Below are positions 1 to 64,000 of a stretch of 64,000 nt of DNA, one piece after another. The notes beneath the pieces are model-generated. The model was given only the letters and a program-made list of their open reading frames with translations, was not told where the DNA came from and made no database searches. Both the position numbers and the translations under genes were made by a program. Location: sequence record NZ_CP086601.1. One strand, 5' to 3'. The first letter of the stretch is position 1. Each line of letters begins with the position of its first letter. Source of the stretch: a plasmid.

Positions 1-489
1 CTAGGCGTTCTGCGATGAAGGTTGGATCCCAGCCGGGATTGAAAGTGTCGACGTGGGTGAATCCGAGCCGCTCGTATAGGCCACGCAGGTTTCGGGTGGC
101 AGTCGAGCCGCAGCTTGGCGCACCCCTGCGTTCGCGCGGCATGGCGGCAAGCCTCGATCAGCGCGGAGCTGACACCCCGGCCCGCATGTGTCCGTCGTAC
201 CGCGAGCTTGTGCAGATATGCGGCGCTCCCCCTTGAGGGCGTCGGGCCAGAACTCGGGATCCTCGGCCGACAAGGTGCAACAGCCGACGATGCCGTCGCT
301 GCGACTCGCGACTAGGAGCTCGGATCTCAGGACGAAGGTCTCCGCGAATGTCCGGTCGATCCGCGCGACGTCCCAGGCGGGCGTTCCCTTGGCGGACATC
401 CACGCCGCAGCGTCGTGCATCAGCCGCACAACCTCGTCGATATCACCCGAGCAGGCGACCCGAACGTTCGGAGGCTCCTCGCTGTCCAT
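1..489 (-). pseudogene. class 1 integron 3'-CS orf5 (GNAT acetyltransferase-like). N-terminal 88 aa read in frame from 489; C-terminal part (..LYERLGFTHVDTFNPGWDPTFIAERL, rc of 1-80) is in a different frame, so apparent frameshift near 225; reaches window edge
   Basis: ORF-track protein MDSEEPPNVRVACSGDIDEVVRLMHDAAAWMSAKGTPAWDVARIDRTFAETFVLRSELLVAS.. recognised as orf5 from memory; frame break seen by translating rc of 1-225. Confidence 0.7.
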
Positions 490-626
490 TCGCTCCCCTG
501 GCGCGGTATGAACCGCCGCCTCATAGTGCAGTTTGATCCTGACGAGCCAGCATGTCTGCGCCCACCTTCGCGGAACCTGACCAGGGTCCGCTAGCGGGCG
601 GCCGGAAGGTGAATGCTAGGCATGAT

Positions 627-1454
627 CTAACCCTCGTCTCTGGCGTCGCGACTGCGAAATTTCGCGAGGGTTTCCGAGAAGGTGATTGCGCTTCGCAGAT
701 CTCCAGGCGCGTGGGTGCGGACGTAGTCAGCGCCATTGCCGATCGCGTGAAGTTCCGCCGCAAGGCTCGCTGGACCCAGATCCTTTACAGGAAGGCCAAC
801 GGTGGCGCCCAAGAAGGATTTCCGCGACACCGAGACCAATAGCGGAAGCCCCAACGCCGACTTCAGCTTTTGAAGGTTCGACAGCACGTGCAGCGATGTT
901 TCCGGTGCGGGGCTCAAGAAAAATCCCATCCCCGGATCGAGGATGAGCCGGTCGGCAGCGACCCCGCTCCGTCGCAAGGCGGAAACCCGCGCCTCGAAGA
1001 ACCGCACAATCTCGTCGAGCGCGTCTTCGGGTCGAAGGTGACCGGTGCGGGTGGCGATGCCATCCCGCTGCGCTGAGTGCATAACCACCAGCCTGCAGTC
1101 CGCCTCAGCAATATCGGGATAGAGCGCAGGGTCAGGAAATCCTTGGATATCGTTCAGGTAGCCCACGCCGCGCTTGAGCGCATAGCGCTGGGTTTCCGGT
1201 TGGAAGCTGTCGATTGAAACACGGTGCATCTGATCGGACAGGGCGTCTAAGAGCGGCGCAATACGTCTGATCTCATCGGCCGGCGATACAGGCCTCGCGT
1301 CCGGATGGCTGGCGGCCGGTCCGACATCCACGACGTCTGATCCGACTCGCAGCATTTCGATCGCCGCGGTGACAGCGCCGGCGGGGTCTAGCCGCCGGCT
1401 CTCATCGAAGAAGGAGTCCTCGGTGAGATTCAGAATGCCGAACACCGTCACCAT
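627..1454 (-). CDS. sul1: Sul1 dihydropteroate synthase (sulfonamide resistance); C-terminus ..RDARDEG* differs from the ..RDARDRGLDHA* I remember (one C apparently missing near 640)
   Basis: MVTVFGILNLTEDSFFDESRRLDPAGAVTAAIEMLRVGSDVVDVGPAASHPDARPVSPADEIRRIAPLLDALSDQMHRVSIDSFQ.. start ATG rc at 1452-1454. Confidence 0.9.
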   Translation of the reverse strand: MVTVFGILNLTEDSFFDESRRLDPAGAVTAAIEMLRVGSDVVDVGPAASHPDARPVSPADEIRRIAPLLDALSDQMHRVSIDSFQPETQRYALKRGVGYLNDIQGFPDPALYPDIAEADCRLVVMHSAQRDGIATRTGHLRPEDALDEIVRFFEARVSALRRSGVAADRLILDPGMGFFLSPAPETSLHVLSNLQKLKSALGLPLLVSVSRKSFLGATVGLPVKDLGPASLAAELHAIGNGADYVRTHAPGDLRSAITFSETLAKFRSRDARDEG

Positions 1455-2449
1455 GGCGTCGGCCTCCGCAGCGACTTCCACGATGGGGATCGGGCGAGCA
1501 AAAAGGCAGCAATGACGCCGTGGCACATTGGCGACTTCCACGTGGAAGTTTCACCGGCTCTGTTGCAAAAATCGTGAAGCTTGAGCATGCTTGGCGGAGA
1601 TTGGACGGACGGGTTAATGGCGATTTCGTCGGCTCTGTTGCAAAGATTGGCGGCAGTCAGAGGTAGGCTGTCGCTCTGCGCCGACCAGGCGGCTGCTGCG
1701 AAATGGTGGTTGAGCATGCCCATGGCCTCCGTCAGCGCCGAGGGCCCAATGCCAAAAGCTCTCTCCACAAGGCGCACCTCGCCCCTGATGCCGGGCTGCA
1801 GGCACCAGGGGCGAGCCTGTCCTTTGCGCAGGGCTCGCATGACTTCGAATCCCTTGATCGTGGCATAGGCCGTGGGGATCGATTTGAAACCGCGCACCGG
1901 CTTGATCAGTATCTTGAGCTTTCCGTGATCGGCCTCGATCACGTTATTGAGATACTTCACCTGCCGGTGGGCCGTCTCCCGGTCCAGCTTTCCTTCGCGC
2001 TTCAATTCGGTGATCGCTGCACCATAGCTCGGCGCTTTGTCGGTATTGAGCGTGGCAGGCTTTTCCCAGTGCTTCAGGCCTCGCAGGGCCTTGCCCAGGA
2101 ACCGCTTCGCTGCCTTGGCGCTGCGGGTCGGCGACAGGTAGAAATCGATCGTGTCGCCCCGCTTGTCGACTGCCCGGTACAGGTAGGTCCACTTGCCCCG
2201 CACCTTGACGTAGGTTTCATCCAGGCGCCAGCTCGGATCAAAGCCACGCCGCCAGAACCAGCGCAGCCGCTTCTCCATCTCCGGGGCGTAGCACTGGACC
2301 CAGCGATAGATCGTCGTATGGTCGACCGAAATGCCGCGTTCCGCCAGCATTTCCTCAAGGTCGCGATAGCTGATCGGATAGCGACAATACCAGCGCACCG
2401 CCCACAGGATCACATCACCCTGGAAATGGCGCCACTTGAAATCCGTCAT
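1448..2449 (-). CDS. IS6100 transposase (MTDFKWRHFQGDVILWAVRWYCRYPISYRDLEEMLAERGISVDHTTIYRW..). Expected 254-aa stop position (1685-1687) is TGG here, so the ORF reads through the left IR to a stop at 1448
   Basis: ORF track 1448..2485; start ATG rc at 2447-2449. Confidence 0.8.
   Translation of the reverse strand: MTDFKWRHFQGDVILWAVRWYCRYPISYRDLEEMLAERGISVDHTTIYRWVQCYAPEMEKRLRWFWRRGFDPSWRLDETYVKVRGKWTYLYRAVDKRGDTIDFYLSPTRSAKAAKRFLGKALRGLKHWEKPATLNTDKAPSYGAAITELKREGKLDRETAHRQVKYLNNVIEADHGKLKILIKPVRGFKSIPTAYATIKGFEVMRALRKGQARPWCLQPGIRGEVRLVERAFGIGPSALTEAMGMLNHHFAAAAWSAQSDSLPLTAANLCNRADEIAINPSVQSPPSMLKLHDFCNRAGETSTWKSPMCHGVIAAFLLARSPSWKSLRRPTPW
1557..1614. repeat. 58-bp partial inverted copy of the IS6100 terminus (GGCTCTGTTGCAAAAATCGTGAAGCTTGAGCATGCTTGGCGGAGATTGGACGGACGG), 16 bp left of the complete IS
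   Basis: identical to rc of 2453-2510. Confidence 0.8.
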
Positions 2450-2510
2450 CGTTCCGTCCGTCCAATCTCCGCCAAGCATGCTCAAGCTTCACGATTTTTG
2501 CAACAGAGCC
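1631..2510 (-). mobile_element. IS6100 (IS6 family), 880 bp, 14-bp terminal IRs GGCTCTGTTGCAAA at 1631-1644 and (rc) 2497-2510
   Basis: IRs seen directly; transposase translation matches IS6100 Tnp from memory. Confidence 0.9.
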
Positions 2511-2870
2511 GCCGTGGGCCCGCACCAGGTTTTGCGCCACCTTCGGCCCGCCCGCCCCGGCCATCGACGCCCACCGCTCAAACCCGCTCAGTTCCTCCGG
2601 AGTGCGTGCCGGTCGCACCCGGTACGCACCGACAGCGAGCTCGGTGACGGCGGCGGGCACCGCGGCGAGGCGCGGCGACGCCCGGCGAGAACTCACCGAC
2701 CTCTTCTTCGGCTTACGCCCCTTGGACTTCGGCACAGAACATCCCCCTTCGGCCGCCAGGCAATGACGTTGCTGCTCAACGCTACCGCCGGGCACCGACA
2801 CCGCAGCGACAACGCCATATCCGTTGTTCTTCGCCCCGGAACTACACCAGTATCGGGGTCTGTGGCTCAT
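2511..2870 (-). pseudogene. 5' part (about 120 codons) of an ORF starting at 2870 (ATGA overlap with upstream gene stop) and interrupted by the IS6100 insertion at 2510
   Basis: ORF 2415..2870 continues into IS6100 sequence (..KIVKLEHAWRRLDGR is IR-derived). Confidence 0.4.
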
Positions 2871-4912
2871 GCGGCCGCGAGGACCAGCTGATCGGCGGCC
2901 GCAGCGGCGGGCGGGGCGGCTGGTGTGCCGCCTTCACGCCAGAGCGGATCGCGCAGCCCGCGATGGACGGTGAGCGGAGCCGCGAGCACGGCCCGCGCGG
3001 CATCGGGCGGCAGGGCCCGGCCTGGGTTCGTGGTGAGCGCGTCGGCGGCGGCGGTGATGGTCTGGCGGCGGTCGAGCCAGGCGAACCATCGCCGCTGGTC
3101 GCTGCGGTGCAGGCCGGCGAGCACGGCCCGGCGGGCGGTGCGACGCTGTTGGCGCTGCTGGTCGGTGAGGGCGGTCCACCATTTGCGCTGGGCCCACAGC
3201 GACCGCAAGAGCTTGGCGGCAGGGTGCTGGGAGGTCGCGAGCCGGTCACCGGGGACGAGAGAGGCCAGGACGTCGTTGCGGAGCCGCCAGATCATCCGGT
3301 CGCGCTGGTAGGCGCGGCGTAGCCGGTGGGGGCAGGCGGTGCCGCGGGGGTGGGGTGTACCCCTAGTGAGTGAAGAACTCTGCGGAGGGGTTTCGGCCTG
3401 GATGGTGACGGCGGGCCCGGGGGCGTAGGCGTGGCAGTCGTCGGCGCCGCCTGCGTACTCGTGCACGCGCACGATCAAGCCGTGCTCGACGGCGGTGGCC
3501 AGGGCGCGGCGCACGGTGGCCAGATCGAGCCGTGCACGGATCGACAGGTCGCGGGTGGACATCGACCCGCCACGGGTCACGATCGCGGCCGAGAGGGCGT
3601 ACAGGGCCGCGGCGACCGATCGGCGGCGGCGCGGGTCCACGCCGGTCAGGGCCTCGGTGGCGGTGGCGAACGCGGCCCGCAGCGTGTCGATACGGTCGAT
3701 GGCCTGGGCCTGGGCCTGGTCGTGTGCGGGCTCGGTGGCGAGCTGGCGGCGGCGCGGTCGGTCCTGTGCGGCCTCGGCGCGGGCGCGCGTCCACAGCGGT
3801 GTCCACCAGCGGCGTGCGATGCGCGGGCACAGCGAGCGGACCCGCTGCCAGGCCGCGGTGGTGTCTAGGCCGTCTTCGGCGGCCGCGACGGTGACCGCGG
3901 AGACCCACATGTGCCGGACCCACCAGTCGCGGCCGCGTTCGGCGGATTTGCCGTCGCGGCGGGCGATCTCCTGCCACGCGGTCTCGGTGTCGACCCCGGC
4001 GCGGGCCATCGCGCACGATGCCCCGTATTCGGTCTCCGACCGGGAACCGGTGCCGGGCGCGGGCTGTGCCCGTCGGCGGCCCCGGCGGCCGGTGGTGCGG
4101 GCCGCCAGGTCCATCACGATTGCCGGGGTGATCGTGCAGGCCAGCACGGGGGAGGGCAGGCCGCGCCGGTGTGGCGCGGTCAGCAGTCGCAGCACCGCGC
4201 CGGTGCGGTCATCGACCACCACGCCGTAGCTGGCGGCCAGCTGGCGGCACAACGCCGCCCACTGCGTCGCGCGGGCCTGGTCCTGCAACACGGCCACGAC
4301 ATGGCGCCCGCCAGGGCGGCCGGAATCGCGCAGCAGGTAGGGGAGCTGGTGCCGGTGGCACCAGGCGATGAGGGCTTCGGCGACGGCATCCCCGATCACG
4401 GGGTCCTCGGCGTCGATGTCGGCGGCGACCAGGCCATCGGCCAGGCGGCCAGCAGCACTGGCCGCGGTCGCGTCGGTGAGCGCGGCGCGCGCGGCCTCGA
4501 GAGAATCCACCGGCTCACCGTGGTTGTCGGCATCGATCACCACGAACGGGCGGGTGTACATGGCGCGGTCGAGAGCGCCCAGCAGGGCGCGATTCGGACG
4601 CGAAATCCGGCGGTCGCCGGCTAGAGAATCAGCGGTGGTGGGATCGCAGATACCGACACGCGCGGAACCGGTTGAGCCTTCTTCCGGGCGCAAGGTATCC
4701 TCGAACCCGGAGCTATCCAGCATCGGGGTTCCTGAGGTTATCGGGGTTCCTGAGGTTTCTGAAACGAGTAGCGGTGCTGGTAGATCCACCGGGTGGGCTG
4801 AGCGGGAACTCACCCCCCACACTTCCGAAAGCTCCTGACGCCAACCAGGAGCTTTCGGCGTTTCAACAGCCTTTCGGCGTTGTCGCAGGTGGTCGGTAGA
4901 CCTACCTCGCAC
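2867..4912 (-). CDS. large replication-type protein, AEP primase-polymerase-like (motifs FVVIDADNHG, SGRPGGRHVVAVL) with C-terminal winged-helix-like segment; start uncertain (GTG at 4912 or ATG MLDSSGF at about 4723)
   Basis: 681-aa ORF; motif reading only. Confidence 0.45.
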   Translation of the reverse strand: MRGRSTDHLRQRRKAVETPKAPGWRQELSEVWGVSSRSAHPVDLPAPLLVSETSGTPITSGTPMLDSSGFEDTLRPEEGSTGSARVGICDPTTADSLAGDRRISRPNRALLGALDRAMYTRPFVVIDADNHGEPVDSLEAARAALTDATAASAAGRLADGLVAADIDAEDPVIGDAVAEALIAWCHRHQLPYLLRDSGRPGGRHVVAVLQDQARATQWAALCRQLAASYGVVVDDRTGAVLRLLTAPHRRGLPSPVLACTITPAIVMDLAARTTGRRGRRRAQPAPGTGSRSETEYGASCAMARAGVDTETAWQEIARRDGKSAERGRDWWVRHMWVSAVTVAAAEDGLDTTAAWQRVRSLCPRIARRWWTPLWTRARAEAAQDRPRRRQLATEPAHDQAQAQAIDRIDTLRAAFATATEALTGVDPRRRRSVAAALYALSAAIVTRGGSMSTRDLSIRARLDLATVRRALATAVEHGLIVRVHEYAGGADDCHAYAPGPAVTIQAETPPQSSSLTRGTPHPRGTACPHRLRRAYQRDRMIWRLRNDVLASLVPGDRLATSQHPAAKLLRSLWAQRKWWTALTDQQRQQRRTARRAVLAGLHRSDQRRWFAWLDRRQTITAAADALTTNPGRALPPDAARAVLAAPLTVHRGLRDPLWREGGTPAAPPAAAAADQLVLAAA

Positions 4913-4993
4913 ACTGGCGAGGATTGTTCAGTTCTGGGCGTCTGCCGCGGGCTGGGTACCGCGGCCGCTGTCGGTTGTTGTCGAGTCGCCGGG

Positions 4994-5296
4994 TCACGCG
5001 GACCGGCGGTGATCCCCCTCGATCTCGGTCTGGTTCAGGTGCTCGGTCAGGTGCTCGGGCTTGTTCGGCACCAGGAGGTCTTTCAGATCCCGCTTGGCCG
5101 TCTTCGCCAACAACTTCGTCAGGAAGGCGCTGCGGTCTTCACACCCGCACTGGCACCGCGACGGGTTCGAGCACGTGCACCCCCGCAGTTCGTCGACAAG
5201 CCGTTCCACGTTCTCGTGGAGGCGGAAAACGACGCGCTCGGTGGTGTAGCTGTGTCCCTTCGGTCCGCGCTTTCCCACGGCTGCTGATCCTGCCAT
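4994..5296 (-). CDS. small Cys-rich hypothetical protein (..GCTCSNPSRCQCGCEDRSAF..), 100 aa
   Basis: ORF 4994..5491, internal ATG at 5294-5296. Confidence 0.4.
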   Translation of the reverse strand: MAGSAAVGKRGPKGHSYTTERVVFRLHENVERLVDELRGCTCSNPSRCQCGCEDRSAFLTKLLAKTAKRDLKDLLVPNKPEHLTEHLNQTEIEGDHRRSA

Positions 5297-5509
5297 GAGC
5301 GGCAGCCGATTTGGAGGGCGACACGCGGAAAACGTGTCACCCGAATTTCGTGCGTCTGAAAGGGATAGGCGCGCAAGCGCCGGTCGCTGTCGGAACTCGT
5401 TCGGCATCGCTGCTTTGTCCTCCTGTTGGCGCGGCTGCTCGGCGGGACCGGTGTTTCCCGTCACCGTGGCCGCCTCCTGTCCGGCCCGCATTTGGCGCTG
5501 CGGGTGGAA

Positions 5510-5565
5510 GGTGCTGCCGCGCCAACTTCGTTGGCTTGCCTCGTGATTGAGTGCTGGTCAGGTCG
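5510..5565. repeat. dispersed intergenic repeat copy A (GGTGCTGCCGCGCCAACTTCGTTGGCTTGCCTCGTG + tail ..TGCTGGTCAGG) with GCCAAC-TTC-GTTGGC hairpin
   Basis: same element at 14761-14816, 30971-31006 (variant), 56101-56155 (rc). Confidence 0.8.
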
Positions 5566-6115
5566 GCATGGTGGTGACGGCGGTGACGGTCCAGACCGGT
5601 TGTTTGGTGACCGTGACCAGCGTTGCGGCGGTGAACGGCGCGGTGCCGTCGGCGTCGATGCGGGTGACGAGCTTGCGTTGCCAGGTCACATCGGTGTCGA
5701 CGGGGTGCTGCTCGCTGCTGACCTCGGTGGTCGTGCGGATCTCGGCGCGGCGGTCCATCCACTGCTCCCACAGCTGGCGGGGGACCGGGTAGGGCCGGTA
5801 GTCCTGTGCGGCACGGGGTGTCAGCAGGGGCTTGGCGCGGCGTACGGCGGCCTCGGGGCCGGTGTCGCCGTCGGCGGGTCTCCAGTCGAACAACGCGGTC
5901 ACCGCCGCCACGGCGACCGTCTGGGGGTCGTTGCGGTCGAGTTCGGTCCACGGGGCGGGCAGCGGCGGCAGCGGGGCGATGCTGGCTCCGGACGGCACGC
6001 CGGTGCCGTGGTCGTGGTCGTGTTCGCCGAAATCGTCTGCGGGCCTGGAGCAGGCCGCGACGGCGGCGACGGTGAGCGCGAGCAGCGCGGCGGCCAACCG
6101 CTGGCGGTAGGTCAT
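5558..6115 (-). CDS. lipoprotein (signal peptide + lipobox LTVAAVAAC)
   Basis: MTYRQRLAAALLALTVAAVAACSRP..; ATGA overlap with upstream gene. Confidence 0.65.
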   Translation of the reverse strand: MTYRQRLAAALLALTVAAVAACSRPADDFGEHDHDHGTGVPSGASIAPLPPLPAPWTELDRNDPQTVAVAAVTALFDWRPADGDTGPEAAVRRAKPLLTPRAAQDYRPYPVPRQLWEQWMDRRAEIRTTTEVSSEQHPVDTDVTWQRKLVTRIDADGTAPFTAATLVTVTKQPVWTVTAVTTMPT

Positions 6116-6459
6116 CGCGCACCCCCGAAACCGCCGTCGAACAGCAGGTACCCGGCGTAGAGGGTGTAGACGGCGCCGATGACGGCGGTGGTCAGCACGT
6201 AGACGCGCAGCGCGCGGCCGCGGGCACCGGTGGCGGCCGGGTCGGCGAGCTGGATTGCCAGCACCCAGACGACGACACCACCGACCCACCACAGCAGGAC
6301 CGCGGCGGGGTCGTCGGCGCCGCCGGTGAGAGCTGGCACCAGCGCGGGGACGGTGGCGATCACCGCCAGGTGCACCGCGAGCATGGCGCGGCGGACGTGG
6401 CGGTCGATGGCCGCGGCGATCCGTCGCGCGTCCGGTCCGTGTGCTGCGGGTGTGTTCAC
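6112..6459 (-). CDS. small integral membrane protein (3 predicted TM helices), GTG start with GGAGGT RBS
   Basis: VNTPAAHG..MLAVHLAVIATVPALVPALTGG..VLLWWVGGVVVWVLAIQL.. Confidence 0.5.
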   Translation of the reverse strand: MNTPAAHGPDARRIAAAIDRHVRRAMLAVHLAVIATVPALVPALTGGADDPAAVLLWWVGGVVVWVLAIQLADPAATGARGRALRVYVLTTAVIGAVYTLYAGYLLFDGGFGGAR

Positions 6460-8021
6460 TGCGTACCTCCAATGCTGTTGGCGGCCGCCGACACTGCGGT
6501 CTGGCCGGTGTCGGTCTGGCCGGTGTAGCGGCGGATGGCGATGAGCTGGCCGCCGTCGGAAACGGGGGCCTCGGTGACGGTCTGGCCGAAGGTGGGGGCG
6601 TGGATCATCTGCCCGGCTCCGGCGTAGACGCCGACGTGATCGGCGGCACCGCCGGACCCGAAGAACACCAGGTCGCCGGGCTCGGCCTGGGACAGGTCGG
6701 CGACGGGGACGCCTTGCCCCATTTGGCCGGGGTTGCCGGGGTCGCCGGTGTAGTGCGGCAGCACGACAGCGCCGCCGGTGGCTTGGGCGATCGCGTAGAG
6801 GGTGAGCCCGGAGCAGTCGAACCCGCCGCCGGTGGGGCCGTTGGCGTCTCCGCCGCCCCACACGTAGGGCAATCCGATCTGCGAGCGGGCGGCCGCGACG
6901 ATGGCCGCGCCGGTGCTGGGGTCGCCCGGTGCGGGGGCCTGGCCGGGGGAGCCCGGCCGGGGGCATCCGGGGCTGGTCGGCGCGACGCCTTGCAGGCGGG
7001 TGAAGATCTCGCGGGCCTCGGCCTCACGTTCGCCGTACTTGTAGCGCAGGTCTTCGCGCGGGCGCTGGATGTCGGCGGCGGCCTCGGTGAAGGACTTGGA
7101 CTGCCAATCGGAGGACAAGAACCGCTCGAAGTAGTTGCGGGCCTGGAAACCGGGGTCCATCAGGTCTTTCACCGATCCCCATCCCTGGCTGGGGCGCTGC
7201 TGGAGGATGCCCACCGAGTCGTAGTCGCCGGGGGCTACGCCGTCGTTGGGGTAGGACATCGATTCCGGGACCGCGCGGGAGGCAAGGTTGCGTAGCCCGG
7301 ACTCGACCAGGCCGACGGCAAGGGCGCTGACAATCGCCTCGTCAGGGGCGCCCATTGCCTTGCCGGCGGAGATGACGGCCACGGCGTTGCGGTCCACAGC
7401 GGTGGATGCCTCCGCGGCCAGATCCTCACCGGGCACCGGTGCCGGGCTGCCGGTGCTGCTGGTGCCGTTGCGGGCGGCCTCGAGGTAGGGGCCGGGGTCG
7501 GTGTCGGTGCCTCCGGCGAGCCGATTGCCGTTCCAGACCTCGAAATGCAGGTGCGGGCCCGACGATTGGCCGGAGTTGCCGGATCGGGCGATGGTCTGCC
7601 CGGCGGTCACCTGGTCACCGACGGAGACCAGCACCCCGCCGGGGTCCATGTGCCCGTACACGGTGGACATCGGTTTGCCGTCGATGACGTGGTCGATGAC
7701 CACCCATCCGCCGAACCCCTGCACGCCGCTGTCCTGGGCGGCGGTGACCGTGCCGTCGGCCATCGCATAGACCGGGCTGCCGGTGGGCACCGGGAAGTCC
7801 ACGCCGCGGTGATCGGGCCGGTCCGCGCTGCGGTAGCCGGACCCGACTTCCACGCTGGGATCCAGCGGGTAGGCCAACGGACCGGTGACGGTGATGCCGC
7901 CGCCGGTCGGGCCGCATCCGGCGTTGTCCTGCTCCTGAGCGCAGCGGGCCAGCAGCAGGAACAGCAGCAGGACGACGGCGGCGATCTTGCGCCAGTGGCG
8001 GATGAGCGGTGTCGATTCCAT
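6456..8021 (-). CDS. secreted cell-wall hydrolase: signal peptide, M23 peptidase domain (..GHMDPGG..HLHFEV..), central domain, C-terminal NlpC/P60 domain (..GFDCSGLT..HVGVY..)
   Basis: MESTPLIRHWRKIAAVVLLLFLLLARCAQ.. start rc ATG 8019-8021. Confidence 0.75.
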   Translation of the reverse strand: MESTPLIRHWRKIAAVVLLLFLLLARCAQEQDNAGCGPTGGGITVTGPLAYPLDPSVEVGSGYRSADRPDHRGVDFPVPTGSPVYAMADGTVTAAQDSGVQGFGGWVVIDHVIDGKPMSTVYGHMDPGGVLVSVGDQVTAGQTIARSGNSGQSSGPHLHFEVWNGNRLAGGTDTDPGPYLEAARNGTSSTGSPAPVPGEDLAAEASTAVDRNAVAVISAGKAMGAPDEAIVSALAVGLVESGLRNLASRAVPESMSYPNDGVAPGDYDSVGILQQRPSQGWGSVKDLMDPGFQARNYFERFLSSDWQSKSFTEAAADIQRPREDLRYKYGEREAEAREIFTRLQGVAPTSPGCPRPGSPGQAPAPGDPSTGAAIVAAARSQIGLPYVWGGGDANGPTGGGFDCSGLTLYAIAQATGGAVVLPHYTGDPGNPGQMGQGVPVADLSQAEPGDLVFFGSGGAADHVGVYAGAGQMIHAPTFGQTVTEAPVSDGGQLIAIRRYTGQTDTGQTAVSAAANSIGGTQ

Positions 8022-8025
8022 CGCG

Positions 8026-25473: not shown

Positions 25474-26895
25474 ATGGAGTCGTCAAGTCCCGCATTGCCG
25501 TTGGAGAACCTGCCGTACCCGCCGGGGCGGCTGCCGGTGATCGGTGATGTGGCCAGCGTGGATCGGCGGCGGCCGACGCAGCACGAAATGATGCTGGCGC
25601 ACGAGCGGGGCATGGGCCCGATCTTCCAGCGCAAGTTGCTGAACCGCCGTCTGATCGTCGTGTCCGGTGCCCACCTGGCCGCGCAGTGCGGCGATGAAGC
25701 CGCCTGGGCGCGGGCCTTGCTCGGGCCGCTCGCGCAGCTGCGGCCGCTCGCCCCGCACGGCATGTTCACCGCGAGTTCGAAAGACCCGCTGTGGGGGCAG
25801 GCTCGACGCATCCTGACCCCGGCGTTCACGCAAGCAGCGATGCGGGCCTACCACGACGCCATGCAGTCGGTCGCCGACGACATCGTGACCGAGTGGACCA
25901 CCCGCGGTGGCCGCGTCGATGTGCATTCGAGCATGACTCGCGCGACCCTCGAGGTGATCGCGCGGGCTGGCTTCGGCCGCGACCTGGGCCTTTTCGGCGA
26001 TTCCACCGCCGCGGGGCCGTCGCACCAGTTCGTCGATGCCCTTGCCCGTACGCTGCAATGGGCATCGGAATCGACCAACGACGTGCCGATCATCGGCCAC
26101 GTCCGCAGCATCACCCGCGCCCCGCGAGTTCGCCGCGACTTCGCCACCCTGCGCGGATACGTCGATGCCCTGATCGCTGACCGCACCCGCGACAGCGTGG
26201 AGTCCTCGGATCTGCTGGGCCTGATGCTGACCGCGACCGATCCGGAGACCGGCGCCCGGCTCCCGGCCGACAACGTGGCCGACCAGACGCTCACGTTCCT
26301 GATTGCCGGACACGAGACCACCGCGGCGCTGCTAGAAGTCGCGTTGTACTACCTGGCGGCGAACCCGGCCTATCAGGAACGCATACGCGCCGAGATCCCC
26401 GACGACGCCGCCGCGCTCGACTACGACACCGTGGTCCGGGCCCGCTTCACCCGCCAGCTGCTCAACGAAGCACTGCGCATGTGGCCGCCGGCGCCGGGCT
26501 ACTTCCGCGTGGCGCGCACCGACCAGAACTTGGGCGGCTACCACATCCCGGCCGGTCGGGCCGTGTTCGTCCTCGCCCTTGCCGCCCACCGCGATCCGGA
26601 CGTGTGGGGACCCACCGCAGGCACCTTCGACCCCGACCGGTTCGACACCGCCGCGCTGCGGGCCTGGCCCGACCGGTTCTTCCAGCCATGGGGCACCGGC
26701 CCGCGCTCGTGCATCGGGCGGGCCTTCGCCCTGCACGAGGCGACCCTGATGCTCGCCCGCCTGGTCCACGCCTTCGACCTGCACACCGACCCGGCGTCGG
26801 CGCTGCGGCTGCGCGAGCGCGGCACCCTGCGGCCCGAGCCCTACGAACTCACCGCCCGCGGCCGCCGATCGGCCGCGAAACCCCGAGGGAGGTAA
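25474..26895 (+). CDS. cytochrome P450 (haem-binding FQPWGTGPRSCIGRAFALHEA; I-helix FLIAGHETT), CYP102-like haem domain without reductase domain
   Basis: 473-aa ORF. Confidence 0.85.
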   Translation: MESSSPALPLENLPYPPGRLPVIGDVASVDRRRPTQHEMMLAHERGMGPIFQRKLLNRRLIVVSGAHLAAQCGDEAAWARALLGPLAQLRPLAPHGMFTASSKDPLWGQARRILTPAFTQAAMRAYHDAMQSVADDIVTEWTTRGGRVDVHSSMTRATLEVIARAGFGRDLGLFGDSTAAGPSHQFVDALARTLQWASESTNDVPIIGHVRSITRAPRVRRDFATLRGYVDALIADRTRDSVESSDLLGLMLTATDPETGARLPADNVADQTLTFLIAGHETTAALLEVALYYLAANPAYQERIRAEIPDDAAALDYDTVVRARFTRQLLNEALRMWPPAPGYFRVARTDQNLGGYHIPAGRAVFVLALAAHRDPDVWGPTAGTFDPDRFDTAALRAWPDRFFQPWGTGPRSCIGRAFALHEATLMLARLVHAFDLHTDPASALRLRERGTLRPEPYELTARGRRSAAKPRGR

Positions 26896-26904
26896 CCCGA
26901 TCCG

Positions 26905-27897
26905 ATGCCGTGGTTTCTGATCGAAGCACTGGGCCCGCACACCATTCCTATGACCGTGGTCGCCAAGGACGGCGAACGCCGCGACTGGGTGTCGCTGCGG
27001 TCCCTGCACCGCAATGAGGGCGTGGACGTCACCGACCTCACCGACTGGGTGCGTCGGTCGGCCCGCGACTTCGACCAGGTGCTATCGGCGCGCGGTGGCC
27101 ACCGGCGCGTCAAGGCCGTGCCGATCCTCGGTCCCGACGACGACGTGTATGCGATGCACCTGTGGATCGGCGAACCCGACGCACCGATCCCGCCGCACCG
27201 GCCCGCGGCGGGCATCGGCTGGTCTGCTGGCGAACTACAAGTCCGGCAGCGGCTCGAATCCTGGATGATGTCGACCGACGACGCCGACGGCTTCAAACGC
27301 GTGCGCTCACCCGGCGAGTTCTTCCGCAAGGTCGTGAAGTTCGATGACGCGACCGCGCTGATCGCCCTGGGCACCAACCCCGACCCGGATGCCACGTTCA
27401 CCTCCAACATCGTCGTGCTGCACGATCGCGGTCACCTGATGAACTGGCAGATCTTCGCCCGCGGCCACTGCGCCGACGGCACCCCGGCCCTGCACGGGCT
27501 CACACACGATGTCTCCGATGTCGAACCGGCCGTACTCGGCCCACACGAAGCACTCGGCCTCACCGAGGAACCGGCCGAAGACGGGCCCGCTGCCGCGCTG
27601 ATCGCGTTCCCGCCCTCGGGCGCCCCGCTGATCGCCCAATGGATCGGGCAAGTGCCGACCTGGATCGATTGGCAGCGGGAGGGCGACCCTCAGCTGATCC
27701 ACCCCGATGACTGGGAAGCCCTGGCGAAAACAGCCGTCCTGCTGCAACCCGGCCTCCCCGACACCAAGGCCATCACTCCCGCCCGCATCCGCGCCCACAC
27801 CCCGACCGGCTGGCAACCGGTCACCATCACCGCCAGCCGATACCCCGGCGAGGTCGGCGCACGCCTGCACATCGCCCGAATCTCCCGCGACGACTAG
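26905..27897 (+). CDS. hypothetical protein, 330 aa (GGGAGG RBS)
   Basis: MPWFLIEALGPHTIPMTVVAKDGERRDW.. Confidence 0.5.
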   Translation: MPWFLIEALGPHTIPMTVVAKDGERRDWVSLRSLHRNEGVDVTDLTDWVRRSARDFDQVLSARGGHRRVKAVPILGPDDDVYAMHLWIGEPDAPIPPHRPAAGIGWSAGELQVRQRLESWMMSTDDADGFKRVRSPGEFFRKVVKFDDATALIALGTNPDPDATFTSNIVVLHDRGHLMNWQIFARGHCADGTPALHGLTHDVSDVEPAVLGPHEALGLTEEPAEDGPAAALIAFPPSGAPLIAQWIGQVPTWIDWQREGDPQLIHPDDWEALAKTAVLLQPGLPDTKAITPARIRAHTPTGWQPVTITASRYPGEVGARLHIARISRDD

Positions 27898-27943
27898 CAG
27901 GCCATCGTCGCGGGGCCGCCCGGGCCCGGGCGCCGCGCCGGGG

Positions 27944-28222
27944 TCAGGCCACCGCGCCCGTGCTGAGGACACGGCGGACCTTGATGGTCACCGTGCGGTC
28001 GATCGGGTCCAACACGGTGATGAACGTTTCCTCGTCGCCGCTGCGGACGGCCCGCTCACGGAACACGCTGCGCCGCAGCCGCTCACGCAGCGCGGCCGCA
28101 GCCGCTCGCGGGTCGTCGGCGTGGGCGTACAGGACGGAGGGGCTGGACTCGGCCACGGTGACACCGCACTCGGCAGCAAGGCCGGTCAGCTCGGCGCGGA
28201 CTTCTTCCAGACTGGGGTACAT
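27944..28222 (-). CDS. small hypothetical protein, 92 aa
   Basis: MYPSLEEVRAELTGLAAECGVTVAESSP.. Confidence 0.4.
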   Translation of the reverse strand: MYPSLEEVRAELTGLAAECGVTVAESSPSVLYAHADDPRAAAAALRERLRRSVFRERAVRSGDEETFITVLDPIDRTVTIKVRRVLSTGAVA

Positions 28223-28239
28223 CGTGGCGGGGCCTTTCG

Positions 28240-29568
28240 TCAGATGGCCAGCAGTGCTGCCGCTCGCTGCTGGAGCGGTCGGACCGAGGGGTCGCTGAGG
28301 TCGGCGGCCGCGGCGTGGATCTCGCGAATGTTGGCGTCCAAACGCGCCGACCCGATCCCGGCGGCAGCCTCGATGGCTTCCAATCCACGCTGTGTGCCTT
28401 CCTCGGGCTCTCCGGAGCGCAGGGCCAAGCTGGCATCCAGCGCCAGGCAGAACGCGCGTGAGCGGGCCCATTCCGGCCCGTAGTTCTCCGCGGCCACCCG
28501 CAACCGGTGCCGGGTCTCTTCGACCGCGTGCCCGGCCCGGGCGATGCCGTAGAGGCCGTGGGCGGTGTCGCCGTTGAGCTGGGCGAATGAGAAGTAGTCG
28601 CCGAAGTTGTCGGGGTCGGGCTCACCGCCGGTGTCGGTGGTCGCCTCGTGGAAGTACTCGTCGGCGTCGCGCACCGCCCGCAGGGTCTCCCACACGTCGC
28701 CAAGGGCACCGAACGCCCGTGCCTGCACCGCAGCCAGGTTCGCCCGACGCAGGGGACTGATCCGGTCCTCACGGACCTTCGCCGCCCCGAGCAGCGTCAG
28801 CGCATCGTCGGCGCGGTCCAAGTAGATCGCCTGGCGGGCCATGTCGGAGAGAACATCGGCCCGCAGCCACCAGGCGCCGGCTTCGGTCGCGCAGTGCAGG
28901 GCGATCCGGAAATACCGATCCGCCGCGCGATGCTGGCCAGCGTCGAAATGGGCCCACCCGACCGCATCGGCCAGCGCGGCCACCGCGGCGTGCAGGTTCA
29001 GGGTCACCCTCCGGTCGCTGCCGGCCTCGAGCAACGCGATCGCCCGGCGCACCTGAGCGCCCATCGCTTCCCACGCGAACGGGTGCCCCAAGTGGTCGGC
29101 CGATCGCACTGCTTTCGCAACGCGCATCACCTCATCTACGTGCTCGGGCCCGACCAACCGGGGCACCGGCGTGTGCACGATCGCGTCGTTGAGCGTGGCC
29201 GTCAACCCCCCGGCCAGCAACGCACTTCCCCCCACCGCAGCCAGTCCGCGCAGGAAGTCGATCCGCCGCACGTCTTCATCCTCCTCATCGCCAGCTCGCA
29301 TCCGCGGGCTCCGAAAACCCAGCTCCGCCACCGGCACGCCGAACACCTGCTCGATGGCTCTACGGTACGGCTCTGTCGGCCATCGCACATCGCCGCGCTC
29401 GAGCTTGCGCACGTACTCCGCGTTCCACCGACCGGCGCGGCCGACCACCCGCAGCATCGCCGCGTTGACCCGATCGGCGACCTCGGTCTGAGTCCAGCCG
29501 CGTTCCAAAATCTGTTGCGTGAAAACAGCATTCGGCACCGTGGACGGCTGATGCGTCGGCGGCTGCAT
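28240..29568 (-). CDS. XRE-family HTH regulator with C-terminal TPR-like helical-repeat domain
   Basis: MQPPTHQPSTVPNAVFTQQILERGWTQTEVADRVNAAM.. Confidence 0.55.
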   Translation of the reverse strand: MQPPTHQPSTVPNAVFTQQILERGWTQTEVADRVNAAMLRVVGRAGRWNAEYVRKLERGDVRWPTEPYRRAIEQVFGVPVAELGFRSPRMRAGDEEDEDVRRIDFLRGLAAVGGSALLAGGLTATLNDAIVHTPVPRLVGPEHVDEVMRVAKAVRSADHLGHPFAWEAMGAQVRRAIALLEAGSDRRVTLNLHAAVAALADAVGWAHFDAGQHRAADRYFRIALHCATEAGAWWLRADVLSDMARQAIYLDRADDALTLLGAAKVREDRISPLRRANLAAVQARAFGALGDVWETLRAVRDADEYFHEATTDTGGEPDPDNFGDYFSFAQLNGDTAHGLYGIARAGHAVEETRHRLRVAAENYGPEWARSRAFCLALDASLALRSGEPEEGTQRGLEAIEAAAGIGSARLDANIREIHAAAADLSDPSVRPLQQRAAALLAI

Positions 29569-29875
29569 TCGCTCCCTCTCCCCGGCGTTCAGAGCTGCGG
29601 CACCCCGCCAGAGTACGGCCGCACGCCACCCCTCAGATAGAGATTCCCGCCAACTTGAGGGGGAACTTGAGGGGTCGCATGACCTGTCCGCGCGCCCGAC
29701 CGAATGTGACACTCATCGCGTGCTCGGCGCCGAAACGCCTCGCCGCCAAAACCTTCGAGGAACCGTCTCGGCGTCTCGTGAACCGACATCCCACCCGCCC
29801 GGGTCGCGGCCGCCGCAACGGGGCGCGAATTTCGGTGCCGAGCACTTCAACCAACGCGATCGGGGAGGCAATCAC

Positions 29876-30409
29876 ATGCAGGCATTACGCGAGTACCGCG
29901 CGCGCCAGCTGGCCGGCGCGCCGCCCACCCGTGGCGCAGGCTCGGCCGCCGACACCCTGCACTCGCGGTGCGCGTTCTACCGCGACGAGTGCGGGTTGAA
30001 CGCTCGCGTCGATCCACTGACCGAACGCATCGTCGTCACCTCCGGCAGCACCCTCGCCGCGGTCACCGTGCCCGCCGAGCTGGCGGGCCGTGCACGGATC
30101 TACATGCAGCACAGGGGAATCACCGTCGGCCCGATCATCTCGCACCCGCGCTCGTCACGCTGGACGTTCCTGGTCCGCCCCGACGTTCCCACCGACCCCG
30201 CCGCTGCCGCGCCGCTGTTCGCACGTCAGGTATCGGTGATCGGCCCGGGCACGCCGATCGCGCTGCCCTCGCCGGGCCCCCGGCAAGCCGGCTATCGCTG
30301 CTGGGTCCACCCACCCACCGACGGCCTGCCCTCGGGCCTGGTCGTCGTGCGCGCCGTCTGCGCCTGCGCCCCACTCGACCGGTACCGGCCCGGTGGTGAG
30401 CGCCTATGA
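29876..30409 (+). CDS. hypothetical protein, 177 aa (GGGGAGG RBS)
   Basis: MQALREYRARQLAGAPPTRGAGSAADTLHSRCAFYRDECGL.. Confidence 0.45.
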   Translation: MQALREYRARQLAGAPPTRGAGSAADTLHSRCAFYRDECGLNARVDPLTERIVVTSGSTLAAVTVPAELAGRARIYMQHRGITVGPIISHPRSSRWTFLVRPDVPTDPAAAAPLFARQVSVIGPGTPIALPSPGPRQAGYRCWVHPPTDGLPSGLVVVRAVCACAPLDRYRPGGERL

Positions 30410-30645
30410 CCACCACAACGAAACCGGACCCGCTGCCGCGCCGCGTGCCGATGGTCGGCCCACCGCGCCCGCTGGCCGCACCCCCGGATCTCGGCCTGGT
30501 CGCCCGCGTGCTCGAAGGGCTACGCACGCACCCCGAATCAGCCACCTACCAGGACAAACAGGAGACACCGACCATGCACAGCGTGATAGCCGGCAGCGGC
30601 GATGCGACCGGCAAGCACCTGCACGGCCAGGATCACCGTGGGTGA
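30406..30645 (+). CDS. small hypothetical protein (ATGA overlap)
   Basis: MTTTTKPDPLPRRVPMVGPPRPLAAPPDLG.. Confidence 0.3.
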   Translation: MTTTTKPDPLPRRVPMVGPPRPLAAPPDLGLVARVLEGLRTHPESATYQDKQETPTMHSVIAGSGDATGKHLHGQDHRG

Positions 30646-30937
30646 TCGCGACAGCGTGGAGTACTCGACCCGGGCCGGGGCCAGCTCGGCCCGCTGGATC
30701 GTGCGCGGCTCGGTCGTGCACGTACTCGCGATGGTGGACGAACACGGCCGCGTCATCGACATGCAGGACCGGCCGCTGGGGGAGTGCTTCAACGACATGC
30801 CCCGCGCGCTGTGGGAGAAAGTGCGCCAGCAGTTCGAGATCCAGCGCGACCCCGATTTCGCCGCCGTCCTGCACCAGACCCGCGAACGACTCAAGGCCGC
30901 CAGCCGCGCCGCCCGCATCCGCCGTCACCTCTCGTAA
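30638..30937 (+). CDS. hypothetical protein (GTGA overlap start)
   Basis: VGDRDSVEYSTRAGASSARWIVRGSVVHVLAMVDEHGRVIDMQDRPLGECFNDMPRALWEKVRQQFEIQRDPDFAAVLHQTRERL.. Confidence 0.4.
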   Translation: MGDRDSVEYSTRAGASSARWIVRGSVVHVLAMVDEHGRVIDMQDRPLGECFNDMPRALWEKVRQQFEIQRDPDFAAVLHQTRERLKAASRAARIRRHLS

Positions 30938-30970
30938 CCGGCCTCCCGGCTCCGTGCGGGCCCGGTCGAT

Positions 30971-31006
30971 GGTGCTGCCGCGCCCCCTTCGGTGGCTTGC
31001 CTCGTG
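30971..31006. repeat. dispersed intergenic repeat copy C (hairpin variant GCCCCC-TTC-GGTGGC)
   Basis: see 5510-5565. Confidence 0.7.
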
Positions 31007-31676
31007 ACTGTGGCGTGGCGATTACCGGGTGGTCGGCCGTGGCCACGGGAATGGTCGCAGTCCGCCCGCATCGGCGGGGTGTACACCACGCCCTCACACC
31101 CTCGGTGCAAGCACCGGTGCGTGCGGTGACGGCCGCCGACCCGCTGGCACGCGACCGACCCGACCAGGCATCGGTCCCGCCCGATCAGGCTGTGCCCGTT
31201 CGGGCACGTCCGCGGCTGCGGCTCCACCCACCCCGCACGTACCCGGTACAGCCGCCCCGGCTCCACCACCCGCCCGGCCACCTCGTACAGCGGCCGCCAC
31301 TGCTCGCACATGCGTTCGAGTATCGTCGGCGGGGTGATTGCTGTAAATACGCTGGTCCGGATCAGACCGGCCGCCGTCTCGCGCTTCCGCGTGCTCGACA
31401 TCGACGGCGACCACGCCACCATCGAGGCCGCCGACGACGTGCCCGGCCGCTATCCCTTCCGGATGCGGCTCGCTGACCTGATCCCCGACGACCAGGCCGC
31501 CACCACCCCCGACTACCACAACGGGTACAAGTCGAATACCCCTTAGCCTCGGCAAAATCCACAAGCTCAGCACGTTTCCACACAACACTTCGTGTTGAGG
31601 AGAGTTGTCGCGATCCAGCCATAGACTCGGCCCCGCAGCGCTCTGCTGCCGATTCTGAACGCTGGGAGGAACACAG

Positions 31677-32360
31677 GTGACATCGGACGCCGCAGCGCGG
31701 CGCGCTCGTCTGGAAACTGCATATCGAAACGCCCGCGGCCCCGTCGCCTACCTGGATGAGTCCTACCAGGTCGCCCACACCGCCGTCCCCGCGGCGAGGA
31801 CGTTCTACATCTTCACCGCCGTTGTCGTCGAACACGCACAGATGGAAGAACTACGCGCCGGCCTGGTCGAAATCGCGGGGTCGCGCTGGTGGCACACCAC
31901 CGAAGCGCTACAGAGCACCGACGGCCGCGCAAAGACCGAGGACATGCTGAGTTTCCTCAGTGAGGGCCCGGAGGTCTCGATCATCTCCCTCGAGATGCCG
32001 ATCGGGCCCAACGACCGCGACGGTGAGGCCGCACGGCGCGCCTGCTACCGCGGCCTGGCCAGCCAACTGGCAGCGGGCGGCGATGACGCCTGGCAACCCG
32101 TCGACCTCCTGGTCCTCGAGGAACGAAATCAACGAGCCCTCCAGAACCGGGACGCCCGCAACCATCGCGAACTGCTCGCCGACAAGCTGGTCCCGCGAGG
32201 AACCGTGATGCACCCGACCTCGCCGGCGGTCGAGCTGCTGCTGTGGCTGCCCGACCTCGTGTCGTCGGCCTACCGCCGGTCCCTCACCCACCACGACCAG
32301 ACCAAGAAACTGTTCGACATCGTGCGCGACCGCGCCCACTTCGTAGACCCGCTGCACTGA
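31677..32360 (+). CDS. hypothetical protein; N-terminal VAYLDESY motif reminiscent of DUF3800-type proteins
   Basis: MTSDAAARRARLETAYRNARGPVAYLDESYQVAHTAVPAARTFYIFTAVVVEH.. Confidence 0.4.
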   Translation: MTSDAAARRARLETAYRNARGPVAYLDESYQVAHTAVPAARTFYIFTAVVVEHAQMEELRAGLVEIAGSRWWHTTEALQSTDGRAKTEDMLSFLSEGPEVSIISLEMPIGPNDRDGEAARRACYRGLASQLAAGGDDAWQPVDLLVLEERNQRALQNRDARNHRELLADKLVPRGTVMHPTSPAVELLLWLPDLVSSAYRRSLTHHDQTKKLFDIVRDRAHFVDPLH

Positions 32361-33163
32361 CCCCAGATACAGAGCAGCCCCCGGCTGCCGTAGCTACACC
32401 GAGGGCCAGACCGGCTGTCCGAGATACCTCAGAGGACCGGTTCCTTGCTCGCAAACAAGTTAACACGAAACTCGCCTGGAATCATCCGCCCGCCCCGGCG
32501 GTCACGCGGTATCACTGCTCACCCGATCCGGGGCCTAATCGTCACCGGTGACCGCACCCGGCCCGAACACGCCGAACAGAGCAGCCTCGGCGGCGGCCTG
32601 GTCGCCAGCCTGCCGCCACCGCACCGCCGCCACCGTCTCGCGCCCGTACCGGTCGAACAGATCGGCAAGCATCGCGCTCGCCGCCGTCTGGTCGCCGCGG
32701 TGATGCGCGTCCTGCAACCGGCGCAGCTGGTCGAGAATCGCCCGCTCGTCGGCGGCTGAAATCTCGGTCACGCCCCCGCCTCCCTGGCCGACCACATCGC
32801 ATTGACCGCCGCCGAATGAACCCGGCCGTCCTGGTCCCCGCCCATCATGGCCCGCAACCTCCGCGCCGACCGCCGCTGACGCTCCGCCCGCGCATCTGCG
32901 GGGGCGGCCTCCCTACCGCTCGTGGTGCTCAACTCCTCGCGCCCGGTACTCCTACCCGGCACGCTACCCGCCGCATGTCGAAAATTGATTGATTCTTGGA
33001 CAGTTCGGGCCCCAACACGAATGTGATTGTTCGAAGTCGTGTTCAGTGCTGACGTGCGGGTTCGGTTCCGGTTGAAGAGGACTTCGATCATCGGCGTGTC
33101 TCGAACTCCGTTTCAGTAGCGTGCATTTCGCTCGTACTCGTCTTCAGCAAAGGGTGTGCGCGG

Positions 33164-34834
33164 ATGGCCGGGGATTCGTCGGTGGCAGATCGGGGGGTGC
33201 TCACCGCGGAGGAGGCGCGCTGGCAGGTGGCGGTGTGGCGGGCGGAGGTGATCGGCCGTCTGGCGCGGCAGGATCGGGTGAGCGTTGCTGCTGCCGATGA
33301 GGCCGCCGCCGAGCTGGGGGTGACGCAGCGGCAGGTGTATGCGCTGGTGAAGCGGTGGCGGGCCGGTGAGGGGGTGGCGTCGGATCTGTTGCCGCGCCGT
33401 TCGTCGGGTGGCCGGGGTGGTGAGCGGCTGTCTGATGAGGTGGAGGAGATTGTGCGGACGGTGCTGCGGGCGCGGTATCTGACGCGGCAGCGGCGTTCGG
33501 TGGCGGTGATCTGCCGGGAGATCGATCGGGAGTGCAAGGTACGCGGGTTGCGGCCGCCGTCGCGGTCGGCGGTGCAGCGTCGGATCGGCCGCCTGGATCC
33601 GGTGAAGACCGTGGCGGCGCGGGAGGGGCAGGGCGCGGCCCGGTCCCGTAGGCCCGCCAGCGGGGCGTCGCCGCCGGTGACGAGAGTGTTGGAGCGGGTG
33701 CAGATCGATCACACCCCGGCGGATGTGATCGTGGTCGACGAGCATCACCGGCTGCCGATCGGGCGTCCGTATGTCACGGCGGCGATCGACGAGGCCACCA
33801 AGTGCGTGCCCGGGTTCGTGCTCACCCTGGAGGCACCGTCGGCGACCTCGGTCGGCTTGTGTTTGGCGCACATGGCGATCGACAAACGCGCGTGGCTGGA
33901 ACGCATCGGGGTCCAGGCGGTGTGGCCGATGAGCGGCAAACCCGCCCAGCTGTATACCGACAACGCGACGGAGTTCAAGAGCGAGGCCCTGCGTCGGGGT
34001 TGTGACCAGCATGGCATCGCGATCGGCTACCGGCCGCCGGGTGCCCCGCATTACGGCGGGATCGTGGAACGCCTCGTGGGGACGATGATGCGGATGGTCC
34101 ACGAGTTGCCGGGTACGACGTTTTCCGACACTCGCGAGCGCGGGGACTACGACAGCGACGCGAAAGCCGTTCTCACCCTGGCCGAGTTGCAGCGATGGAT
34201 GGCGTTGGCGGTGGCTTGCTATCACGGCGAACCGCACGATGGGCTCGGTGGCCGGACCCCGGGTGGGGTGTGGGCGGAGAAGGTGGCTGCGCAGGGCGCG
34301 CCGCCGACGGTGACGAACGAGACGGCGTTTCTGGTCGATTTCCTGCCGGTGGAACGCAGAGCGTTGCGGCGCACCGGGTTTGTGCTCGATCACGTGCAGT
34401 ACTACAGCGATGCGTTGAAGCCGTTGATCGCGCGGCGGGAGCGGCTGGGGAAGGTGGTGTTGCGCCGCGACCCGCGCGATATTTCCCGGATCTGGGCGCT
34501 GCATCCGGAGACCGGCGAGTATCTGGAGGTTCCGTATCGGACGTGGTCGCGGCCGGCGATCAGCCTGTGGGAGCAGCGGGCGGCGGTGGCGCGGTTGCGG
34601 GAGCAGGGCCGCGCCGAGATCGACGAGAACGCGCTGTTCGCGATGGTCGAGCAGATGCGCCACATCACCGCCGACGCGACCGCGACAAGCCGGCGAGCGC
34701 GCCGCAACACCGAACGCCGCCGAGCGACCCCGGCACGCGGCCGACCCCAGACCCTGCCACCGGCACCACCCGCGCCGACACTGGGCGCGGCACCTGTGGC
34801 GGTGGCACCGTTCGAGGTGATCGAGCAGTGGTGA
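33164..34834 (+). CDS. tniA: TniA/TnsB-like DDE (rve-fold) transposase
   Basis: ..VQIDHTPADVIVVDEH..YTDNATEFKS..; 556 aa. Confidence 0.75.
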   Translation: MAGDSSVADRGVLTAEEARWQVAVWRAEVIGRLARQDRVSVAAADEAAAELGVTQRQVYALVKRWRAGEGVASDLLPRRSSGGRGGERLSDEVEEIVRTVLRARYLTRQRRSVAVICREIDRECKVRGLRPPSRSAVQRRIGRLDPVKTVAAREGQGAARSRRPASGASPPVTRVLERVQIDHTPADVIVVDEHHRLPIGRPYVTAAIDEATKCVPGFVLTLEAPSATSVGLCLAHMAIDKRAWLERIGVQAVWPMSGKPAQLYTDNATEFKSEALRRGCDQHGIAIGYRPPGAPHYGGIVERLVGTMMRMVHELPGTTFSDTRERGDYDSDAKAVLTLAELQRWMALAVACYHGEPHDGLGGRTPGGVWAEKVAAQGAPPTVTNETAFLVDFLPVERRALRRTGFVLDHVQYYSDALKPLIARRERLGKVVLRRDPRDISRIWALHPETGEYLEVPYRTWSRPAISLWEQRAAVARLREQGRAEIDENALFAMVEQMRHITADATATSRRARRNTERRRATPARGRPQTLPPAPPAPTLGAAPVAVAPFEVIEQW

Positions 34835-35742
34835 GTATCGGTGAGCCCGTGGATCTGTCGCATCTGCATCCGTCCGCGCAGCGGCCGGCGATGCTGCCGG
34901 ATGCCGAACGGATTCAGTACGTGCGGGCGGACCGGTGGATCGGCTACACCCGCGCCACCGAGGCCCTGACCGTGCTGGAGGGCCTGCTCACGATGCCGGG
35001 CAAGCAGCGGATGCCGAACCTGCTGCTCATCGGCGCGACGAACAACGGCAAGTCGATGATCATCGAGAAGTTCCGCCGCGACCACCCGCCGGTCTCACAC
35101 GAGGACCGGGAGGAGATCCCGGTGCTGACCATGCAGATGCCCTCGGATCCATCGGTGTCCCGCTTCTACGTCGCGGTGCTGGCCGCGCTCGGGGCGCCGA
35201 TCCGGCCGCGGGCACCGCGGCTGGCCGAGCTGGAACAGCTGGTGCTGCGCCTGTTGCGGGCCTGCGGTGTGCGTGTGCTGGTGATCGACGAACTGCACAA
35301 TGTGCTCGGCGGCCGCGGTGACACGCGCCGCGAGTTTTTGAACCTGCTGCGGTTTCTGGGCAACGAGCTGCGGATTCCGCTGGTCGGTGTCGGCACCCGG
35401 GACGCCTATTTGGCGATCCGGTCGGATCCCCAACTGGAGAATCGGTTCGCGCCGTTCACGCTGCCGCTGTGGGAGCCCGGGGACCAGGCGTGCGCGTTGC
35501 TGGCGAGTTTCGCGGCGTCGTTCCCGCTGCGGCGGTTCTCGCCGATCGCGACCGAGGAGATGGCGTCGTACCTGCTCACCCGCTGCGAGGGCACGATCGG
35601 GGAGCTGACCGCGCTGCTGTCGGACGCGGCGATCGCGGCGATCGAATCCGGGGAGGAGGCCATCAACCAGCGCACCCTGCTGCTGGCGTCGTATGCGGGA
35701 CCGACCGAGCGGCGGCGGATGTTCGAACGCGAGCTGGCGTGA
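34828..35742 (+). CDS. tniB: TniB/TnsC-like AAA+ ATPase (LLIGATNNGKSMI; VLVIDELHN)
   Basis: GTG start overlapping tniA stop. Confidence 0.7.
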   Translation: MVSIGEPVDLSHLHPSAQRPAMLPDAERIQYVRADRWIGYTRATEALTVLEGLLTMPGKQRMPNLLLIGATNNGKSMIIEKFRRDHPPVSHEDREEIPVLTMQMPSDPSVSRFYVAVLAALGAPIRPRAPRLAELEQLVLRLLRACGVRVLVIDELHNVLGGRGDTRREFLNLLRFLGNELRIPLVGVGTRDAYLAIRSDPQLENRFAPFTLPLWEPGDQACALLASFAASFPLRRFSPIATEEMASYLLTRCEGTIGELTALLSDAAIAAIESGEEAINQRTLLLASYAGPTERRRMFERELA

Positions 35743-37124
35743 GCCCAGCACCGCCGCGGCGCTGGCCGCTGCACCCGCGCCCGGGTGCGCTGGAGTCGCT
35801 GTCGTCGTGGCTGAACCGGCTCGCCCGCATCTACGAGGTACCGGTACGGGAGCTGCTGGGACCGAATCTCGGTGTGCTGGTGGGCATCCCGGACGTTCTC
35901 GACGAGGATCCGCCCCCGGCGGTGTTCACCGCGCTGGCCGAACGCACCGGGGTGCCGGCCGCGCAGGTGCGGGCGATGACGCTGCCCGGGTGGGTGCCGT
36001 GGCTGTTGGACGCCTACCCGCTGCCCGAACGTGACGCCGAGGACGGCTTCTACACCTATGTCCGCCAATATTCGGTGCTGCTGGCACCGCGGGAGGCACC
36101 ACGGTTCGAGGTGACCCACCGTCGCCGCTGGCGGGGCCCATGGATTCCCGGGCGCCCGTTGCGGCGATCGTGCCCGCGGTGCGCGGCCGGGCCCGACCCG
36201 GCCCGCGCACTGATCTGGCAGTTGCCGCTCACGGTGAGCTGCCTCGAGCACCGCTGCCGGCTGGTGCTGGACACCGACACCCTCGCGGCCGAGATCGCAG
36301 GCCAGCCCTACCAGCCCGTTCCGGTCGGTGAAGCAGTGGCGGCCCTGGACGGCTACACCCGTCAAGCCCTCATCGATGCCACGGTGCGGTTGCCGGGCCG
36401 CACGATCCACGCCGGGGTGTGGTTCCGGCTGCTGCGCTGCCTGCTCGACGAACTCAGCCTCGCCGGTTCCACCGTCACCCGCGCCTCGCAGCGGCTTCTC
36501 GAACAGATCTGGGACGCGACGGGTGAACCAGTGCGCGCCGGGCTGGCGTTTTGGCAGCCGTACGAGAACCTGGAATGGTCCACCCAGGAGAAGCTGCTGA
36601 CCGCCGCCGCGACAGCACTGATGCTGGCCGCTGACCGGCGCATCCAGCCCCGGGGAACTCTGGCCTGGTTGCTGACCGAACCGCAACCGGTGCCCGTCTA
36701 CGACGGCGACCCACCACGGCCACCGACACCCGACCCGCCCGCACGGCCCCGCCGCGACCTCATGCAGACGATGGACGCCTGGTACGCGCGGGCCTGCATC
36801 GATGCCGACGCCGCCCGCAGCATGCTGCGGCTGCTGACCGCGCTCGATTCGAAACCGGCGCACGCCACCCGGCACCGCGACGTGCTGATCGGTGAGGGCA
36901 TCCCCGTACGATTCCTACGCGAGGATCTGTTGCTGTGCCCAGGCCGGCGCACCCCGGATGAGACCGAAACCCTGCTGGTGGCCGAGGGATTCGATCGCGG
37001 CGATGTGGCCCGGGAACTAGCCTGCTGCGTCGCCGAGGCGAAAGCACTGTGGGATGTGCCGGACGAAGGCGTGCTGATCGACGAGGACGAACTCGGCCAG
37101 ATCCGCACCCGCCTGGAGCTGTGA
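35739..37124 (+). CDS. tniQ: TniQ-like target-selection protein (RWPLHPRPGALESLSSWLNRLA.. ; Cys pairs CPRC..CLEHRC)
   Basis: GTGA overlap with tniB stop; 461 aa. Confidence 0.6.
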   Translation: MSPAPPRRWPLHPRPGALESLSSWLNRLARIYEVPVRELLGPNLGVLVGIPDVLDEDPPPAVFTALAERTGVPAAQVRAMTLPGWVPWLLDAYPLPERDAEDGFYTYVRQYSVLLAPREAPRFEVTHRRRWRGPWIPGRPLRRSCPRCAAGPDPARALIWQLPLTVSCLEHRCRLVLDTDTLAAEIAGQPYQPVPVGEAVAALDGYTRQALIDATVRLPGRTIHAGVWFRLLRCLLDELSLAGSTVTRASQRLLEQIWDATGEPVRAGLAFWQPYENLEWSTQEKLLTAAATALMLAADRRIQPRGTLAWLLTEPQPVPVYDGDPPRPPTPDPPARPRRDLMQTMDAWYARACIDADAARSMLRLLTALDSKPAHATRHRDVLIGEGIPVRFLREDLLLCPGRRTPDETETLLVAEGFDRGDVARELACCVAEAKALWDVPDEGVLIDEDELGQIRTRLEL

Positions 37125-38269
37125 CCGTGCCCCGATGGCCGGTACACCCGCGACCGGGGCCGATCGAATCGTTGTCGTCATGGCTGGAACGGCTCGCGAT
37201 GGTCTATCACCTGCCGGTGAAGGTGCTGCTGGAGGATCTGTGCGCCGACTCCGGGCTGAACATACGCATGATCTCGTCCCAGGTGCACGATCCGCCGCGA
37301 GCGATCCTGGTCGCGCTCGCCGACCGCACCGGCGTCCCGGTACCCCGGCTGGCGACGATGACCCTGTCCGGCTGGGTGCCGTGGCTGGTCGACAAACAGT
37401 GGCCGCGCGATTTCGAGCAGCAGGAGATGTTCGACAACTACGTGGGCCGCCACTCGGTGTTGCTGCTGCCCGGGACCATCGACCGCGACATCGCCCGCCG
37501 CACCAAATCCCGATGGGACGGGCCCTGGCTGCCGTACCCGCGCAGGCCGCGGGCCTGCCCGGTCTGCGCCACCGACCCGGACTCCGGCCGCGCGCTGGTG
37601 TGGGATCTGCCGCTGATGATCAGCTGTGTCACCCACCGCTGCCGCCTCGAACGCGCCGGCGCCGTCGCGATCGGCGACATCGCGGCCCCGGCCGCGGTGG
37701 ACGAGACGGTCACCACGATGGACGGCTACACCTACCAAGCACTCACCACCGGATTGGTGCGACTGCCGGGCCGCACCGTGCACGCCGGGGTGTGGTTCCG
37801 ACTGCTGCGCTGCCTGCTCGAAGAACTGTGCATCTCCCGCCTGGCGTGCAGCGCCCGCACGGGCGCGACACTCGAAACAATCTGGGAGACAATCGAACTC
37901 CCGATGCGCGGGCGGATCGCGATGCTGGAGCCCTACGAGTGCCTGGACCCCGAGACCCAGGAAACGCTGCTGCGCGCCGCGGCGCTGGCGCTGCGACTCG
38001 CAGCGTTGCGGCGCATTCCCGCGCTCGGCGAATTCGGGCCCGCCCTCGTACCGGCCCGGTGCCGGCCGGGCTCACCCGGGAACAGCCCGGTGCCGCCGTA
38101 CGCGCCGCCGCGTCGCCACCTGCTGAATCCGCCCCGCTGGTGGCCCGCCGCCCCGGTGCAGGCCGGACCACCACGGGACTGGTCACAGGTCGCTCGCCGT
38201 TATGCGCTCGAGCGAGGGTTCCCGGCATGGGTCTTCGGTGGGCTCACCGACGAACCCGGACTCGACTAG
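37121..38269 (+). CDS. second, paralogous TniQ-like protein (RWPVHPRPGPIESLSSWLERLA..; CPVC..CVTHRC)
   Basis: GTGA overlap with first tniQ; N-terminal about 300 aa colinear with upstream TniQ. Confidence 0.55.
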   Translation: MTVPRWPVHPRPGPIESLSSWLERLAMVYHLPVKVLLEDLCADSGLNIRMISSQVHDPPRAILVALADRTGVPVPRLATMTLSGWVPWLVDKQWPRDFEQQEMFDNYVGRHSVLLLPGTIDRDIARRTKSRWDGPWLPYPRRPRACPVCATDPDSGRALVWDLPLMISCVTHRCRLERAGAVAIGDIAAPAAVDETVTTMDGYTYQALTTGLVRLPGRTVHAGVWFRLLRCLLEELCISRLACSARTGATLETIWETIELPMRGRIAMLEPYECLDPETQETLLRAAALALRLAALRRIPALGEFGPALVPARCRPGSPGNSPVPPYAPPRRHLLNPPRWWPAAPVQAGPPRDWSQVARRYALERGFPAWVFGGLTDEPGLD

Positions 38270-39564
38270 CTGCCGGGGTGATCTGGGCACACCAGCCCAG
38301 CGTCGGTGGTTCGCCAGCGGCGCACCGACAGCCAGCGCCGGACCAGTGCCGGGATTTCGCCGGTGTCGCGGAATTCGGTGGCGTAGATGCCGGTGAGCAG
38401 GGGACCGCCGCAGTTGCACGCCGCGCATTCGATGTCGGCGATCGGCACGTCTCGGGGGCGGCACCGCTGGCAGTGGCGGGCCTCGATGAGGCCGCCGTCG
38501 TCGGCCGGTTCGAGCCAGACGACCTTGATGTCTTGCAGGAGTCGTCCGCGCTCGGAGGTGTCGGTGGTGGTGTAGCCGCAGATATCGTTTGGGCAGACCG
38601 CGGGAGGCTCGGGCAGGTTCATGCGAGCGGTCTGCTTGAGCCGCCACGCCAGATTCGGCCGCTCGCGCGCGAACTCCCGTGTGCTGCTGCTGATTTCAGC
38701 GTGTTCGCTGGCACCGTCGTCGTCCGCAGGTAGCGGCCGGACGGGATCGGGTTCGGGTGCGAGGCCAACGAGGTCGACCAGGCTGTTCGGTGCCGACTCC
38801 GCCACTATTGGCGTGGTGCCGCCCGGGGATCGGGGTCGGCCGTCGGCGGGATCACCGGCGGGGATATCGAGGGTTTGCGGTGTGGCGGTCGCGGTAGTGG
38901 TCGGTACGGCGTCCGGTGCCGGGTCTGCCGTGTCGACCTCTGCGGTGGTCGGTGCGGTGGTCGTGTGGGGTGGGTCGGCGGGGCCGGAGCGGGGCCGGGT
39001 GCCGATGCTGTTGCGGTCGAGGTGGCCGTAGAGGGTGCCGCGTTTGACGCCGAGGATGTCGGCGATCTGCTGGACGGTGTGACGGCCCTCGTCGTAGAGG
39101 CGCTGGGCCTGCTCGATCTGGTGGACGGTGAGCTTCGGCCGGCGGCCGCCGGTGCGACCGCGCGCCCGGGCGGCCTCGAGGCCGTCGCGGGTGTTGGCGA
39201 TGATCAGTTCCCGCTGGAACTCCGCCAGCACCGACAGCATGCCGAACATGGCGCGGCCTTCGGCGGTGTCGGTGTCGATGCCCTGTTCGAGGACTTTCAA
39301 CCCGATGCCGCGGGTGCGGAGATCGGCACCGAGGTTGACCAGGTGCAGCATCGACCGCCCGAGCCGGTCCAAGCGGGTGATGACGATGGTGTCGCCGGTG
39401 CGGGCGATCGTGAGCACGAGATCGAGTTTCGGGCGCGACGCCTTCGCGCCACTGGCAGTATCGATGTGGATGTCGGTCTCGCCGACTCCGGCGCGGCGCA
39501 GGGCGTCGATCTGGTGGGCGGGGTTCTGCTCGGCGGTCGACACCCGCCCGTAGCCGATCAACAT
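38266..39564 (-). CDS. tniR: serine recombinase (resolvase/invertase catalytic domain MLIGYGRVSTAEQ..) with about 280-aa C-terminal extension rich in Cys motifs (CPNDICGY, CQRC, ECAACNCGG, CPDH); convergent and 4-bp overlapping with tniQ'
   Basis: ORF 38266..39687; start chosen at conserved MLIGYGRVST. Confidence 0.6.
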   Translation of the reverse strand: MLIGYGRVSTAEQNPAHQIDALRRAGVGETDIHIDTASGAKASRPKLDLVLTIARTGDTIVITRLDRLGRSMLHLVNLGADLRTRGIGLKVLEQGIDTDTAEGRAMFGMLSVLAEFQRELIIANTRDGLEAARARGRTGGRRPKLTVHQIEQAQRLYDEGRHTVQQIADILGVKRGTLYGHLDRNSIGTRPRSGPADPPHTTTAPTTAEVDTADPAPDAVPTTTATATPQTLDIPAGDPADGRPRSPGGTTPIVAESAPNSLVDLVGLAPEPDPVRPLPADDDGASEHAEISSSTREFARERPNLAWRLKQTARMNLPEPPAVCPNDICGYTTTDTSERGRLLQDIKVVWLEPADDGGLIEARHCQRCRPRDVPIADIECAACNCGGPLLTGIYATEFRDTGEIPALVRRWLSVRRWRTTDAGLVCPDHPGS

Positions 39565-39584
39565 GATGTCGAAAATAGCCGAAA

Positions 39585-39700
39585 TATGGTTTGCCGACGT
39601 TGATTCCCGGCACGGGTTTCCGACACTCGTGTCCTGGTGTTTCTCCCGCTCACGCAAGGTTGTCGGCAAATGATCGTTTTCCGACAACCGCCATCCGGGT
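39585..39700. promoter_or_regulatory. cluster of four TTT(G/C)CGACA / TGTCGGCAAA repeats upstream of the recombinase gene (res and/or TniA-binding end repeats)
   Basis: 39591-39598, 39617-39626, 39661-39672 (rc), 39677-39686. Confidence 0.4.
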
Positions 39701-39845
39701 CGAACACGCTCCCAAACCAGGTTCGCGCCGAATCCGCCACGTCAGTACGAAGCAGGTTTCAGTTGGTTCAATTCATCGTTTGCCGCCTGACTTTAATCGA
39801 TGCCACACTGTGACCTGCACCAGGTCTACACAAGGAGTGTGCTGC

Positions 39846-40538
39846 ATGGCTGTCCGGTTCAAGCTCGGTTACTACTCGCCAGTCACTGACGATCCGCTGA
39901 ATCGGGAGTACGTCGGTTACTTTCCGCGTATGACCGAAGAGGAGGCATGGACAGCGGGCCGGGGAGTATGGAAGGCCAACAAGGAACGGCTAGCCCGGGA
40001 GAAGTTCGCCCTGATCATCGGTGATGGCCGGGTGTGCGCCGTTGGCGAGATCCATGGCGTGTCGGCGTATGAGGATCGGGTGGCCGTCGATGGGGAGGTG
40101 CTGGCCGAAGGTCATCCGGTCCGCGACGCCTGGATCGGCAAACCCGATCCGGTGGTCAACGCCTCACAGAACCCGGTCGGCTACTGCGACCTCCCCGAAG
40201 AAACGGAATTCCGGGAACGGCCCTGCGGCTGCGGGTGCGGGGAGATCTCCACCCGCGATTTCCTGCCCGGTCACGACGTGCGTGCCTTCCAGGACCGGGT
40301 ACGGCGCATGTTCGCCGGATCGGCACTGGAGTTCTTTCGCTGGGTCGATGCCATGGCCGGCGAGCACGGCCTGCCCGTGCTGGACATCCGTTCCAGGCCC
40401 GCCGCCACCGCGGTGCAGCTCCCGGAGCCCGACGATCAATCGCCGCAGGAGCCGGGAATCTCCTACGCCGGGCTCTCCGGTTCCGAAGAGTTGTTGCCCG
40501 GCAACGAATCCCGCGCGGAGAGCGGCGCGCACGGCTAG
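39846..40538 (+). CDS. hypothetical protein, 230 aa (AAGGAG RBS)
   Basis: MAVRFKLGYYSPVTDDPLNREYVGYFPRMTEEEAWTAGRGVWKANKERLAREKFALIIGDGRVCAVGEIHG.. Confidence 0.5.
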   Translation: MAVRFKLGYYSPVTDDPLNREYVGYFPRMTEEEAWTAGRGVWKANKERLAREKFALIIGDGRVCAVGEIHGVSAYEDRVAVDGEVLAEGHPVRDAWIGKPDPVVNASQNPVGYCDLPEETEFRERPCGCGCGEISTRDFLPGHDVRAFQDRVRRMFAGSALEFFRWVDAMAGEHGLPVLDIRSRPAATAVQLPEPDDQSPQEPGISYAGLSGSEELLPGNESRAESGAHG

Positions 40539-40548
40539 GGTTGCCGCC

Positions 40549-40974
40549 GTGGCTGACCGTGAGCAGAACTGGTACCCGACATCGAAGATCGGGTACTTCA
40601 CCGACCTGGTCCGCGAGGGTATCGACGTCACCCGCGGACAGATCGAGTTGTTCACCCCGGCGATGGCGCAGCCGTACCGGCTCGACGACGCCACCGTGAA
40701 CCGGGCCACCCGGGTCTATGAGAACCAGCACGCCGATCAGGTGCTGTTCCGCAACCAGGCCGACCGGTGGGCCGACGAAGCTGCCACCGCCGCTGAGAAG
40801 GCCGCTCTCACAACCTATGTGGCCGCCCTCGACGAACTCGACCGCCTCACCGATGACGTACTGCGCATGTGCGCGACGCTGTCACAGCAGACGATCGAGA
40901 AACTGCTGGCCAAAACCGATGCCGAAGCCGGGCTCGAGGCGCTGATGCGCCTGGTCGGAGACGGAGGGCCCTGA
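40549..40974 (+). CDS. hypothetical protein (GTG start)
   Basis: VADREQNWYPTSKIGYFTDLVREGIDVTRGQIELFTPAMAQPYRLDDATVNRATRVYENQ.. Confidence 0.4.
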   Translation: MADREQNWYPTSKIGYFTDLVREGIDVTRGQIELFTPAMAQPYRLDDATVNRATRVYENQHADQVLFRNQADRWADEAATAAEKAALTTYVAALDELDRLTDDVLRMCATLSQQTIEKLLAKTDAEAGLEALMRLVGDGGP

Positions 40975-41065
40975 CGGTAGACCCCCATCGGCGGAAACCC
41001 GCAACGATCCCTACCGGCCATCCTCGGATAGTCAGGCATATCGCCGGGGGTTGCGTCTTTCCTGG

Positions 41066-41422
41066 CTAGGCGGAGTGTGGAAGGTTGCGCAACGCCTGGA
41101 TCGCCTCGTCGACGGTGATCAGCTTCCGCTCCGGGTGCTCGGTCACCTCGAGCTGGTGATCGACCCATGCCCGCAGCAGGCTCGACACGTCGGTGCCCCG
41201 CGCCTTCGCCAGCTCGGCGAGCTTGTCCCGCTGGGCCTTGGAGAACCGCACAGTTGTCGGGATCAGCCCTGCGGACTCCACCTCGGCCGCGTCCGGCACG
41301 GGCAGCTCGGACACCTCGGCCGGTTCGCTGCTGCGGACCAGCTTCCCGGACAGGAAATCGCCCATCAGGTCGGCGTCGTCGGCCTGGGCGGTCAGTTCCT
41401 CGATTCGGCGTTCGATGCTCAT
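41066..41422 (-). CDS. brnA: ribbon-helix-helix (CopG-like) antitoxin, BrnA-like
   Basis: MSIERRIEELTAQ..RFSKAQRDKLAELAKARGTDVSSLLRAWV..; GGGAGG RBS; ATGA overlap with upstream toxin. Confidence 0.5.
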   Translation of the reverse strand: MSIERRIEELTAQADDADLMGDFLSGKLVRSSEPAEVSELPVPDAAEVESAGLIPTTVRFSKAQRDKLAELAKARGTDVSSLLRAWVDHQLEVTEHPERKLITVDEAIQALRNLPHSA

Positions 41423-41700
41423 TGCTGTGCCTCCCAAACGGTGTATTCGGCGTTCTCGTCCACCTCGAGGGGCCGAGCTGCGTAGATCAGCCACTCCCAC
41501 CGATCTACCTGGATCACCACCACCGCGACGGCGCGGGCCTCGCTCGTGCGGCCGAAGATCTGGAGCACCTGGGCGTCGACCTTCGACTCGATCCGCTGCG
41601 GCCACCGCCGCGGATACGCCAGCGCTTGCATGACCTCGGCTTTCGTGACGTCGTGCAGGTACACCGACTCGGCCACGTCGTCGCGAAAGTGATAACCCAC
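41419..41700 (-). CDS. brnT: BrnT (DUF497)-like toxin, 93 aa, GTG start
   Basis: ..QIFGRTSEARAVAVVVIQVDRWEWLIYAARPLEVDE.. resembles BrnT C-terminus from memory. Confidence 0.45.
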   Translation of the reverse strand: MGYHFRDDVAESVYLHDVTKAEVMQALAYPRRWPQRIESKVDAQVLQIFGRTSEARAVAVVVIQVDRWEWLIYAARPLEVDENAEYTVWEAQQ

Positions 41701-41937
41701 ACCTAGAGCATACAAGCGAATACGGCGATGTGGGTTGGTCGGCGCCCACAGCCCCGCGCGCGGACAGACCACCCGGGCCCCATCTGCGGGCGAGTGCTGG
41801 ACACCGCGGCACAACCGTGCCGTCCTCGGGCACTGGGCCTGCCGATACCGGGCAGCGGACCGGCAGGTTTGAGGCCCGGCGCCGCGGCTATGCGGGCAGT
41901 GCGAGCGTGACCGGATGCGCGCTCGGATCGGAGGGCG

Positions 41938-42497
41938 CCATGGTCGGGGTCACCGGCACGGTCATCATCTCCCGGCTGGTCACCGACGACGGCGGTCAGG
42001 TGGTGATCGAGGTGGGCGCACCGACCCGCGGCGGCGACGGCGCCGAGTGCGTCTTCCGCATCGATGATCAGGTGTCCTGTAGCCGCGGGGGCGACGAGCT
42101 GGCTGCGGTGTACGCCGCCGTCACCGAGATCGGGCAGCTGCTCGCGCGCGCTGACCGCGACGCCGCCCGCCTGCGGTTCGCCCTGTCGGCCGAACTCGGG
42201 TTCGCGGACCCTGCCTCGCCCGCCGACCCACCCGCCGCGGCGGACCTCGACGTGGCGTCGGGGGAGATCATCGCGCGCCGTGTGATCGAGCACGACGGCC
42301 GCCGCCACGTCATCACTGTCGAGCGCCCCGCCCGCTCGCCGGTGCACCAGCTCGCGTTGTGCCCGTTCACCGTCGACGACCGTCCCCGTGCCGTCGCAGG
42401 GGGATGGGACGGGATGGGAGCCTTCCTCACCGCGGTCGGGATGATCGGCTGCTGGCTGAACCTGCCCGCCGACTGGCCCACCGCAACCCTCGGTTGA
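41938..42497 (+). CDS. hypothetical protein, 186 aa
   Basis: MVGVTGTVIISRLVTDDGGQVVIEVGAPTRGGDGAECVFRIDDQVS.. Confidence 0.35.
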
Positions 42498-42531
42498 GGG
42501 TCGTGCCTGCATTTCGCGGCGCCCGTGTTGA

Positions 42532-43203
42532 TCAGCACCCGGGTGATGCCGCGCTGCCGGTGGCCGGGATGGGCGGTGACGTCGCGGAGGTAGGTGTCGC
42601 CGGGATCGCGGACGGTGTCCAGGGAGCCTCGGGCCGGATGCGCGGTGTGGGGCTTGGGGTGGCGTCCGGGGCGGGGGTGGTGGGGAGGCGATGGATGGAC
42701 AGCCCGGCAGGGGCCGCTTCGGCGAGCCGGCGACCGGTGGCGGGGGTGAGCAGTCCGGCGTGCGGGCCGGCGGCCAGGACGAGCTGATCGGCGTGGTGGA
42801 CCCGGCACAGTGCCAGCAGCGCGGTGGCGATCCGGTGATGGCGCGGGCGCAGCCCACGCCGGTAGGTCCAGGCCAGGGTGTGGACCTGCACGCCGCGGGT
42901 GAGCAGGCCGCGGCGATCGATGCGGGTCAGCAGCGGTGCCAGCGTGGCGGTGGTGGCGCGGGCGCGTTGGGTGTGCTGCCAGGCCACCAGGCGGGCGTTG
43001 AGGGTGAGCCGCGCCGGTGGGTGCAGGACCGCCACGACCAGCCGGTCGCCCGGGCGAAGCCGCGCGGCGGCGGCCGGCAGGGTGCGTACCGGTGCCGGGT
43101 CGGTGGCATCGACGGCGAGCACGAGCGTGGCGCCCGTGGGTGGGTCTTCGGATCCCGGGGCGGGTGCCCGGGTCGGGCGGGTGCGGTAGGGGGTGGTGGT
43201 CAT
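42532..43203 (-). CDS. universal stress protein (UspA)-like with P/T-rich C-terminal tail
   Basis: ..ATLVLAVDATDPAP..HADQLVLAAGPHAGLLTPATGRRLAEAAPAGLSIHRL.. Confidence 0.45.
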   Translation of the reverse strand: MTTTPYRTRPTRAPAPGSEDPPTGATLVLAVDATDPAPVRTLPAAAARLRPGDRLVVAVLHPPARLTLNARLVAWQHTQRARATTATLAPLLTRIDRRGLLTRGVQVHTLAWTYRRGLRPRHHRIATALLALCRVHHADQLVLAAGPHAGLLTPATGRRLAEAAPAGLSIHRLPTTPAPDATPSPTPRIRPEAPWTPSAIPATPTSATSPPIPATGSAASPGC

Positions 43204-43784
43204 CGGGTACTCCCGGCGGCGGCTGGCGGTGCGGTGGTGAGGGTGACCTCGCGGACCCCGGGCACGGTGCGGGCCAGGGCGGTGGCGATGCGGCGTTCGG
43301 AGGCGTCGGCGAAGTCCCCGGCGACGGTCACGCTGCCCTCGTGGGCGGTGGCGTGCCAGCGACGGGCGCCGGTGTAGTCGTCCAGGCGCGCCTGCGCGGC
43401 GGCGGTGAGTGTCTCGTCGGGACGCAGCATCAGCCGCAGCGCGTCACCGCGGCTGAACATGCCCTGGACCCGGCCGTGCTCGTCGAGCACCGGCAGCGAG
43501 CGCACCCCGTGGGCCAGCAGCATCGCGATCACCTCGCCCAGCTCCTGGTCGACGGTCGCGGCCAGCGCCGGGGTGCTCATCACCGCCGCGACCGTGACCC
43601 CGCCCTCGGGTTGCCCGGCGCGCAGGATGTCGCCGCTGGCGAGCACCCCGGCCAGGCGCTGGTCACGATCAAGCACCGGCAGCGCGGCGAACCCGCGCTG
43701 GGCCAGCGTCACCGCCGCCACCCGTACCGGGACATCGGCATCGACCATCACCACCGGACGGCACATCACCTCATGGACACGCAT
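43200..43784 (-). CDS. CBS-pair domain protein with C-terminal BON-like segment
   Basis: MRVHEVMCRPVVMVDADVPVRVAAVTLAQRGFAALPVLD.. Confidence 0.65.
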   Translation of the reverse strand: MRVHEVMCRPVVMVDADVPVRVAAVTLAQRGFAALPVLDRDQRLAGVLASGDILRAGQPEGGVTVAAVMSTPALAATVDQELGEVIAMLLAHGVRSLPVLDEHGRVQGMFSRGDALRLMLRPDETLTAAAQARLDDYTGARRWHATAHEGSVTVAGDFADASERRIATALARTVPGVREVTLTTAPPAAAGSTR

Positions 43785-43845
43785 TCTCCTCGACCTCCTC
43801 GGGCACGGTCGCCGGCGAAAACCACCGACACAAGAACCATAACTA

Positions 43846-44823
43846 GTGAAAAATATTTCGTCAATATTGACAACCGAACTCTATTTACTGCATTGTTGTG
43901 GCCTGATCTGGTGGGGCTGGGGTTCGGAGTTCGCCGCCCAGTACTTCGCCGGCTACGTCATCGAGAAATCCCTGGCCGTGGACAACGTGTTCGTCTTCGC
44001 CGTCATCTTCGCCTACTTCGCCGTGCCACGCGAGTACCAGCACCGGGTGCTGTTCTACGGCGTGCTCGGCGCGCTGGTCTTCCGCGGGGCGTTCATCGCC
44101 GCCGGATCCATCCTCATCGCCAGCTTCGCCTGGATCCTGTATGTGTTCGGCGCGTTCCTCGTGGCCACCGGCATCAAGATGGCCCGTCACCGCGACGAAA
44201 CCATCGACCCCGACAAATCCCTGGTCCTGCGCGGATTCCGGCGCCTGGTCCCGATGACCGAGGACTACCACGGCCAGAAATTCTGGGTCAAACAACACGG
44301 GCGCTGGGTCGCCACCCCGCTGCTGGCGGTGCTGGTGCTGGTCGAGACCACCGACATCGTCTTCGCCGTGGACTCCATCCCCGCCATCTTCGCCGTCACC
44401 AGCGAACCGTTCCTGGTGTTCACCTCCAACGCCTTCGCCATCCTCGGCCTGCGCGCGATGTACTTCCTGCTCGCCGACCTGATGCACCGCTTCATCTACC
44501 TCAAACTCGGCCTGGCCGTCGTGCTGGTCTGGGTCGGGGTCAAGATGCTGCTGCTCGAGATCTACAAGATCCCCACCACCGCCTCCCTGGCCGTGGTCAT
44601 CGCCATCCTCGCCGTCGCGGTCACCGCCAGCTGGATGCGCACCCGCACCAGCCCGGCCACCCCCGACCACGCCGACCCGGTCGACCAGGACGGGCCCGGC
44701 ACGCCGGAGACCGAAACCACCGGCCAGACCGCACGGATCGACGACCCCGCCCACGGCAAGACCCGCATCGACCCCACCCTGCTCACCGCGACCCGCCCCG
44801 AACACCGGGACCGGACACCCTGA
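43846..44823 (+). CDS. TerC-family integral membrane protein
   Basis: ..YFAGYVIEKSLAVDNVFVFAVIFAYFAVP.. Confidence 0.8.
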   Translation: MKNISSILTTELYLLHCCGLIWWGWGSEFAAQYFAGYVIEKSLAVDNVFVFAVIFAYFAVPREYQHRVLFYGVLGALVFRGAFIAAGSILIASFAWILYVFGAFLVATGIKMARHRDETIDPDKSLVLRGFRRLVPMTEDYHGQKFWVKQHGRWVATPLLAVLVLVETTDIVFAVDSIPAIFAVTSEPFLVFTSNAFAILGLRAMYFLLADLMHRFIYLKLGLAVVLVWVGVKMLLLEIYKIPTTASLAVVIAILAVAVTASWMRTRTSPATPDHADPVDQDGPGTPETETTGQTARIDDPAHGKTRIDPTLLTATRPEHRDRTP

Positions 44824-44923
44824 ACCAGCCCGCACCGACCGTCAGCTGCGCCCGGCCTGAGCGCCGCGCAGCTGACGGCACACCCCACCCCTACCCCCCG
44901 ATACCGGAAAGTGGATACCGGAA

Positions 44924-45268
44924 ATGACGATGGTTTATCGTGCGGGTATGACCACCCGCGACACCACCGAACCCGCCCCCGCAGCCCCGACCCCGGCGGC
45001 GCGGGGCTGGACGTTTTTGACCAACCACGCCCACGTGCTGCTGTGCCTGACCCGCAACGGCGACCTGACCATGCGCGAGCTCGCCCAGGCCATCGGCATC
45101 ACCGAACGCGCCGTGCAGGCCACCATCGCCGACCTCGTCGCCGACGGCTACCTCACCGTCGTCAAGAACGGCCGCCGCAACACCTACACCATCCACGGCC
45201 AGGGCCGGCTGCGCCACCCGCTGGAATCCCACCACACCATCGACGAACTCATCACCGCCCTACGCTGA
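44924..45268 (+). CDS. winged-helix HTH transcriptional regulator
   Basis: ..LLCLTRNGDLTMRELAQAIGITERAVQATIADLVADGYLTV.. Confidence 0.5.
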   Translation: MTMVYRAGMTTRDTTEPAPAAPTPAARGWTFLTNHAHVLLCLTRNGDLTMRELAQAIGITERAVQATIADLVADGYLTVVKNGRRNTYTIHGQGRLRHPLESHHTIDELITALR

Positions 45269-45440
45269 CCGCGACTGCGGATCCCGCACACGCCTCGAGG
45301 AATACCGGCTCAATGGGCAGACCTGGACCTACCAGCACCGACACACCCACCCCGGCTTCACCGGACGCCCACCTCGAACGTCAGTCGTGACGAATCATCA
45401 ACCGACACAGGTTGCGCAGTCGCACGAAGGAGAAACGCGC

Positions 45441-46088
45441 GTGAGCACCTCACCCCCGAACGGGCAGGTCATCGTCTATTTCCAGCCAGTACCCGGTGGG
45501 ATGGCCACGATGCGGTGGAACCCGCCGACCGAATGGCTCGAACGCGGACACGCCACGCTCACCTGCGCCGAATGCGGATCAGACCTGCGCCCCGGCGCCG
45601 AGGACCGCTCACGGTTCAACATTCCCGACCCCCGCACACCGAACCGGCTCCGCCTGTTCTGCGGGCCCTGCGCAGGCGACGGCGTCGACGAGATGGCCCG
45701 GCTCACCGGCCGCCGCGGCGAAGTGACCGGAACCGGCCGGGTGGCAGGCCAGCGACTGTCCGCACAGGAACGAGCCGCGCAACGCCGCATCGGCGGAGTG
45801 ATCCGCTCTTGCGGCGTCCTGTCCGAACAGGGACTGGCGATGTGGCGCGAAAGCGGCTGCGGAGAATTCAAAGCCACCGCCGACGAGATCGCAGTCGACC
45901 TCGGAGTCTTGGGTGTACCTCACATGGTGGTACCCACCGACCTGCCGCCGCTGGTCTCCGACCGATCCCGCCGAATCCGCCACGGCGAGGAAGTTCGCAT
46001 AACCACCGCCGATCTGCCGACACTCGTGCAATGGATCCCGTCACTGCAAAAGCACATCGACAAACTCAGCACCCTGACCGCACCCTGA
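45441..46088 (+). CDS. hypothetical protein with Cys-x2-Cys pairs (CAECG..CGPC), GTG start after AGGAGA
   Basis: VSTSPPNGQVIVYFQPVPGGMATMRWNPPTEW.. Confidence 0.45.
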   Translation: MSTSPPNGQVIVYFQPVPGGMATMRWNPPTEWLERGHATLTCAECGSDLRPGAEDRSRFNIPDPRTPNRLRLFCGPCAGDGVDEMARLTGRRGEVTGTGRVAGQRLSAQERAAQRRIGGVIRSCGVLSEQGLAMWRESGCGEFKATADEIAVDLGVLGVPHMVVPTDLPPLVSDRSRRIRHGEEVRITTADLPTLVQWIPSLQKHIDKLSTLTAP

Positions 46089-46257
46089 CCGACCCGCGCC
46101 AAATCTCACTGAACAGGACTTCGAACATCACTGAAGGTGACTTCGAAACCTGACAACGAACCCCGAGCACACGCCCCGCCCGGTGCTGTACAGAAAACGT
46201 GTCGAAAACCCGTGCTGTCCAACAAGTCTTGTCCGCCCTTTCTCGTACACTCCGGGC

Positions 46258-46941
46258 GTGTCTGCCTCCACGCCCGAACTCGACCGCCCCGCCCCGCTCG
46301 CGCTCGACGGGCCCGCCCTCGACCCGATCGGCGGCGGCGGCGCGCTCATCGGCTACGCGCGGGTGTCCACCAAGGGCCAGCTGCTCGACCGCCAGATCCA
46401 CGCACTCACCGATGCGGGGTGCCAACGGATTTTCACCGACAAGCAATCCGGGCGGAACGCCGATCGCGACGGACTGCGCCAGTGCCTCGACTACATGCGC
46501 CCCGGCGATACCCTCGTCGTGCCCTCGCTAGATCGGCTCGGCCGCTCGCTGCAAGACCTGGTGTCCATCGTCGCCGGCTTACGGCGGCGAGAGATCGGAT
46601 TCCGCTCCCTGCATGAGGCGCTGGACACCACCACCCCCGGCGGCCGCCTCGTCTTCCACGTCTTCGCCGCGCTCGCGGAGTTCATCCGCGAACTCATCGT
46701 GCAGGGCACCACCGAGGGCCTGGCGGCCGCGCGTGCCCGCGGCACCCGGCTCGGCCGTCCACCGGCCATGACCGCCGAACAGATCCGGCAGGCGCGCGCC
46801 CTGCTCACCCGCCCCGACGAAACGGTGTCTTCGGTCGCCCGGCTGCTCGGCGTCTCGCGCAGCACCGTCTACAAATACGTGCCCGAACTCGGCAGCGGCA
46901 GCGGCAGCGGCGAGCTCCCGGCCGCACCCACGGCACAATGA
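46258..46941 (+). CDS. serine recombinase (resolvase family, catalytic ALIGYARVSTKGQ; C-terminal HTH), GTG start
   Basis: ORF 46183..46941. Confidence 0.7.
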   Translation: MSASTPELDRPAPLALDGPALDPIGGGGALIGYARVSTKGQLLDRQIHALTDAGCQRIFTDKQSGRNADRDGLRQCLDYMRPGDTLVVPSLDRLGRSLQDLVSIVAGLRRREIGFRSLHEALDTTTPGGRLVFHVFAALAEFIRELIVQGTTEGLAAARARGTRLGRPPAMTAEQIRQARALLTRPDETVSSVARLLGVSRSTVYKYVPELGSGSGSGELPAAPTAQ

Positions 46942-47177
46942 GCGCCATGAGACTCACCGCGTGGGATGTCTTGCCACACAGGGCCGCTGCGCGGCCCTGG
47001 CACGCATGGCCCGTCCTCGCTACCTCCGGCCTCGACGGCCGCACTCACCGATCACTCACCGTGGAAATCATCCGCGTCATCATCGAAACCCGCGAACGCG
47101 CCGCCCACGGCCTGGACTGCGAAGACCAGCACTGGAGGGTTCAGCACCTCAAGGAAGCACGCGCGCGGCTCAACTGA
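46938..47177 (+). CDS. small hypothetical protein (ATGA overlap)
   Basis: MSAMRLTAWDVLPHRAAARPWHAWPVLATSG.. Confidence 0.3.
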   Translation: MSAMRLTAWDVLPHRAAARPWHAWPVLATSGLDGRTHRSLTVEIIRVIIETRERAAHGLDCEDQHWRVQHLKEARARLN

Positions 47178-47442
47178 CCTCGCCCGCGCCCTACAACCAG
47201 GGCGACTGCCCCGGCGGAGTCCTCGTAAACGGCTCGTCCGTCAGATATGTTGCCGATCACATCGACCCTGGCGATTTGGGGCTCTGACCTGCGGACTTCT
47301 GAGCGCGTCTGTGGTGCATCGGCGGCCGGGGCGCCCCCGGCCGCGCAAAATCGGCCGGTCTCGGCCCTTGTGGGCGTCGGTTCTGCCGGTGTCGTGGTCT
47401 TTGCTGATCGGTACTCGGCCACCGACAGAGAGGGCACCGCCG

Positions 47443-47730
47443 ATGACCAACCGCACCCGCCAACCACGCCGCATTCAGGGGCCCGGCGATCCCCCGTGGA
47501 CGTGGCCCGCGGCGTTCGTCGCCGTGGCCGCGCTCACCGCCGCCGCCGGCGTCGCCCTCGTGCTCGCGCTCACCGGCACGACCAGCGCGCCCACCGCGAT
47601 CGCACTGAGCGCCGTTCTCACCGGTTTCGTCCTGGTGGTGGTCAAGGCCGCGCAATCCGGCGGCGGGCACACCCGCCGACTGCTCCACGCTCTCGCGGTC
47701 CTGGCCGGGCCCGGCCGTGGGATGCCGTGA
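47443..47730 (+). CDS. small membrane protein (two TM helices)
   Basis: MTNRTRQPRRIQGPGDPPWTWPAAFVAVAALTAAAGVALVLALTG.. Confidence 0.4.
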   Translation: MTNRTRQPRRIQGPGDPPWTWPAAFVAVAALTAAAGVALVLALTGTTSAPTAIALSAVLTGFVLVVVKAAQSGGGHTRRLLHALAVLAGPGRGMP

Positions 47731-47773
47731 CGCTCCGCTCGGCGTATCGGCCCACCCGGCCGGTCCGCGCCGC

Positions 47774-48235
47774 TCAGCTCGCGCGCCGGACCGCCTGCCG
47801 GCGGGGCAAGTCTGCCACCGGCGCGGCCGCCGCGGTGATCCTGCTGCGGTAGGCCGTCACGCTGTACCCGGGCCCCACCATCTCGGCGTCATCGATCAAC
47901 CTGCGCGCACGGTGGATCTCACCGGCGCACATGGCCCGCTCGGCGGCATCGACCAGGCGGCGCCACTCCCGCGCGCGGGCCTGCGCGTGCCGCTCCCGTT
48001 CCCCCTCGCTGCTGTGCAGGATCTCCGGGTGGGCGCGCAGGTAGTCAGCCACGGCCGCCGCGACGGCCGCAGGGCCGTACTCAGCGCACACCGCGGGCAA
48101 ATGGGCATCAGTGATCAACTCGGCCGCGCCGTCGATGTCGACGCGCCACGGCCCGCCGTAGTAGTGAGCGGCGTACTCGACGGCCGCGCGCTCGATCAAC
48201 TTCCGCGCGACGGGCGCGAATCGGCTGGTCATCAT
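47774..48235 (-). CDS. hypothetical protein, 153 aa
   Basis: MMTSRFAPVARKLIERAAVEYAAHYYGGPWRV.. Confidence 0.5.
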   Translation of the reverse strand: MMTSRFAPVARKLIERAAVEYAAHYYGGPWRVDIDGAAELITDAHLPAVCAEYGPAAVAAAVADYLRAHPEILHSSEGERERHAQARAREWRRLVDAAERAMCAGEIHRARRLIDDAEMVGPGYSVTAYRSRITAAAAPVADLPRRQAVRRAS

Positions 48236-48256
48236 CGGGTCCTCTCCACAGACTCA

Positions 48257-48292
48257 GACCGTAGTACTATGCGACCAAAGTACTACGAACGG
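48257..48292. promoter_or_regulatory. operator/promoter site 1 (CCGTAGTACTATGC..AAAGTACTACG)
   Basis: 20 bp upstream of start at 48235. Confidence 0.55.
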
Positions 48293-48351
48293 GACGGGAC
48301 CGCCTTCCGGCGATCGGTCAGGGGACAGGCGCGCACTCGCGCCCGGCGGTC

Positions 48352-48645
48352 TCAGCTCTCGGCGTCGGCGGCGCGCTTCTTGTCGGCGATCTCCTGGTGC
48401 GTGTAGACGCGCACGCCGCCGGACTCGATGCCTCCGAACGGTTCGCCGCCGTTCTTCTCACGCTCCAGCCGCTCGACCTCGGCCAGGACCACGCTCTTGA
48501 CGAAATCCGACAGCGAGCCCTTGTGATCCTGCAACCATCCGTGCGCGTAGGCGCCGCGCACCCGCGCGGCTTCCTCGGGGCCGAAGTAGCCGCCAATGCG
48601 GCCCTTGTTCTGCACCTTGCCGCCCGTCTTCTCCTGCTCGGCCAT
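48352..48645 (-). CDS. small hypothetical protein, 97 aa (GGGAGG RBS)
   Basis: MAEQEKTGGKVQNKGRIGGYFGPEEAARVRGAYAHGWLQDHKGSLSDFVKSVVLAEVERLEREKNG.. Confidence 0.5.
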   Translation of the reverse strand: MAEQEKTGGKVQNKGRIGGYFGPEEAARVRGAYAHGWLQDHKGSLSDFVKSVVLAEVERLEREKNGGEPFGGIESGGVRVYTHQEIADKKRAADAES

Positions 48646-48670
48646 TGCCGCCGCCTCCCGCGTCCCGTGT

Positions 48671-48697
48671 CCGTAGTACTGCGGTGCCATAGTACGG
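48671..48697. promoter_or_regulatory. operator/promoter site 2 (CCGTAGTACTGCGGTGCCATAGTACGG)
   Basis: about 30 bp upstream of start at 48645. Confidence 0.55.
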
Positions 48698-48891
48698 GGC
48701 TGCGCGGCGGTGCGGGGGTCTCGGCGCGACGGCCGCCGGGTGCCCGCACCGGCCGCGGCGCGAATCGTCTGGGGTGTCATGGGTGATGCCCTCTCCTGCT
48801 CGTGGTCATGAGGGCGGGCCCGGCGGCCCGCCCGTGGAACGGCGTCGACCCGGCGCGGGGGCTTGCCGCCCTGGCGCGCCGGCTGGTGGCG

Positions 48892-49329
48892 CTACCGCCG
48901 CTCGTAGCGGTCGTGCACGGGCAGCACGTGCGGTTCCGGGTAGCCCAGCAGATCGGCCAGGACACCCCCGAACCGGCCGCCGTTGCTCCCGGCGAAGTTG
49001 CCGCCGAAGCACGACCATCGCCCCGCGCGGTACCGCACACGGCCATCCTCGATATCCACCGGTTCGAGGTAGGCGTACCGGGCGCCGATGCGGCCGATGA
49101 CCGCAACCACCGGCGGGGCGTCCTCACGCACCGGGCGCACCCGCCAATCCGCGGGCTGGATCACGCTGCGCCCGGCGCTCGGGTGGGTGGTGTCGACAAA
49201 CCCGACCAGGCTCAGCCGGTCGTGACGGGCACTCACTCCGCCGAGTGTGAAGTCCGGACCGTCGGCCGCCCGGAACACGTCGAGCACCAAGCCGCGAACC
49301 TCGGTGGTGGTGATGGTGGTGGTAGTCAT
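48892..49329 (-). CDS. hypothetical protein, 145 aa
   Basis: MTTTTITTTEVRGLVLDVFRAADGPDFTLGGV.. Confidence 0.5.
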   Translation of the reverse strand: MTTTTITTTEVRGLVLDVFRAADGPDFTLGGVSARHDRLSLVGFVDTTHPSAGRSVIQPADWRVRPVREDAPPVVAVIGRIGARYAYLEPVDIEDGRVRYRAGRWSCFGGNFAGSNGGRFGGVLADLLGYPEPHVLPVHDRYERR

Positions 49330-49340
49330 GTCACATTCCT

Positions 49341-49374
49341 TCCATAGTGCTACGGTTCCATAGTGCTACGGTGG
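49341..49374. promoter_or_regulatory. operator/promoter site 3, variant (2 x TCCATAGTGCTACGGT direct)
   Basis: upstream of start at 49329. Confidence 0.45.
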
Positions 49375-49406
49375 CCGCCTCGTTGGCGGCCACCGTGTTC
49401 GCTTCG

Positions 49407-49715
49407 TCAGATCAGGCGGTAGACCTTGCGGCGCATGTGCGCGGCCATCTCCTGGATGCGCTTGCGGTCCACGTGGTGGATGCGCTGTTCACGGACGACC
49501 TTCTCGCGCATCGGCAGCGGCAAGGCCGCGATACGGCGCAGCTCGTCGCTCCACTCGCGCTCGGCCGCCAGGTGCCGATCCTGATCGGTCACGACCACAA
49601 ACCGCGCGTGGTGCTCGTGGTAGCCCCGGCACTCCAGCTCGGCGGCCTGCTCGGGGGTCACCGCGCCGGACCGGATGTAGTGCTGCGGGCAACGGGTGCT
49701 GAGGTCGATGGTCAT
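49407..49715 (-). CDS. hypothetical protein, 102 aa (GAGAGGGAG RBS)
   Basis: MTIDLSTRCPQHYIRSGAVTPEQAAELECRGYHEHHARFVVVTDQDRHLAAEREW.. Confidence 0.5.
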   Translation of the reverse strand: MTIDLSTRCPQHYIRSGAVTPEQAAELECRGYHEHHARFVVVTDQDRHLAAEREWSDELRRIAALPLPMREKVVREQRIHHVDRKRIQEMAAHMRRKVYRLI

Positions 49716-49743
49716 TTGGTGCTCCCTCTCTCTCGGTGGTAAC

Positions 49744-49779
49744 ACCATAGTACTATGGTGCCGCAGTACTATGCAACCA
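49744..49779. promoter_or_regulatory. operator/promoter site 4 (CCATAGTACTATGG-TG-CCGCAGTACTATGC)
   Basis: upstream of 49715 start. Confidence 0.6.
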
Positions 49780-49892
49780 AGGGTGAGTGAGGCTCGTCAC
49801 ACTTGCTTGGAGTTGCGGCCGCCCGCCTTCGCAGCGGCCGGGCGGGGGATCGGCGGGCCGGGCATCTGATCGCACCGGCCCGCCTGATGCTC

Positions 49893-51551
49893 CTACCGCC
49901 CGCCGGTCATCGCTGCGGATTCGGCGATTGCTTCATCCGGGGTCAGTTCACCGATGGCCACCCGTTCGACGGGTGCCAGGACGTACCCCTGGCTCTCGAG
50001 CCAGCGCAGATACGCGCGGGTGAGTTCGCGGGTCACCGCCGCGTACCGGGCCATCGACCGGGGGTCGTCCTCGGTGCGCCAGTAGCTCGGCTGCTCCTGC
50101 TCCGGCTTGGCCGCCCGGCGCTGCATCCGGGCCTCGACCGCACCGATGGCGAGTGCGGTCAACACCACGCACCCCCGATCGTCTCGTTCCACCGCCTCGG
50201 CGGCGGCGTGCAGCTCGGCGGCGGCGTTGATCGCGCTGCGTCCAAGCAGATCGGCGGCCAGCTCGCGCGCGCTGTGCCCGCTGATGATTTCGGCGTCGGC
50301 GCACATCACACGCGCGGCCAGCACCGCCCCGCCCGTCCACCTCTTACGCCCGCCCAGCTTCTCCCGCACCCACTCGCGCCGCCTGGTCGTCGCTGCCCGC
50401 GCCAGCGCGTTGCACTCGATCACGCGGCGCCGCTCGGCGCGCTCGGCCTCGGCCGCCGCCTCGGCTTCCTCGGCTGTCTGCTCCTGCTGCTCACCCCGGC
50501 CACCGGAATAGGTCGACGTGAGTCCGGCCGCCTCCACGTCGGTGCAGAAATAGGCAGGCGTCCAAGCCACCTCGACCCGTACCTGTGCGAAGTGGTAACC
50601 GTCCTCGGCGTCTCGGTCGGGGTCGTGCTGGGTCCGCCAATCGATCTCGAACCGGTCGATTTCCTCGCCGGTCTCGGCGTGGACGTACCGGGCCACCTTC
50701 TCGAGCGCCACCGCCCAGTGCTCGGGGGTCACCTGATCCTCGCCCGGCTCCTCACCCTCGGCGGTGCGCAGCAGGCGAATCGGCGTGTAGGTGCCGAACT
50801 CGCTGTACTTCGGCCACGCCTCGAGCACGGTCCACCCGCGCTCGGCAAACTCGGCCGCGACCGCCGCGCGGGCGGCCTCTTCTCGTCGCTGCTCTCGGAT
50901 GGCGGCAGCGGCGTGCTCGAACTGCCCGCGCTCGGCCGCCGACATCAGCCGCTCCACGGCGTCGGGGTCGTCCTCGAACTCGAGCAGGGCGGCCGCCTGG
51001 CTGAGCGTCAGCTGATCGGCTGCGGCCGCTTCCCGCGCACGCGACGACTTCGCCACCTCGCGCACGGCCTTCACCTCGGCCACGTCCATACTCAGCTGCT
51101 TCGCGGCCGTCGTCGGCGTCACGCCCAGATTGAGCATCTGCTCAACGGCGGCCAGGCGGTGGGCGGTGGTCAAGTCCTCGCGCTGGTCATTCGCCACAAC
51201 CTGTTTGGCGATCCGGGCGGCTTCGCGCACCGCCTCGGCCACCGAGCCGGCGACCAGATGGCGGCGCAGGATCACCGGAACCTCGGCCAGCTCGGCCGCT
51301 CGCGCGGCCAGGATGCGCCGCTGTCCGTCAATGATCTGTACGCGCATGTCCTCGTTGAGGAACGCGCTCGGGTACTGGATCAAGCCGTGCTCGCGCACGC
51401 TGGCCACGAACGGGGCATCGATGCTCGCATCCGTCCGCACGTTCTCGCCGAACACGACATCGGCGGGATCGACATAGACGACGATTTCACCGCGCGGGGC
51501 GGCTTCCAGTGCGGCAATCCACTCGTCGGCGGTGGTTTCGGGTGTTGTCAT
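49893..51551 (-). CDS. large ParB/KorB-like protein: N-terminal ParB/Srx-type domain (..IIDGQRRILAARAAEL..), long acidic/Ala-rich middle, C-terminal domain
   Basis: 552-aa ORF. Confidence 0.6.
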   Translation of the reverse strand: MTTPETTADEWIAALEAAPRGEIVVYVDPADVVFGENVRTDASIDAPFVASVREHGLIQYPSAFLNEDMRVQIIDGQRRILAARAAELAEVPVILRRHLVAGSVAEAVREAARIAKQVVANDQREDLTTAHRLAAVEQMLNLGVTPTTAAKQLSMDVAEVKAVREVAKSSRAREAAAADQLTLSQAAALLEFEDDPDAVERLMSAAERGQFEHAAAAIREQRREEAARAAVAAEFAERGWTVLEAWPKYSEFGTYTPIRLLRTAEGEEPGEDQVTPEHWAVALEKVARYVHAETGEEIDRFEIDWRTQHDPDRDAEDGYHFAQVRVEVAWTPAYFCTDVEAAGLTSTYSGGRGEQQEQTAEEAEAAAEAERAERRRVIECNALARAATTRRREWVREKLGGRKRWTGGAVLAARVMCADAEIISGHSARELAADLLGRSAINAAAELHAAAEAVERDDRGCVVLTALAIGAVEARMQRRAAKPEQEQPSYWRTEDDPRSMARYAAVTRELTRAYLRWLESQGYVLAPVERVAIGELTPDEAIAESAAMTGGR

Positions 51552-51555
51552 GGTT

Positions 51556-51615
51556 GGTGCCTCTCACCTAGAGTTCTGCGGGAGAGGCACCGGGTAGCTA
51601 CCGACTACCCGGTGC
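51556..51615. promoter_or_regulatory. dyad-symmetry region upstream of parB-like gene: GGTGCCTCTC-N16-GAGAGGCACC, then CGGGTAG-N7-CTACCCG with internal GGTAGCTACC palindrome; TTGACG -35-like just downstream
   Basis: sequence inspection. Confidence 0.4.
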
Positions 51616-51677
51616 CTGTCTTGTTGACGGGGTCTCATCGCGTGCGGGTGGTGCCCGCGCCCGCGCCGGGCGTGCGC

Positions 51678-51950
51678 TCACGCGGCGGTCAGGATCGTCG
51701 CCGTCGCCCCCGCGCCGCCGCGCAGCAGCACCAACACCATCTCCACCGGGCGGATCACTCCACCCTCGGTCCGCACGATGCGGAACGGCACCGCGCTCAC
51801 CGTCGCGGCCATCGCGGCCCCGGCAGCGGCATCGCGCGCAGCGGCCAGCACCTCGGCCACCTCGGCGGCCGGAATGGTGCTCTCCACGCTCACCGGGCAC
51901 TCGTAGCCCATCGCGCGGGCGGTGTCGGTCACGTCGATCAGCTCGCTCAC
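51678..51950 (-). CDS. small hypothetical protein, 90 aa (GTG start after GGAAGGAG)
   Basis: VSELIDVTDTARAMGYECPVSVESTIPAAEVAEVLAAARDAAAGAAMAATVSAVPFRIVRTEGG.. Confidence 0.4.
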   Translation of the reverse strand: MSELIDVTDTARAMGYECPVSVESTIPAAEVAEVLAAARDAAAGAAMAATVSAVPFRIVRTEGGVIRPVEMVLVLLRGGAGATATILTAA

Positions 51951-51996
51951 TCGCGAACTCCTTCCGATCAGATCCGGCGGTCTCTCCGTCGGTACC

Positions 51997-52031
51997 TCCA
52001 TAGTACTATGGTGCCGTAGTACTATGCTACT
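51997..52031. promoter_or_regulatory. operator/promoter site 5 (CCATAGTACTATGG-TG-CCGTAGTACTATGC)
   Basis: upstream of 51950 start. Confidence 0.6.
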
Positions 52032-52136
52032 CCTAGGCTGGTGATATGGCGCACATTTCCCAGCTCAGGGGCGATTTCCGGGCCGCGAATGGCACCGGGG
52101 CGGGGTGCCTACCGAACACCCCACCCCGGTCCCTGG

Positions 52137-52325
52137 TCAGCTTCGGACGTTGATCGGCCCTAGGGTCGTCCCGCTGCTGTACAGGCCCCAGTACTTGCCG
52201 TCCCAGTCGGGATTTGCCTCGCGCCAGCGCTGGACCGTTTCCGGTTCGAGCTTCCGGACGGTCCCGGCATGGTCGGCCAGGCGCAGCCAGCGGTAGTCCT
52301 CGCGGGTGATGGTGCGAACTGCCAT
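52137..52325 (-). CDS. small hypothetical protein, 62 aa (AGGAGG RBS)
   Basis: MAVRTITREDYRWLRLADHAGTVRKLEPETVQRWREANPDWDGKYWGLYSSGTTLGPINVRS. Confidence 0.4.
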   Translation of the reverse strand: MAVRTITREDYRWLRLADHAGTVRKLEPETVQRWREANPDWDGKYWGLYSSGTTLGPINVRS

Positions 52326-52359
52326 CGTCGTATTCCTCCTGGTGGTCGTCGGTTCGGGG

Positions 52360-52743
52360 TCAGCGGTCGGCGGCGGCGGTGATGGTGAACACGGGTTCGG
52401 CGTCGTCGCCGGGGCCCAGCTCGATCCGCAACCGGACCGGCGTCGCGGCGGCGTCGGGGTGCGGCACCCGAAGAACATCGAAATCGGCCCAGCTCGCGCC
52501 GTCTCCACGGCGGGCCGCGCCCAGTACTGCCACCCGGGCCATCGCCAGCACATCCCACAACCGCCCGGTTTCGTCCTGGCTCGCGTCGTCATAGGGCCAG
52601 GCCACCGCATCGGCCCATGCGTGGGCGGCGATCGATACCGGATGCCTGAAACCCAGCTGATCCGCGAGGGCGGACGCATCGGTCAGCGTGCCGTCGGCGT
52701 GCGCCTGGGCGCGGGTGTAAGCGTGGATGATCTCGCCGAACAC
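52360..52743 (-). CDS. hypothetical protein, 127 aa (GTG start, AAAGGGGA RBS)
   Basis: VFGEIIHAYTRAQAHADGTLTDASALADQLGFRHPVSIAAHAWADAVAWPYDD.. Confidence 0.5.
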   Translation of the reverse strand: MFGEIIHAYTRAQAHADGTLTDASALADQLGFRHPVSIAAHAWADAVAWPYDDASQDETGRLWDVLAMARVAVLGAARRGDGASWADFDVLRVPHPDAAATPVRLRIELGPGDDAEPVFTITAAADR

Positions 52744-52787
52744 GGCGGTCCCCTTTCGATCGGTTCCGGCGGTCCCTCCGTCGGTAC

Positions 52788-52823
52788 CTCAATAGTACTA
52801 TGGTACCGTAGTACTACACAACA
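52788..52823. promoter_or_regulatory. operator/promoter site 6 (CAATAGTACTATGG-TA-CCGTAGTACTACAC); flanking 55 bp near-identical to site 5
   Basis: 45 bp upstream of 52743 start. Confidence 0.6.
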
Positions 52824-53003
52824 TTCCGGGGAGTGACAAGGACAACATTTCCGCAGGTCAAACGCGTATTGACACGCGGGCCCTCTCTCTGGGAAGCCTG
52901 CCCCTGCGGCGAGCAGCGGGGCCCGGGGCAGAGCCCCGGTAGCAGCCGCAGGCTGCTCAGCTCTTCCGGAGTGGAGCCGCACGGGGGCTCGTGGTGTGTG
53001 GGT

Positions 53004-53155
53004 GTCTCTCCGGTCGGCCTGGGGCGACTCGATCACACGGTCGGCGGGTGTCCAGGGTGGCCGCAGGCCATCGCGCAGCGACGCGCAGCGCCCTGGACAC
53101 CCGGTGACCGTGTGATAGCCCCAGAAAAGGCCGGCCGGAGAGACACCCACACACC
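53004..53155. repeat. large nested inverted repeat: 26-bp arms GTGTGTGGGTGTCTCTCCGGTCGGCC / GGCCGGCCGGAGAGACACCCACACAC around an inner imperfect palindrome (GATCACACGGTC..GGTGTCCAGGG | CCCTGGACACC..GACCGTGTGAT)
   Basis: non-coding region 52830-53265 with further stem-loops at 52880-52960. Confidence 0.6.
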
Positions 53156-53267
53156 GCCCTGGCGGAACGCAGGCGCGAGCGACAGCTCGCGAAACCACCC
53201 CCGACCAACCTCCAGCGCCGAACAGCGTGGCTAGGGGTACCGGCGCCTGGAACGGGTGCGGTCCGCG

Positions 53268-53540
53268 TCAGAACCACCGCTCAAGGTCGTGCTCGGTCTC
53301 CGGTGCCATGTCGAGAATTTCGTAGGCCAGCTGCCAACGTGGGTGGGTGCCGAGCACGTCGCGGTGGTCGCGTAGGTGCTGATCGAGGGCTTCCTGGGCG
53401 GCGCGCAGCCGGGCCCAGACGTCCGGGTACTGATCCGGCTCCAGCTCCGGGTAGGCCAAGTGCGGGTTGTTCGCGGTGACCTCGGCGTTGAACGCGAAGC
53501 GCTGGAGGTCGAGCGCGTGCTGGTGCGGGTCCGTGCTCAT
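53268..53540 (-). CDS. hypothetical protein, 90 aa
   Basis: MSTDPHQHALDLQRFAFNAEVTANNPHLAYPELEPDQYPDVWARLRAAQEALDQHLRDH.. Confidence 0.4.
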   Translation of the reverse strand: MSTDPHQHALDLQRFAFNAEVTANNPHLAYPELEPDQYPDVWARLRAAQEALDQHLRDHRDVLGTHPRWQLAYEILDMAPETEHDLERWF

Positions 53541-54061
53541 GCGATCACCCGCGCCCACCGCTCGTGTGCGGACTGGCGGGTCATCCCGGCCGCGCGGCCA
53601 ATGGCCTCCCAGCTCGCGCCCTGCTTCCGCGCAGCGGCGACCGCAGCGGTGAGCCGGGCCTCTGCCTCGGCCACCTCGGCGGCGGCGTACCGCACATCGG
53701 CGGTGCCGCGCAGCGGCGCGATGTGGGCCTCCCACTCCCGCAGGATCAGGTCGTTATCGTCCTCGTCCAGGAACGCGTCCTCGCTGTAGATCCGGTGCTG
53801 CGCCGGGTCGTGCTCGCCCGGCGCGGTGACCCGCGTCCAGAACTGGCCGCGCCAGCACTCGCGGCCACCGTGCTCGCAGATCGGGCGCCACCCGGTCACC
53901 TCGGCGTCGGTGCGCCGCTGCCACTCGGCCCAGGGCAAACCGGTGCCATCGGCGCGGTTGGTCGCGACCGGCCCGTCGCTCCAGTGGCCGCCGTACATGC
54001 CATCGGCGAACATCCACGCCACGTAGCCCTCGTGCTGCCCGTCGTCGGTCATCCTGCTCAT
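53537..54061 (-). CDS. hypothetical protein with C-terminal HTH-like segment (..ASWEAIGRAAGMTRQSAHERWARV)
   Basis: MSRMTDDGQHEGYVAWMFADGMYGGHWSDGP.. Confidence 0.45.
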   Translation of the reverse strand: MSRMTDDGQHEGYVAWMFADGMYGGHWSDGPVATNRADGTGLPWAEWQRRTDAEVTGWRPICEHGGRECWRGQFWTRVTAPGEHDPAQHRIYSEDAFLDEDDNDLILREWEAHIAPLRGTADVRYAAAEVAEAEARLTAAVAAARKQGASWEAIGRAAGMTRQSAHERWARVIA

Positions 54062-54141
54062 CGGATTCCCCGTTCAGTCGCTGTCAGGAAGTCCTTACAT
54101 TCTGCGGGCCGGTCGTGTCTTTCGCCGGTTACTACCGCCTC

Positions 54142-54591
54142 CTACGGGGCGCGGTGCATCGGGCACAGCAGCTCTCCGGCGGCGGTGACCGTCCATCCGT
54201 GCCGGGCCAACCAATGAGCGACCGCCGCCGGTGGCTTGCCCACGGCCAGCTCGTCGGCCAGCAGCGGGCCACCGGCCAAGCAACTGCTGCACTCGGTGTC
54301 GGCCACGCGGCCGCGCGGTTGGCACTGCTGGCAGTGATACGCCTCGCGCACCCCGGCCGCGGCGGCGTGCAGCCACAGCACCCCTAGATCCTCGCGCATC
54401 CGCGCGGCCTCGGCCGCGCTGACGGGCCGGTGCCCGCACGTCGGGCACCACACCTCCGCTGGCGGCCGGTTCGCGGCCCGTGCCGGCTGGCGGGCCGCGG
54501 TGGTGACGGCCTCCTGGTGGTCTTCGACCTCCCACAGCCCGAGTTGCCGGGTCGTCTTCTTCGCTGTCGTCACCGCGGCCGCCTCCCTCAC
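54142..54591 (-). CDS. zinc-ribbon-like hypothetical protein (CPTCGH..CQQCQ..CSSC)
   Basis: 149-aa ORF, ATGA overlap with upstream gene. Confidence 0.4.
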   Translation of the reverse strand: MREAAAVTTAKKTTRQLGLWEVEDHQEAVTTAARQPARAANRPPAEVWCPTCGHRPVSAAEAARMREDLGVLWLHAAAAGVREAYHCQQCQPRGRVADTECSSCLAGGPLLADELAVGKPPAAVAHWLARHGWTVTAAGELLCPMHRAP

Positions 54592-55325
54592 CTTGACGTG
54601 CCCGCGGTCGTGCCCCTCGGCTTGATCTCGGACAGCTCCGACAGATCCAGCCGCACCAGCCGCGCGTCATCGACCGCATGGAGCACCCACAGCTTTTCCG
54701 GGTGGTCGGCCTCGTGCCCGAGTTGCCGCCACGCCTCTGCTACCACCCGCCCGGCCCGCTTGGTCGTCAGGTACAGAATCCACGCCACCTGTTCCGGGTT
54801 GCGCAGCCTGGCGGCGTGGGAGTCGAGCACGGTTTTCAGCTTGCGGCCCGATTTCGGGGTCAGCTCGATCTCGACCAGGCCCACAGTGTCGTCCGGGAAC
54901 CACACCATCAGATCCGCGAGCGCGGCGGCCGGCGCCAGCGGTTTGTCCGCCGTCACCGCCAGCGGGCCGCCACCGGCGGCCGGGTGGTCGAGCAGCGTGA
55001 TTCCCGACTTCCGGCCGGATGCGAGCCACAGCGAGAACTCGGCCGCCAACAGATCGTGCGCCAGCTCGCGCCGCGCGAGCCGATAGGGCCGCTCCGCGGG
55101 CCAATACACCTTGTGCTGACGGCCGTGGCTGAGAAACGCCGATCCCAGCACGCCCGCGTTCTCCAGCTTGATCACCCGGCGGGAAAACAACCGCTGATCC
55201 AGCTCGTCACCCCCGAAATGGCCGTACGCGGCGCGCAGCGCCGACGACGACGCTACACCGACCTCACGCAGCCATCCGAGCACCTGAATATCACGCTCGG
55301 TCAGATGAACATTCGCGACTGTCAT
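54588..55325 (-). CDS. hypothetical protein with N-terminal winged-helix-like domain (possibly replication-relaxation type)
   Basis: MTVANVHLTERDIQVLGWLREVGVASSSALRAAYGHFGGDELDQRLFSRRVIKLENAG.. Confidence 0.45.
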   Translation of the reverse strand: MTVANVHLTERDIQVLGWLREVGVASSSALRAAYGHFGGDELDQRLFSRRVIKLENAGVLGSAFLSHGRQHKVYWPAERPYRLARRELAHDLLAAEFSLWLASGRKSGITLLDHPAAGGGPLAVTADKPLAPAAALADLMVWFPDDTVGLVEIELTPKSGRKLKTVLDSHAARLRNPEQVAWILYLTTKRAGRVVAEAWRQLGHEADHPEKLWVLHAVDDARLVRLDLSELSEIKPRGTTAGTSR

Positions 55326-55978
55326 TCGTCCCGCTCCCGCATCTCGATCGTGGCGGCCGACGGCAACCCGGAGGCCAGAAACGCCGTCGCCTGGGCGGCG
55401 ATATCATCGCGGCTCACACCGACATGAATCGGCGCCTCAGCGCGCGAATCCCGCGCCCGAATCAACAGCTCGGCAAGCTCGACCACATCGGTCAACGACT
55501 CACGGATCACCTCATCCTCGACCCCGGCCGCGCGGGCGAATACCGCCGCCCCGCACGCACCCCGGAACAGCCGTTCGACGGTGCGGGCCTGAACCTCACC
55601 GATACGTGTACGGGTATCGGCAACCAACTGCATACCAGCCCAGAAAACCGACACCTCGAACTGCTTCCAACCCGGATCACCCGGCACCGGAATCCGAACC
55701 GCGCGAACCTCCGGTTCGCCTGCCTCGACACCCGGACCGGGCGAAATGCGGAACTGCTGATTCGACACCGGCGGCCGCACCCGTGCTCGCCCGGCCAGTC
55801 CGCGAGAATTCGCGGCGGCGCGAGCGCGGTCCACATCCGAGATCCACCCGCCATGCAACGACGAAAACCCCGAACCAGGCTCAGCCAACACCACCACCGA
55901 ATCGACCTCGGCAACCACCGACGGTGACACCGACACCGCACTCAGAAACGGCATCGCGATGCCGCCACCATCCGCCAT
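55322..55978 (-). CDS. hypothetical protein, 218 aa (GGGAG RBS)
   Basis: MADGGGIAMPFLSAVSVSPSVVAEVDSVVVLAEPGSGF.. Confidence 0.4.
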   Translation of the reverse strand: MADGGGIAMPFLSAVSVSPSVVAEVDSVVVLAEPGSGFSSLHGGWISDVDRARAAANSRGLAGRARVRPPVSNQQFRISPGPGVEAGEPEVRAVRIPVPGDPGWKQFEVSVFWAGMQLVADTRTRIGEVQARTVERLFRGACGAAVFARAAGVEDEVIRESLTDVVELAELLIRARDSRAEAPIHVGVSRDDIAAQATAFLASGLPSAATIEMRERDE

Positions 55979-55989
55979 GATCCGAACCT

Positions 55990-56790
55990 AACTCCCAGAA
56001 ATGAACGCGATCAGCCGAGCATAAACACCCGCCAATACTACCCCGAAAACAGTCCGAAAACGAACACCAAAACGCCCCAACAAACGAATCACACCCACAT
56101 GAAGCAACCAGAAAACCATCACGTGGCAAGCCAACGAAGTTGGCGCGGCAGCACCACACGTAACGCGAAGATACCGCCACGGAAACGGGCGACCAACACC
56201 CAAAGAACCACCACCCGCGACGCGGTAGCGGCGCGGCGGAAAGACGACGCCGAAGGCGTTCCAACGAAGCGGTGGGGGAGGGTGCGCAGCCGCCCTCCCC
56301 CACCGCTGAGCCGGGCCCACGGATGTGGGACCGCGCCGCCACAGGCGGCGCACTGCCAGCCCCTCCGGGGAGGGGCGCAGGCAGAGGGGAGGGGAACCCC
56401 CTTCAAGATTGAACGGGGGCAGGGGGAAGTTGATGGTTTTGGTGTTGTGTGCCTGGCGCGTGATACGGAGCTTGCGGAGTATCGCTTACGCGCCAGGCAC
56501 ACAACACCAAAACCTCTTACCCCCATTCAGAACACCCCAGTGTTCCCAGGTGGTTTCCCGCCCGCCCCCCGCCGCTGGTTTCCCAACCATCCCCGATCAG
56601 CACGCTTTTCGCTGATTGGGGGTGGTTGGGAAACTGGAGCCTGCGACAGAAGCGGCGGGGGGCGGGCGGGAAACCACAGGTCAGCGCCTCGCGCTGACCT
56701 CAAACCGTGGGGGTAAGAGTGATGTATCGGGTGATGTACGCGCAGGCGTACCTAATCATCACCTGATACATCACCCTATACATCACCCGT
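55990..56790. promoter_or_regulatory. origin-like structured non-coding region: CA-rich G-poor stretch (55990-56230), repeat copy D (56101-56155), 15-bp GC stem (56267-56306), perfect 26-bp inverted repeat (56435-56460 / 56489-56514), nested 25-bp perfect IR (56552-56576 / 56651-56675) around an inner 24-bp IR, then GTGATGTA iterons (2 direct at 56719 and 56731, 3 inverted at 56756, 56767, 56778)
   Basis: sequence inspection. Confidence 0.5.
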
Positions 56791-57175
56791 GCACGCGCTC
56801 CTGGCTGTGGTGCTGGCCGTCCTCGCCGGTGGCCGGCTCCTGCTTGTCGCGGGCCTTGTAGGCCGCGACGATGTCCGGGTGGATTCTCCCACGAGCAGGG
56901 ACGTCGATGCCGCGTTCGCGGGCCCACTTTCGGATTGTGGCCGCGTCGGGCTCGCCCGACCTCGCTCGCTTCGGGGCCGTGGCTTTCACGACCCGGGCGG
57001 CGTCCCGGTAGGGCTGTAGAAGCGCCTCCAGCTGCTTCCGGTTCTCGTCGGATAGCTCCAGCTCATAGTTCGTTCCGGCGTAGCCGAACGTCACCGTGCC
57101 GCCCTGACCTTCCGGAATGGTTTCGCCGGTCAAATCGTCGGTCATATCGACAACTAACCGCTGACGCTTCGCCAT
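56783..57175 (-). CDS. lsr2: Lsr2-family nucleoid-associated protein (N-terminal dimerisation ..LVVDMTDDLTGE..TFGYAGTNYELELSDENRKQLEALLQPY; C-terminal ..IRKWARERGIDVPARGRIHPDIVAAYKAR with RGR clamp)
   Basis: MAKRQRLVVD..; strong RBS GGAGGAAAAC-ATG. Confidence 0.8.
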   Translation of the reverse strand: MAKRQRLVVDMTDDLTGETIPEGQGGTVTFGYAGTNYELELSDENRKQLEALLQPYRDAARVVKATAPKRARSGEPDAATIRKWARERGIDVPARGRIHPDIVAAYKARDKQEPATGEDGQHHSQERVHG

Positions 57176-58351
57176 GTTTTCCTCCTACTAATCCGGCATT
57201 GGATTCGCCCACAACGATAGACCAGCCCATCACGGGGAACAGGGCCGCCGCCGGTTGCGCTCGTCATCGGTGGCGGCGGTGATCCTGGCCCGCCTGGTCG
57301 CGCTCGGTAGACACGGGTGGCCTGGTGGCTTTCTGTGACTGCCGCCGGATCGAAGAGTGTCTACTTTGGTTCCCCGTAGTTCACCGCCCTGATTCTGGCG
57401 GGCAGCGGCCACCCGCTGCCGTCGGCTGCACACCTTCGGACCTGCCCTCACTCACGGACTGGCGTACCTTTCCCCCGATGGCGAGAGCCATTCGTCCTGC
57501 TGTGGCGCATATGGAACGGAAACAAGCTTGAGGTTCAGTACTCCCGGCCGTTCAGCTACTCCCGGCCACGGTCGATTGCGACTGTTCGTCGGCTAGGGAC
57601 GGCCCGGGCGGGTGGTTGACGGCTAGCGGGAAAGTGCATTTCCCGATCCCGAAGTGTGCCGCGACGTTGAGCGATATTCGCAGTGATTCACCGCCTAATC
57701 CGGTCTCGATGGTCTGTGGATATGGCGCGAACCTGTCGGCTTTCACGATGGTCGGCGCAGATTCCCGACCCGGCGATTGGGTCGCGCTGCTATCCCGGTA
57801 TTACCCGGACCGGACCGATGCGGACGTGATGAACGTGATGCTGTCGTTCGTCCATATGCTCAGGCAATAGGGGATCGTTCAGCGCGAGAATCTTCCGGTT
57901 CGTGGTGGCGGCGGCGATGGGAAATCAGGGCTGGCGTCCTCGGTCGTCTACTTGCGGTATGCGCCGCTCTAGCGGCGGGCCGCCCCGGGCGTGACCGACG
58001 GGGACGCCGCCCCGAAAACGAACCTATTCGCATCGCTGGATCGTGCGCGGGCACTGGCGCCGCCAGTGGTACCCGTCGCAGTCCCGCCATATCCCGATCT
58101 GGATCAGCGAGACCATCGCCGCACCCGAAGATTTGCCGCTGAAAGTGAAAGACAAGATCCGAATTCTCGGCCGATAGGCGGTCGATCTGGGCGTACGCGT
58201 CGGGCCGGTCTCCGCCCTGTCCTCGGCACGATTGTTCGCGCGTGTTCACTGCTGTTCACTGTGAACAGCGAACATGAGCGAACACCGTCTCCGGCGTTCG
58301 CTCACCGTGTTCACTGCTGTTCACTGGCCCAGCACCACCGAGGAGACACCC

Positions 58352-58648
58352 GTGCCCGAGATCCCCGAGCCCATCGTCACCGCCGTGACCTACCGGGTGT
58401 CGTGCCTGCCGATCGATCACCCTGCCCACCGGCACTACAGCCTCACCGTGGCCTACCGCATTCGCGGCACCGAATCCGGATACAGCGTCAGCGACGGCGC
58501 GGACTACTACTACGACGCCGACGGTGCCGTGGGCAGCGATCCGGTGCTGATGCCCGCGGCCGCCGCCCTCGCCCTCGCGCAGCGGATCGCACCTACCATG
58601 ACCGGCATCAACGGCCAGACCGTCGCCGACATCCTGACCCGCGCCTGA
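58352..58648 (+). CDS. hypothetical protein (GTG start after GGAGA)
   Basis: VPEIPEPIVTAVTYRVSCLPIDHPAHRHYSLTVAYRIRGTESGYSVSDGADYYYDADG.. Confidence 0.3.
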   Translation: MPEIPEPIVTAVTYRVSCLPIDHPAHRHYSLTVAYRIRGTESGYSVSDGADYYYDADGAVGSDPVLMPAAAALALAQRIAPTMTGINGQTVADILTRA

Positions 58649-58691
58649 GTCCTGGCCAACCTTCGGCGCCATCCCTGGCCGGCGGGTCAGC

Positions 58692-59099
58692 TCACCCGTC
58701 GGCGGCCGCGGTGCGGGGCGGGTGTTTGGCTGCGCGGCATTCCTTGCAGCGACCGCCGTGGTGGCGGACTCCGCTCGGGGTCCCGCAGAATTCCCCGGCG
58801 GGGCAGGTCTGGGCGAGGGCGTCCTCAAGCGCCTCGCGGAACTCGCCGTCCCAGCGGGCACGGCCGTAGACCTGCTGGTGGGTGACCTCGATCACCGCGG
58901 CGGCTTCGGCGACGGTCATTCCCTCACGCACCGCCGCGAGCAGGACTTGCGCGTCACGGTCATCGAACGCCTGCGTGGCGATTTTGCGCCGCCAGGCGCG
59001 GGAGACCTCGGCGTGTGCGGCGCGGGCTCGCCGGTCGCGGGCGGCGAGAACGTGGTATCGGCTGTTGTCGTTGTAGGGGTAGGTGCGGGCAGTCGGCAT
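58692..59099 (-). CDS. hypothetical HTH protein with C-terminal Cys4 zinc-ribbon-like motif (CPAGEFCG..CKEC)
   Basis: MPTARTYPYNDNSRYHVLAARDRRARAAHAEVSRAWRRKIATQAFDDRDAQVLLAAVREGMTVAEAAAVIEVTHQQVYGRA.. Confidence 0.4.
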   Translation of the reverse strand: MPTARTYPYNDNSRYHVLAARDRRARAAHAEVSRAWRRKIATQAFDDRDAQVLLAAVREGMTVAEAAAVIEVTHQQVYGRARWDGEFREALEDALAQTCPAGEFCGTPSGVRHHGGRCKECRAAKHPPRTAAADG

Positions 59100-59177
59100 G
59101 GCGGTATCCGTACGTCGGAAAGGGGTTGGTCGCAGGGCCTTCCCCCGCGTGCGCGGGGCCTCGGTGACGTCGAGACA

Positions 59178-59337
59178 CCCCCTGCACGCTCCCGAGAGGG
59201 CGTGCAGGGGGTCGTCGCGATCACCGCTGATCCCCGCCAACGCGGGGAGGTCACGCAGCTGTGGCGTGAGCAGGGTCATCCCCGCCAGCGCGGGGAGTGC
59301 GTTGCGCCTCTGGCGCATCCCCGCAGGGCGCGGGGCC
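59178..59337. repeat. cluster of GC hairpins: CCCCCTGCACGC-N10-GCGTGCAGGGGG, then three ATCCCCGC-N4/5-GCGGGG(A) units at 59230, 59278, 59317 resembling the palindromic core of type I-E CRISPR repeats but with 48- and 39-bp periodicity
   Basis: sequence inspection. Confidence 0.6.
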
Positions 59338-59497
59338 AAGGCACTGTGTGTGCCGTTGGGTGTGAGGGTATCAGGACAGACCGTCGCCGCGGGCGTTTCG
59401 GCGCGACCACCAGCGTCGCCCGCCGCCGCAGCGGGTACCCCGAGCGGGGTACCCCAAGCGCCCGCACTCGCGGTCCGGGCGCCCTGGCGGTGGGCGG

Positions 59498-60298
59498 CTA
59501 TCGGCGGCCGGCTTCGTCGGCGGTGGTGCCCGCGGCCCACCCCTGCCCGCGCCGGGACCGCACCCATGCCTCGATGGTGTCCCACATCCACCCGGCCCGG
59601 TCGCTGAGCTCCATGTCCGGCACCGGCAGCAGGCCGCGGTGCCGGTAGGACCGGATCGTGGCCGCGTCCACGCCGATCCGCTCGGCCACGTGCTCCACCG
59701 CCAGATACAGCGGCGTGCCCTCGAACTCCCCGGCGCGACGCACCACCGTGGCCACGTCGTCGTCGGACAGCACTTTCAGGTCTTCCTCGGGCACGTAGCC
59801 CCACCGGTAGACCCGCTCGGCCTCACCCAGCAACCGCTCGGCCCCCTGAAACTTCGCCTGAGGGGAGAGCCGATCGAAGTCGGCGCGGGCCTTCTCCAGC
59901 ACCGTCGCCGCCCGCGCGCGGCGTTCGCGGATCAAGCGGTCGTAGACCAGGTGGGCGCGGGCGGTGTCGGCCAGGATCGCCCACGCGGTCGCAGCGTCAT
60001 AGACGCTCTCGACGCAGTAGATGCGCTCCGCCCCGGCGACGTGCGTCGTGCGGTGGGCGTCCCCGCCGGTCCAAATCAATCGGTCCTCTCGGGATGCGGC
60101 GTCTCGACGCGACCGCACCGCGCCACCGCCGGACCACCAATTGGTGATGCACATGCGCGGACCGGAGTCCTGCCACTCGCCATCGGCGTGAGGGTAGGAG
60201 TAGCGGGCGTGAGGGGTCACGGTGACGGTCAGGTCACCGGCGAGCGCGTAGACGCCCTCGCTGTCGAGATCGATGTTCGGAGCTGTAGTCGATGCCAT
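59498..60298 (-). CDS. hypothetical protein with C-terminal MerR/excisionase (Xis/AlpA)-like HTH (..PLYLAVEHVAERIGVDAATIRSYRHRGLLPVP..WMWDTIEAWVRSR)
   Basis: MASTTAPNIDLDSEGVYALAGDLTVTVTPHARYSYPHADGEW.. Confidence 0.45.
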   Translation of the reverse strand: MASTTAPNIDLDSEGVYALAGDLTVTVTPHARYSYPHADGEWQDSGPRMCITNWWSGGGAVRSRRDAASREDRLIWTGGDAHRTTHVAGAERIYCVESVYDAATAWAILADTARAHLVYDRLIRERRARAATVLEKARADFDRLSPQAKFQGAERLLGEAERVYRWGYVPEEDLKVLSDDDVATVVRRAGEFEGTPLYLAVEHVAERIGVDAATIRSYRHRGLLPVPDMELSDRAGWMWDTIEAWVRSRRGQGWAAGTTADEAGRR

Positions 60299-60306
60299 GC
60301 CTACAG

Positions 60307-60371
60307 TCTACGTCACATACCAACGTGCATCAATGTCGCATACCAACGTGCATCAATGTCGCATACCAACG
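60307..60371. repeat. three 23-bp-spaced iterons GTC(A/G)CATACCAACGTG (two exact 23-bp units CATCAATGTCGCATACCAACGTG) immediately upstream of the 59498..60298 gene start
   Basis: direct repeats seen at 60310, 60333, 60356. Confidence 0.75.
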
Positions 60372-60608
60372 TGTTCGCGGTGTTCACAGCGAACAGCGAA
60401 CACGCCGCAGCGGCGTGTTCGCGCGTCCGCCGTGTTCACTGGCCGTGTTCACTCGTTCGTTCGTGTTCACTGCCCCGGACGCGCCCGATCGTCGCCCGCG
60501 CGTTCGGTGGGCTCGTCTGCTCTCCCCCGCGGTGAACACAGCGAACGCGGCCACCGGTGTGTCCGGCGGCCGCGTTCGGTCGTTCGCTTGGTGTTCGGTT
60601 GGTCGCGT

Positions 60609-61745
60609 TCAGTCGGTGTGGCGTTCGCGGATCACCAGGTGGGCCAGGACCGCGCCCATGCCGACGACGGCGACGGGCAGGCAGGCGACGAGGGTGATGA
60701 TCCACCACGGCGCCTCGGTGATGCCGCGGGCGGCCATGAAGTGGTAGGCGACCTGCCCGGCTGCGCCGATGGCCAGGCTCACGAACGCCGACGCCATCGC
60801 GTAGGTGCGGGTCGCCTGGGTGTGCACCCGCCCGGATAGCCACACGTAGAGGGCATAGCTGGCGTATGCCTCGACGCCGATCGGCAACGTGATCGCGGTG
60901 TTGATCTCGAAACCGTCGGCGATCCCGGGCAGGGGATGGACCACCCCGAACCCGGTCAGCTCGCCCAGTCCGACCCACCCCGACCAGATGGCCACGAACG
61001 CAGGGAACGCCATCAGCAGCACCGGCCAGGTCGGCAGCGGGCGAACCCGGCGAACGGGCTGGTCCTGTTCACTGCTGGTGTTCAGCTCGCGCCTCTGAGG
61101 ACTCACCGGGGCCGGTGGTGCCAGCATGGCCGACTGCGGCGCGGGGATCTCGTCGGCGGGCACCTGCACCGCCGCAGCGGCCGTGTTCACCGTGTTCACC
61201 GGCGGGTGTTCACTGCGGTGTTCACTCGTTTGCGGGCCGGTGTCGGCGGTTCGCTCGGTCTGTTCACCACTCCCCCACTGCTCGGGCTCGGCGGCCGCGG
61301 TCGGCGCGGGGACGGTGAACGGTTCGGTCTGCTCGACAGCGAACACGGTGGGGCCTCCTGACGGCTGTTCGCTCTGTTCACTGCTGTTCGCGGTCTCCCC
61401 CACCTCGGCGGCCGCGGCGGCGGCTGGTTCGGGCTCGGTCGCCGGCTCGGTGGCCGCGGCGGGGCCGTCGTTGTCCTCGGCCGGGGCCGGGACGCTGAAC
61501 AGGCCGCGCTCGCCGCTGTCGGTGGCGGCCAGGCCGCGCTCGTCGCGCCACTCCTTGACCACCTTCCAGACCAACGTGCGACCGACCGGGTATCCGTGAT
61601 CGGCAAGCCACTGCCGCACATCCGGCCCCGACGGGTCGTCCAGCTGCTCGCAGGCATACCGGATCGCGTCACGCTTCACCGGCCGCGCCCGCAGCGCCGC
61701 CCGGTGAAACCGGGCTTCCTCGGCCACCCGATCGATCGTCGCCAT
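60609..61745 (-). CDS. membrane protein: N-terminal soluble domain, long low-complexity linker encoded by GTGTTCAC-type repeats, C-terminal 4-TM domain (DUF2637-like)
   Basis: MATIDRVAEEARFHRAALRARPVKRDAIRYACEQLDDPSGPDVRQWLADHGYPVG..; RBS GAGGTG. Confidence 0.5.
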   Translation of the reverse strand: MATIDRVAEEARFHRAALRARPVKRDAIRYACEQLDDPSGPDVRQWLADHGYPVGRTLVWKVVKEWRDERGLAATDSGERGLFSVPAPAEDNDGPAAATEPATEPEPAAAAAAEVGETANSSEQSEQPSGGPTVFAVEQTEPFTVPAPTAAAEPEQWGSGEQTERTADTGPQTSEHRSEHPPVNTVNTAAAAVQVPADEIPAPQSAMLAPPAPVSPQRRELNTSSEQDQPVRRVRPLPTWPVLLMAFPAFVAIWSGWVGLGELTGFGVVHPLPGIADGFEINTAITLPIGVEAYASYALYVWLSGRVHTQATRTYAMASAFVSLAIGAAGQVAYHFMAARGITEAPWWIITLVACLPVAVVGMGAVLAHLVIRERHTD

Positions 61746-61962
61746 AGCGGTCACCTCAACCCCTTCCGCTTGTAGAGCCCATATCGGACCCGTCTCCGGT
61801 ATTCGCCTTGCCGCCTGTATCGGCACTCGTGCCCATATGGGCAACATGGGTGCTATGCGCAGTAGCGGTGCTGACTCGGACAGGTCTGATAGTGGCGATA
61901 GGTCACACGGTAACGCCGAGTCCAGGGTTTCCGCGCGATTCCCGAACTCGGCACGCTGACAC

Positions 61963-62006
61963 TACCACCTCTAGTGCCCATATGGGCACTAGAGGTGGTA
62001 GTGATA
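61963..62006. promoter_or_regulatory. perfect 44-bp palindrome CACTACCACCTCTAGTGCCCATATGGGCACTAGAGGTGGTAGTG; related GTGCCCATATGGGCA sites at 61826-61841 and 63391-63410: candidate parS/centromere-operator for the downstream parA-parG
   Basis: sequence inspection. Confidence 0.55.
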
Positions 62007-62115
62007 TGTAGGTGAATATGGCTCGTATGGTGACTAGACGCCTTTGCGGCCATTCTGTTGCTATGGTGTCCGCGTTGGCTATCGGGCATATACCCCCGGT
62101 CAGGATGGGACTCTC

Positions 62116-64000: not shown

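What the first reader, a model, noticed from the sequence alone, without database searches (positions are those of the whole stretch)
5510..5565. Dispersed 36-55 bp intergenic repeat with conserved hairpin, four copies
GGTGCTGCCGCGCCAACTTCGTTGGCTTGCCTCGTG (plus a looser ..TGCTGGTCAGG tail) occurs at 5510, 14761, 30971 and, reverse-complemented, at 56120. All copies are intergenic. The core folds as GCCAAC-TTC-GTTGGC. Copy C has CCAAC changed to CCCCC and GTTGG changed to GGTGG, which largely preserves pairing, so the stem-loop rather than the primary sequence may be selected. Orientation relative to local transcription is not constant, so the element may act at the DNA level or be a miniature mobile/REP-like element.
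Basis: seen in the sequence. Interest (0 to 1): 0.6.

Follow-up and report, generated by a model that had tools for sequence, protein, structure and literature searches.

The report
Conserved hairpin repeat on Nocardia plasmid
The four-copy repeat is real and belongs to a widespread, uncatalogued family of small hairpin repeats (like the REP repeats of E. coli) with fixed flanks and a freely co-varying stem; on this Nocardia-type conjugative plasmid it sits mostly just after gene ends, and its function is still inferred.

Summary
There are exactly four copies: 5510, 14760 (not 14761), 30971 and 56120-56155 on the reverse strand. None is expected by chance, and a covariance model scores them 40-48 bits against 13.5 for the next hit.

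The window is a ~70% GC Nocardia-type conjugative plasmid. The element is neither an IS6100 end nor an end of the resident tni transposon.

Its anatomy is CTGCCGC, a 6-8 bp stem, a TNC loop, the return stem, then TTGCC. Flanks and loop are fixed while the stem co-varies:
- Over 25 stem variants occur in Nocardia plasmids, genome contigs and 124 metagenome loci.
- 73 of 124 loci are fully Watson-Crick at the three unconstrained pairs, far above shuffled controls.
- Single mismatches are 21 A.C against 4 G.T, so the reverse strand folds (GGCAA-stem-GNA-stem-GCGGCAG).

At two orthologous sites the 27-nt core is identical in four plasmids whose flanks are 60-80% identical. Relatives carry one copy, or an inverted pair, just downstream of relaxase genes. 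In some metagenome contigs two copies form the tips of terminal inverted repeats of 250-510 bp MITE-like units.

Best reading: a REP/REPIN-like hairpin module under selection, probably acting in mRNA 3' ends. It is not a canonical terminator. A single-stranded DNA role is not excluded.

The parts
5510..5545 (-). Copy A. The folding (reverse) strand is the minus strand (model hit 5511-5543 -). It lies 12 nt after the stop (TCA at 5558-5560) of minus-strand gene 5558-6133 and 19 nt before the ATG (5491) of minus-strand ORF 4994-5491.
   Evidence: The orthologous copy has an identical 27-nt core in three relatives.
5493..5560 (.). Extended tract shared between A and B in this plasmid only. The upstream 17 nt and the TGCTGGTCAGG tail resemble copy B more than they resemble the A-type flanks of related plasmids. 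This suggests gene conversion between copies.
   Evidence: family D3, 57 nt, 89%; comparison of flanks (inference).
14760..14795 (-). Copy B. It lies between two T4SS-operon genes: 11 nt after the stop of 14807-15403 (198 aa) and about 30 nt before the TTG start of 13932-14729 (265 aa). The folding strand is in sense with the operon.
   Evidence: The same site is occupied in N. wallacei pFMUON74 (8011), Nocardia sp. NBC_01388 plasmid (15374) and the N. salmonicida contig (L095) with an identical core.
30971..31006 (-). Copy C. The stem variant is GCCCCC/GGTGGC. It lies between convergent genes 30602-30937 (+) and a minus-strand zinc-ribbon-like gene, whose ORF (30925-31422) reads through the element.
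56120..56155 (+). Copy D. The folding strand is the plus strand, opposite to A-C. It lies at the edge of an ~800-nt conserved, repeat-rich noncoding region between gene 55322-55978 (-) and lsr2 (56783-57175, -).
   Evidence: The region is conserved in two relatives, where this copy is shortened or degenerate.
60494..60512 (.). Possible degenerate remnant (GCCCGC-GCGTTCG-GTGGGC). It sits where related plasmids carry a full copy, downstream of the 412-aa gene 60609-61847. A hairpin is kept but the flanks are lost.
   Evidence: It is not detected by the model, so this part is weak.

Best explanation
The repeat is one member of a large family of small hairpin modules. These are REP/REPIN-like, and in some genomes they form the tips of MITE-like units.

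The unit is about 33-36 nt. On the strand that folds it reads 5'-GGCAA-[6-8 bp stem]-GNA (rarely GNNA)-[stem]-GCGGCAG-3'. The single-stranded flanks, the closing C-G pair and the G..A of the loop are fixed. The rest of the stem is free to change as long as it pairs. This implies that a trans-acting factor reads a folded single strand, not a duplex.

Shown:
- The family exists and is widespread.
- The stem co-varies and the folding strand is the reverse one.
- Conservation stops sharply at the CTGCCGC side.
- On this plasmid family the copies are under purifying selection at orthologous intergenic sites.
- Three of the four window copies put the folding strand in sense immediately after the end of a gene.

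Inferred:
- On this plasmid the hairpin most likely works in the mRNA. It would act as an intercistronic or 3'-end hairpin that blocks 3' exonucleases or marks a processing or pausing point, setting relative expression of neighbouring cistrons as E. coli REP elements do.
- It would not act as a canonical intrinsic terminator.
- The same module is probably also the substrate of an unidentified enzyme that disperses or homogenises copies. This would explain the inverted doublets, the MITE tips and the A/B homogenisation here.
For: Reality and family:
- Four copies, 0 expected by chance; model separation 40-48 bits versus 13.5 bits.
- 3-5 copies in each related 60-kb plasmid, and element-like matches in 11 Nocardia plasmids in PLSDB, all under no annotated feature.

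Covariation:
- Stem variants include GCCAAC, GCGAGC, GCCAGC, GCCGAC, GCCGCC, GCCGGC, GCCTGC, GCAAAC and GCCCTCCC.
- In an unbiased metagenome scan, 73 of 124 loci are fully Watson-Crick at the three free pairs.
- 23 of 63 distinct cores are fully paired, against a shuffle mean of 2.8 (maximum 10 in 2000 shuffles). There are 25 distinct stems.

Folding strand:
- Single mismatches are 21 A.C/C.A (G.U on the reverse strand) versus 4 G.T and 6 other.
- Loops TTC, TCC, TGC, TGTC and TCGC read GAA, GGA, GCA, GACA and GCGA on the reverse strand.

Selection:
- The 27-nt core is identical in 4 plasmids at each of two orthologous sites, while flanks are 60-80% identical.

Position:
- A and B lie 11-12 nt after stop codons in sense.
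- C lies about 9 codons after the conserved part of a protein ends.
- In relatives a copy overlaps the DUF397 gene stop, and copies lie 20-45 nt after the stop of the convergent gene in the MOBP relaxase-family plasmids.
- In metagenome loci the gene on the 5' side of the folding strand is co-directional in 31 of 47 cases (p = 0.04, rough gene calls).

REP/MITE character:
- Inverted doublets 12-105 nt apart occur in pPE-7, Nocardia sp. NPDC057663 and the N. asteroides plasmid.
- Copies form the tips of ~100-bp terminal inverted repeats of 250-510 bp units next to ordinary chromosomal genes.
- A and B are homogenised within this plasmid.
Against: - No transcript data exist. The RNA-level role is inferred from position and from wobble tolerance, and G.T pairs are also tolerated in DNA hairpins.
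- Copy D has the folding strand antisense to its neighbours. The fifth copy of N. wallacei pFMUON74 lies upstream of, not after, a gene.
- The orientation bias in metagenomes is modest (66%, p = 0.04).
- A C-GNA-G triloop is, to my knowledge (Hirao et al., 1990s), exceptionally stable in DNA rather than RNA. That favours a single-stranded DNA form.
- The hairpin is weak (-6.5 to -8 kcal/mol, not better than shuffles), so it is a poor exonuclease barrier on its own.
- No RAYT-like or other transposase was found next to any copy.
- No target-site duplication is evident at the MITE-like units.
- Perfect conservation of the stem sequence within the 60-kb plasmid family suggests a sequence-specific partner that was not identified.
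Confidence: 0.45

Rival explanations
1. It is a single-stranded DNA site used in plasmid DNA processing. The reverse-strand hairpin with its fixed flanks would be recognised on the transferred or lagging strand. One possibility is a priming (ssi) site for complementary-strand synthesis, in the manner of RSF1010 ssiA/ssiB or phage G4 oric. Another is a site for a relaxosome or ParB-like protein.
For: - In Nocardia genomes the element appears only on plasmid-size contigs.
- Within each 60-kb plasmid most copies share one strand. The odd one lies in the iteron-like ori region upstream of rep in N. wallacei pFMUON74, or in the conserved hairpin-rich noncoding region in the window.
- In plasmids carrying an MOBP-type relaxase, a single copy lies 200-400 nt beyond the relaxase gene. 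If transfer polarity is as in RP4 (an assumption), that places the folding strand on the transferred strand, near its 3' end.
- Copies abut MOBF relaxase genes.
- The C-GNA-G loop is the classic stable DNA mini-hairpin (own knowledge).
- The stem sequence is perfectly conserved within a plasmid family.
Against: - The same module occurs next to ordinary chromosomal genes (MFS transporter, PLP enzyme, FtsX, hydrolases) and as MITE tips in metagenome contigs. A plasmid-specific role cannot be general.
- No relaxase or primase was identified in the window.
- The transferred strand of this plasmid family is unknown.
- 'Same strand' is confounded with 'sense', because most genes share one strand.
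Confidence: 0.22
2. The copies are inert relics of a mobile element: solo tips of a MITE or IS family. They would have no function for the plasmid and would be kept similar only by recent spread or gene conversion.
For: - Conservation stops sharply at the CTGCCGC side, and copies form terminal-inverted-repeat tips with 5'-TG...CA-3' ends in metagenome units.
- Decayed copies exist at the D-type site in relatives and at 60494-60512 in the window.
- Flank variants are plasmid-specific: GGTG in all four window copies, GGG in relatives.
Against: - Orthologous A-type and B-type copies keep 27/27 identity across four plasmids whose flanking DNA is only 60-80% identical. That is far beyond neutral expectation.
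- The sites are orthologous rather than newly inserted.
- No matching transposase or autonomous element was found.
Confidence: 0.15
3. It is an ordinary intrinsic (possibly bidirectional) transcription terminator placed after genes and between convergent genes.
For: - It is a GC-rich hairpin after stop codons and between convergent genes.
- Inverted doublets would form a ~27-bp hairpin in RNA.
Against: - There is no U-tract in either orientation (UUGCC on one side, GCGGCAG on the other).
- Mycobacterial RNA polymerase requires a U-tract (PMC3993855).
- Conserved hairpin motifs of this kind (TRIT) overlap only 2-4% of mapped 3' ends in M. tuberculosis (bioRxiv 10.1101/2022.06.01.494293).
- The stem is weak.
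- Copy B sits inside the T4SS operon.
- Fixed flanks and loop are not expected of terminators.
Confidence: 0.1
4. It is a duplex-DNA operator or centromere-like site for a plasmid regulator (KorB- or ParB-style dispersed palindromes).
For: - It has a 15-bp palindromic centre, several dispersed copies per plasmid and intergenic positions.
Against: - Stems co-vary freely while pairing is kept, which duplex-binding proteins do not require.
- The mismatch asymmetry, 21 A.C versus 4 G.T, marks a single folding strand.
- The flanks are not symmetric.
- No promoter-like hexamers appear at a consistent spacing (reading).
Confidence: 0.05

Closest known systems
REP / BIME / REPIN elements of Gammaproteobacteria (mobilised by RAYT transposases)
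   Same: - About 35-nt imperfect palindrome with a conserved single-stranded foot.
- Intergenic, often within ~15 nt of stop codons.
- Occurs as singlets and as inverted doublets.
- One strand carries the recognised hairpin.
- REP is known to affect mRNA stability and translation of the upstream gene.
   Different: - The flank motif is different (CTGCCGC/TTGCC, not GTAG).
- No RAYT gene was found nearby.
- Copy number here is 1-5 per plasmid rather than hundreds per chromosome.
- The stem sequence varies between lineages far more than the flanks do.
- The hosts are Actinomycetota and GC-rich soil bacteria.
TRIT, the conserved 'Tuberculosis Rho-independent terminator' motif of Mycobacterium (Gardner et al. 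2011, PMC3152330)
   Same: - A sequence- and structure-conserved palindromic motif clustered tightly at gene ends in the same order (Mycobacteriales).
- It lacks a U-tract.
- Its authors also inferred an unknown binding factor.
   Different: - TRIT is chromosomal (147 copies), centred around -8 from the stop, and reported as restricted to Mycobacterium.
- I could not obtain its consensus, so homology is untested.
- Later 3'-end mapping found little termination at TRITs.
MITEs with structured terminal inverted repeats (e.g. Correia elements of Neisseria)
   Same: - In some metagenome contigs two copies are the outermost ~27 nt of ~100-bp terminal inverted repeats.
- These bound 250-510 bp non-coding units next to housekeeping genes.
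- The termini read TG...CA.
   Different: - The window copies are single 36-nt units, not inverted-repeat-bounded elements.
- No target-site duplication or parent IS was identified.
Plasmid single-strand initiation sites (RSF1010 ssiA/ssiB; phage G4 oric)
   Same: - About 40-nt hairpin with essential single-stranded flanks, read on one strand only.
- Copies lie on opposite strands near an origin.
   Different: - No cognate primase is known here.
- Copies lie inside operons and, in other organisms, on chromosomes.
Integron attC sites
   Same: - Structure is conserved and sequence is variable in the stem, with fixed outer motifs.
- One strand folds.
- They are found after diverse cargo genes.
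   Different: - There are no RYYYAAC/GTTRRRY cores as a rule, no integrase and no cassette arrays.
- The element is much shorter.

Membership tests
REP/REPIN (RAYT-associated) | Short (20-40 nt) imperfect palindrome in intergenic DNA, typically near 3' ends of genes | tested here: met
REP/REPIN (RAYT-associated) | Occurs as inverted doublets able to form a long hairpin (REPIN/BIME) | tested here: met
   Doublets occur in pPE-7 (L249 6005-6031 / 6046-6072), L086 and the N. asteroides plasmid. There are none in the window itself.
REP/REPIN (RAYT-associated) | Linked RAYT (Y1/HUH transposase) gene flanked by inverted copies | tested here: not met
   Pfam scans of ORFs next to copies in plasmids, genome contigs and metagenome loci found none. 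The sampling was limited.
REP/REPIN (RAYT-associated) | Conserved GTAG-type tetranucleotide at the 5' foot | tested here: not met
   The foot is CTGCCGC / TTGCC.
REP/REPIN (RAYT-associated) | Tens to hundreds of copies on the host chromosome | tested here: inconclusive
   The host chromosome is not available.
MITE | Terminal inverted repeats bounding a short non-coding unit | tested here: met
   Met only for metagenome units L257, L263, L309, L322, L286 and others. Not met for the window copies.
MITE | Target-site duplication and a parent IS with the same ends | tested here: not met
   No consistent duplication appears at unit borders. The IS6100 inverted repeat (I1) and the resident tni transposon end are unrelated.
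Canonical intrinsic terminator | Stable GC-rich hairpin immediately followed by a 7-9 nt U-tract | tested here: not met
   The sequence shows UUGCC or GCGGCAG after the stem. The stem is -6.5 to -8 kcal/mol and no better than shuffles. The U-tract requirement is from PMC3993855.
TRIT (Mycobacterium) | Match to the TRIT sequence/structure model | not testable with these tools
   The consensus is not given in the accessible text. No Rfam family matched.
ssi / primase recognition site | Strand-specific hairpin with essential single-stranded flanks | tested here: met
ssi / primase recognition site | Placement on the transferred strand or at oriV, with a cognate primase | tested here: inconclusive
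   One copy lies in the N. wallacei pFMUON74 ori region. The transferred strand and the primase of this plasmid are unknown.
Integron attC | RYYYAAC...GTTRRRY core sites, cassette arrays, nearby intI | tested here: not met
   Only the canonical stem GCCAAC/GTTGGC resembles the cores, and other variants do not. The sul1 segment at 1-1513 is a separate import.
Any Rfam 15 family | Score at or near a family's gathering threshold | tested here: not met

The most novel reading that the evidence does not exclude
The module is the recognition site of a so-far unknown single-strand-specific system in Actinomycetota. An enzyme or RNA/DNA-binding factor would read GGCAA-hairpin(GNA)-GCGGCAG. Conjugative plasmids would have co-opted this site at fixed positions (inside the T4SS operon, beside relaxase genes, at the origin) for DNA processing during transfer or replication. 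The same site would drive a family of MITE-like elements elsewhere.
Probability: 0.2. Interest if true: 0.7.

Novelty: new variant of a known kind. Interest (0 to 1): 0.5.

Why it matters
Actinobacterial conjugative plasmids are poorly understood, and most genes around these copies have no assigned function. A 27-nt element held identical at orthologous sites, while neighbouring genes drift to 65-80% identity, marks something these plasmids need.

The family is large, is absent from Rfam, and has an unusually clean signature: fixed flanks and loop, a freely co-varying stem, and strand-specific wobble. That makes it a tractable handle for finding the factor that reads it.

If the role is in mRNA, it would be a REP-like layer of operon control in Mycobacteriales, where canonical terminators are scarce. 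If the role is in single-stranded DNA, it would bear on how these plasmids prime or process transferred DNA.

Practically, the element is also a recombination hot spot. A and B have been homogenised here, on a plasmid that has acquired sul1/IS6100 from Gram-negative sources.

Tried and rejected
- **Promoter reading.** No -35/-10 pair at consistent spacing in either orientation across 11 aligned copies. The 'TGGTCA' tail is the upstream gene's stop-codon context, not a -10.
- **Short peptide.** A GTG...TGA 11-codon frame exists in window copies A and B but not in relatives.
- **Coding explanation for the covariation.** In the metagenome subfamily the reverse strand reads GK(P/R/L)P..ARQ, but ORFs spanning the element are short and inconsistent.
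- **Resident transposon ends.** The IS6100 inverted repeat and the tni end (TGTCGAAAATTG..., 32977) are unrelated.
- **Relaxase link in the window.** The 165-aa and 681-aa genes downstream of A are not MobC- or relaxase-like by BLASTP, Pfam, NCBIfam, PHROGs or PDB sequence search.
- **Rfam.** Nothing was found for the window, for copy A at a permissive threshold, for the IMG/VR region or for the metagenome modules.
- **Shared upstream region.** An nhmmer profile of the 270-nt IMG/VR region matches Nocardia plasmids only over the element itself.
- **Literature.** Searches by sequence string and by Nocardia plasmid keywords gave nothing relevant.
- **Scan limits.** Genome-wide copy numbers therefore could not be obtained.
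- **Fold energy.** It does not distinguish the element from shuffles.

Full report
**1. Observation**

The 36-mer GGTGCTGCCGCGCCAACTTCGTTGGCTTGCCTCGTG occurs four times:
- 5510-5545 (+), exact;
- 30971-31006 (+), 3 mismatches;
- 56120-56155 (-), 1 mismatch.

None of 100 dinucleotide-preserving shuffles gave a match. A covariance model built later from 44 diverse relatives finds exactly these four at 40-48 bits. The next hit scores 13.5 bits.

A and B share a longer tract of 57 nt at 89%, plus the TGCTGGTCAGG tail.

Copy C carries GCCCCC/GGTGGC. One pair is compensated and one becomes C.T.

The hairpin is not unusually stable: -6.5 to -7.9 kcal/mol, z -0.1 to -1.5.

**2. Setting**

The window is ~70% GC.

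Positions 1-2510 are the sul1 segment plus IS6100, 99.7% identical to enterobacterial plasmids.

The rest is a Nocardia-type conjugative plasmid. It is 78% and 76% identical over the T4SS region to N. wallacei pFMUON74 and to a Nocardia sp. NBC_01388 plasmid.

GC3-based gene calls and homology place the copies as follows:
- **A** lies 12 nt after the stop of minus-strand gene 5558-6133 and 19 nt before ORF 4994-5491.
- **B** lies inside the T4SS operon, between the 198-aa and 265-aa genes.
- **C** lies between convergent genes. The minus-strand ORF 30925-31422 reads through it. That protein's match to phrog_12017 ends about 9 codons before the element.
- **D** lies at the edge of an ~800-nt conserved noncoding region beside lsr2.

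The flanking proteins have no Pfam, NCBIfam, PHROG or PDB assignment.

The window also carries a Tn5053/Tn402-like tni module. Its end sequence is unrelated to the repeat.

**3. The element elsewhere**

- pFMUON74 has five copies and the NBC_01388 plasmid has three plus a shortened one.
- BLAST of the 36-mer finds element-like matches in 11 Nocardia plasmids, all outside annotated features.
- A genome-collection scan was mostly noise. It did recover true copies on 55-124 kb Nocardia contigs, in Micromonospora chromosomes and in actinomycete MAGs.
- IMG/VR has five contigs with a GCAAAC/GTTTGC variant.

**4. Anatomy and covariation**

All copies fit CTGCCGC-[stem]-T(N)C-[stem']-TTGCC.

The stem changes by compensatory substitutions. 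Variants include GCCAAC, GCGAGC, GCCAGC, GCCGAC, GCCGCC, GCCGGC, GCCTGC, GCAAAC and an 8-bp GCCCTCCC.

In the metagenome set, complementarity at three stem pairs was not imposed by the search. There:
- 73 of 124 loci are fully Watson-Crick;
- 23 of 63 distinct cores are fully paired, against 2.8 expected from shuffling arms (maximum 10 in 2000 shuffles);
- there are 25 distinct stems.

Where exactly one free pair is not Watson-Crick, it is A.C or C.A in 21 cases, G.T in 4 and other in 6. A.C on the written strand is G.U on the complement. So the strand that folds is the reverse one: 5'-GGCAA-stem-GNA-stem-GCGGCAG-3'.

The loops agree. TTC, TCC, TGC, TGTC and TCGC become GAA, GGA, GCA, GACA and GCGA.

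In the window the folding strand is the minus strand for A, B and C, and the plus strand for D.

**5. Selection**

At the A-type and B-type sites the 27-nt core is identical in four plasmids. The adjoining 120-300 nt are 60-80% identical.

That is not neutral, and these are orthologous sites, not fresh insertions.

The few bases outside the core are plasmid-specific. All four window copies have GGTG...(T/A)CGTG, while relatives have GGG... with variable tails.

In the window, A's flanks resemble B's rather than the A-type flanks of relatives. This points to gene conversion between copies.

**6. Context**

- Read on the folding strand, A, B and C lie in sense just past the end of a gene.
- So do most copies in relatives: overlapping the DUF397 stop, about 90 nt after the 412-aa gene homologue, and 20-45 nt after the convergent gene in relaxase-bearing plasmids.
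- In four plasmids whose relaxase belongs to the MobA/VirD2 (MOBP-type) family, a single copy lies 200-400 nt beyond the relaxase gene.
- In pPE-7, the Nocardia sp. NPDC057663 contig and an N. asteroides plasmid, inverted pairs abut TrwC/MobF relaxase genes.
- The fifth pFMUON74 copy is on the other strand, in the iteron-like region upstream of rep.
- In metagenome loci the gene on the 5' side of the folding strand is co-directional in 31 of 47 cases (p = 0.04, rough gene calls).
- Neighbouring genes there are ordinary and diverse.

**7. Link to mobile units**

In several metagenome contigs two copies in inverted orientation, 250-510 bp apart, are the outermost part of ~100-bp terminal inverted repeats. 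These bound ORF-less units with TG...CA termini.

In another subfamily the element ends a ~200-nt conserved noncoding module. Conservation stops exactly after GCGGCAG. The far end of that module carries a degenerate complement of the flank.

No transposase was found beside any copy. No clear target-site duplication was seen.

**8. Interpretation**

The features point to a REP/REPIN-like module read as a folded single strand. These features are:
- fixed single-stranded flanks and loop with a free stem;
- a single folding strand;
- singlets and inverted doublets;
- tips of MITE-like units;
- positions at gene ends.

On this plasmid family the module is clearly maintained by selection.

The most economical role is in mRNA, as an intercistronic or 3'-end hairpin affecting stability, processing or coupling of neighbouring cistrons.

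It is unlikely to be a canonical terminator. There is no U-tract, and mycobacterial RNA polymerase needs one (PMC3993855). The analogous conserved TRIT motif of Mycobacterium (PMC3152330) coincides with few mapped 3' ends.

A single-stranded DNA role remains a serious rival. This could be a priming site or another conjugation or replication site. The evidence for it:
- plasmid restriction within Nocardia;
- proximity to relaxase genes and to an origin;
- a C-GNA-G loop typical of stable DNA mini-hairpins (own knowledge);
- strict conservation of the stem sequence within the family.

A duplex operator is excluded by the covariation and the strand asymmetry.

**9. Verdict**

It is an uncatalogued, widespread hairpin family with strong covariation, conserved at fixed sites on Nocardia conjugative plasmids.

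Its kind (REP/MITE-like structured repeat) is known. Its architecture, its distribution and the unknown factor that reads it are not.

Function is inferred, not shown.

Noticed in passing
window 1-2510: The class 1 integron 3' segment (qacEdelta1/sul1) and a complete IS6100 with 58-nt perfect inverted repeats (1555-1612 / 2454-2511) are 99.7% identical to enterobacterial and Pseudomonas plasmids. They are embedded in a 70% GC Nocardia-type plasmid, which indicates a recent cross-phylum import of sulfonamide resistance.
   Followed up: partly
window 10580-11629: There is a perfect 750-bp tandem duplication (at least 300 nt at 100% identity). It duplicates part of the SCO6880-family T4SS gene, giving ORFs 9821-11296 and 11321-12046.
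   Followed up: no
window ~32977-39700: A Tn5053/Tn402-like transposition module is present: a Mu-type transposase (33164-34834), two tandem TniQ paralogues (35469-37124 and 37135-38733, with internal 105-119 nt repeats) and a serine resolvase (38266-39687). Its end begins TGTCGAAAATTG at 32977.
   Followed up: partly
window 48252, 49738, 51991, 52783: Four copies of a different 40-nt intergenic repeat contain the palindrome CCATAGTACTATGG. They lie among small minus-strand genes next to a ParB-N-domain protein (49893-51551). This looks like a set of operators for one repressor.
   Followed up: no
window 55980-56790: An ~800-nt noncoding region beside lsr2 is conserved in three plasmids. It contains an AC-rich stretch, several GC hairpins with GNA loops on the plus strand (e.g. 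ACGCC-GAA-GGCGT at ~56245-56260), and two long inverted repeats (56435-56514 with 27-nt arms; 56550-56677 with 36-nt arms). It is a candidate oriT, single-strand origin or large noncoding RNA.
   Followed up: partly
window 60380-60620 and 61960-62003: An array of GTGTTCAC / GCGAACA repeats lies downstream of the 412-aa gene. A 44-nt perfect palindrome lies between that gene and parA (62044-62922). Together they are a candidate centromere or operator region of the partition locus.
   Followed up: no
IMG/VR loci L146 370-640, L151, L196, L202, L204: A ~270-nt conserved noncoding region with compensatory base pairs in at least two hairpins ends in a copy of the element and is followed by a Shine-Dalgarno sequence. 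It has no Rfam match and no match in the phage collection.
   Followed up: partly
metagenome loci such as L301, L324, L256, L290 (alignment A7): A ~200-nt conserved noncoding module ends precisely at the element's GCGGCAG and lies next to diverse cargo genes (hydrolases, HIRAN, YkuD, restriction-enzyme domains). It has no Rfam match and may be a separate MITE-like family sharing the same tip.
   Followed up: partly
L250 (N. asteroides plasmid CP082845) 3168-10895: Two relaxase genes of different families (a MobC plus MobA/VirD2-type relaxase pair, and a TrwC/MobF-type relaxase) converge on one 550-nt spacer that holds two copies of the element. A Tn7-like tnsA/tnsB pair lies next door.
   Followed up: no
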